64,000 nt of DNA. Source: the human T2T-CHM13v2.0 reference genome, Homo sapiens. Positions 1 to 64,000 of the stretch are shown piece by piece. Position numbers and translations under genes: made by a program. Location of the stretch: the NCBI RefSeq assembly GCF_009914755.1, contig NC_060927.1; one strand, 5' to 3'. Each line of letters begins with the position of its first letter. The stretch's first letter is position 1. The notes under the pieces were generated by a model, which did not search any database, was not told the DNA's origin, and was given only the letters and a program-made list of their open reading frames with translations.

Positions 1-419
1 GTTTATGGTCATGTTTTTCCTCGTTTTAAGAGTTCCCATTCAAGATGAAGCGTATTCACTTTTCATTATCACTTTCTTATAAAGATCTTATTTTTTTTCT
101 TTGAATTCAAATATGTCTAAAAGGCTTAACTTCAGATGTAGAAATTCCCAAGGTGGGGCAACTCTAGGATAAACAGCAGATGTCTAAATGTGTACTATTT
201 CCACACCAATATATGCTAACCCTAGTTTGTTATGATTACTTTCTAGAAATTTTTAAGGCATTTCTTCCATAATTCAACTATAATAGTGAGTCTTATTGGT
301 AGAATGCATTCAGATGGATTTTGATGAATTTGAACTTTTTATTGAAATTTTTTTCTTTTTACTGAAAGTATTGTTATATTTTATAGAGTTCTTTCTTCAT
401 GAACCAACTAGTTTCACAC

Positions 420-645
420 CTTTATAGCACCAGGTACCTTCATAGAATTTAGTGCAGCTTGTAGTTATATAATTATTTTATAATTGTTTAACTCATGTGT
501 GCATAGTCTAGTAGACCAAGAGATCCATGAGAGAAGAAACTTCAGTTTTTGATGCTTACTATTGCATCTGTAGCATCTAATGTAATACCTGGCATCTAGT
601 AGTCATTTGATAAATATTGTATTTGTTGATCAGTGAATAAATGCT
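420..645 (+). mobile_element. L2 LINE 3' end (degenerate)
   Basis: 'cctggcatctagtagtcatttgataaatattgtatttgttgatcagtgaataaatg' resembles the L2 3' terminus (cctggcacatagtaggtgctcaataaatatttgttgaatgaatg). Confidence 0.6.
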
Positions 646-1516
646 TTGTGTTGAGACTTTCTTCCAAACCAGTATTTACATAGTTAACATATGTTATCCT
701 TGGAAATTATGACTTGCTGTTCCTTATGTTTTGGCATCCAGTCTTTTAGCCACTATTACCTTTTTCTGAAATACTGTCTTCCTGTAGTTATTATGATGCA
801 AATTAAATTCATCTGAATTTCTACCTTGGAATGTACCAGACAATGTTTTCCAGACAGGATTTTATGCATCTCACAGAAAGGATATAAACATATGCCTTTG
901 CCCTACATTTTATTTAAGTGAAATTTTACATACTGATTTCTTAATTATATACTTTGAAAACAGCCTGCATTTTATTTCTCTCTATGGGAAACTTTCCAGC
1001 AATAAACAGCAGATTTTTTGGCTGCTTCTGTAATATATAATTAAGAGTTAATAAATTAGATGTGCTGTTGTGTTAAATAGATTATAATTAAAAGGGACTT
1101 TTTTTGTGAAATATAAAAGCATGTTTTATAATGGGATAAGAAAATCAGACATTCAATTTTTTCATAATAATGCTAACGTAAACACTGCAGACTTATTTGT
1201 ATTTAAAATTTTATTTTGGATCTCCTGATTTTAAGGTCATGTGATTAAAAATACCTTAGAAAAAATTTGGAATTTTAGTTTGTGGAACTAGTTTCTTATA
1301 TGATGGGCTTTAAATTTAATGTCTCTATAATTTTTAAAATAAAATTTGAAAATATAGCTTGGCAAGCTATTTGAAAGCACTTCTATGCCAGGTAGGAATC
1401 TTTACAGCAGTCTTCATCTCCAGAAGGAAAGAAGATTTCCAACTATGTCCTATCATGTTTTATGAGACAGTCTTTGAGCCTTGCAAATATATTCTGGTTT
1501 TAGAGAAATGTTATAA

Positions 1517-2054
<538 letters not shown>

Positions 2055-2520
2055 TGAAAAGTGTTTGGCAATCTTTGAAAAATAAAGAGCCCCAGAATGA
2101 TTGAAGTGAGTCTGAGAAGAAGAACCAGCTGTATTTGAGAACTTCTGGGACAAGATGGGGATAACATATAACATGCATATTACAGGAACTCTGAATTTTG
2201 ATGGGTAGCTTCCTGGTTCACAGCATTGAAGATTTTGAAGCTGTGACAGATTATCTTTAGCGCCGTTGGTAAGTGAGCGTGAGGGTTCTTCACGGCACAC
2301 AAAAATAGAGACAGAAAGAAACAAAAGTACTCAGAAACGCTGAAGAAAACCTCAGGTCCCTGTTCCCCTGGAGGACATCTAAATCAGAAGCAACAATCAG
2401 ATTCCTACTTAATCAGTGTCTTGGGTATAGCGCCCTAGAATCTCCTCTGAGTAGTATTACAGACACGGAAGTCTGAGAATTAACTCCTTGATTTAAGTAT
2501 GGCCATATAGTTGTTTAGAA

Positions 2521-2697
2521 GAGTCATTCTCAGACTTGACTCTGCATTACAATCACTTTTGGAGTTTTAAAAACTACTGATCCCTCAGTTTTATTCCAGA
2601 TTAAATAAATCATCATCTTTGTGACTGAGGCTCAAGCGCTGGTATTTTTTTTTTTTTTAAACTCTCCAAGTTGCAACCAGGGTTGAGAATCAGTGGT
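2521..2697. mobile_element. MER5A-like hAT-Charlie MITE
   Basis: 'gtcattctcagacttgactctgcattacaatcac...caaccagggttgagaatcagtgg' matches MER5-type termini and body. Confidence 0.7.
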
Positions 2698-3799
2698 TTA
2701 GAACATTAAGTGAAGAATGGAAATTTATTGTAATGGCAAAACCAGATGGTAACTGAGTACATCTATTTCTCCATCCTCTTTCCCAAGTTCCCATTGGATG
2801 TGGAAAAGTGAATAATAATAATTTAAAAATATATCAATTCTGGAAAAGAAGAAGTGACATTAGAAGTCCAAACATCTTCAGATATTTTATATAAGACAAA
2901 AGCAAATGGAATTAGTTGGTGATGAAAGAACAGGAAACCACAGTGCAAGATACCAGAGAGTTACAAACTCAGATTCAACCAATACAAGAATCAAAGAATC
3001 ACATTCTTATCAAATGGCTTTCCAGTTTCTGTTTGTTACATAAATAAAGGGGCTGTAAGCAAAGGCTTGAAGAAAAGAGCAGAATTAGAGCTATCACCAG
3101 AACTCTACAAATACACAGAAGAGAGAAGGAGAGAAAAAAGGAAATGGGGAAGGATAGAGAAAGGCGCTTCTGCCTGGAAGTGAAATTGACTAAAGCTTTT
3201 CATTCCCAGTGTGGAGCCTTCCTTACTTTGTCCAATATAGGGCATTAACTTCCTCTCTGCCCCTCTGTATAGGGAAGCCTCTTCTCCACCCCGAACACCC
3301 TGTTTGAACACCACAGAAACTGCAGGCACTCCTTCCATAAAGGGAAATGCATTAGGAGAAAGAGGTCCATACTATTTCCAGAGTTGTGCTTTTAAAAGTA
3401 GCCCTTCGTTTATTCTGTGAAGGCCAATGAAAGATAACCATGTTTGTGAGAAAATCTTTGCAGACAATTGAAGTCTTAAACAATAGAGGGCTTTTTTGGA
3501 AGGGCTTTAGCTGGCTCACAGAATCAACGGAAGGAGAACCAGGCTGTAAAAATGGGCAAGAACCTTTACATGCTGTGCATCACAAACAACCGGTGCAGGA
3601 TGCTGCTACCAATTCCACCTCCAGTAAATATGTACCATCATGCCACCAAACTCAAGTCCATTGCCATTGGTGCAAATTATCACACACAAAAGGACAGATC
3701 AGGAAGGAGAATTTTCTACTCCCACCCATAATCCTCTCTTGAAGGAGGTGAGCCCATTTCTTCCTCCTGTTTTGAGAGCTCCTTAAGATTCAAAGAATG

Positions 3800-4625
3800 T
3801 TTTAAGGCAAGAAGCCTAAAAACTAAACAATGATCACAATTAAAACCAAGGCCTATAAAGGAGAAAAATAAAAATAGAGCATATAGAACAATTAAATTCA
3901 GAGGGGAAAAATTAATGAGTAAGGAAACAGCAGAGACCCTTTAAATTTTTCTAATTAATGCATTTATAGAGATTTGATAGAATTTTTCATCTAGAATGCA
4001 AGCAAGAACATACTACTATGAATCAGAAAAAATAAGTAAGATTTGAGAAGAAATAATACCTGATATTTAAAAAATGCTCTCTGAACTGATAAATGTACCA
4101 ACTAAATAGTAAACTGAACATTACATTATAGCCAAGTTTGTGATGAGAAAAACAAATTTCTCAGAATTTATGGTACAAATAAAAAGTTATTGAAAATAAA
4201 AGAAAAGATACTTTGAGAACAGACACAGGGTTAGAAAAGACATCTGTGAGATATTCCAGAAGGAGACCTTTACAGAGACTATAGAGAGAAGAAAATGATA
4301 AATAAAATAAAAAATATTTTAAAAATAAAAGAACAATTCCAAGTGTGTATGCAGCATGCAAGAAATATATAATCTTTGGCTTGAAGAGCTCATCAAGGAG
4401 GTTATAAGATTATTGACAAAACTGTATCTCATCAATTCCTGATAAAATCAGAAGACTAGGAAAAAAGAGAAACTTACAGGAGTATCCTAAGAACATAAAT
4501 AGCTAACCCATAAAAGAAGAGAATCAGAGTATTATTGTTTCCATAAGCAACATTAGAAGATATAAAAAACAATGAAAAAAGTTCTTCAAAATTTTGAATC
4601 CAGACTGTTATCAGTTAAGTTTAAA
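3800..4625 (+). mobile_element. Ancient L1M ORF1-region relic
   Basis: Very A-rich sense strand with degenerate ORF1-like motifs (aattccaag, gaagagctcatcaag, aaaattttgaatccagactg). Heavily decayed. Confidence 0.4.
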
Positions 4626-4653
4626 GGTATTTTATCCATCTTGAGTTGATTCA

Positions 4654-4674
4654 TGTGTGTGTGTGTGTGTGTGT
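4654..4674. repeat. (TG)n microsatellite
   Basis: Direct reading of the sequence. Confidence 0.9.
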
Positions 4675-4894
4675 TTATATATATGTGATAAAGAAAATGT
4701 AGTATATTCTACATCACTGTTGATGGACAATTAGGTTGAGCCTGTATCTTTGCTATTGTACTTTAATTTATTTTTATACATTAAATATTGTTATCAATTT
4801 ATAAAGAATTAAAATATAATATTCTTCCCATGAAAAAACATTTTATGTTTTTCTATTTGTTTAAAACCTTTTTATGTTTCACAAAAAACTTTGG

Positions 4895-5518
4895 GTTTTT
4901 TCTAACTTTTATTTTAGGTTCAAGGGTACATGCGCAGGTTTGTTATGTAAGTAAACGGCACACTCACAGGAGTTTGGTGTACAGATTATTTTATCACCTA
5001 GGTGATAAGCATAGTACCCGATACGTAGTTTTTTGATCCTATCCCTCCTCCCACTCTCCATTCTCAAGTAGGCCACAGTGGCTATTTTTTTTCCCTCTTT
5101 GTGTCCATGTGTTCTTGTTGTTTAGCTCCCATTTATAAATGAGAATATACTGTATTTGATTTTCTGTTTCTGTGTTAATTTGCTTAGTTTAATGGCCTCC
5201 AGCCCCATCCATGTTGCTGCAAAGGATACAATCTCATTCTTTTTTACGGCTGCATTGTATTCCATGGTGATAGGTACCACATTTTCTTTATCAGTCTACT
5301 GTTCAGTCTGCTGTTGATGGGCACTTAGGTTGATTCCATGTTTTTAGTATTGTGAATAGTGCTGTGATAAATATATGTGTGCATGTGTCTTTATGGTACA
5401 ATGATTCCTTTGGATATATACTGAGTAATGGGGTTGCTGGGTTGAATGGTAGTTCCATTTTAAGTTCATTGAGGAACCACCAAACTGCTTTTCACAATGG
5501 CTGAACTAATTTACATTT
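4895..5518 (-). mobile_element. L1 3' end (L1PA15/16-like): 3' UTR plus ORF2 C-terminus
   Basis: 'ttttattttaggttcaagggtacatgcgcaggtttgttatg...ggtgataagcatagtacccgata' is the antisense 3' UTR of old L1PA. Confidence 0.9.
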
Positions 5519-5824
5519 TCATTATTTTCACATTTTCTTTCTCTTGTCTGATTGCTCTAGCTGGGACAAGAAGTGGCCTTTGAGCTGGACCTTCAAGCAT
5601 ATTTTGGAAGTCTCTGGATGAATAAAAAGATTGTATTAATCTCTTTATTCATTCTGAGATTGAGCAGAATACTTAACAGTCTCTATTAATCAAGTTATCC
5701 ATTATAATTTAACTAATGACTTTCTGTACTCTTATTTTTTAAAAAAGATGTTTATTAGCTTTCGTTTTCATGTTTATCTAAAGCTTCAATTTTCATCTGT
5801 ATTAACAAGTGAATTGTAGCTCAT

Positions 5825-6045
5825 CAATGTGAACAGACTGGATTAAATCTCACTCTGCCACTCTCTAGCTTTGCAATTTGGGTAAACCATTTAATCTTCC
5901 TAAGACTGTTTCCTCAGGTATGATATAGAGTTGATATCTTTACTTGATGGGGTTTGTGATTATTTGAGATATCATCTGTAAAGTTCTTTTTAGCACAGTC
6001 CTTGGAACATGATATGTACTTGATAAGTAATTATTACTATTAATA
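5825..6045 (+). mobile_element. MIR SINE
   Basis: 'cagactggattaaatctcactctgccact...tttaatcttcctaagactgtttcctc...ttagcacagtccttggaacat' follows the MIR core and tail. Confidence 0.75.
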
Positions 6046-6999
6046 TTAGACATATCGAGGTGCCTATGCTCATAATGAATGATTACCTAGCTTCTTACTT
6101 TAAGAGAGGTATAGAAATTTTATAAACAGATTAGGAGATATGTAATCATGAAAATTTGGAAAATAGGAATTTTGAAGCATGGAGGCTATTTAAAAGCCCA
6201 TTTATTTGGTAAGAAAAATTAGAATTACTATTGCAACAAAAAGCTCATTCCACAAAAAATAAATCCCTTCACTGAAATATGTATTATACACTAAGATGAG
6301 TGCTGATATCTTCTTTTTTAAGAACAAGACTGTTATTTATCGATTTTGATTACATAAGACGAGTCTTTCCAGAAATAAAGACAGCATAACTGACCTCTTA
6401 TATATTTTTCTAATTCTGTGTTTCTATAACTATAAAGAAAGCACTGCTGACACTTAGTCAGTAGTAACTCTAAATTCATGAATCTTTTAAATATAGGTAA
6501 GTTTTTAGGCAATGATATAGAAATGGTAGAAAGCCTTAGGCTCTGTGTACTCAAGAGAAAATTGTGTCCCATGTATTTTTAATAAACTAAACAGTGCTAT
6601 TTCCATGAAAAAAATAAGGTATGCTAAATAAGAGTGACAGGAGTTCCAAGGGGAAGGGCTGAAAAAAGATAGAATTTGGCACTTTCATTTTTCAATCGAC
6701 TGAAGGAAAAAATGTAAGAATTTATAGTAAGAGTAGCAGATTGTATTATATCAAAACTGGGGAAGCTTCTGATTTGGGTATTTTGCATAAATTTACATCA
6801 TAATTTGAAAGTCCTATCTGCAGATATTTAAAAGGAGCTTAATTAATATAATTTTTTGCTGTTGTATTTAATTCTAATATTCAGGTACGATACACAAAAT
6901 AAAGATTATATTTTGTCACATATCAAACATGTTAGATTGTCTGGGTCTCAGTTTCTGCAACTCCAGGATGAAATGGTTGACATAAAGAATCCTTAAGTC

Positions 7000-7253
<254 letters not shown>

Positions 7254-8922
7254 AATCCTTAAGTCTTTTGAAGAGGAAAATTTTATGGGTCTTGGATCTA
7301 TGCACCTCTAATAGTGTTTTAAAGAAATAGAATTGCCAATGAAAATTTATTACGAAGAATAACCAGTATATATTCTCACGTTATGCTAATGCAAAAGACA
7401 TTCTTGAGACATTTTGAAATCCTAGTACTGTGAAGGAAAGTGAGAACTCATCCATGGAAATAGGAATTATTTGGATTTCAGTGATGTGCTAGAGCCAGCC
7501 AGTTCTGTGTATCTCTTCCCCACTCTATGTTTGATACTCCATGTTTAACAATATAAAACAATAGTGTTCTCTCTTCTTTCTTAAGTTCTTTAAAATATGT
7601 ATGACTATTAATAGAAAAATTATACCATTATACTGTGGGATTTGCAAGCTACATTGTTAATACGTAGTGTAAAGTTATGTACTGAGCATAGCTTTACACT
7701 ATGTAAAGCATGCAAAGCATGCTGGAGAGGGTCTAAGTCAAATTATATAGTATTTCTGGGTTGAATGGTAGTTCTAAGTTCTTTGGAAAATCTCCAAACT
7801 GCTTTCCACAGTGGTTGAACTAATTTACATTCCCACCAGCAGTGTATAAGCATTCCATTTTCTCTGTAGCCTCACCGACATCTATTATTTTCTGACTTTC
7901 AAATAATAGCTATTCTTAATGGTTTGAGATAGTATCTCATTGTAGTTTTCATTTGCATTTCTCCAATAATTGGTGATGTTAAGCATTTTTTCATATGATT
8001 GTTGGCCATGTGTATGTCTTCTTTTGAGAAGTGTCTGTTCATGCCCTTTGTCAATTTTTAATAGCTTTTTTCTTGTTAAATTGTTTAAATACCTTAAAAG
8101 ATTCTGAATATTAGATTTTGTCAAATGCATGGTTTGGAAATATTTTCTCCCATTCTGTAGGCTCTGTTCACTCTTTTTATAGTTTCTTTTTCTACGCAGA
8201 AGCTCTTTATTTTAATTCGGTCCCACTCGCATATTTTTGTTTTTGTTGCAATTGCTTTTGGAGATTTTATTATGAAATCTTTGCAAAAACCTACGTCCAG
8301 AATGGTATTTTTTTAGGTTTTTATCTAGGGTTTCTATAGTTTTAGGTCATACATTTAAGTCTTTAATTCATTTTGAGTTAATTTTTGTGTATAGTGAAAT
8401 GAAGGTGTCCAGTTTCAATCTTCAGCATATGGCTAGCCACTTATCCCAGCACCATTTATTGAGTAAGGATACCTTTTCCCATTGCTTGTTATTGTTGACT
8501 TAGTCAAAGATTATGTAGTTATAGGTATGTGGCTTTATTTCTGGGTTGTCTAACCTGTTACATTGGTCTATGTGTCTGTTTTTGTACCACTACCATGATG
8601 TTTTGGTTACTGTAGCCTTATATTATAGTATAGTTTGGAGTCAGGTAATGTAATGGCTCCAGCTTTGTTCTTTTTGCTTACTTAGAATTGCTTTGGCTGT
8701 TTGGAATTTTCTTTTTGTCCCATATACACTCTTTTAAAATAGTTTTTTTCCTATTTCTGTGAAGAATTACATTGTTAGTTTGGAAGAAATAGCATTGAAT
8801 CTGTAAATTGCTTTGGGCAATATGGCCATTTTCACAATATTGATTATTTCTGTCCATGAGCACGGAATGTTTTCCCGTTTGTTTGCATTGTCTCTGATTT
8901 CTTTCAGCAATGTTTTGTAATT

Positions 8923-9489
8923 TTAATGGTAGAGATCTTTCACCTCCCTGGTTAGCTTTATTCCTAGGTATTTTATTCTTACTGTGGCTATTGTAAATGG
9001 GATTGCATTACTGATTTGCCTTTGAGGTCGGATGTTATTGGTGTATGAAAATATTACTGATTTTTGTACATTGAGGTTGTATTCTAAAACTTTACTGAAG
9101 TTGTTTATCAGTTCTAGGAGCGTTTGGGCAGAAACTATGGAGTTACCTAGGTATAGAATTATATAATTGTGAACAGTGACAGTTTGACTTCCTCTTTGCC
9201 AATTTGGATGCCCTTTATTTTCTTCTCTTGCCTGATTGCTCTGGCTAGGATTTCCAAGTACTCTGTTGAATAGGAGTGGTGAGAGTGAGTATCCTTGTCT
9301 TGTTTTAGTTCTCAAGGGAAATGTTTCCAGCTTTTGTCCATTCAGTATGGTATCAGCTGCGGGTTTGTCATAGATGTCTCTCTTTATTTTGAGGTATATT
9401 CCTTCGATGCCTAGATTGTTGAGGGTTTCTAATATGAAGGGATGTTGAATTTTATCAAAAGCGTTTTCTGCATTTATTGAAATTATCAT
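8923..9489 (-). pseudogene. Decayed L1 ORF2 reverse-transcriptase fragment
   Basis: Translation matches L1 RT ([21 protein letters not shown]) and is interrupted by frameshifts. Confidence 0.9.
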
Positions 9490-10187
9490 GTAGTTTTAGC
9501 TATTATTTCTTTTTTATGTGCTGAATCACATTTGTTGATTTGCATATGTTGAACCAACCTTGGCATCCCAGGAATAAAGCCTGCTTGATTGTGATAGATT
9601 AGCCTTTTATGTGCTGCTCAATTCAATTTGCTAGTATTTTGTTGAGAATTTTTGCATCTGTGTTCATCAGGGAAGTTTTTTTTTCCTATTGTGTCTCTGA
9701 CAGGTTTTGGTGTAAGAATGATGCTGGCCTCATAGAATGAGTTAGGGAGGAGTTCCTCGTTCTCAATTTTTGGAATAATTTTAGTAGCGTTGGTACCAAC
9801 TCTCCCTTGTACATCTGGTAGAATTTGACTGTGAACCTGCATGGTCCAGGGCTTTTTCTGGTTCATAGGGTTTTTTTTAAATTACTCATTTAATTTCAGA
9901 ACACATTATTGGTCTGTTCAGGATTTCATTTTTTTATGGTTCAATCTTGGGAGGTTTTATGTTTCCAGGAATTTATCCCTTTCTTCTAGGTTTTCTAGTT
10001 TGTGTGAACATAGGTGATTGTAATAGTCTTAGGGTTTTTTTGTGTGTGTTTATATAGGGTCATGGTAATGTTTTCTGCCTCAAGGATTTGTCTAATGCTG
10101 TCAGTGGGGTGTTGAAGTCTCCCACTATTATTGTGTGGGTAACTAAGTCTCTTCATAGGTCTCTAATACTTGTTTTATAAATCTTGA

Positions 10188-10240
10188 TATGTATATATTT
10201 ATACACATATATATATATACACACACACATATGTATATAT
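10188..10240. repeat. (TA)n/(CA)n compound microsatellite inside L1
   Basis: Direct reading of the sequence. Confidence 0.85.
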
Positions 10241-11360
10241 TTAGGATAGTTAAGTCTTCTTGTTGAATTGAACCCTTTATCATTATGTAATGCTCTTCTT
10301 TTCCTTTTTGATTGTTGTTTGTTTAAAGTTTATTTTGTCTGAAATAAGAAGAGCAACTCTTACTCTTCTTTGTTTTCCATCTTGATTGATCTTTCTCCAT
10401 ACTTCTACTTTGAGCCTGTGTGTGTCACTGCACGTGAAATGGGTCTCTTGAATATAGCATATAGTTGGGTCTCACTTCTTCATCCAACTTGCCACTCTGT
10501 GCTTTTTAAATGGGGCATTTGTATAATTTATGTTCAAGGCTAATATTGATATGTGAGGATTTGAGCCTGTCATCGTGTTGTTATCTGGTTGTTATATAGA
10601 TTTGAGTGTATGGTTGCTTTATAGTGTCAGTAGGCTATGTACTTAAGTGTTTCTGTATTGGCAGATAATGGCCTTTTTGTTTCCACATTTATCACTCCCC
10701 TAAGGACCCTCTTATAAGGCGGGTCTGGTGATAAATTCCCTTAGCATTTTCTTGTCTGAAAATTATTTTATTTCTTCTTCACTTATGAAGCTTAGTTTTG
10801 CTGGATATAAAATTCTTGGTTGAAATTTCTTTTAAGAATGCCGAAGATAGGCCTCTCATCTCTTCTGGCTCGTATGATTTCTGCTGAAAGGTCTAGTGTT
10901 AGCCTGATGGGGTTCTCTTTGTTTATGACCTGCCCCTTCTCTTTAGCTGGCTTTAGTATTTTTTCTTTCACACTGACCTTGGAGAACCTGAAGACTATAT
11001 GTCTTGGGGACAGTCCTCTTGTAGTATAGTATCTCACTGGGGTTCTCTGAATTTCTTGAATCTGGATGTAGACCTTTCTAGCAAGGTTAGGGAAATTTTC
11101 ATGGATAATATCCTCAAATACATTTTCCAAGTTGCTTGCTCTCTTTCCCTAATTTTCTGGAAGGCCGTTGAATTGTAGGTTTGGTATCTTTATATAATCC
11201 CACATTTCTTGGAGGTTGTATCTATTTTTTAATCCTTTTTTTCTTTTATTTTGTCTGACTAAGTTTATTTGAAGAACTAGTTATTTAAGTTCTGATATTC
11301 TTTCCTCAGCTTGGTCTATTCTGCTGTTAAAACTTCTGATTGTGTACTATTATGAAATTC

Positions 11361-11661
<301 letters not shown>

Positions 11662-13059
11662 TGAAATTCTTGTAGTGAGTTTTTAAGCTCTAGATCTGTT
11701 TGTTAGATTCTTTCTAAAAATGGCTGTTTTGTCTTTCAGCTCTCATATAATTTTGTTGGATTCCTTAGATTCCTTGGATTGGACTTCTACTTTCTCTTGA
11801 GTCTTGATGATCTTTGTCGCTATAAAGATCCTGAATTCTATGTCTACTATTTCAGCCATTTTGGTCTGTTTAAGAACCACTGCTGGGAGCTAATTAATGC
11901 AGTCATTTGGAGGTAAGAAGACACCCTGACTTTTACAGTTGCCAAAGTTCTTGCACTGGTTCTTTTTCATTTGTGTTGGCTGATGTTCCTTTAATATTTG
12001 AAGTTGCTGTTCTTTTTGAATGGGCCTTTTTGTTTTTATATTCTCTGATGCCCTTGAGGGTTTGACTATGGTTAAGTTGGGTTTAGTTGATTGGTTTCCT
12101 TTCTGGATGCTTTTGGGGGCCAAGGCTTAGCTCAACACTCCTGGGCTGCATGCTGTGTTTCTGGGGTCTGGGAATAGGTGTGCAGTTTTGTTCTCTGGCT
12201 CCTTGAGGTTAAATACCTGCTGTACTGGAGGGGCTGAGGTGTCCCAGTCCACTGGCAACAACACTCCAGTGGGGGCTGCCAGCAAAAGTGCTCTGGTGGG
12301 GTGGCAGTGCACTCCTTTGTGTGTGTGCACTGGCCATGTGGTGGTAGGTCAGTGCAAATGTGTGTACTGGCAGGTTGGCAGGTGTCATTTCATGTGTGTG
12401 CACCTGTGGTGGGTCCATGTGCTGATGCATGCGCTGGTGGGGTGGTGCTAGGTCCCTGCACATGTACATGCTGGCAGGGCAGCCCGGGCTCCACATGTGC
12501 ATGTATGCTGGCAAGGTCTGCCGGCAAAAGATATGACAATGGCCACTAGCGAGCTGAGGCTGTACTACAAAAGAGTATGGCCAGGCAGTGGCCCTGGAAG
12601 AGGCTGGCAGACAGGAGGCACTCAGATCTGACTGGCCCCATCCTACAGGTAAGACTGCCCTGCTCTGTCGTTTGTCTAGCAGCAAACGAAGGCTAAAGCT
12701 GACTAGAGGTATATGGTGAGCTTTGTGGAATAGGCATCCATGGATGTGCCCCATTGCAGCTGTTCCCATGCCAAACCTTCTGGGCTCCACACAGACTGGA
12801 GATCTGTCTCTACTAACTCTCTGGGAAGTTCTCTCTGCCAGCTCAGACGTCCCTGGGGCTCGTGAAGTATCCCACAGCTAGTATCCCAGAGGTCTGTGGC
12901 AGAAGTAGGCCACTTCATGCCTATATTACTCACCAGTTTCCTAGGAGCTGCCCAAGCCAGGAGCAGTTCTGGCACAGTATCCTCCACTTTCAGCCTGGGG
13001 TCTGCATCATCCTGTCCGCTTTCAATGCCTTATTTCCAAAGATCTGTTCAGAGTGTCCT

Positions 13060-13915
13060 CCTTTCTTCATTGTGTATTTTTGGAACCTTTGTAAAAGATC
13101 AGTTGACTGCAGTAGACACTTGAAGAACATGGGTTCGAACTGCCCAGGGTCCACTTACATGCAAATTTTCTTCCACCTCTGCTGTCCCTGAGACAGTAAG
13201 ACCAATTCTCCTCTTTCTTCTCTTCCTCCCCAGCCTATTCAACATGAAGATGATGAAGATGATAAGGATGAAGATCTTTATGATGATCCACTTCTACTTA
13301 CTAAATACTAAATATATATGCTATTTCTTATGATTTTCTTAATAATATTTTCTTTTCTGTAGCTTTCTGTATGGAAAGAATGCAGCATATAATATATATA
13401 ACATAAGAAATATGTAATAATTGACTGTTTATATTATTTGTAGGGCCAACAGTAGGTTATTAGTAGTTTTTGGGAGTCAGAAGTTTTACGTTTTCATTGT
13501 GTGGGAAGTTGTCACCCCTAACCACCATATTCTTGAAGAGTCAACTGTATATATGTGTGGATTTATTTCAGAGTTCTTTTCTGTTCCATTTATCTAAATG
13601 TCTATCTGTATGCCATACCATACTGTTTTAATTACTGTAGCTTTGTAATATATATTAAAATCAGGAAGTGTGATGTCTTCAGCTTTTTTTTCAAGATTGT
13701 TTTGGCTATTCAGGAACTTTTGTGGTTCCATGTAACTTTTAGAATTTTTTTTCTGTATCTAGGAGAAATACCATTGGGATTTTGAGAAAAATTACATTAT
13801 GTCTGTAGATTGCTTTGGGTTGTATGGAGATTTTAACAATATTAAGTTAAGTTTTATAATTTATGAATACAGGATAGCTTTCCATTTGTTTGTTTGTTTG
13901 TGTTTTCTATCATCA
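13060..13915 (-). mobile_element. L1M (L1MA/MB-like) ORF2 fragment, split by Tigger2
   Basis: 'gatcagttgactg|tatatgtgtggatttatttc' is continuous L1 antisense sequence across the Tigger insertion. Confidence 0.8.
13110..13547. mobile_element. Tigger2a/MER28-like TcMar-Tigger element
   Basis: Terminal inverted repeats cagtagacacttgaagaacatggg ... ccatattcttgaagagtcaactg followed by TA; internal (gat)n acidic tract and 'gatgatccacttc' typical of Tigger2. Confidence 0.85.
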
Positions 13916-13924
13916 GTTTTTTTT

Positions 13925-14065
13925 AAATCAAAGCAAAAATAAACAAGTGAGACTTCGTTAAACTAAACAGCTTCTACACAGCAAAAGAACCAACCAGTAG
14001 AGTAAATATGGCAATCTACAGAATGGAAAAAAATACTTGCGAACCATATATCATCTGTTAAGACA
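13925..14065 (+). mobile_element. L1M ORF2 fragment (sense)
   Basis: 'aaagcaaaaataaacaagtgagac...aaactaaacagcttctacacagcaaaag'; resumes after the AluJ as 'caaatggccaacagg'. Confidence 0.8.
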
Positions 14066-14069
14066 TTCA

Positions 14070-14378
<309 letters not shown>

Positions 14379-14398
14379 ACAATCAAATGGCCAACAGG

Positions 14399-17300
14399 CA
14401 GCACCTGCTTGCAGGGCAGCCTCAGGTAGTGCCCTTGGGGACTGCACTGTAGCTCCTGTGCTGGCTGACAGTGCCTTACCAGTGGGAGCTCCAGTAGGGT
14501 GGCCCTTATGGCCACATACCAGCCAGCCTGCTCTTTCTCCACACTGTAGCTTCCCCTAGGCCCATGGCAACCCCCACATTGTGTTGCTGGTGTGTGTGTG
14601 CATGGGCAGGCCTTTCTCTTCCTTGCCTTGCTTGTGAACGTGTGTGTGTGTGTGTGCACCCTGCCCTATTGCTGCTGTGGCAAGAGTACATTCCACACAC
14701 CTCTACCACTGGACCTCCATTGTAATCAAAGCCTTGGCAGGCACAGAGCAGGTCAATCCTACCCCCTCCCACACCCTGCCCTTATACCAACAATGCCATG
14801 GGAGTAAAATTAGGCACAGAGAACAGTGGACTTTCCAGCTCCCTAAGTGACCACCCCAGCTTTCAGTGCACAGAGAATGCACACAGACCTGTGCCCAAGT
14901 GCAGACTGCTCACGAGTTGTGCTGCCTCTGCCATCATGGTGAATGTCCACATAGAGGCAGGCACTCCAGCACCCACCAGCATCCTGTTGCAGCCAAAGAG
15001 CGTTCAGCCTTCTGTGCTGCCACAGCCACTGCAGCTGACATGTACAAAAAGGACAGATCCCATTGACACTGCACTGTGAAATGCATTGGCTGACACCACC
15101 CATCAGAGTGTAGTGACCAGTGGTCTGGGAAGCACCTTTCCCAACTCCAGTGCAGTGGACTCGTGATCTCGAGGAGCCAGAGAACAAAGTCAGGGCCTGA
15201 TATAAGTTCCCCAGAGTTAAGAGTACACAGTCCAGGAGTTTGGAGCTAAGCATTGCTCCCCTACAGTCTTCCAGAAATGAAGCCAGTTGGCTGATTCCAC
15301 CTTATATCACAATCAAATTTTCAAGGTCATCAAATAGGAAAGGAAAAAACACCCAAAGGTCAGCAGCTTCAAAGATTGAAGAAACATCAGCCCACAAAGA
15401 TGAGAAAGAACCAATTCAAATACTTCTTTGACAACTTAAAAAACCAGAGTGCCTTCTTCCCTCCAAAGTTCCATACCACCTCTACAGCATGGGATCTGAA
15501 CTGGGCTGAAATGGTTGAAATGACAGAAACAGAATTCAGAATATGGATAGGACTGAAGATCATTGAGATGCAGGAATATGTTGAAACCCAATACAAGGAA
15601 ACAAAGAATCACATTAAAATGATACAGGAGCTGACAGGCAAACAAACAACCAGTATAGAAAAGAATGTAACTGACCTGATTGATAGAGCTGAAAAGCACA
15701 CTACAAGAGTTTCATAATGGAATCAAAGAATTAATAGCAGAACAGATAAAGTTGAGGAAATAATCTCAGAGCTTGAAGACTGGCTTTCTGAAATAAGACA
15801 GTCAGTCAAGAATAGAGAAGAAAATGAAAATGAATGAACAAAACTTCCAAGAAATATGGGATGACATAAAGAGACTGAATCTACAACTCATTGATGGCCC
15901 CGAAAGAGATGGGGAGAGAGTAAGCACTTTGAAAAAGTATATTACTCATGAGAACTTTCCCAATCAAGCTATGGAGGCCAACATTCTAATTCAGGAAATT
16001 AGAATGGGCTTACAGAGAAGCCCAGTAAGATACAGCACAAGAAGATCATTCCCAAGATGCATAATCATCAGACTCTCCAAGGTCAAAATGAAAGAAAAAA
16101 TGTTAAAGGCAGCTAGAGAGAACAGTCAGTTAACCTACAACGGGAAACCCATAAGACTAACAGTGGACCTTCCAGCAGAAACCCTATAAGCCAGAAGAGA
16201 TTGGGGGCCAATATTCAACATTCTTAAAGAAATGGAATTCCAACCCCAAATTTCATATCCAGCCAAACTAAGCTTCATAAGTGAAGGAGAGATAAGATCC
16301 TTTTCAGACAAGATAATGCTAAGGAAATTTGTTACCTCTAGACCTGCCTTACAAGAGCTCCTGAAGGAAACACTAACTATGGAAAGGTAAGACCATTACC
16401 AGCCACTACAAAAACACAACTAAGTACATGGACCAGTGACACTATAAAGCACAACAAACAAGTCTGCATAATAACCAGGTAACATCATGATTACAGGATC
16501 AAATCCACACATGTCAATACTAACCTTGAATGTAAATGGGCTAAATGCCCCAATTAAAAGGCACAAAGTGGTAAGATGAATAAAGAACCAAGACCCAGTG
16601 GTATGCTGTCTTCAAGAGACCCATCTCACATGCAATGACATGCATAGGCTCAAAATAAAGAGTTGGAGAAAAATTTACCAAGCAAATGGAAAACAGAAAA
16701 AAGCAGGGGTTGAAATCCTAATTTCAGACAAAAGAGACTTTAAACCAACAAAGATTAAAAAAAGACAAAGAAGGGCATTACATAATGGTAAAAGGTTCAA
16801 TGCAGCAAGAAGGCTTAACTATTCTAAATATATATGCACTAAACACAGGAGGAGCCAGATCCGTAAAGCAAGTTCTTAAAGACCTTCAAAGAGATTTAGA
16901 CTTCCACACATTAATAATGGGAGGCTGTAACACCCAACTGACAGTATTAGACAGACCTTCAAGGCAGAAAATTAACAAAGATAGTCAGGACATGAACTCG
17001 CCACTGGATGGACCTAATCAACATCCACAAAACTCTCCACGCAAAAGTAACAGAATATACGTTCTTCTTACCACTACATGACACATACTCTAAAATTAAC
17101 CACATAATCAGACACAAAACACTCCTCAGCAAATGCAAAAGAACTGAAATCATAATAACAACTCTCTTAAATTGCAGTACAATCAAATTAGAAATTAAGA
17201 CTAAGATATTTACTCAAAATCATACAATTATATGGAAATTGAATAACCTGCTCCTAAATGACTTTTGAATTAATAATGGAATTAAGGCAGAAATCAAGAA

Positions 17301-18640
17301 GTTCTTTGAAACTCATGGGAACAAAGATACAACATAACATAGTCTGTGGGACACAGTTAAGGCAGTGTTAAGAGGGAAAGTTATAGTACTGAAGGCCTAC
17401 ATCAAAAAGTTAGAGAGATTTCAATTTAGCAACCTAACATCACAACCAACCCCAAAGGTAGCAGAAGATAAGAAATAACCAAAATCAGAGCTGAACTGAA
17501 GGAGACTGAGACACACAGAAAAACTATTCAAAAGATCAGTGAATATAAGAATTGGGTTTTCAAAAAATGTGTAAAATAGATAGACGTCTAGATAGATTAA
17601 TAAAGATGAAAAGGTCCAATTTAACAAAATTAGAAATGATAAAGTGGATATTATCACTGACCCCACAGAGGTACAAACAACAGAGAATATTATGAACACC
17701 CCTATACACAAATACTAGGAAGTCTAGAAGAAATGAATAAATTCTTGGACATATACACCCTCCCAAGACTGAACCAGAAAGAAATAGAATCCCTTCACAG
17801 ACCAATAATGACCTCCAAAATTGAATCAGTAATAAATAGCCTACCAACCAAAAAAAGCCCAGGACCAGACAGATTCACAACAAAATTCTTCCATTTGTAC
17901 AAAGAGAAGCTGGTACCATTTCTACTGAACCTATCCCTCCAAAAAATGAGGAGCGATTCTTCTCTATCTCATGCTATGAGGCCAGCCTCATCCTGTACAA
18001 AAACCTGTCAGAGGCACAACAAAAAAAGAGAAAACTTTAGGCCAATATCCTTGGTGAACATTGATGCAAAAATCTCCAACAAAGTATTGGCAAACTGAAT
18101 CCAGCAGCACATTAGAAATCTTATTCATCACAATCAAGTAGGCTTTATCCCCTGGGATGTAAGATTGGTTCCACATATGCAAATCAATCAATGTGATTCA
18201 TCACATAAACAGAACTAAAGACAAATACCACCTGATTATCTCAATACATTCAGAAAAGGCTTTTGATAAAATTCAATACCCTTTCATGTTAAAAACTCTC
18301 AATAAACTAGGTATTCAAGGGACATACCTCAAAATAATAAGAGCCATCTATGACAAACCCATGGCCAACATCATACTAAATGGGCAAAACCTGGAAACAT
18401 TCCGCTTGAAAACCAGCACAAAACAAGGATGTCTTCTCTCACCACTTCTATTCAACATAGAATTGGAAGTCCTGGCCAGAGCAATCAGGCAAATAAAGGG
18501 CATCCAAATAGGAAGAGAGAAAGTCAAACTATCCCTGTTTGCAGATGACATAATCCTTTATCCAGAAAACCCCATAGTCTTGGCCCAAAAGCTCCTTAAG
18601 CTGATAAACAGCTTCATCAGTCTCAGGATAGAAAATCAAT
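14399..18640 (+). mobile_element. Long L1 (L1PA15/16-like) with 5' UTR, ORF1 and ORF2 EN to mid-RT; 3'-truncated
   Basis: ORF1 pieces 15376-15717 and 15824-16189 (ENFPN..PRCIIIRLSK); ORF2 start ~16488; EN piece 16598 (CCLQETHL); RT piece 18193-18657 (SLFADD). Confidence 0.94.
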
Positions 18641-18657
18641 GTATGTACGAGATTTGA
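18193..18657 (+). pseudogene. Decayed L1 ORF2 RT fragment containing the FADD catalytic motif
   Basis: [11 protein letters not shown]...[12 protein letters not shown]...[11 protein letters not shown]; flanked by stops and frameshifts. Confidence 0.9.
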
Positions 18658-18945
18658 AATCCACCTAAGTGTCTATCTATCAACAAATGAAAGGATTAAT
18701 AAAATGTGGTACATATACACAAAGAAATGTTATTTAGACCTAAAAAGAATGGAATTCTGTCAGTTGCAACAACACGAATGGAACTGGAGGACATTATGTT
18801 AAGTGAAATGAGACAGGCACAGAAAGAACATTTTCACATGTTCTCACTCATATGTGGGAACTAAAAATTAAAACAAATAACTCATGGAGATAGAGAGAAT
18901 GATGATTACCAGAGGCTGGGAAAAACAGCAGGGAGTGGAGAGATG
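18645..18945 (+). mobile_element. L1MA-like ORF2 end and start of 3' UTR
   Basis: 'ggaactggaggacattatgttaagtgaaat...atgttctcactcatatgtggga...ttaccagaggctggg'. Confidence 0.8.
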
Positions 18946-19995
18946 CCCATTGATGGACGAATGGATTTTTAACGACGTAGTATACAATCACATGCCATAT
19001 AATGACTTTTTGGTCAACTCCAAACTGCATGTATGACAGTGGTCCTATAAGACTACAACAAAAAATTCCTATCACTTGATGACATCATAGGTCTTGTAGC
19101 CATTGTAACATCATAATGTCATAGCGCAATTACTTAATTTTTAGGTAAATTTGGTGTAGCTTAAGTATATGATTTTATACAGTAGTGTATGGTAATGTCC
19201 TGGGCCTTCACATTCACTCACCAGTCAGTCACTGACACCTAGGGCAACTTTCAGTCCTGCATCCTCCATTCATAGTGAGTCCACTATACCAGTTACCATT
19301 TTTAATCTTTTGTACTGTATTTTTACTGCACTTTTTTCTATGTTTAGATATGTTTAGGTGCTCAAATACTTACCACTGTGCCACAATTGCCTATAATTGC
19401 CACAATTGCCTACAGTTACCTACTGTATCAGTACAGTAACCTGCTGTACAGGGTTGTAGCCTAGGAGTCATAGGCTATACCACATTGCCTAGGTGTGTAG
19501 TAGACTATATCACCTAGGTTTGTGTAAGTGTACTCTGTCATGCTTGCACAGTGACACAATTGCCTAAGGACATAGTTCTCAGGATGTATTCCTATTGTTA
19601 TGTGATACACGGCTGTATATACACAATGGAATATGATTCAGCCTTTAAAAAGAAAAATCCTGCAGAATGCAATGACATAGATAAACCTTGAAAACATTAT
19701 GCTAAGTGAAATAAGCTAGTCACAGAAGGACAAGTACTGCATGTTCCACTTATAAAAGATATCTAAAATAGCCAAGCTCATGGAAGCAAATCATAAAATT
19801 GTGGTTTCCAGGGATTAGGGCTGGAGGAAACTGAGTTGCTAACCAACATGTATAAAATCTTAGTTATGGAAAATTAATAATTTCTGGAGATCTTCTGTAC
19901 AATATTATTCCTATTGATAAAGTACTGTATTGTACAATTTAAAATCTATTAAAAGAGAAAATCTCATGTTAAGTATTTTTACCACAATAATACTT
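18946..19995 (+). mobile_element. L1MB-like 3' end, split by Tigger3
   Basis: 'gtagtata|tatacacaatggaata' joins across the insertion; ends 'atctcatgttaagtatttttaccacaataa'. Confidence 0.8.
18985..19615. mobile_element. Tigger3 / MER7-family element (~630 bp)
   Basis: Degenerate inverted termini caatcacatgccatataatgac ... gttatgtgatacacggctg; TA duplication on both sides; MER7-type body. Confidence 0.85.
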
Positions 19996-19999
19996 TTTA

Positions 20000-20160
20000 A
20001 AAAGCTGACATATTTAAAGGGAGAAATACACAATTTCTCTAAAACTTGGAGATTTTAGTATATATCTCTCAGCAATTAAAAGACCAGCTAGACAAAAATA
20101 AATTAGTAAATAAATACAGAACTTGAACCAATTATCAACTACCTTGGCTACTATTTATAA
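20000..20160 (+). mobile_element. Ancient L1M endonuclease-region relic
   Basis: 'aagggagaaatacacaat...ttggagattttag...ctctcagcaatt...agacaaaaa' resembles the L1 EN GDFN region. Confidence 0.55.
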
Positions 20161-20264
20161 AAATAAAGGGGAAACATCTGTCTTCCGAATTTAGATAATA
20201 ATATTATTTTAAAATTACAGGATTTTATTTATTTATTTACTTTTACTTTTCTATTTGTTCATTT

Positions 20265-21300
20265 TTAAAAAAATTTTACTTTAAGTTCCAGGATACATGT
20301 GCAGAACGTGCAGATTTGTTACATAGGTATACATTTGCCATGGTGGTTTCCTGCACCTATCAACCTATCATCTAGGTTTTAAGCCCCACATCCATTAGGT
20401 TATTTGTCCTAATGCTCTCCTTCCCCTTGCCCCCCACACCCTGACAGGCTCTTGTATGTGTTATTTGCCTCCCTGTGTCCATGTGTTCTCATTGTTCAAC
20501 TCCCACTTATACGTGAGAATATGTGGCACTTGGTTTTCTGTTCCTGTGTTAGTTTGCTGAGGATGATTGGCTTCCAGCTTCAACCATGTCCCTCCAAAGG
20601 ACATGAATTCATTTTTTATGGCTGCATAGTATTCCATGTATATAGGTACCACATTTTCTTTATCCAGTCTATCATTGATGGGCATTTGGGTTGGTTCCAA
20701 ATCTTTGCTATTGTGAATAGTGCTGCAATAAACATATATGTACCTGTGTCTTTATAGTAGAATGATTTATATTTCTTTTGGTATATACCAAAGGGATATA
20801 CTGTTAAGTGGCTTTCTCGACAGTAATGGGATTTCTGGGTCAAATGATATTTCCGGTTCTAGACCCTTGAGGAATCACCACACTGTCTTCCACAATGGTT
20901 GAACTAATTGACATTCACACCAACAGTGTAAAAGCATCCCTATTTCTTTCTCCACAGCCTCGTCAGAATCTATTGTTTCCTGACTTTTAAATGATCACCA
21001 TTCTGGCTGGCATGAGATATTATGGCATTGTGGTTTTGATTTGCATTTCTCTAAGGATCAGTGATGATGAGCTTTTTTTCATGTTTGTTGGCCACATAGA
21101 TGTCTTCCTTTGCCCACTTTTTCATTGGGTTGTTCTTTTCTTGTAAATTTGTTTAAGTTCCTTGTAGATTCTGGATATTAGACCTTTGTCAGATGGGCAG
21201 ATTGCAAAAATTTTCTCCCATTCTGTAGGTTGTCTGTTCACTCTGATGCTAGTTTCTTTTGCTGTGCAGAAGCTCTCTAGTTTACTTTTGGCTTTTGTTG
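20265..21300 (-). mobile_element. L1PA8-10-like 3' ~1 kb
   Basis: 'ttttactttaagttccaggatacatgtgcagaacgtgcag...catctaggttttaagccccaca'; ORF2 C-terminal frames ([21 protein letters not shown]; [14 protein letters not shown]). Confidence 0.93.
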
Positions 21301-21527
21301 TTTTCATCATTCATTCCTTTTTTGAGACATTACTCAGTAAATGTCTGACTTCCACATATATAAAATATATTTTGATTCCCTTTTTATTTGTTGCTTCATA
21401 TTAAGAAGAAGATTAAATTTCCAAATTTTTGGTTCCTTATGTTCAGTGCTTCCTCTTCCTGTCTCCTACTTATTCTAATAAAGTATTTTTAAATATTTTG
21501 CAGTGTACTAAATTTTTTCCATCCATC

Positions 21528-21530
<3 letters not shown>

Positions 21531-21573
<43 letters not shown>
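21531..21573. repeat. (AC)~21 microsatellite
   Basis: Uninterrupted dinucleotide run. Confidence 0.97.
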
Positions 21574-21577
<4 letters not shown>

Positions 21578-21644
21578 CATTTAATTGGTTAGAAGAATAT
21601 CAAAAAATAAATTTCTCTTGATCATTTTCTGTTAATTTTCTATT

Positions 21645-21720
21645 GATCTATCTAGCTATTATCTATCTATCAGATCTATCTATCAATCATATCTATTATC
21701 TATCTATCTGTCATCTATGT
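21645..21720. repeat. Degenerate (TCTA)n tetranucleotide repeat
   Basis: Direct reading of the sequence. Confidence 0.8.
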
Positions 21721-21925
21721 CATCTTAATGTGTTCATAATTTATATTGTGCTCTGGTGTTGCTCTCTTAACTGACAATGATTTGGCTCACCCGAGAGTAT
21801 AGCCACTGATGGTTCTAACAACAAAAGTTAATCTTATTTTTTGGCTAATCAGTAGTACACGTACCCATTAAGGAGGCCAGGAGGTTTTATACTCTAATCA
21901 CATTGCCACTACTGGGTAAGTGCTG

Positions 21926-21961
21926 GTGCTGGGATTACAGGCGTGAGCCATTGCCCTGGCC
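21926..21961 (-). mobile_element. Isolated Alu 5'-end remnant (~36 bp)
   Basis: gtgctgggattacaggcgtgagccattgccctggcc is the reverse complement of the first ~36 nt of Alu. Confidence 0.85.
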
Positions 21962-22134
21962 AGGGCTTTTAAATTATCTGAAAATTTGACATAATTCTTC
22001 ATCAAACCAAAGCAAAATGTCATAAAATCAGTTGCTTCACAGTTCTAAAGGAACTATTCATAAAAGTTATGATACCTTACTTTTATTTTACACTTCCATA
22101 AGTGATTTACAGACACAATTTAACTCTTCTTTCT

Positions 22135-22265
22135 TAAAACCTCAATGAGGTAGGCAGATATGTAATTGCATATCTTGAAACTCCTAGATGTTAAGGGACT
22201 TTCTTAAGGTTACACGGCAATCTCTTTGCAAGGTAGGATTGCGTACTAGATCTTGAGATCCAGTT
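22135..22265 (-). mobile_element. MIR fragment
   Basis: 'aatgaggtaggc...gatgttaagggactttcttaaggttacacggc'. Confidence 0.55.
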
Positions 22266-22521
22266 TTCAGAAAATTATAAAAACATTCCAATGTAATATT
22301 TGTTTGAAAATGTTTTAAAGCTTATTTCAAAATTATGTTGCCCTAGAATAGTATTCATTTTATGCAAGTTTCTAACTCTGAAGAAACTTGAGAACTATCT
22401 AGTTTTTGAGGATTCCTATAATATAATACATGTGACATTCCTACTGGGGGTAGTAAAGTCACACTCTTAAGCACCGCATTATGATGTGTTTGCCTCACAT
22501 GGAAACTATGTGTCACTGTAA

Positions 22522-22728
22522 CAGGATTTCCCAAATTAGCACCGTTGACATTTTGGACCAGATAATGCTTTGTTATGAGGAATTACTGCGTGCATTGTAG
22601 GCTGTTTATCACCATCCCTGGCCTCTACCAACTAGACACCAGTAACAACTCGCCAGTTATGACAGATAATGCCTCCAAATGTTGTCAAATCCCTTGTGGG
22701 GCAAAATCATTTCCTGCAGAGAATTGTT
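22522..22728 (-). mobile_element. MER20 (hAT-Charlie)
   Basis: 'ttgacattttggaccagataat...gcattgtagg...catccctggcctctaccaactagacaccagta...ggggcaaaatc' is the reverse complement of MER20. Confidence 0.85.
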
Positions 22729-23037
22729 ATTATAATTTGACTGACTATCCAAGTAAGTGAAACTGTGGAAAACTGGCGGTTCCTTTCCATGTTCTCAATA
22801 ACTTGAGTATTGATTCACAAATTTGGAAGGATAAGGTTAGAATGAGGTTTCTAGAACCTCATTTGAATATAGAGTTAGTTAGTGAAAAAAAAGCCCCTTT
22901 CCCTGACTTTTAGGTCAGAAAGTAATTTTGACAAAAGATAAATTCTCTGTGTAAAGACATAAAAAGCCTTCTTTGCGCATGGGAATGGCTAACATGTCTG
23001 GAGATAATAGAGCTACAATCAAATAAGAGACTTTTAG

Positions 23038-23358
<321 letters not shown>

Positions 23359-23929
23359 GGAGAAATCTTATTTTTACAGATTTGGGCCAAACCAAAACTT
23401 GTTTGAAATAACTAATCCAGAGGAATTTTCATGACTTCTTATGGAGTAGCAATTCAGGAAATAAAAGTATTAACTAGTACTTTAATATTTGTTATACAAA
23501 TGCGTTCATAATTAATATTGATAAAAAGATTAGAAATTGATAAAAAGAAAAAAAAATCTTTACCAAATAGGATTAAGAAACTATCTTCTACTTCTGTCAG
23601 AATTTTACTGATTGTGTTGTTTAGGCTGTACTGAAATTTTGGTGCTACATTTTTGTTCTGCCCATGAATTTTTTGATTAGATCAAAACTTTCATTACTAA
23701 CAGGACATGATTCCCAGCCTCTGCCATCAGTTGTTTAGCAATTATAATAACGACATTAAGCTTCCTTCAATATTCTCTACTAAATGCCTGCTTTCAGTAA
23801 GTCATTGCTCTAGAAATATCTATGTTCTGCATTTTAGTTCCTCCTTGACTTTGGGAGGAACTTATAAACCTGCTCCTTTGACAGGAGGATTAACTGCTAG
23901 ATTTAGGATTGATCTATAAATAAGGTCTT

Positions 23930-24100
23930 GATAATACCTTCTGGAAGTTATATATTAATAGTCTCATTTTACAGATGAGAAAGTTGAGACACTGAGATGT
24001 TAAATAACTTGCCCATGTTACAGATTAGGGACATAGCAGAGATTCAAACTCAAGGCTGTCTGATGACCAAGATTATGTTCCATCATACCGCAGTGCCTTC
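23930..24100 (-). mobile_element. MIR SINE
   Basis: 'ctcattttacagatgagaaagttgagacactgagatgttaaataacttgccca...gattcaaactcaag'. Confidence 0.85.
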
Positions 24101-24339
24101 CTGTCTCCCATGAAAGGAGGTAGCAGCATTCTCATAGACTCTTAAGCGACTAATATATGGTATATGTGTATATTTATACATGTAATACACACACATATTT
24201 TTAGCTATGGTATAATTGGGGGTGGATGGGGAGTAGAGTAATGTTGAATACTGAAGCAAGAGAGAAAAGTCAGAATTGAAAAGGATCCCAAGTATGAAAC
24301 GATGTTTGGGAAGGTAGCCTATTTATTATTTTATTTATT

Positions 24340-24455
24340 ATGTATCCATCTATTTGTTCAATCTTTTATTCATTCATTCAACAGGCACATATTAAGCCTA
24401 GAATGTGCTAGCCAATGTGGTACTGGACTGACGTGGCTCATGGATCTCATGGTGG
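24340..24455 (-). mobile_element. L2 3' end
   Basis: 'attcattcattcaacaggcacatattaagcctagaatgtgctagcc'. Confidence 0.6.
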
Positions 24456-26209
24456 GAACTACATAGAGTGGACTTATGAGAAAAGCCAGCTGGGGCTCCA
24501 GGAGCATCACGGAGCAAAGAGAGGTATTACTATCTGTGGGGTAAAGGGAAAGACGTCAAAAACCTGATTGGGGCACCACTCAGGGAGAAAAAGGAGAGAA
24601 ATCTGTACCTACTTTACAGATGTGTCTGGGGATATTGTCTACATGAAATTAATTACCGCTCCCAGCTCAGCCTTTACAGCTCCATGACCTTACCAGTAGT
24701 TACAAGGGTATTAATATACTTGTAGCTACTTACCTGCATACTTGCTTTCGCATCTAACGCAGCTCTGATGTAGCAGGTATTTGTGGTGTCAAGAGAACAA
24801 TAAGAACATGACTAAGATTCAGTCAGAATCACCAGTTTACTTAATTGGTCCTCATTTGACATTATAGGTTCCCATATTGAGGCCAGTCCATACATCTTTA
24901 TACAAAAATTTGAGCTTAAAATTTAGCCTTTTAAGAAACATAGAATTCATTTTAATCTGGAAATTTTTATTTTAGGAACTCCTAGACCAAATGGGAAATA
25001 ATTATAGCACAGTAATACAATCTTTGATTGTTTTTGTGTGTTATTAAAATGAGCTGCATAATAAACATACATAAGGCAGTTGTATTGTAATTGAATATAA
25101 AATGGTTTGCATGACTAACATGAAATTTTTTTCTAAATATTCTTAATATTGTTTTATTTTTGGTTTATAAATGTCATTAGTATCAAGTGACAGCAAATAT
25201 ATGGGTTAATCTGGCCTGGGAATTCACAAGAAATAAAGTGCAACTAGTAATTCAAGTTATTTTCTCTACACAGTGGTAATGTTCATTAAATTACAAATAA
25301 CTATTATGGAGTAGTGAGGGGGTTTGCAATGGAATTTAAAAGAGCTGTTGCACTCATGAGTATAATTTTATCCCTTGCAAATTATGGCATGTCTGTTTAT
25401 AGTAATAAGGTATTATAGAGATCACTGAGTCATAGGTAGTTCACATGGGAAGATGCTATAGTTTTCTAACCTTTTCCCAGTTGATGTTACCATTGGAAGC
25501 CAGAGTTATAACATATCAGTGACAACACAGGGCCATGCTCCCCCTCTTACCCCCATGACTCCCTAAATCCATGTAACTGAGTCCGATTGCCAGATATGCA
25601 ATTCTCATGTAGAATGAGTGCCCCATGGTTTCAGACCCTCCACTCGTATCTCTTTGGTTATGCAACACCTCCTCAAACAAGCAATAGCATCAGAAAACCA
25701 GCTTGCTTTCCTTCGAGTGAGGTGTTGGTTTTGTCTGTGCTTGAGCTTTTCAGGCCTCATTTTCACTATAGGACCAGTGAATAACTCTGGATGGCAGATA
25801 AATCATAGGGTGGAGAGAAAGGAGTAGAAGGCTTCAATGATGATACCCTGTTTCCGTCAATGACAGGTAAGATTTTCAAACTGAAGCTGGTGAAAGACTT
25901 GAGTAAGTTTATTTGCAAGTCAAGCCTGTTTGAGGTATTCTGTTACTGGAATATCCCCAGGCTTCATTGGTCTGTGGTTACAAATAAAGCTGGAATATTA
26001 ATAACATTCCAGTCTTGATGGCTTACTAACTCCAACTGCGACAGAAGCTATCAGGCCCCTTCAAAATTCCCTCTCCCAAGACTTTTCAGTTGTCCCTGGA
26101 GTATGTCCCATATGAGCTCTCCTGCAGGGCACTGCCGCTTTCTCACCAGGTCTCCACTGAGTACTTCTGTCTCTGCTGACAACCACTGATGTGTGTCTGT
26201 TGTCACAAG

Positions 26210-26718
26210 TAGTATCAGTTTCCTATTGCTACCATAACGAATTATCACAAAGTTTATGGTTTAAAATAATAGAAAATCATTATCTTATATTTCTGGAGGT
26301 CAGAAGTGTAAAATGGGTCTTATGGGGCTAAAATCAATATGTTGGCGGAGCTGCGTTCCTTCTAGGGGATTAAGGGGAGAATCTACTTCCTTGCCTTTTA
26401 CAGCTTCTAGAGGTTGCCTGCATTTCTCGGCTCCTGGACCCATCCTCCATTTTCAAAGTGCATCACTCCAAGCTCTGCTTCCATTTCCCCATGGCCACAT
26501 CTTTTTCTGACTCTTAACACTTCATCCTCCTTCTTACAAGGATTCTTATAATTAAACTGGACCCTCTTGGAAAATCTTGGGTAATCTCCCTACCTCAAGA
26601 TCCTGAGCTATTAGTAAATCATACCTGCCAGGTCCCCTTACCCTGTAAGGCAATATATTCACAGGTTCTGGGAATTAGGATGTGGAAATCTTTGGGGGCC
26701 ATTATTCGGCCCACGACA
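26210..26718 (-). mobile_element. MLT1 (C/D-like) MaLR solo LTR
   Basis: 'tatcagtttcctattgctaccataac...ttctggaggtcagaagt...ttccttgccttttacagcttctagagg...attcacaggttctggg'. Confidence 0.88.
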
Positions 26719-27860
26719 GAAGCTACCTGCCCATACATGGATGCTGCCATTTATCTCCACCAATGCCCTAGAATTCTTACAATACAGGAGTGGTGCTGGG
26801 TGCCAAAAACAAAAAAGAGGGTGGGGAGAAACAGGCATCACCCCGCTCTATGCATACCTCAGAAGCACATGCTTCAAAGTCCCCGTGAGAAAAGTTGTTC
26901 AGCTTCTACTTATGTTCCTGTCAATGAAGAGCTCTGATGAAGTTCATAGGCCTAGGCTGGGGCCATTCATCATGTGCTCTTCTCCATCCACTATACTTTA
27001 TTCCTGCAAGTGAACAGTCCCACATACAACCTCCTCCTGGTAGACCTTCTAATGTGGAGAATCAACACATGTATGTAGAGCTTGGGCATAGTCAACTCCT
27101 CAGTACCAACATGCCTAAATCTTAGCTCAGGCCTGCGTTCTCTTGATATAATTCATTAATTTGAGAATTCACTAATCCATCTTAATTCATTCCTGAAAAA
27201 ACTCACCACTAAATGAAAAGCCATTATATTAAAAATAAATGTTCTCATTAAATTTAATGAGAAAAATTACGATACATCCCATCTCAACCAGCCTCCTCCT
27301 AAGATATTGAAAGCATGCAATACTTGCACCTTCCTCTATGACATTCATATTAATAAATTCACATACAGTTCATTCACAATATGTGTTAAGATGGACCTGT
27401 AGTGGGGCTAGAAGTTGGATGGATGAAGAAAGAACTGCAAAGAGTGGATAACATTATAAATATAATGTTTAAAACTACTGAAAACAAGCACAGTTAACTC
27501 CAGCTTAAAAACATCTTCTGTTCATATAAATAATTGATATAATATTATGCACATTAGTGGCATAATCACTTTGGTAGATTCTCTGCTACCTCTGATAGAA
27601 GAATTTAATTAGCATAATTCTAATCAGAATGTAATATATAATGAAATCTGAACCATAAGGTAAAATATCACTTTTTATATTTATTTAATGGGGTTTGGGG
27701 TGAAAACCAGCTATATCAAGATAAAAAAGAATTGTTGGAAAAATGATAAAACTTTTAAAAGGACGATATTTACTTTTGCTACATGAAGAAAGCCTATATT
27801 TATTAGACACTTATTTATGCCAAGCTCAGGAATTTTAAGATAAAGGAAACAATCCCCATA

Positions 27861-28182
27861 ATGAGGAGATTCGCTGGTTAATGGGAGAGGAAGTATTAAA
27901 ACTGCACAGAAACAAACCAAACCATTAATATGGTTATCAGGGAATGAATTGCTGAGCAATTTATATTTTTTTCATTCAAAATATTGATTTTAAAATATCA
28001 TACAGCGAACCTGCGTAACTTCTATAAGTAGAAACACCTGTAATTTATCTTTACATTTTCTACTTAGTGTAAGTTAACAACAAGCTACAATTAAGCCACT
28101 GAGTGCATCCAACACTCATCTCAAATTAAAACTATCTCTTATACCTCAGAATTGGCACTGTATAATTATAAGCCACATATCT
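27861..28182 (+). repeat. Left arm of long inverted repeat (322 bp)
   Basis: Reverse complement of 29115-29435; by hand alignment 15 substitutions and one 1-bp indel. Confidence 0.97.
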
Positions 28183-28314
28183 AACTTAAAGCTGCTCTGT
28201 CATATCTCCTCCAGCACAGGCCTGACTCTCCAAATCTTTAGGCTTTCTTGAAGGGGATATGATTCTAGTTGGCTCATGGGTTCTGATAAACTCCTTAGTA
28301 ATCCTAAGGGACTT

Positions 28315-28440
28315 ACGGAATGTTTGAATTGGAAAGGGCCTTGGAGCTTAAAAGTAACTTATAATTACAACTGGGAAAATAGAGGCCTGGATCAGTGAGT
28401 GATATGAGCTTGGCAGTAATGTGAATTATTGGCACCGTGA
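28315..28440 (-). mobile_element. MIR/MIR3-like fragment in the inverted-repeat spacer
   Basis: 'gaatgtttgaattggaaagggccttggag...ttacaactgggaaaatagaggcctgga'. Confidence 0.5.
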
Positions 28441-29114
28441 CTCTGGGCAGAAATTACTCATGTGCTTCTCTTAAATAAGGTGCCAGCTTGGGCTTCATGG
28501 GACCTACAACAAGAGATCCTAAGATGCCTAGCACCAGTCAACCTGGATCAGAATTAATTAACAGCAAAAATCCAGTGACTTCTTCCTGTACTTTCCGTAT
28601 CTCTCAAACTCTGCTGCCAAGACCAGTTCCAGCAGATTGGAGAATATAATATAACCCGTGGCACTACCCTCAAATTTGGCTCCTGTTCTGGCTTTCTGGG
28701 CAGGCCAGCCACCTTTAGAAGTGACCACATCTTTCTGATGTCTCATCAGTCGGCAGTCTGATACTTGGTTGCTCAGTTCATATTTTCTCAGCACAGATCA
28801 CTTTGGTCTGTGACTTAAAATTTGGGCTCTGGCATATTATTCTGCATCTCTCTACAGCCTGGACTTGCTTCTGGGCCTAGTCTCTCCTGGCTAGACAAAG
28901 ATATTAGTGAAACAAACAAAAGCATTGCCCTTGAGCTGCCTTTTTCTCCTCAGCTTTGCTTCTACACTTCACCAAGTTGTTGAATCTCTCCCTGTCCCCG
29001 GTAACATTAGACGTTGGGGTTGGAGTACTCTTTTTTCCATTGCGTGCAAAACTTCCAACTTTCTCCTTCGAAGTTAAGGGTGATAAGTAGGGCACTCCAA
29101 AACATAATCTTAGA

Positions 29115-29435
29115 AGATATGTGGCTTATAATTATACAGTGCCAATTCTGAGGTATAAGAGATAGTTTTAATTTGAGATGTGTGTTGGATGCGCTCAGTG
29201 GCTTAACTGTAGCTTGTTGTTAACTTACACTAAGTAGAAAATGTAAAAATAAATTACAGGTGTTTCTACTTATAGAAGTTATGCAGGTTCACTGTATGAT
29301 GTTTTAAAATCAATATATTGAAAGAAAAAACATAAATTGCTCAGCAATTCATTCCCTGATAACCATATTAATGGTTTGGTTTGTTTCTGTGCAGTTTAAA
29401 TACTTCGTCTCCCACTAAGCAGCGAACCTCCTCAT
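29115..29435 (-). repeat. Right arm of long inverted repeat (321 bp)
   Basis: 'agatatgtggcttataattatacagtgccaattctgaggtataagagatag...' is the exact reverse complement of the inner end of the left arm. Confidence 0.97.
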
Positions 29436-29477
29436 ACATCCCATAGCTTAATCACTCAGGGATAAGTTTAAAGCTGA

Positions 29478-29675
29478 AAGAAACCTGCGTTAAAATTCCA
29501 GATCCCCCCAGTTGCTTGCTGTGTAGCTTTGTGACTTTGGCCAAAATTTAGTTTCTCCATCTGCAAAACAAAGATTATAATAGCACCAACTTATGGAGCA
29601 TAGTCATTGAAATGATGCAGGTAAAACCCTTAGATTAGGTCCTGACATGTAGTAAGAACTCAACAGGCAGTAGCC
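29478..29675 (+). mobile_element. MIR SINE
   Basis: 'tagctttgtgactttggccaa...tagtttctccatctgcaaaac...ataatagcaccaactta...cctgacatgtagtaagaactcaa'. Confidence 0.8.
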
Positions 29676-32304
29676 CTGAGTATTCTTTTCTTCACTAGCT
29701 CCCCAAATGCCACACTGGGACTCTCATTTATGGGATCCGTGTGCTGATATTCAATGTGCATATTTAGTTTGTACCAAATTATATTGTAACTGATAATTAG
29801 ATGTTGACATTCGTGGTATCATATCAGCACCATTTTCTGGTTTTAAGATCTGTTTTAATATTTTTGCTATTTGTGGTTATTTTTCTTAATTTTGTTGAGC
29901 TTCAAAGAGGGCAGTGATTTTTAAATAGGCATTCTCTTCATCATCTTTCCCAGAAGTACTGCCAAATTATTTTTCTATTTCTAATACACTATTCTGAACC
30001 TTTTCTCTTAACATGAGTGCCAAATTTGCTTTGAATAAAACATGATACTAAAAACTACATAATACTAAAAAACTAGGTGTAAAGAAAAAAATGTAGAGTT
30101 TGTCACCTTATTTTATTTAAGATAGATGACCAAAATGAGTTTTTAATTTTCTTTTTCCTTTTTAAATCTTGGAAATCCCACATAGGTCAAATCCCATGAT
30201 TCAAACATTTTTTTTTTCTTGGCTTCCTGGCTGTAATGCAATGATTTGATTTCTGCTTAGCTGATATTTCTTTTATCAATTCTCACATTGCTTCTCATGT
30301 GACAAAATAAAACTCTGATTTTTTTTCCCTTTTTTGCAGAACAGGAAATAACCACTTGGCCCTGTTTCTGGTGGTTTTGCATGTACCAGAATGTCCTAGA
30401 GAAATATAACCCATTACAAACCTCATAATGTCAGGGGAAGATGGATGGCCTTGAATACTTCGAACAATGTAAATTGAGCAGCATATAGAATATGTTACAT
30501 TTTGAGCTAAGCTCTATTTTCTGGAAAAAAAGAAAATATGGCTAAAATATTTCATAGTGCAAATCAGCCTTGATTCCTTCAAAATCATTCAAAGAATTGT
30601 ATGTGCTGATAAGAACAAGTTCTTTGCTTTTTAATGATGGTGTATATGAGTAATTCAGAGCCTTATTTCAAGATTACTGGTCAATCTATGCCTTTTACTG
30701 ACATTAACCTTCCTGTAAAATGAGACCATTTAAGTTCACCTTTCAATTGACTGGCTGACATTATAAGTCACCTATTCTGAGATTTAATCAAGTATAAACT
30801 GAAAGTCTTCTCTAGGTCACGTTACCTAGTCTAGTAAAATTTGTTTGAAACAAGGCCCTTAATGCTGATCATTGAGCTCACACTGCCCTGGGTTCATGAT
30901 TTCCTTAACTCCTTGCTTTCTGAAATCTTTATTTGCTTCACTTTTCTTTGTTTCCGTTTTTCCCCATCACCCTGTGCAGGAAAGGTGAGAGCTAACTCTA
31001 TTGAGTGTGTTTGTTGCCATGGTGAAGAAAATAGTACGATTCCACAGTTAATAAAGAGTATCAGGGTGAAGAAGATATTTCTTCCAAGCTCCCATGATTT
31101 TCATTTCATTACAGTGGAACTAAAGAGCACTGACAGGCCTGTTGAAGCAAAATCTTATGTTAGATGTAGTTCATAATGTCATGCTATTCACTCAGAATAT
31201 AGTACTTTCCTGGAGAAATTATTTAAAATGCTTGCAATGAAGAAATGTTTTAAAAGGGACTTCATGTGGTCATTTACTTCCTAACTAAAAAGGAATTGGT
31301 ATTCTACAGATTTCCACTTTGAGAACTGGACAGTAACAGAGTAATATTGTTGCAAAATCCCTTATTAATTCATGCTTCAAAAAACGATTTGTGGCTTTTC
31401 TAAAGGAAAATGTCTTCATTTAGCTGTCCCATCTAAACTTGGGTGTGGAAAGCATGAAGAACCTATCTTTCACAAGTACAAAGGGTAATGCATTTTTAGT
31501 AATGTATGTGGTTCAGAACAGAAAATCTTTTCTCTTATCCCTTCTCTCTCATCTCTTTCCATCTCTTCTACTTGCTCCTCCTACTCACCCCAACCTCTCT
31601 TCACATGCACTTATAGATTCACAAGAGCCAAGTGTGTGAGGAATTTTTTACCAGAAGAGAGAGAAGAAAGTAGCTAAGGTCTAACAGTGTAGCTGAAAGT
31701 CTTTCCCCCATGAATTTTTTATTTGTTAGGTAATTCAAAACACCACAGCTGAACTTGTGTAAGAGGTCACGTCAACTTCACAATCTTTCATTAAAATGGA
31801 AGCAAATAGAAAGCTTTCTTAATTGCATTTTTTCTACTTATCTAAGTCTAATTTACTATGATGAAATACACTTTGGTGAGCATTCCATTGTTTCAATGAA
31901 GAAAGAAAATAAAGAAAAATAATTTTTAAAAACGTAGATCGAAGAAAAGTAAGAATATTTGAAAATAGCAAATTTCCAACTTTTAACTCCATTGTTAGGT
32001 TGCCAGATCCTTTATGAACACTGAGATTGTTAGAACTGCAAATAAAGTAGAATACAATGTTGAAGTGGCTTATGTTGAAGTCTGCTGATAGACAACACAA
32101 AGGTATGTTATGTAAGAAATTTTCTTTCTCAATATAGTTCAAATAGTAGAAAAAAGTGGAAAAAGAAAGATGAATGCATTCAAGGCTTTCTTTAGAGGAA
32201 AGAAAGTTAGCTTTAAAAATAGTAGACATTTTGTCAAGAAGTTATGTTAGAATAGGTGCTATTGAGATGGATATGTGGGAAAGTGGAAGAAGTGGTAATT
32301 GTGG

Positions 32305-32415
32305 AGTACCCATGCTGTGCTATGCACCTTATACAATTTATCTTGTATAATCTTCGTTTATTGTCATCCTGAGAAGGTGGGTAGCAATGTGCACATTTTC
32401 ACAAATAAAGGGAGA
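32305..32415 (-). mobile_element. MIR fragment
   Basis: 'ctgtgctatgcaccttatac...catcctgagaaggtgggt...cacattttcacaaataaa'. Confidence 0.5.
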
Positions 32416-33189
32416 AAAGAAATCTTTTTCTCAAGCTCCTGGCATAAAACACTTGAAGTCAGGTCCATAGAATGTCATACCTTGTTGTCTGCCCCCTGCT
32501 GATAAGGGAAGCAAAGGTTTCCAGTATTTTGGAAAAAGGGGTATTCGAAGAGAAATTATAGAGAGAGCAAATTCATAAATATTGCCTGGTTAATTCCATT
32601 TTATTAATATTTCTTATGAAACAAAATAGATGTTTCGATGGTCACATTACCAGGGAATTTTATTTTTTCAGCTGGACATTGCAAGTCCTTGTGTAATCAT
32701 CCTCCAAATCTCACAACATCCCTTCCATTTAATTATAATCTATTGACTGTATTGTTCCGTTTTACAGACAATGACAATATTTATTTGCATCCATTAAAAA
32801 ATATAAATCTGAGCGTTTTTAAAGATCACATCAAACTTGAGAGAAAGACTACTTCAAGAGAGAGAAGAAATAGAAGACATGGACACTGCCTCTTAAGAAC
32901 ATAAAATCTAAACGTTGAGGCAGGTCAAACTAAGAAATATAAATGCATTTGAGACTCATATAGTGAAGCACAACACAAATGTAGACTGATAGGAATTTCT
33001 TTGCAGATAAGGCCCGAAGATCCAGACTGATGATAAGCCTAAAGCTGGTGGAGGACAATCACTACTGGATTCTACCACAGAAGGCTGCAAACACGGCTGA
33101 GGATTTTTACTAAAGTTACAAAAGTAGGGGCTTTTAGTAAATTTTGTTTCATAGGCAGTGTATTATCCAATTAGAAGTAAGCTAATATT

Positions 33190-33589
<400 letters not shown>

Positions 33590-34097
33590 TTAATATCTAC
33601 CTTCTATAATAGAACTTTTTTACAATAATTGATACTCTCATTTATTCTCTTATTAAAATATATTTATTGCATGTCTCCTGTTTACTAGGCATTGAGTAGG
33701 GAACAAAGCATGCTGTTTTTATATTTTAATATTGAACATTATAGATCGTAAGAGTCTAAAACAAGGCAACAGAGTTTTCGAAAGTGATTTTCAAAGCACT
33801 AATTCTGCAAGATGCTCCCCATCCCTAAAGGGTGCCACAGCCAAATCCATTTGGTAAACATTGCAATGACTGAGAAAGCCTATGGGAAAGAAGTCCCTCC
33901 AGCTTTGTCAAACCCAAAACACTTTTTTTTTTTAAACCAAGGAACATTGATTAATATCCTGTTGCATGAAACATCCTAGGTGAGATGTCAGCTCAGAGCA
34001 GGCCTATTTTGGAGTGCTAATTCAGCAGGTCACAGATGTGAGAACAAGTAGGCAGATGCCATATTCTGGAAGAACTAGCAGAAGAGCAGAAAAATCT

Positions 34098-34267
<170 letters not shown>

Positions 34268-34374
34268 TAAGTATGTTGCCACTCTGCCACTAAGAGATCA
34301 AGCACATAGTTATTTGGAGTAAAATCAACTATGGTGGAGGATGTTGCTACATAGGCTCTAAAGTCATAGAAACT

Positions 34375-34513
34375 CCTTCCTTCCTTCCCTCCCTCCCTCC
34401 CTCCCTCCCTCCCTCCCTCCCTTCCTTCCTTCCTTCCTTCCTTCCTTCCTTCCTTCCTTCCCTCCCTCCTTCCTTCTTTCCTTTTTTTTCTTCCTTCCCT
34501 TCCTCCCTCCCCC
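34375..34513. repeat. (TTCC)n/(CTCC)n pure polypyrimidine tract
   Basis: ~140 nt consisting of C and T only. Confidence 0.95.
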
Positions 34514-34559
34514 AGGAAAGATACATACCTATAGGGAGCTATAATCTAGTTACTCATAA

Positions 34560-34830
34560 TTAATTCTTTCCAACAAGGTATATGAATAGTAAACTTTTTC
34601 AGGTTTCCCATATCTAAAAATGTCTTATTTTACTTTCACAATTTTAGGATAATTAGGCTGAGGATAGAATTCTAGATGCAAAGTAATGTTCCATCAAAGC
34701 ATTGAATATATTGTTACATTCCCTTCTAGCATCTGGTGTTGGTAATGAGAAATCTGAAATTCTGATTTGTTTTTTTTTCTTTTGTTTGTTAATAATTTCT
34801 CTCTCTGAAAACTTTTAGAATTTTTCTGGG
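34560..34830 (-). mobile_element. Ancient L1M ORF1 fragment
   Basis: 'atctaaaaatgtcttatttt...gatagaattctaga...cttctagcatctggtgttg...gagaaatctga'. Confidence 0.6.
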
Positions 34831-34964
34831 CATTTATCTCCCTGTAGTTTTATCTATTTTACAGCTGGATTTTGTTTATTTTAGTGTACTCTCTTTCACC
34901 TTGATCAATCTTGCCAGAGTTTTGTGTTATTTAGTATCCTAAAAAAAAAAAAGCTTAGACTATC

Positions 34965-35255
34965 CTAAAAGCTAATAAACATGTAAAAAGATACTCAACA
35001 TCATTCAGAGTCATAGAATGCAAATTCATTTAAAATGAGGCATTATTATGCAGCTGTTAGACTGACAAAAATCTGAGTAATGCCAAGTGTTGACAAGAAT
35101 GAGGAAAAACTGGTAACCTCAAGCACTGCTGATGGTAGCGTAGGCTGGGGTGGCCCTTCGGGAGAGCAATTTCACATTTGGCACTAAGTGTACAGACTCA
35201 GCTTATATCTATCCATCATATAACAATTCTACCTCTGGGTATATCCCCCTCCCCA
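34965..35255 (+). mobile_element. L1ME-like ORF2 C-terminal fragment (resumes ~36100-36260)
   Basis: 'taataaacatgtaaaaagatactcaacatcatt...gccaagtgttgacaagaatgag...caattctacctctgggtatatcc'. Confidence 0.7.
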
Positions 35256-35289
35256 CCAGCACAACACTTTTATGGACAGATGGACAGAT

Positions 35290-35375
35290 GAGAGAGAGAG
35301 AGAGACAGAGAGAGAGAAAGAGAGAGAGAGAGAAAGGGAGAGAGAGAGAGAGAGAAAGGGAGAGAGAGAGAGAGA
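35290..35375. repeat. (GA)n polypurine microsatellite
   Basis: Direct reading of the sequence. Confidence 0.95.
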
Positions 35376-35784
35376 ATAAGACCACAGGGATTATATGAGG
35401 ATTTTCATTGCATTGATATTTGTGGAGGAGGAGATTAACTTGAGGACATAGATTGACAAGATGTGGTGAACCCACATCCCACATTCACAGGGATATATAT
35501 ATAAACAACAAAAAATACATTAAACAGAACAGAATTGTTGCCATGGTTGTTAGGGTAAAGAGGTCTGGGAGTGAACAAAGGAGAAAGCATGAAATCAAAC
35601 AAACAACGAAAGGTTTCATTTTTGTTAATCCTTTCCTCTCTGTTCATTTCCCCACCTCTCTCTCATCTATCTATCTGTCTGTCTATCTACCTACCTATCT
35701 ATCTAAGACAAAAAGATCTCCCTCTCCTCTCCTTTCTGTCTTCTAACCCTACCCCTCTCTCTCTCTTTTTGTTTCTCTCTCTCA

Positions 35785-36099
35785 GATCATTATCGTTCTG
35801 GGGAATCCACCTGCCATGGTGAGTAGCACTACAGAGAGGCCCATGCAGCAAAGAATTGAAACCTCTAAACAATAGCCATGTAAGTAAGTTTGGAAATGGA
35901 TTCTTAGCCTAACCTTAGGATAACTGTGGCCCCAGGCAATAGCTGGACTGGAATCTTATAGAGATTTTGCACCAAAACCGCTTAGCTCATCTGCTACCAG
36001 ATTCCAGGCCCACAGAAGCCCTGAGATTAAAAAAATGTTTGAAGATTTAGGCTACGAAGTTTTGGATAATTTGTTACAAAGCAGTATATAAGTAATACA
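35785..36099 (+). mobile_element. MLT1 (F-like) LTR 3' part
   Basis: 'ctgccatggtgag...gagaggcccatg...cagattccaggcccacagaa...aagttttggataatttgttacaaagcagtatataagtaataca'. Confidence 0.75.
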
Positions 36100-36260
36100 C
36101 CTAGGAAATCAACTCTTAGGTACATATCCCAGGAACACTTGAACAGGTGCCTAAGCATGTTCCCTGAAGCACTATTTATGGTACAAATAGATGGAGACAA
36201 ATAGATTTTCATCACTATCAGAATAAAATAAGTAAAATATGAAAAATTCAAATAACATAA

Positions 36261-36773
36261 TAAAACCGTGCCCCAAAGAGTTAAAGAAAATAGTAACTAA
36301 TAGAAATCCTTGAGTTTGCAGGATAGTAGATCAGAAAGCAAACAACTTGTTGAAACGTTGAGACACTATCTGCTTGTAAGATAACAAAACTGGCTACACT
36401 CAGTTAGAACCAATATGGCCAACTGGAGTTTATGCAGAATGAGCTTGCAGACATCACATGTTTTATATGAACTCACCCTGAATTTGCACATGAGACCCAT
36501 GAAGAAGCAGGAAAAAGTAACTGCACCCAGAAGGAACCTCCAGGCCTCCTCTTTCCTTCCACAAATTACCTACTAATTCTCGGACTCCACCCTCTAAATC
36601 TTTTCTAATACAATTACTGCCTTAAAATCAGCAGGGGGAGACAAATTCGAGCTAGTCTCCTGTCAGAATTCTTGGTCGACTTGCAATAAAAAGCTTCTCT
36701 TTGCTCAAGAACCTGGTGTGATAATATTGGCTTTTAGTGCATTTGGGCAGCAAGCATCATTTGCTTGGTAACA
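36261..36773 (+). mobile_element. ERV1 solo LTR, MER34-family-like
   Basis: Starts 'taaaaccgtgccccaaagagttaaagaaa', has AATAAA near 36686, ends 'ggtaaca'; 4-bp flanks ataa/gtaa; interrupts an L1ME. Confidence 0.75.
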
Positions 36774-37408
36774 GTAATACTGTAATCAAACACTAGATGA
36801 AATGAACTAGATTAGACAGATAGATCTTCAAAACACAATAAATTGTGTAAAAAAAGTTACATAAATAATCATTTCTAGATAAAACAGAGAAAACTGACAT
36901 TTAATTTAAAAAACAATCAGTTTATTATTTATTTTATAAGTAATCACAGATATACAAATACAAATATATTTCCTGATTATGAAAGAGAAGAACAGGAAAA
37001 AAATATGTAAGACTAAAATTGAGAAATGAATATGGGATACACAAAGACCTTTGATAATGCCTTCCCATGAACTGAGGAGTATCTAAACTCTCTTCTGTGT
37101 AACTGAGGTCCAATAATACTTTAACATAGTATATGAAGATGTGAACCAATGTTACAGGCTCATTTAACATAAATTCAAAAAATTCTAAACAAAAAATGAG
37201 CTGGGTATTAGAATAATAACTGCATCATAGTAAAGAATTGTTTATTCTAAGATGCAAATCAATATTAGAAAATATGCTATTTTAATATATTAACAGAGTA
37301 AAGAAAAATATAAGGTAACTAAATTTGAGGCATTTGATAAAAGTAAATACTTTAATATTTATCTATCTTTCAATCAATCAGTCTATCTAATAAAGTCTCA
37401 TATATGGG

Positions 37409-37886
<478 letters not shown>

Positions 37887-38091
37887 TCATAGATTACACT
37901 GAAAGAAAAAAGAAAATGTGTGAGGAAGAAAATAGGCATAAGGATAGCCCAAGAAGTTTTAAAGAACAATTATAGTAAAGTTATCTTCCCTTAGGAGATA
38001 TCTAGCATGCTATCAACTACAGTAGTAAAAATAGTATAGTTGTAGTGTAGAAATAGGCAAATAAAACAAAGATATAGAATAGAGAGTATAC

Positions 38092-38197
38092 TGTGATGGG
38101 TGCACCCAAATCTCAGAAATCACCACTAAAAAACTTATTCATGTAACCAAACACCACGTATTCCCTAAAAACATATTGAAAAAATAAATAAATAAAA
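38092..38197 (+). mobile_element. L1PB-like extreme 3' fragment
   Basis: 'gtgatgggtgcacccaaatctcagaaatcaccactaaaaaacttattcatgtaaccaaacaccac' plus A-rich tail. Confidence 0.8.
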
Positions 38198-38549
38198 TGT
38201 ATAACTATTCTTTTAAAAAAGAAGTAGACCCATATGTAGATAAACTTTTGATTTATAATAAAGGCAATTTTAAATTGGTAGAAAAAAAGATAGCCTACAA
38301 ATTGTTCAAGTTATTTTGAACAATTAGCTATCTACTTGGAAAAAATAATGTAATCTTCAGACCTTACATCATGCACTACAATGGATTCTAGATTATTTTA
38401 ATAATAGTTAATTATAATCAAAATTATAAAAAGCATTTGTGAAAAAAATGTTTATAACTTTTATGTGGTAAAAGCCTTCCTGTAAGAGATATGAAGCCCA
38501 GAAGCTATAAAGGAAAAATAATTGATTTATTTATCTTCAGTTTTAAACT

Positions 38550-38791
38550 TAGTGTTCAAAAGTATAGACTTTGCAGCCAGAGTGCCCATTGTTTAGATTC
38601 TGGTTCCTCAACTTGGTTATATGGCTTTGGGTAAGTTTGTGATTGCTCCACGTCTTGGACTTTTACCTGTACACACCTCAGATTTTTACCTATAAACTAG
38701 AGATGGTAATAGTACCTTTCTCACAGGACCAGTGTAAGCCGTACATGAGTTAATATGTAAAGTACCTTGGAAAGTACCTGACTCATAGTAA

Positions 38792-38795
<4 letters not shown>
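38550..38795 (+). mobile_element. MIR SINE
   Basis: 'agtatagactttgcagccaga...gatggtaatagtacctttctcacagg...atgagttaatatgtaaagtacc'. Confidence 0.75.

Positions 38796-38797
<2 letters not shown>

Positions 38798-38856
<59 letters not shown>
38798..38856. repeat. (TA)~29 microsatellite
   Basis: Uninterrupted dinucleotide run. Confidence 0.97.
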
Positions 38857-38859
<3 letters not shown>

Positions 38860-39661
38860 TGCTACTATTAAAAAGATAAGTTGAGAAAAAGTTATTTACA
38901 ATATATAGAATCCACATCCAGAATGTATGACAAACTCTAACAAGTCATTAAAAAAATCCCAATAGAAAAATACGTAAAAGATATGAACACACAATTTACA
39001 GAAGAAAAGATTATATGACCATACATACTTACACTAAAAATAAAAGAAATGCAATTTAAAAGCTTTCAAGATGACAGTAAAAAAGATTTATGTTATCGAG
39101 TGTTGCCAAAGATATGAAGAAATGTTAGCAGGACTATAACTTGCTGTATTATTTTGAAAGGCAACCTGGAAGTATCTGTAAAATATAAATGGCCTTTCAT
39201 TATTTATAACAATTCTACTTTTAGGAATGTATTTAATATAAACAAACATTCTCACATGTACAAATATGTGTATATAAAGGTTTTTTTCAATATTATTTAC
39301 AACAGAGAAAGAATTATAAATGACCTAAGTGTCCATCCCCACAGAGGGGATTCAATAAAGTATCTTTCACTCATTCAATAAAGACAATGCAACTCTTAGA
39401 ATAAGATAGTCCTATACACATACTTCAAGTTCTATTTAAAAAGTAAAAATCATGTTATGAATTATTACACTCTGATTTAAAAATAAATTTAATGTTAATG
39501 TTTACCTATATTATGTAAATGCATAGAAAGTTAACTGGGTGTCTATCTTCCCAAATGTAATACTACTAATAGCTAGAAATCAGAAGGAGTGTGGAGAGGG
39601 CTGTTAAATGTAGATAAGGACGTGGGAATTAAAGATTTTTTTAGAAGGGAAACAGGATAAG

Positions 39662-40158
39662 TCTTGGAGGCTTTGTTCATTTCTTTTTACTATTCACAAT
39701 AGCAAAGACTTGGAACCAACTCAAATGTCCATCAATGATAGACTGGATTAAGAAAATGTGGCACATATACACCATGGAATACTATGCAGCCAAAAAAGGA
39801 TGAGTTCATGTCCTTTGTAGGGACATGGATGAAGCTGGAAACCATCATTCTCAGCAAACTATCACAAGAACAAAAAACCAAACACCACATGTTTTCACTT
39901 ACAGGTGGGAACTGAACAATGAGAACACTTGGACACAGGAAGGGGAACATCACACACTGGGGCCTGTTGTGGGGTGGGGGGGAGGAAGGAGGGAAAGCAT
40001 TAGGAGATATACCTAATGTAAATGAGTTAATGGGTGCAGCACACCAACATGGCACATGTATACATATGTAACAAACCTGCACGTTCTGCACATGTACCCT
40101 AGAACTTAAAGTATAATTAAAAAAAAAAAAAGCAGCAGCATATGATGGGGGAAAAAAA
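39662..40158 (+). mobile_element. 5'-truncated L1PA5-7-like insertion with inverted ORF1 snippet and 3' transduction
   Basis: L1 3' end 39689-40131; TSD agaagggaaacaggata (39643) / agaagtgaaacaggata (40159). Confidence 0.9.
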
Positions 40159-40380
40159 AGAAGTGAAACAGGATAGAGAAAGCACACATAACAAGACATA
40201 GCTTCTTTTCTCAGTAAGAATATAATATAGAATGGGTGATAAAACAAATTATTAAAATGTATTTATTCAAAAAATCTATCTACACCCAGAGCTATACCTA
40301 TCAATATAGAATTACCATGAAGATCAAATGAGAGAATACATATAAAGGGCTTACCTAGCACCCTCTATAAATATTTACAA

Positions 40381-40460
40381 AATATATATATATATATATA
40401 ATATACACACACACACGCACACACACACGCACACACACACACACGTACATATACGTATAT
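40381..40460. repeat. (TA)n(CA)n compound microsatellite
   Basis: Direct reading of the sequence. Confidence 0.9.
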
Positions 40461-40475
40461 AAATTTTATTGTAAA

Positions 40476-40848
<373 letters not shown>

Positions 40849-40869
40849 TCAGTACAGTTCCCTAGAACT

Positions 40870-41040
40870 CACCGTCTGATATCCTCCTTGCTCATATGCT
40901 TATTTCTATACAATCTGTTTCTGTCCACTACAATGAAGCTCAACAACTGCTGGGAGTTATTTTGTTACATACTGTTTCCTCACTGCTTGGAATAAGGCTT
41001 GGCACACAGTAAGAACTCAAAAAAGGTTTCCTTGAATCGT
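40870..41040 (+). mobile_element. L2 3' end
   Basis: 'ccactacaatgaagctc...cttggaataaggcttggcacacagtaagaactcaa'. Confidence 0.65.
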
Positions 41041-41785
41041 AATTCCTTTCTGCCAGTACTTATCTCATACTGATTAATGTATTTTTTGCTATGGCGAATG
41101 CTTGAGTGATAATACTTCCCCAGAAAACATTTCAAAACAGGAATTTGAGTTCTATGCTTTCACTAATATCTTAACTTGCTGAAAACATTTGACCAAATTC
41201 AACAGTTATCAAAAGCAAGCTTCATAAGCTGTTTTGCCAAAACAACAAAGAAATGAATATTTTGAATGGATGTAGACTTGCGCATTCTGTGAAATATCTA
41301 TCCAAATGGGAATGAGTAAAATGAAATGGTGTTGATTCTCAGAATCCCAGAGCAGCATCTGGGCTTGCCAAGTGCAGGCAGGCATCATTGAAGAAAAGAT
41401 GCTTGCCTTCGACTTTCTAATATAAACTATCTAGAGTGACCAGAGGAAATATGAAAATACCAATTGGCAATGTTTGTTTAAATTGATGCCAGAGGGTTTT
41501 TCTTTTATCTTCTCTTGGAAAGAATTCTGTTGTCAAAGTAGGCTTTGTGCAGGGAAAAACAAATGTGTGTTAAGCAAAAGGCTTCTACAGTTTAATTTCC
41601 TCTTGCAAAAAGTATGAAAACCTACTGTAGGTTGAATTTTAGACAACATTGTTGGTGGCTTGTGTGTCATCAGATCTTTGGGATCAATGGCTGCAGATTG
41701 CAAAATCTTGGAATTTGTAATTACAAAGACAAGACAGTTGAAGATAGCTTGATGTGAATACCTGCCATTTACCCCTTATTCTTTG

Positions 41786-41891
41786 TTTTTTTTTTTTTGT
41801 TAGCTTTCTTTTTTTTATTTTTTATTATTATACTTTAAGTTTTAGGGTACATGTGCACAATGTGCAGGTTAGTTACATATGTATACCTGTG
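41786..41891 (-). mobile_element. Extremely 5'-truncated young L1 (L1PA2/3-like, ~80 bp)
   Basis: 'ttattatactttaagttttagggtacatgtgcacaatgtgcaggttagttacatatgtatac' is the L1PA 3' terminus; flanked by ttctttg on both sides. Confidence 0.9.
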
Positions 41892-42334
41892 TTCTTTGGT
41901 CACGTTTATTTTTTACTTATTCATTGGTAAGAACGCTTTATATACCTGAATATTAATTCTTTACTATTCATCTTCTAAATACTTTTTAGAAAACTTATTT
42001 TCTGCTTTAAAAATTATGTATGGTATGTTTATTTTCTATATAGAATGTTTCCATTTTTATGTAGTAATTTTTTATGTTGTTCTAGTTTCTGGCTTAATTT
42101 TCATGTTGAGAAAGAGCATTCCAAACCCAAAATAATTAAAGTGATTTTCTGTATTCTCTTCTATTGATTTTATGGCTTTGTTACTAAAATTAAATATTTA
42201 ATAAATCTATAATTTGGTGTCCAGTGAGAAGTATTGATCTTTTTTTAAATGGTTTTACATTTTTCAATATTTCTATTAAAGAACAAAATTTATATTACAC
42301 CTTTTTCATTTACTAAATTGACATGTACACTTGA

Positions 42335-42653
<319 letters not shown>

Positions 42654-42799
42654 CTTGAGTCTTTTTATGAACTGTTAGTCCATTTCTCGATCTTTTTGTC
42701 AAGCATATTATTTTAATATCTACTAGGGAAAATCTTTTATTTCCAGAATTTTTCTAGCTGTTTTACGTTTATTCTTCTAAATGGGTTTTTTTTAAAAAA

Positions 42800-43173
42800 T
42801 CACTTTTTAAACATAATTATATGACTACATTCTTATTGTAAACATTTAAAACGATATATAGAATGACATACGATAATCTCCTCTTCTTACTTCCCTATTC
42901 TACTTTTCTTCCCAGAAGTAATAATGGCTAATACTCTTCAGTGTATGTTTCTAGAACATTTTCTATTCATTTACTTAAACGTATATGCATATGTACATTT
43001 TAACATAAATGGAGCCACACAATAATTATTGCTTTGGGCTTTTTAAATTTTGTATTTCTCTTAGATCTATGTCAGTATATGGCATTTTTCCTCATTTCTT
43101 TATCAAGATACACATACACGTATATTTATGAAGATACACATGCACATATATTTGTTGACCCCCAAGTGATATG

Positions 43174-43210
<37 letters not shown>

Positions 43211-43480
43211 TTTGCCATAACACACAAGGCTCTTCATAATGGAATCACCATTGGAATCATAATGAAATCACGTTGTGTGAGTATCTTTTTTTTCTGCATT
43301 TCTTTTAGATTCTTTCTTAGAAGTGGAATTGTTAAGAATGGGATATGAGCATTTGATAAACTACTAAATTGCCTTCCAAAAAGCCTTTGAACATTTACTT
43401 TTCTGTAAAAAATACACAGGAATCCCTATTTTTCCACTTGTGTACCAGTTTTTAAAAATCATTTACTAATGTATGACTTC
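42800..43480 (-). mobile_element. L1ME-like 3' region containing a (CA)n run at ~43176-43209
   Basis: 'ttcttagaagtggaattg...ctaaattgccttccaaaaag...aatccctatttttccac'. Confidence 0.55.
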
Positions 43481-43699
43481 CATTTTGAATTTTTATAGGG
43501 GAGAATCAATAGATTAGTTGCTTCAGAAGCTGTTATGACGTACAAAAGCAACTAATGTAAAACATAAAATAATAGAATTCCTGTACTCCAAATTACTAGG
43601 GGTGAGGTATACCTTAGCAAACACAGATAATGTAACAAAAATAGAGTATAAAGAAACATAAGAAGTATAAAGTATAAAGAGTATAAAGAAATAGTGCCA

Positions 43700-44150
43700 T
43701 AAGAAGAAAAAGCAAAAAACAGTAACATAGAAATAAGACCAAATACTTTCCTCATCTTAGTAAGTGTGAATGGGACACCTACCTAATAAGAAAGGAAAAT
43801 AAAGCACATCAAAACAAACAAACAAAAACCAATACACACATTTAGTGATGCAGAAAGGTTAAAGAAATCACAAAGCTATATCTGACAAAAAAATTGAATT
43901 CAAGGTGAAAAGTATTAAGTAACATTCAAAGATCTTTTTCTTGCAATAAGCACTACATGTTACACAATGTATAAAACTCTATCATCAACCTTTTGCAAAA
44001 AACAAATATAGAAATGAAATATATAAAGTAAAATACATTGGCAATCCAAATGTATAATAGTAATGGGAGACTTTAACACCTTTTTCTGAGTTCTTCACAG
44101 ATTAAAGTATATAAAAACATCAAAATTAATTTAGAGGTGATCCAAAAATA
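43700..44150 (+). mobile_element. Ancient L1M endonuclease relic
   Basis: 'gaaataagaccaaat...taagtgtgaatggg', 'ataatagtaatgggagactttaacacc' (GDFNT). Confidence 0.6.
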
Positions 44151-44157
44151 TCAGTGA

Positions 44158-44300
44158 GATTATATATATGTAATATATATATATTACATTATATATATAT
44201 AAAATATAATTATATACATATAAAATATATAATATGTAATATATTAGTGTATATTATATGTAATTATATAACATATAATGAGATTATATGTATCTATGTA
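44158..44300. repeat. AT-rich low-complexity (TA-type) tract
   Basis: Direct reading of the sequence. Confidence 0.85.
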
Positions 44301-44321
44301 GATAAATCATATTTATTATTT

Positions 44322-44795
44322 GTAAAGCAGATATTGTTGGTTGTACATCCACCCAGTAATAATTCACTCTTCTTTCTGATTAACATAATGCCAATGTGGG
44401 CATCATTGCTAACAGCAGTGTATGAACTATGATGGGTCTAAGTTGATGATAACAATCTGATTTTTACTTGTTAGTAACTGTTGGGTGTGTGAGATCAAAG
44501 GGAAAACACTTTTGGGCCTTCTAGAACATATTTTTATCCCTGACATGAGACTTGTGAGAACACTTCTTTTTCCCTTCTTGCTTTTGGACGTTTTTGTGAC
44601 ATAAAATGACATTGGGAATTGCTGCAATCCAATTGTCTTGGGTCCATGGGGGCAGACACTACCAATACAGGAGGTGGATAGAGCATAAGGAGAGACCGTG
44701 TCCTGGATGGTGTCATCAACTTTCACAATAAACTCTGAAAATCTCTACTCCTGAACTTCTTAGGTGAGGTAATAATTTATTATTGTTTAAGCTAC
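44322..44795 (+). mobile_element. Old MLT1 (J/K/L-like) LTR
   Basis: 'gggaattgctgcaatcca...gtcctggatggtgtcatc...ctactcctgaacttct...tattgtttaagct'. Confidence 0.55.
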
Positions 44796-45340
44796 ATTCA
44801 ATACACAAACAGAGGTCAACTTTTCAGACCACAAACCAGTATATGTGGAAATAAAGAAAAGAGGGGAGAAAACAACCATTTGAAATTTAAAAAACTTTCT
44901 CATAGTGAATTACTGATTCAGAGATATTTAATCTGCTGTTGGAATGTGTCTAGTAAATAACAATGGTAAAAATATTCCATATCAAAACCTGTGAGATGAG
45001 GTTAAAGGTTACATAGAAGAAACAGGAAATGACAAAAATAACATGAAATGTTCAAGAAGTTTGAAAAGAAACACAAGGTAAGCCTAAAGACAGCAGAATA
45101 GAATCAATGACTGTAAATTGGATAAAAGAAAATAAATTGATAAAATAGCTAATTGTTTTAAAATGTTAAATACTTGCTAGCATAATAAAACTGTGCAAAA
45201 TCATATCTTATAATTATCTTTTCCTTCTGTCTCTGATTGTAGAAATCATTTAAATCATAATTTTATATTTTTCTGTGTTCTCTCAGATTACATCTTTAAT
45301 CTTTATAAACATGTGCACAGGTGATCACTATATGTGAGGC

Positions 45341-45931
45341 TGTGATAGCTAATTTTATGTGTGTGTCAGTTTGACTGGGTTAAGAGATGTCTGGATAGCC
45401 GGTAAAATACTGTTTCTGGGTGTGTCTGTGATGGTGTTTCCATAAGAGATGAACATTTGAATCAGTAAACTGAGTGAAGATCCACCCTCACCAATGTGAG
45501 TGGGCATTGTCCAAACTGCAGAGGCCCTGAATAGAACCTAAAGGTGGAGCGAGAGTGAATTGTCTTTCTACTTTAGCTGGAACATTCATCCTCTCCTGCC
45601 CTTGGACATCAAAGCTCCTGGTTCTCAGGCCTTTGGATTTGGGACTTACACCCGTGGCCCCAACCCCAGTTCTCAGGTCTTTGGCCTCTGAATGGAAGTT
45701 ACACCAACAGCTGCCCTGGTTCTCAGGCCCTTGAACTCAGACTGAACTGCACCACAGTCTTTCCTGGGTCTCCAGAATACAGAAGGCAGATCATGGGTCT
45801 TCTTGACCTCCAGAATTGCATGAGTCAATTTTTTATAGTAAATCTCTATCTCGATGTCTATCTCTACCTATCTCTATCTGGACACAAATATCCTATTGGT
45901 TCTATTTCTCTGGAGATCCATGACTAATATG
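45341..45931 (+). mobile_element. MLT2B-like ERVL solo LTR
   Basis: Starts 'tgtgatagctaattttatgtg..tcagtttgactggg', ends 'tcctattggttctatttctctggaga.cc.tgactaata'. Confidence 0.9.
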
Positions 45932-46861
45932 GAGTCCTTGCCAGTTTGAAAATGTATTTCTTAATAAAACTGTGAGAATAAAGTTTCTAGATTACTTATC
46001 CCCTTTTACACAAAAAATAAAAATACATCCTTAGTGATTTAATTTTTTCAGCCTAAGTTTTTTCGTTAAGAAAAAATCTATTTTTTTGTTTACAAAATTA
46101 TTTTTATCAGATATGTTAGAAGATATCAGTCTAAGCGAATGAAAATATAATAGAAATTAGACACTTATGGACTTTAAGAGGTTTTTGGTTATTCTTGAAA
46201 TACAATAAATGTGCAAGGATATGATTCATTATTCATAGTTTTTAAAATAATTTTTTTCCTGGTACATGGCGGGCCTATTTAACCGGAAGATTTATGCTTT
46301 CTTTCACTTCATGAAAATCATCTTTTATTATAGCTAATATAATTGATTTCTTCTGTATGTTCTGTTCCCTCTATAGATTTTTATTGTTTGTTTTCCCAAT
46401 CTCTTTTTGTTTCTAATGATTTTCATTGCAGTGCTTTTCCTCTATCTTCTTTGCGATTTTTAAACACTTAGTTTATCTTACTGACTTGATTTTGTAATTG
46501 TCAGATATGCTGGCTTTTACTTCTAATTTGGTTTTACTGTCCGTTGTGGCTTTATTCTCTTTCGTAATTTCTTACTTTAGTTCTGCTGAAGAAATGTCAT
46601 ACAATCTTTATCTCTCATAGAATTAATGGTATTTTAAAATCTTCTTGGGGGTAGGAAGTAGTTATCTAAATGTGTTGTCCTCAGATGAAGTATGTTTTTC
46701 TGTGTTCTTCATCTATCTTTTGTCAAATAATTTTTGTATTGTTGTAACATTGCTTATTTTTCTCTTATCTTTGCATCATTTTATTATGGCCTTCTATTTG
46801 ACACTAAATAATGTATATTTTTCTGATTCCACTTCCTGTTTACCTGAAAATTATTAGAGTA

Positions 46862-46965
46862 GTGTCTTTTCAACCATAGCTACACATTAAAATCACTTTA
46901 AAAATAGAGATGCTTGAATTCCAACCTAGCACAATTAAATTTAAATTACTAATGATGGGCCTCAG
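46862..46965. mobile_element. MER5A-like fragment
   Basis: 'ttttcaaccatagctacacattaaaatcact...aaaaatagagatgctt'. Confidence 0.5.
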
Positions 46966-47524
46966 TTGACTCTATCCTGCCATTGAGCTACAAGGGTAGA
47001 CGTGGTTGGTTTTTACCATCTGTTCATCTGTTTAAGGGTGGAAGAGATCTGCTTGAGGACAGGTGGGTCCAGAAATCTGGAGCTGAGAAATTGCAGCAGT
47101 GCATCTTCTCCTCTCTATTCATTGAAACACTTGTGTTTCAATGCCTCTTCCACAGAGCAGTTACAGAGAAACTATGGCATTTTGTTACGTGTAGCCATCT
47201 GAGGCTTTCAAACATAGTTGACTCTCCTTTGACATATTTATTTCTGTGCCTTCAGTTTACATAATGTCAGTAATAGTTATCATTGACAGATTTTTACTGC
47301 TGGAAGGAATCTTAACAGTAAAGTATTTCCATGTGAGAAGACTGAGGGATCAAAGAGTTAAGTTAGTTTCCTTAAGTTAGTTTCCCAGAGTACATAGAAA
47401 CTGTGGGGTATGTACATGAGAAGGGATCAAACATTTCAGGCGCTTTTAGATGCTTTATGCACATCACATCATTGATTATATTCTAATAATCCTTTGAGAT
47501 GATGTGAATGAAAATTATCAAATG

Positions 47525-48080
47525 CTTATTCAGCATTCACTCCCTATTATTCTACTTCCTAACAGCTTCTAGATTTTTTTCTTTAAGTGAACATCCCTTC
47601 CCTAATCCAACCTTCAGTTCCAACATTCATCAAAAATCTCCATCCATTTTCCAAAGTAATTAGTTTGGCGAAAGGCAGGAAACCCGGTACAAGTCAAGCA
47701 GTACACAGCTTTGGGTGTTTCAGATTGATCTTGTCAGAGCAAAGCTCTGGGCTTGTTTTAAGTATTTGTGAAAAGCAATGCTCCCCCTCTCTTAGCCTCC
47801 TACTAGATAAGAATGAGGAGCAAGTGACCCCTGTTACTACTTCCAGTAGTCAGATTGTGACCATCAGGGAAACCGGCATGAGGAAACAAAGCACACACAA
47901 AAATAAAGGAGAGGCAAGGGTACTGGAAAAAGAGAAAGAGAGAGAATGCACTTGATTGAACTATGCCTGAAACTTTCTACTTCTGGACTTCTTTTTAATT
48001 AAAATGAGCCAATACATTCCCTTTGTTGTTTAAGCTTTAAGTTAGATTTTTTTTCTGCCTTGCAACTAAAAGCATCATAA
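47525..48080 (+). mobile_element. Old MLT1 (J/K-like) LTR
   Basis: 'cttctggacttct...atgagccaatacattccctttgttgtttaagc...cttgcaactaaaagcatc'. Confidence 0.65.
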
Positions 48081-48111
48081 TTCATGTAAGTGGAAATCAC
48101 TTGAGGTGGCA

Positions 48112-48320
48112 CAGCATTGTCCAATACTATAGCCATTAGCTACTTATTGCCATTTAGATTAAAATTAATTAGAATAACCAAAGTTAAAAATTCAGTTTCT
48201 CAGTTGCACTAGCCGGATGCTGGGTGCTCAATAGCCACATAAAGCTGGGGCTATCTTATTGGACAGCGCAGATGTAAAGCATAGCTATCATCTCAGAAAT
48301 GTCTATTGGTGAGAGCTCTT
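48112..48320. mobile_element. MER3 (hAT-Charlie)
   Basis: 'cagcattgtccaata...aaattcagtttctcagttgcactagcc...gtgctcaatagccacat...attggacagcgcagat...ctattgg'. Confidence 0.8.
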
Positions 48321-50164
48321 CAGTAATTTGTCCATAGTTATGCAGCTGTTAAATTTCAGAACTATCATTTCAGACCAGGTTTTAGATGCCTAGAGAAGTG
48401 TTCTTTCTATCATGCCCCATTAAGCCCCATATGATCAAATGCATTGACAGTAGGCATTATCTAACAAAATGGTGCCACTTGTCTTGTGTTTGCATTTTAG
48501 CTCTGTAAATATAACACAAATGAATGGTCTATAAGACACATCTAGGCATGGCCCAGCTTGCCTCACTTAAACTAAATCCTTATCCATGTTGGTTTTAACC
48601 TGAGTTTCTGTGACTTTTATTATCAATATTTGTATTTCTGTATTTTCCCCAAATTTATATCAGTGGTTAAATCTTTTCAACACTTTCATTGTTACTGCTT
48701 TAATTTTTCTGAAGATTCTTCAGGAGTTTGTTTTCCCTTGTGAATCTGCTAAATGTCTGTCTTTGCCTTTTTATTTTCAAATCTTTGCACATCAGAAAGC
48801 TTTCCCTAAGGTATATGGGCTCTCCTCTTGACAGAAACTATGACATGAACAGAAAAATAGTACAAACTCCTCCATCCGTGTCTGAAAATGAATTTGACAA
48901 AGCTTATTAATACCAGTAGCCTTCTGGCCATTTTAAAATCTAAGCATTCTGTTCATCAGCAGTAAAGCTTATTTATTTCTTCTTGATTTGCTTTTTAATA
49001 AATAACCTGTTGAACATTTGAAGTGCTTGCTGGTTATCAAAGTTGGAATTAATTGCACTGAATTACTCCAGGCAGATGAATAAAGCTACCTATTTCAGCA
49101 GAATTCTATCCTAATGGACATTTTGTGGTACTATTGGAAATAATACTGAACATAAATGAAATAAAGATTTAGTTTCAAGCATGACTAAGATCAGAGTCAT
49201 GTTGACTAATAGATAATATATGATTTTAATCTTTGAATCTTTAAAAGTTTATATTTTTAATATTTATGGTATATTCTAGTTGTTTTTAAATAAATATAAA
49301 ATGAAGACACATGTCAAAAATGCTTTCCTAAATCACTTTATTGTGCAAATTACATAAATATTCTACCAATTTTTGCTCTATGTGATATTTAAATTTTGGT
49401 AGAAGTTATAAGATTTTGTATTACAGCAAACTGCATTAGGCATTGGTATTCAAGAACAGGAAATAACATTAATCCTGGGTTCTACTATGCTCTGTTATTT
49501 TGATATCATTGCTAAGTTGCTTCATTGGAAATGGTGCTTCTATAACAGACAGCTCAATTAAGGTTAATTAGCAGAAAGGACTTGACATCCATGATTAATA
49601 AACCAACTACTACACAAATGCACTGATATTTTTGAACCATGTATCTAGCACCAGGTGTGATCTTGATGGAGTAATTGAAGTAATAAAGTGTTTCTTTTTT
49701 CTATATGCTTATTCAGCAGAATGAACCCCTAAGTGAGCCTTAGTTATATTCAAGATGATTTTGTCATTTATTTTTAAACGATGAAGTTTACCTCCCATAA
49801 GATTATCACAGTGAAATGGTTACAAGGATGTATTCAGAGTCATTATAAGATATGTAGTCCCTCCATTTCTCACATTTTTATTTTGCTTCATTCATACACA
49901 GATATATATGAAAGGTTCCTTTATTTCTGCCATTTTTATGTTGCTTCATTCACAGAACCCTTTATTATTGCAGCAAACCTTACTGTCCTTCCAAATTAAA
50001 GAGAAGTGTAAGACAATGGGAGCTACACATAGAGCAGAACACATCTGAATATGTAGTCCCTTGGTCACACAACCATGGAAGTGAAATATGACACATTCTC
50101 AGCAGTTGAAATTACCCTGAGGATTTATTCCTGTCTTAAACATTTTGGCTTGTTTTCCTCCAGA

Positions 50165-52330
50165 GGAATTAAGCAGAGAAATAAATATAAGGCATCCAAA
50201 TTGGAAAGAAGGAAGTCAAGTTGTCCCTGTTTGCAGATGACATAATCTCATGTACGGAAAACCCTAAAGATGCCACCAAAAAGCCATTACAACTAACAAA
50301 TAAATGTAGTAAAGTTGCAGGATACAAAACCAAATACAAAAATCAGTAACATTTCTATATGTGAATAGAGAACTATCTGAAAAAAGAAAACAATGCCATT
50401 TACAATAGCTACAAAAAGATTCCTAAAAATTAAACAAGAAAGGGAAAGATCTTTACATTGAAAACCATAAAACATTGATAAAAGAAATTGAAAAGAACAC
50501 AAAAATGGAAAGATATCTCATACTCATAGAATAATTCATATTGTTAAAATATTTATACCACCCAAAGCAATCTACAAATTTAATGCAATCCCTATCAAAA
50601 TATCAATCATATTATTCACACAAATAGAAAATACAGTACTAAAATTCATGTGGAACCACAAAACAATCTCAAGAAAAAAGCCCTAATAGCCAAAACAATC
50701 TCAAGAAAACACCAAAACAAAAACAAAGTTGGAGACATCACACTACATGACTTCGAAATTTACTAAAAAGCTATAGTAATATAAACAGCATAATATTAGC
50801 ATAAAAACATACATAGACCAATGGAAGAGGCTAGAGAACCCAGAAATAAACCCACCTATGCACAGCCAATTGATTTTTGACAAAAGTGCCAAGAACGCAA
50901 TTGGGGAAAAGACAATCTCTTCAATAAATGGTGCCAAAAAAATTGAATATCCACAATCAGAAGACTAAAACTGGACACCCAATCTTTCATTAAGTCAAAA
51001 TGAAATATTTAAATGTAAGATCCAAAACTATGAAAATACTAGAGGAAAACATAATAAAAATGCTTCATGACATTGAAGTGGGCAAAGATATTTTTGATGA
51101 GAACTCAATAGTACAGGCAAGAAAAACAAAAATAGAAAAATGGAATTACATCAAACTATAATGTTTCTGCACAGCAAATGAAACAATCAACAGAGTGAAG
51201 AGAAAATCTACAAATGGGAGAAAATATTTGCAAACTCTACATATGACAAGAGGTTAATATTTACAATTTATAAGGAACTCAAGTCAATAGCAAAAAAATA
51301 CAAAACCCAAAACCAAAAAACAAGTAATCTAACTGAAAAATGGGCAAAAGACCTTAATAGACATTTCTCAAAAGAAGATACCCAAATGACAAATAGGTAT
51401 ATGAAAAAAATGTGCAACATCACTAATAATTGGGGAAATGCAAATCAAAACTATATTGAGATATCACCTCACTCCAGTTAGAATGACTATCATCAAAAAG
51501 GCAAAAGATAATAAGTGTTGGTCAGAATGTGGAATAAAGAGAATGCTTGCACACTGTGGAAATGTAAATTAGAACAGCCACCATGAAAAACAGCATGGAG
51601 TTTCCTCAAAAAAATTAAAAATAGAATTGCCACATGATCCGGCAATCACACTACTGGGTATATATCCAAAGGAAATGAAATCAGTATGTGAAAGAGATTT
51701 CTGTACTCCTTTGTTTATTGCAGCACTATTCACAATAGCCAAGATATGGAATAAACCTAAATGTCCATCAACTGATGAATGAATAAAGAAAATGGGGTAT
51801 ATATACCCACAATGGACTACCATTCAGACATAAAAATAATGAAATCCCGTCACTCACAGCAACATGATGAGCCTGGAGGACATTATGTTAAGTGAAATAA
51901 GCCAGAGACTGAAAGAAAAATACCACATTTTCACTCGTGTAGAACCTAAAATGTTGATCTCATAGAAGTAGTAAATAGCACAGTAGTTACCGGAGACTGG
52001 GGATGGTAGGGGGAAGAAGGAGAGAGGATGTTCAACAGGTATAAAGTTACACATAGAAAGGAAAGATAGGTTCTGGTGTCCTATTGCACAGTAGAGTGAC
52101 TATAGGCAACAATAAGGTATTATATATCTTGAAATAGCTAGGAGAGAGCATTTTGTATGTTCCCATTACAAAGAAATGATAAATGTTTGAGGTGACGGGT
52201 ATGCTAATTACCTTGATTACATAATGTATACATGTGTCCAAACATCACATTGTACTCCATAAATATATACAATTAGTGTGTTTTGGAAAAAAAATTAAAA
52301 GTATATATTATTTAAAAAATAAAAAAGAAA
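50165..52330 (+). mobile_element. L1MA (MA4-6-like) 3' ~2.1 kb
   Basis: From the FADD-coding 'ctgtttgcagatgacata' through the ORF2 end to an MA-type 3' UTR ('aaagaaatgataaatgtttgaggtga') and A-rich tail. Confidence 0.92.
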
Positions 52331-52379
52331 GATACGGATCCTACATCTATAAACTATGGGCAAATCTTTGTAAAATCTA

Positions 52380-52482
52380 GTAGGCAATCACTTTTTCTTG
52401 TTTACTACTGTGTGCTTGTAACTTAGAACTGTGCCCGGCACATTGTAGGTGCTCAATAATAGCTATTGCATGAATGAATGAC
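52380..52482 (+). mobile_element. L2 3' end
   Basis: 'tagaactgtgcccggcacattgtaggtgctcaataat...catgaatgaatga'. Confidence 0.75.
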
Positions 52483-54387
52483 ACAAGAGGTAGGACTATG
52501 CCATCTTCTAGGTCTAATTGTAATGGTTTCCTTAGCAGCTGTACTGTGTGCTATGATTGTGTTAATCATACTTAATAGACAGGGAAATAGCTTCTCTTTT
52601 TAAACATTTTATTCTTTATTGTAAAATGAATAATAAAGCCTATACTATGGAGTTTTTAAAGGAATAAATGCTTAACATGCATGTGAAAGTTATAAATTTA
52701 AAATCATAATACCACTACGAGTCATTATTAGGCTCCATTTTGCTTCATCATTCTGCATTCCTAGCACTTGAAAACATTCGTGAAATATGTTTCACTGAAA
52801 AAAATTATAACTAGAGATGCCAGTGTAGAGAAAACAGATGCTCAGTGGAATAAAAATGCAAATACTGTGGTGATAAATGCATTCTGTTGTGATCAAATAA
52901 ATGCATTTATTCACTAAGTAAATCTGTGGAAAAGTTTCCAACGCCAACATTGAAATGTATATACCTCAGCCAGACTGACATCAGAATAATCTAAAGACTG
53001 TTTTTTTACTAAAATTTTACTACTGATTTTCTCAATAAGCATTCTCCATTAACAAAAACTAAGAAACAAACAAACTAAAGCCAGACTTCTTAATAGTGCT
53101 TATAAAGGGTCTCCCAGAAGTTAAACATTCTGCTTATAACCCCATACTATTCCAATCTAGACTCTACACCTGAAGTGTGGGCTTAAGCTCTACTATTTCA
53201 GTGAGGCCTTTCCTCATTCCCTCATGCTAGAGGCTAGTAGCCATTCCGAAAATGACTATAGCACTTGCTGACACAGCCCACTGCTTTTTAGAGGGACAAA
53301 TCCATTTTTCTTAAATAATTAGTGTGCTTTCCCTGTGTTGCTTGAAGAACTGGCCTCTTTATCTTGTTGCCCAGTTTCATTTCTTTAGCTGGACTGTATG
53401 CTTCAAAGGCAGAAGACATTGCTCATACGTTTCTGTTGTCCCTCTGAAGTCATAACAGGGTTTTACATCGCAGCTGCCTAATAAGTACATGTTCATTTTA
53501 TTTGAAAACTCAAAAGCACAGAATGTTAGAGCTAAAAGGGATACTACAGTTGTTACCATGTTTCAGCATCTTGAATTTAATGCTTTTGGGAAGGATATGT
53601 AGTCTTCAGCTCACCAGAATCCCCACCACTTTTGTCTGACCCTGGCCACTGCCACATTTAGTTGGTCTCTGAGGCATCTGTAGCTGTCATTCTGGATAGA
53701 CACCCATAAGGGACAGTGCTCTAGAGGCCTTTAGTGAGTTGCCTGAAATGACACTGAGCTACCTTAATGACACTGCCAGGCCTAACCTGAAGGCCTTATT
53801 TTTATTTTATTTATTTTTCAGAGCTCTTTTCATCTCAATATATTGCCTTCTCAAGTGACTTAACCTAATTATTGTTTTTGTATGCCAGCCTCCTTCCTGC
53901 ACCCAAATTCAGTTGTAATAAAAGTCAAAGTCTACTTGTTCAAGACTAGAGATACTACAGGGATACTTGAGAATGCACAGTTAACACTGTAAATCAGAAC
54001 ATATTTACAGTTTATAATAGATATAATAGACATAGTTTGGTACGTTAACTTTGCAAAAACATGTTTGTGGTGATGCAGAACAATGAATCTGAACTTGTGA
54101 AATGTTTAGGTAACAGTAATAAGCTAACAACAACAAAAACATTTTATCAGACTCTTAAAAGTCATGACAAAATGAAGATCTTTAACTCCACTCTGTGTAA
54201 AACATTTCTAGATCATGCTTTAAAATAGTATCAAAGGCCCTATAACTGACAAGAAAAGACTCCCATTTCTTTACTTTGTCCTTTTATCTTTTCCAGATGC
54301 TTAAAAATAAAAATAACTTATGTTTGCAGGATAGAGACACTATAATCAAAAGCATTTAACAAGCAAGTGAGAGAATGAGAGAGAAGG

Positions 54388-54412
54388 ACACACACACACA
54401 CACACACACACA
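54388..54412. repeat. (CA)12 microsatellite
   Basis: Direct reading of the sequence. Confidence 0.9.
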
Positions 54413-54650
54413 GATAGAGATTATAGGCTCATTTATGAAAAAAATTAGAAAAGTTTTATATGAACTTTGGTGTCTATCCCACATCTAATACAAATCTTGC
54501 CAAGAATCTATTTTGTAGTTTAAGCAATGCTATTGTTTGTACAGTATGTTTTTATACTTATACAATTATTTCCCAACGACATCATCATTCTTTCTTAATT
54601 TCTTAATCATACAAGGTAATATTAGTTTGAAGAGATTAACAGAAAATTCA

Positions 54651-55124
<474 letters not shown>

Positions 55125-55689
55125 TTATCTGTTAACTACCATGTTATTGTGCTGACAAAAGATAAATAAGTTCTCATGTGAATGACACAGTTAATGTGTT
55201 TATAAAAAATAAAGCTATGGGAGTAAATGTTCTTAAATGGAAAAAGTGTATATAAACTGAAAAAAATTTTGAAGAAAAAACATGTTTGTGGGCTAAAAAG
55301 CATAGAAGTGAAACTGTTTTAGAGCTCTTTATTTTCAGCAGAAAATCAGCCAATGGGAGAAAAAGTTGCAAGTAACACAATCCTGAAGAACTCTTAACAC
55401 CTTAAGGAAGTCGAAAGGAAACCAGACAAACCACAAAATAAAAGATACATAGCAAAGCAAGAGAGGAGCTAAAGCAGGCAGGTGAAATTGCTCTGCACAA
55501 AACCTTAGAAAGAGTGAGCATTATAAAAATGGGCCACTTATTTTTTTTCTATGCAAGCATCTTGATTGAGGCAGTCTTTGCTCTTGAACAGAGAGCTTAT
55601 ATTTTCCCACATTTGTACAAAATAGCAGCCCACTTACTTTGTACTCATAATCCTGCTTTATCTCTTTGAATAGCAGTTATTACTACCTG

Positions 55690-55830
55690 ATACATATTCG
55701 TTTGTATATTGTCTAAATTTCTCCACTGGAGTATAATGTCTCTAAGGTCATGGTTTGCTGTTGCAACCCTTGTGCCTAGAACAATATCTGACACAGGGAG
55801 GTGCCAAAAAGTATTTGTTGAATGTGCATT
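55690..55830 (+). mobile_element. L2 3' end
   Basis: 'gtgcctagaacaatatctgacacagggaggtgccaaaaagtatttgttgaatg'. Confidence 0.7.
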
Positions 55831-55931
55831 TAGGTGCTGCATTTAGATACTCTTCATTTTTGTGGTTATACTTTTAATAATAATCTTACTGTATAATGAT
55901 TGATTTGTTATTGAAAGATAGACACAATATA

Positions 55932-56937
55932 TATTCTGGTTTGAATGTATCCCCCAAGTTTCATGTGTTGGAAAGTTAATTCCCAATGTCGCAGTATTAA
56001 AAAGTGGGACCTTTACTTATACACCATGGAATACTATACAGCCCTAAAAAAGAATGAGTTCATGTCCTTTGCAGGGACATGGATGAAGCTGGAAACCATC
56101 ATCCTCAGCAAACTAACACAGGAAGAGAAAACCAAACACCACATGTTCTCACTCATAAGTGAGAGTTGAACAATGAGAGTACATGGATACAGGGAGGGGC
56201 ACAGCAGACACCGGGGCCTGTTGGGGTGTGGGGGGTAAGGGGAGGGAGAGCATTAGGACAAATACCTAATGCATGTGGGGCTTAAAACCTAGATGACCGG
56301 TTGACAGGTGCAGCAAACCACCATGGCACATGTATACCTATGTAATAAACCTGCACATTCAGCACATGTATCCTAGAACTTAAAGTAAAATAAATTTATA
56401 TATATAATATATATAATACATCATATACATATAATAGATATAAAATATATATAATTTATATATAATATATACATTATATTTATATATATTAGATCCAACT
56501 ATATTTTTTAGGTGCCTACAATATTTAAGGCACTGAAATAGACATGTTAACATATTGTGATGATTAGATATAATTATATATGTCAAGAAAAGTGGATCCG
56601 TTAAGAGAAGATTGAATCACGAAGGTTCTGCCTTTATGAATGAATTAATCCATTCATGAAGTAATGGATCAATGGGTTATCATGGGAGTGGAACTAGTGG
56701 CTTTATAAGAAGAGGAAGAGAAACTTGAGCAAGCATGCAACACACTCAGTCCCCTTGTCATATGATGCCCTGTACTATCTTGGGACTCTGTAGAGTCCCC
56801 ACCAGCAAGAAGGCTCTTATCAGATGCAGTCCCTCGACTTACACTTGTCAGCCTCCATAGCTGCAAAAAAAAAAATTCCTTTTAAATTACCCAGTTTCAG
56901 ACATTCTGTGATAAGCAACAGAAAATGGACTAATATA
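55932..56937 (+). mobile_element. MST (MSTB-like) MaLR solo LTR split by an L1 insertion
   Basis: 5' part 'ggtttgaatgtatcccccaagtttcatgtgttggaaa' (to 56015); resumes at 56604 and runs to 'agcaacagaaaatggactaata'. Confidence 0.88.
56016..56394 (+). mobile_element. 5'-truncated L1PA8-10-like 3' end
   Basis: ORF2 end (MEYYTALKKNEFMSFAGTWMKLETIILSKL) and 3' UTR 'ggggcttaaaacctagatga...aacttaaagtaaaa'. Confidence 0.92.
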
Positions 56938-57849
56938 ATATATAATTATACATGGTATTTAGTTTTGAAAGGCAGAAATGCATACCCACACACTGGATCA
57001 AAAAAAATCATTCTGAGCTTTGGGCTCACCTGAGTTCCTCCTGGAGACCTGGAACTAAACTGATGATTGTAACTCTGAAGCCCTCAACTGCTCTGAAAGG
57101 ATAATTGGGCACTTGACATATTTAGTTTAATTGTGTGTAAAGTGAATTTAAATCTTTGAACTACAAGAGAAAATTTACAATTTTTTAAACTGGCAGGAGG
57201 ATCAAAATTATGAGTGTTGGATATATGAGACAATTCAGCAAAAGAAATCACTAGCCTAGCACTGAGTGATGAGGAGTCTTAAAATGCATAGGCATGTGTG
57301 TATTTGCGAGTTGGGTGCACAGATACACACACAAACTGAGGAATGTGATTTCCTGAAACTCTCTTAAGAGGAGGTATCTTTTGCAGATATCTTTAACACA
57401 TTTCAAACAAATCTCAGTTGTTGCAATGATGTAGAATCCTAAATCTGGAAGAGACTTAAATTATCATCTGATCCAGTACTTTTCTCTTTTTTTTCCTTAT
57501 TTTCCTGGACATTTTAGCTTAGGAAAAAAACATCTAACAGGGAACAAAATCCAAAGAAGTAGAAGTGGACTGAGAGCCCCAGACATTTATCCAATCAGCA
57601 TCTTCTATTCTCTACCACTTCCAGAGGTACCTATAACCTCATATACCTTCAGTGCCATCTTCTCTACCATTTTGAGTTTGATCTTTGCTTGACCATCTTA
57701 GGTTGCCCTATTCAGACACATCAAATCATTTAGAAATTCTATCTTAAGTTGAATTGGATCTTCTGTGATTTTCCAATTAGATAATTACATCATTCTGGAA
57801 TAAGCCAAAGCCAGAGTCTGGCAGACCATATCTAAAGACTTTCTTCCAA

Positions 57850-58330
57850 ACTGAGATTACTAATTAGTTAACATTTTAAAACTTTCATTGTTCAATCAGT
57901 TATGAATCCAACTAATTCTCCTATTACCAGCCACAATCCCCTGTCATGTTCAGATAAATGAGTGATAAATGTTTTCAAGTTGAAACCAAGATATGCTACA
58001 ATTATCGTTCTCTTATTACAACTTTTGTAATCTTAGAAACAAAACAAAAACAAAAGATGCCAGCCATGTCTGTGAGTTCATTGCTGCCTCCTACCAAGTA
58101 CATTTTCTTTACAGAATGATTAAAAAAGTGCTCAGAACATCTACTGTAGAATTTTGCTCAGGATTCATGTCAACTACCCTGCCCTATTTTTCATGGAATT
58201 TTTGTGTATGCTATAAATGCTGCTTAATAACAGCAAAGCTTGAAATTAATTCCTATGTCTGTCTTTCTCTGAAGAATTCAAAACTCTAATGTATTTTTTC
58301 ACCTGTTAGCATTTTCCTTCAGGGTGATAT
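57850..58330 (-). mobile_element. CR1/L3 LINE RT relic
   Basis: Antisense of 'tagaattttgctcaggattcatgtcaac' reads LT*ILSKIL (cf. CR1 SLTSIPGKIL); 'aaatgttttcaagttgaaaccaagata' resembles the antisense YLDFSKAFD region. Confidence 0.55.
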
Positions 58331-58514
58331 TTTGTATTCACGAAATACAAGCTATTAGTTATGGCAAATTTCATTATAATCTAGAGTTATAAAAGGTCTC
58401 TAAATTATCTTAAATGCTTAAGACAACTGTAAAGAGCAGTTTTCAGAACAAAATCAGAAACTATGAGCAGTATCAGCAATATCAGGACAGTATCAGCAAC
58501 AGTCTCAGATAATG

Positions 58515-58723
<209 letters not shown>

Positions 58724-58748
58724 TAATTGAGTCATCTGGAAAATATAG

Positions 58749-59126
<378 letters not shown>

Positions 59127-59949
59127 TGAAATAGAATAATTACAGACTGATGAAATTGGCTGCAACGTAGAAGTTCTTTGACTCCTCACAGAGACCAATT
59201 GATTGGCAGCAAAATGAGAACAGCCTAGAAGCAGCCCAGTGCTGAATTATAACCATACCCAATGCTATGGGTATAACTTTTCCTGTGGAAAAGGCTGAAA
59301 GGACAAATGACATGATGGCTGAAAGTATAAACCAGCCTCCTAGTAAGCAGCTGTGATATTACCATTTATTGGGACCACTTCGTCACAGTCTATCTATCTG
59401 TCAGAGGTAACTGATTGAACATTTCTTTACTCCATAATTAATTATTAGATGCTGGGGGAAGAAAAGATTATGATAGGCTTTGAGTGTTAGAAAATAAGAA
59501 AGCCTATGGTCCCTTTTCTCAGAGTCACAGATTGAAGGGGTGAAATAAAGCATTTGATTTCATTTGGACACTCTTGAGATAGCAGAAAGCTAACCTTTTG
59601 TTCTGAGTTATCTCACTCTTTTTCATGGCCAGGATCTAGAGGCCTTTCATTTCCAGAGAAATTCTGAAATACCAAGCCCTGAGTTTTGTGTGACATTCAA
59701 GCTTTGAATATCTTATGTGTGCTTATTAGAGTCAAGAGGTGCTTTTCATGGTATTTAGAAGTCCTTAGCCCAAATTTTTCTGTCTTTTTTCTTCTGCCTA
59801 AGTTGAAGAATAGCCTTATTTGGTATTCTGAGGTTTGACATTGCTCATTACACTTTTTCTTCTGTTGTGTGGCCAATTACAAGCTTGCCTCAAGCCCAAG
59901 AATTGTAGGTGTCAGTTGTATTGAGAACTGTTGCAGGGAAAATTGCATA

Positions 59950-60120
59950 ATGTAGGAAAGCAGACAAGAGGGGCTGACTGGCCAGAGCCCCAGCTTTATC
60001 TCTGTTCTATCACTTGCTGATTGGGTGGTTTGGGGAATAATACTTCAATTCTCTGAGACCCAGTGTCCTCATTTGTAAAATGAGGAATTTGGACCAGATC
60101 ATTTCAAAGGTACCTTTAGG
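59950..60120 (+). mobile_element. MIR/MIR3 SINE
   Basis: 'acttcaattctctgagacccagtgtcctcatttgtaaaatgaggaatttggaccagatcatttcaaagg'. Confidence 0.8.
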
Positions 60121-61152
60121 CACAAACATGGAACATTATTCTAGAAGCTAAAAATTAGAAAATTCGTTCTCACTTCATATCACACCTACTGGTATCACAA
60201 ACAATAGGCAGAGAGAGAAGAATATTCCTTTTTAAATTAACAATAAGAATTGAATCTAAACAAATCTTTTGTTTCTTTCTTTACACAAAGAAATTTTCAA
60301 TCATTCCATTATTTTCTTCATGTTATGTTTTCCTTGACATCTGAATCTTTTCCAGGATTGACAAAACACTATCACACCTATTTCTGAAATAATTTGGTGA
60401 GTTTTTCAATTGTTTCCATTCCATAAGATGCCATGAGTAGAGTAATTTTCAAATTTGCAAAGGTAGAGAGATAAGTACAATATGCAAAGTAACCTACCAA
60501 GGTAAGTGAAAGGCATAAATTGAAAAACCAAAGTAACAAACATTATAAACATAAAAGGTACACTGACCTAAATTAAAACAAGGTAGAATATTTTGTGGAT
60601 TGGATTTCCATTAAGCTCATAAACAACTTTCTTTAATTTTTGTTGGAGCAAAACATTGGTGTACTGCTAGGCTATTCTTATAGTACTACTCAAGTTATTA
60701 AAATCTAATGAATGTTACAACAATTTTGGAAAAGGAGAAGTGAACAAACCCTTGTTTTTCTTAACCTCCTTAAGCTTCACTTGACTTTTCTGCAAGATAA
60801 AAATACTGCTACCTACCTCATGGCTTGTTAGAAGGACTGAATGTGATAATACAAGTAAAGTCCTCTACTTGGTACGCATTAATGGCTTGTAAGTTTTCTG
60901 AGCTGGTCTTGATACTTGTTGCTATATGTACTTTATTTCTTTTCATTCTACAAATGATATTTTGAGTAATATTTTGGAATATTTTTTTTTTTTTTTTGCA
61001 CAGGAGAAAAAAATAGAATCAGAGAACTGAAGGTTCTTATTCAACGTCACAAAATACAAGGTGGTTAAGGTTGGAATTATAATCATCCTAAGGTCTACAT
61101 GGCTTTTAGGCACTTGATTTTCTTGGGACTCAATCCAAATGCGTAAGCCTTA

Positions 61153-61476
<324 letters not shown>

Positions 61477-61944
61477 TTAAGTTCATAGGAGAATATTGAC
61501 TTGGTAAGTCTGCATGAAGAAATAATATTATTAGTTTTCATGTATGTAGAAAAGTAACTACAATTTATCGTGATTTTAAAAATTAACTGAGCCTTAAGTA
61601 TCAAAATGAATGTTAGTTTTTAAAGTGATCTTTTTGGGAGGCTCTCTTGAGTACTCTTTCCATTGGCCAGAGTATTTTGAGATTGCCAACTCAAATAGTG
61701 ACACTAGTCAACTGGTTTGATTATTTGAGTCATATCTCTTATTTTATTTTTAAAGAAAATGTTGTTTTAACCAATTTGTTTATTTACTATATTAGCTTCT
61801 GGCTCTTTCCAAAGAATAAAATCATCCCCAAAAGGATCGATACTCTTTGATCTTAAATCTATTAAAAATAATACAGGTAGGCTTGAAATATGTCTAGATG
61901 TATGGATCCTAATATTATTTTAAGTAATGACACACTTTGGAATA

Positions 61945-62159
61945 CAGTCATGGTCACTTAATAAGAACTTGCTCTGAGAAATGTGTCATTAGGCAGTTTC
62001 ATCATTGTGCAAACATCATACACTGTACTTACACAACCTATGTGGTATAGTGCACTACACACCAAAGCTATATGGTATTGCCTGTTGCTCCTAGGTTACA
62101 GGCCTGTATAGCATGTTACTGTACTGAATGCTGTAGGCAATTGTAACACAGTAATAAGT
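61945..62159. mobile_element. Tigger3/MER7A fragment
   Basis: 'ta|cagtcatggtcacttaa...ctgagaaatgtgtcattaggc...gttgctcctagg...gtaggcaattgtaacaca'. Confidence 0.85.

Positions 62160-64000
<1,841 letters not shown>

What the first reader, a model, noticed from the sequence alone, without database searches (positions are those of the whole stretch)
27861..29435. 322-bp, ~95%-identical inverted repeat of apparently unique DNA enclosing a 932-bp spacer: candidate recurrent micro-inversion or long-hairpin locus
Seen: 27861-28182 is the reverse complement of 29115-29435. By hand I count 15 substitutions and one 1-bp indel. I recognise no transposon in the arms, so this looks like a local inverted duplication rather than two independent insertions. 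Established: closely spaced inverted repeats can flip the intervening DNA by non-allelic homologous recombination, and such inversions are easily missed by short reads. Inference: the spacer 28183-29114 may exist in both orientations among individuals or apes. If transcribed, the arms would form a ~320-bp non-Alu dsRNA stem, a possible ADAR, Dicer or PKR/MDA5 substrate.
Basis: partly seen in the sequence, partly recalled or inferred. Interest (0 to 1): 0.8.

Follow-up and report, generated by a model that had tools for sequence, protein, structure and literature searches.

The report
Small fixed inverted duplication, lncRNA intron
A 322-base stretch of low-copy human DNA is present a second time, flipped, about 930 bases away; it looks like an old one-off copying error rather than a jumping gene or a working switch, and is an ordinary example of a well-catalogued kind of repeat.

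Summary
Arms 27861-28182 and 29115-29435 are reverse complements: 306 of 322 aligned columns identical, 15 substitutions and one 1-bp indel, with sharp ends and a 932-bp spacer.

In the whole T2T genome the arm matches only itself and its partner, and the spacer only itself. That search detects repeat families at about 75-80% pairwise identity. It misses ancient ones such as the MIR next door.

My best reading (about 0.7) is a single local inverted duplication, made by a replication or repair template switch roughly 10-40 Myr ago. It is now a neutral fossil in an intron of predicted LINC02083 (+) and within the span of LINC02006 (-).

A 10-12-nt direct match flanks the whole unit (81 of 20,000 random pairs score as well). 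This keeps an old long-TIR transposon alive as a rival (about 0.1).

No inversion is listed here in one T2T-based call set of 44 samples. The longest perfect identity tract is 66 nt.

Transcribed RNA would fold into a stem of about 310 bp, but transcription was not tested.

This is an ordinary member of a known class, of low interest.

The parts
27861..28182 (+). Left arm of the inverted repeat (322 nt, 32% G+C)
   Evidence: the only other genomic match is the right arm
28183..29114 (.). Spacer, 932 nt, 43.8% G+C. Single copy in the genome, with no ORF carrying a Pfam match, no tandem repeat and no internal symmetry.
29115..29435 (-). Right arm (321 nt), the reverse complement of the left arm at 95% identity
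27849..27860 (+). Left copy of a direct match that abuts the unit (ACAATCCCCATA). It is a possible target-site duplication or a chance match.
29436..29445 (+). Right copy of the direct match (ACATCCCATA): 10 matches and two 1-nt gaps against the left copy
29460..29726 (-). Context: a MIR-type SINE directly to the right of the unit. It is not part of the repeat.
   Evidence: own profile from 87 genomic copies, E = 6.7e-10 in the window; Smith-Waterman score 100.5 with 0 of 500 shuffles reaching it

Best explanation
This is a fixed, one-off local inverted duplication. During replication or break repair a growing strand left its template and copied about 322 nt of nearby sequence in reverse complement. 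It then returned, either inserting the flipped copy 932 bp away or copying back through the spacer so that the spacer was inverted as well. Both outcomes are foreseen by the four-point template-switch model. The event is dated by arm divergence to roughly 10-40 Myr ago. Since then both arms have drifted apart neutrally. The locus now sits in intron 1 of the predicted lncRNA LINC02083 (+ strand) and within the span of LINC02006 (- strand). It has no demonstrated function. Its only built-in properties are that an RNA spanning it can fold into a stem of about 310 bp, and that the arms could rarely recombine to flip the spacer. Shown: the structure, its copy number at moderate sensitivity, its fold energy, and the absence of coding or known RNA families. 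Inferred: the mechanism, the date and the neutrality.
For: The arms are sharply bounded reverse complements, with 306 of 322 columns identical. The arm occurs twice and the spacer once in 3.1 Gb. The same tool returns 52 matches at 68-84% identity, from 22,099 first-look candidates, for an unrelated interspersed repeat of the window. There is no further symmetry or similarity in the flanks or within the spacer. The 16 differences are spread as expected by chance on three of four statistics (P = 0.16, 0.18, 0.09; the fourth gives 0.02, post hoc), so patchy gene conversion is not indicated. JC distance is 0.048, giving about 24 Myr at 1e-9 per site per year per lineage, and 9-68 Myr over the Poisson and rate ranges I tried (the rates are recalled). 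There is no Pfam match in 12 of 12 ORFs apart from one sub-threshold hit at E = 0.09. There is no Rfam match inside the unit and no tandem repeat. In the literature, the four-point model yields an inverted repeat with a native spacer (31% of events) or an inverted spacer (23%) (PMC5453318, passages). Inversions flanked by inverted duplications are an accepted class of complex variant attributed to FoSTeS/MMBIR (PMC6286558, passages).
Against: No outgroup sequence was available, so neither the pre-event state, nor which arm is the copy, nor the ancestral spacer orientation is shown. The junctions carry only 0-1 nt of microhomology today, which is less than replication-based models usually show. 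The copied piece (322 nt, or 1,254 nt if the spacer was copied too) is far longer than the tens of bases typical of published short template switches (filters of at least 10-14 bp; PMC5453318). A direct 12/10-nt match flanks the whole unit, and only 81 of 20,000 random anchored pairs reach its score. A template switch does not predict this, but a transposon insertion does. The genome search cannot see ancient repeat families, so calling the DNA unique holds only down to about 75-80% identity.
Confidence: 0.7

Rival explanations
1. An old non-autonomous DNA transposon with long (about 320-bp) terminal inverted repeats. It inserted as one 1,575-bp unit and made a 10-12-bp target-site duplication, and its arms were later homogenised by gene conversion.
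For: ACAATCCCCATA (27849-27860) and ACATCCCATA (29436-29445) abut the two outer ends of the unit exactly. Only 81 of 20,000 random anchored flank pairs and 133 of 20,000 local comparisons score as well. No comparable match flanks either arm alone (scores 2.5 and 0.0 against 7.0). The long TIR plus a 9-11-bp duplication resembles Mutator-like elements (recalled, not tested). The genome search is blind to ancient families.
Against: There is no second copy of arm or spacer at a sensitivity that finds other families at 68-84% identity. Any family would therefore have to be ancient, yet the arms are 95% identical. The flank motif differs by two indels in 12 nt while the arms show one indel in 322, so the two ages disagree unless conversion is invoked, and the differences show no clear patchiness. 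There is no transposase remnant and no subterminal repeats. [quoted passage not shown]
Confidence: 0.1
2. A recurrently toggling micro-inversion: the arms recombine (NAHR) often enough that the 932-bp spacer exists in both orientations among humans or apes.
For: The arms exceed the 200-bp, 80%-identity thresholds used for recombination-prone pairs (PMC11794170 abstract). [quoted passage not shown]
Against: No row starts with 15619, 15620 or 15621 among the 31 chr3 rows of the T2T inversion table with 44 sample columns (PMC10150506 supplement). The longest perfect identity tract is 66 nt, which is short of the roughly 130-230 nt or more recalled as needed for efficient mammalian homologous recombination. 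Recurrent inversions are enriched for longer flanking repeats. Arms that recombined often would be expected to be more alike than 95%.
Confidence: 0.05
3. A functional long-hairpin RNA locus: the transcribed repeat is kept because its stem feeds ADAR editing, Dicer or dsRNA sensors.
For: MFE is -765 kcal/mol on the + strand and -758 on the - strand, with 309 and 312 of 322 arm bases paired arm to arm. The arm duplex is -504.6 kcal/mol against -135 +/- 6 for 20 shuffled partners. Both strands lie inside annotated lncRNA spans (hub annotation). A published survey reports 7.8% of human intergenic inverted duplicates as expressed, with those enriched for stable hairpins (PMC5398296 abstract).
Against: The stability follows automatically from 95% identity. 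There is no Rfam family in the unit. No paper mentions LINC02083 (0 hits). The position is intronic, and divergence looks like neutral drift with no sign of arm maintenance. Expression was not tested.
Confidence: 0.04
4. An assembly artefact of the T2T-CHM13 sequence.
For: Chimeric palindromic reads are a known long-read artefact (recalled).
Against: The arms differ at 16 positions and are separated by 932 nt of unique sequence. An artefactual fold-back would be a near-perfect palindrome without a spacer (inference).
Confidence: 0.01

Closest known systems
Inverted duplicates of mammalian genomes as catalogued with Inverted Repeats Finder (Chen et al. 2017, PMC5398296), and the maps of intrachromosomal inverted pairs of at least 200 bp and 80% identity (Fernandez-Luna et al. 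2024, PMC11794170)
   Same: The locus has reverse-complement arms and a spacer under 1,000 nt. It falls inside both sets of search parameters: arms 10-10,000 nt with spacer 0-1,000 nt, and at least 200 bp at 80% identity or more. 4,315,271 such duplicates are reported in human and 627,791 inverted pairs in T2T-CHM13.
   Different: The median identity of those pairs is 84.2%, and the 200-400-bp peak corresponds mainly to Alu and other SINEs. This pair is 95% identical and made of low-copy DNA. I did not see this locus itself in either catalogue: the full lists are not among the files held, and I listed the two held files of PMC11794170 without opening them.
Template-switch mutations, four-point model (Loytynoja and Goldman 2017, PMC5453318), and at larger scale FoSTeS/MMBIR complex variants with inverted duplications (dupINV, dupINVdup; PMC6286558)
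   Same: A nearby segment is copied in reverse complement, creating an inverted repeat with either a native or an inverted spacer, and hairpin potential arises as a by-product.
   Different: Published short events involve tens of bases, whereas this one involves 322 nt or more. Clinical complex variants span kilobases to megabases and show at least 3 bp of microhomology at all eight junctions studied. Here only 0-1 nt remains. The ancestral state is unknown.
Long-TIR DNA transposons (Mutator-like elements; human Ricksha family, recalled only)
   Same: Long terminal inverted repeats enclose a non-coding core, and a 10-12-nt direct match lies at both ends.
   Different: No other family member is detectable. 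The arms are too alike for an ancient element. The flank match is imperfect, with two indels. There are no transposase remains.
Inversions bounded by inverted duplications from staggered breaks (Ranz et al. 2007, Drosophila; recalled, not read here)
   Same: The model would give arm, inverted spacer, then inverted arm, which is exactly the present layout.
   Different: It needs an outgroup to show that the spacer is inverted. No second small inverted duplication is seen at the other breakpoint.

Membership tests
Inverted duplicate (IRF-type definition of PMC5398296) | Two reverse-complement arms of 10-10,000 nt | tested here: met
   Arms of 322 and 321 nt, 306 of 322 columns identical
Inverted duplicate (IRF-type definition of PMC5398296) | Spacer of 0-1,000 nt | tested here: met
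   932 nt
NAHR-prone inverted pair leading to a polymorphic inversion | Arms of at least 200 bp and at least 80% identity | tested here: met
   322 nt at 95%; thresholds from PMC11794170
NAHR-prone inverted pair leading to a polymorphic inversion | Both spacer orientations observed among haplotypes | tested here: not met
   No row at chr3:156.19-156.21 Mb among the 31 chr3 rows of the T2T call set with 44 sample columns. This is one data set only.
NAHR-prone inverted pair leading to a polymorphic inversion | A long uninterrupted identity tract for efficient recombination | tested here: inconclusive
   The longest tracts are 66, 66, 40 and 33 nt. The threshold is recalled, not taken from a call.
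Class II DNA transposon (long-TIR, Mutator-like) | Terminal inverted repeats | tested here: met
   Met formally: the arms are the termini of the 1,575-bp unit
Class II DNA transposon (long-TIR, Mutator-like) | Target-site duplication abutting both ends | tested here: inconclusive
   A 12-nt versus 10-nt match with 10 matches and 2 gaps; 81 of 20,000 random anchored pairs score as well
Class II DNA transposon (long-TIR, Mutator-like) | Other copies of the family in the genome | tested here: not met
   Arm: 2 first-look candidates. Spacer: 1. The control repeat gave 22,099 candidates. Ancient families cannot be seen.
Class II DNA transposon (long-TIR, Mutator-like) | Match to a curated repeat model (Dfam/Repbase) | not testable with these tools
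Template-switch mutation (four-point model) | A segment identical to the reverse complement of nearby sequence | tested here: met
Template-switch mutation (four-point model) | A sister or outgroup sequence showing the state before the switch | not testable with these tools
   No other primate genome is held
Template-switch mutation (four-point model) | Microhomology at the switch points | tested here: inconclusive
   0-1 nt at every junction under each of the models tried; it may have eroded since the event
MIR SINE spanning the left boundary (my own lead) | Significant alignment of 27740-27990 to a MIR profile | tested here: not met
   175 of 500, 222 of 500 and 57 of 500 shuffles reach the observed scores, and the nhmmer scan of that segment (run with --max) reported no hit. 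The right-flank control gave 0 of 500.
Known structured RNA family (Rfam 15) | Covariance-model match inside 27861-29435 | tested here: not met
   The 8 matches at E <= 1 in 25000-36500 all lie outside the unit

The most novel reading that the evidence does not exclude
The duplication created, in one step, an ape- or catarrhine-specific long-hairpin RNA locus from non-Alu DNA. Transcribed within LINC02083 or LINC02006 pre-RNA, its stem of about 310 bp would be a natural ADAR/Dicer substrate. It may also occasionally flip its spacer. This would be a datable example of a large template switch giving birth to a structured RNA.
Probability: 0.04. Interest if true: 0.55.

Novelty: new member of a known kind. 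Interest (0 to 1): 0.15.

Why it matters
If the reading is right, the locus is one more neutral fossil of a copying error, useful mainly in three modest ways. First, it is a clean, datable, non-Alu example of an inverted duplication much longer than the short template switches described so far. Second, it is a simple test locus for whether 300-bp, 95% arms ever mediate inversion in pangenome data. Third, it is a place where short reads and variant callers may mis-map. It opens no long-standing question.

Tried and rejected
1. MIR SINE across the left boundary. By eye, 27790-27930 looked to me like a MIR running from the left flank into the left arm, which would have made the left arm the original. 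I tested this with a MIR profile built from genomic copies. It was not supported: the nhmmer scan of 27700-28000, run with --max, reported no hit (its own statistics show that only 451 of 1,504 residues, the right-flank control, passed the first filter). Smith-Waterman scores were reached by 175 of 500, 222 of 500 and 57 of 500 shuffles. The lead is dropped.

2. First profile attempts. Searches gave a weak model. One search timed out. The model was contaminated by flanking Alu sequence and was discarded. One search masked Alu before rebuilding.

3. Positive control for the genome search. Using the right-flank MIR as a control showed the tool finds only the query itself. This limits what 'unique' means here.

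4. Rfam, ORFs and Pfam and tandem repeats found nothing inside the unit.

5. There is no weaker symmetry beyond the arms, between the flanks or within the spacer. The best of those comparisons, the spacer halves in direct orientation, was reached by 4 of 200 shuffles with a 27-nt match, and I treat it as noise.

6. Clustering of arm differences is not significant on three of four statistics.

7. Supplements and other sources:
- PMC10028934 (primate structural divergence) has no readable file.
- PMC12350158 gave only chr1 and chr4 rows of a mobile-element table, and the file is cut, so it is not a test.
- The two held files of PMC11794170 were listed but not opened.
- Pace and Feschotte 2007 is not held.

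Full report
**Observation.** The window holds a genuine inverted repeat at exactly the stated coordinates. The repeat finder reports it as two abutting rows split by one indel. A global alignment of 27861-28182 with the reverse complement of 29115-29435 gives 306 identical of 322 columns. There are 15 substitutions (8 transitions, 7 transversions) and one 1-bp indel. The similarity ends abruptly at all four ends. Of the 22 inverted pairs of at least 100 nt within 10 kb in the whole window, only the two rows of this repeat reach 95%. The other 20 are 72-91% complementary.

**Copy number, and what the search can see.**
- In the 3.1-Gb assembly that holds the window, the left arm matches only itself and the right arm (E = 1.3e-163 and 4.8e-141; 2 first-look candidates, both scored).
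- The spacer matches only itself (1 candidate).
- I calibrated the tool twice. An unrelated interspersed repeat of the window (9261-11022) gave 22,099 first-look candidates and 52 matches at 68-84% identity. Families whose members are about 75-80% alike are therefore seen.
- The 285 nt to the right of the unit returned only themselves. Yet a MIR profile built from genomic copies calls 29480-29706 (- strand) MIR at E = 6.7e-10, with 0 of 500 shuffles reaching the alignment score. To build that profile I anchored copies on a recalled 20-nt core motif (1,585 exact genomic hits, 0 for the reversed control), fetched 90 loci and kept 87 copies after masking Alu.
- So 'unique' here means no relative of primate age. 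An ancient, strongly diverged family cannot be excluded with these tools.

**Anatomy.**
- The arms are AT-rich (32-33% G+C), like the flanks (34%). The spacer is 43.8% G+C, which is within the local range of 24-47%.
- No stop-free stretch exceeds 86 codons.
- Of the 12 ORFs I scanned against Pfam, 11 have no hit, and one has a sub-threshold hit at E = 0.09, 12.8 bits against a cut-off of 26.8.
- There is no tandem repeat and no Rfam match inside the unit.
- There is no weaker symmetry beyond the arms, and no similarity between the flanks or between arms and spacer.
- The 16 differences are not clearly clustered (P = 0.16, 0.18 and 0.09; one post-hoc statistic gives 0.02).

**A lead that failed.** By eye I read the left flank plus the start of the left arm as a MIR element. 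That would have shown the left arm to be the original. The profile test does not support it. The nhmmer scan of that segment, run with --max, reported no hit, and 175, 222 and 57 of 500 shuffles reach the observed scores. Which arm is the copy therefore remains open.

**An unexplained detail.** The 12 nt before the left arm (ACAATCCCCATA) and the 10 nt after the right arm (ACATCCCATA) match in direct orientation, with 10 matches and two 1-nt gaps. Both abut the unit. Only 81 of 20,000 random anchored flank pairs from the window do as well (133 of 20,000 for unanchored local matches). Nothing comparable flanks either arm alone. This is what a target-site duplication around the whole 1,575-bp unit would look like.
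- I give the transposon reading about 0.1, not more, because it needs an ancient family with no detectable relatives together with arms that are still 95% alike.
- The putative duplication is also more decayed (two indels in 12 nt) than the arms (one indel in 322 nt).
- That combination requires later gene conversion, for which one search gives no clear sign.
- The youngest human DNA transposons are multi-copy and are dated to at least 37 Mya (PMC2268245, abstract and passages). Pace and Feschotte 2007 is recalled; only its reference entry was seen, and the paper is not held.

**Most likely origin.** I favour a single template switch in replication or repair.
- The four-point model of Loytynoja and Goldman (PMC5453318, passages) produces exactly two matching layouts. 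One is an inverted repeat with the spacer left as it was (31% of their high-confidence events). The other is an inverted repeat with an inverted spacer (23%).
- The same logic at larger scale (FoSTeS/MMBIR) is invoked for complex variants with inverted duplications beside inversions (PMC6286558, passages).
- The staggered-break inversion model (Ranz et al. 2007, recalled) gives the second layout too.
- Against a textbook replication-based event, the junctions today share only 0-1 nt, and the copied piece is far longer than the short events described. Only an outgroup can settle the type.

**Age.** The JC distance between arms is 0.048. That is about 24 Myr at 1e-9 per site per year per lineage. 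It ranges from 9 to 68 Myr across the Poisson interval for 15 substitutions and rates of 0.6-1.5e-9 (the rates are recalled). I therefore expect both arms in the great apes and a one-arm state somewhere among Old World or New World monkeys.

*Inversion.*
- The arms pass the length and identity thresholds used for recombination-prone pairs (PMC11794170, abstract and section 6).
- 132 of 183 resolved balanced inversions have inverted repeats of at least 200 bp (bioRxiv 10.1101/2021.12.20.472354, passages).
- The same source says recurrence goes with longer repeats, and that about 85% of inversions under 2 kbp come from L1 twin-priming.
- The longest perfect tract here is 66 nt.
- The T2T-coordinate inversion table of PMC10150506 (supplement search only; 31 chr3 rows, 44 sample columns) has no row at this place.
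- Frequent toggling is therefore unlikely but not excluded.

*dsRNA.*
- An RNA of either strand across the unit folds with 309 or 312 of 322 arm bases paired arm to arm.
- The arm duplex is -504.6 kcal/mol against -135 +/- 6 for 20 shuffled partners.
- This follows from the identity and says nothing about expression.
- According to the hub annotation the unit lies in intron 1 of the predicted LINC02083 and within the span of LINC02006, none of whose exons lie in the window.
- No paper in the library mentions LINC02083 (0 hits).

**Comparison with what is known.** Inverted duplicates of this geometry are catalogued wholesale. One survey reports 4,315,271 in human, with arms of 10-10,000 nt and spacers of 0-1,000 nt (PMC5398296, abstract and sections 6 and 12). 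Another reports 627,791 inverted pairs of at least 200 bp and 80% identity in T2T-CHM13 (PMC11794170). This locus stands out from the bulk only in being low-copy DNA at 95% identity. Widely spaced inverted repeats are reported to be destabilising mainly when exposed in long single-stranded DNA (PMC10164571, abstract only).

**Verdict.** The 'local inverted duplication' reading is the best-supported one. The inversion and dsRNA readings are untested possibilities with some evidence against the former. The locus is an ordinary new member of a known kind, and its interest is low (0.15).

Noticed in passing
window 9261-11022 and 16037-18460: Five rows (72-84% complementary) line up as one large inverted pair of an abundant interspersed repeat, with about 5-8.7 kb between the matching parts. 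The left copy has 22,099 first-look candidates genome-wide and matches at 68-84% identity. It looks like two old copies of one family in opposite orientation, probably a LINE (recalled guess, not tested).
   Followed up: partly
window 29460-29726 (- strand): A MIR-type SINE lies directly against the right end of the inverted repeat. Its predicted 3' end falls within a few tens of bases of the junction at 29435/29436.
   Followed up: yes
window 33310-33361, 33312-33459, 34117-34260, 34140-34199: Sub-threshold Rfam matches to mir-1268 (67.6 bits against a gathering score of 83), mir-3135 and Metazoa_SRP. They lie in stretches that my Alu-contaminated profile also picked up, so they are most likely Alu-derived look-alikes and not genes.
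   Followed up: no
window 38690-38810, 23932-24083, 5816-6048, 59939-60101, 60789-60886: Further MIR-type copies found with the home-made profile at E < 1e-5.
   Followed up: no
tool behaviour, own-genome DNA search: The whole-genome DNA search returns only the query itself for a 285-nt ancient SINE copy, but thousands of candidates for a repeat with about 75-80% pairwise identity. 'No other copy' from this tool should not be read as 'not a repeat'.
   Followed up: yes
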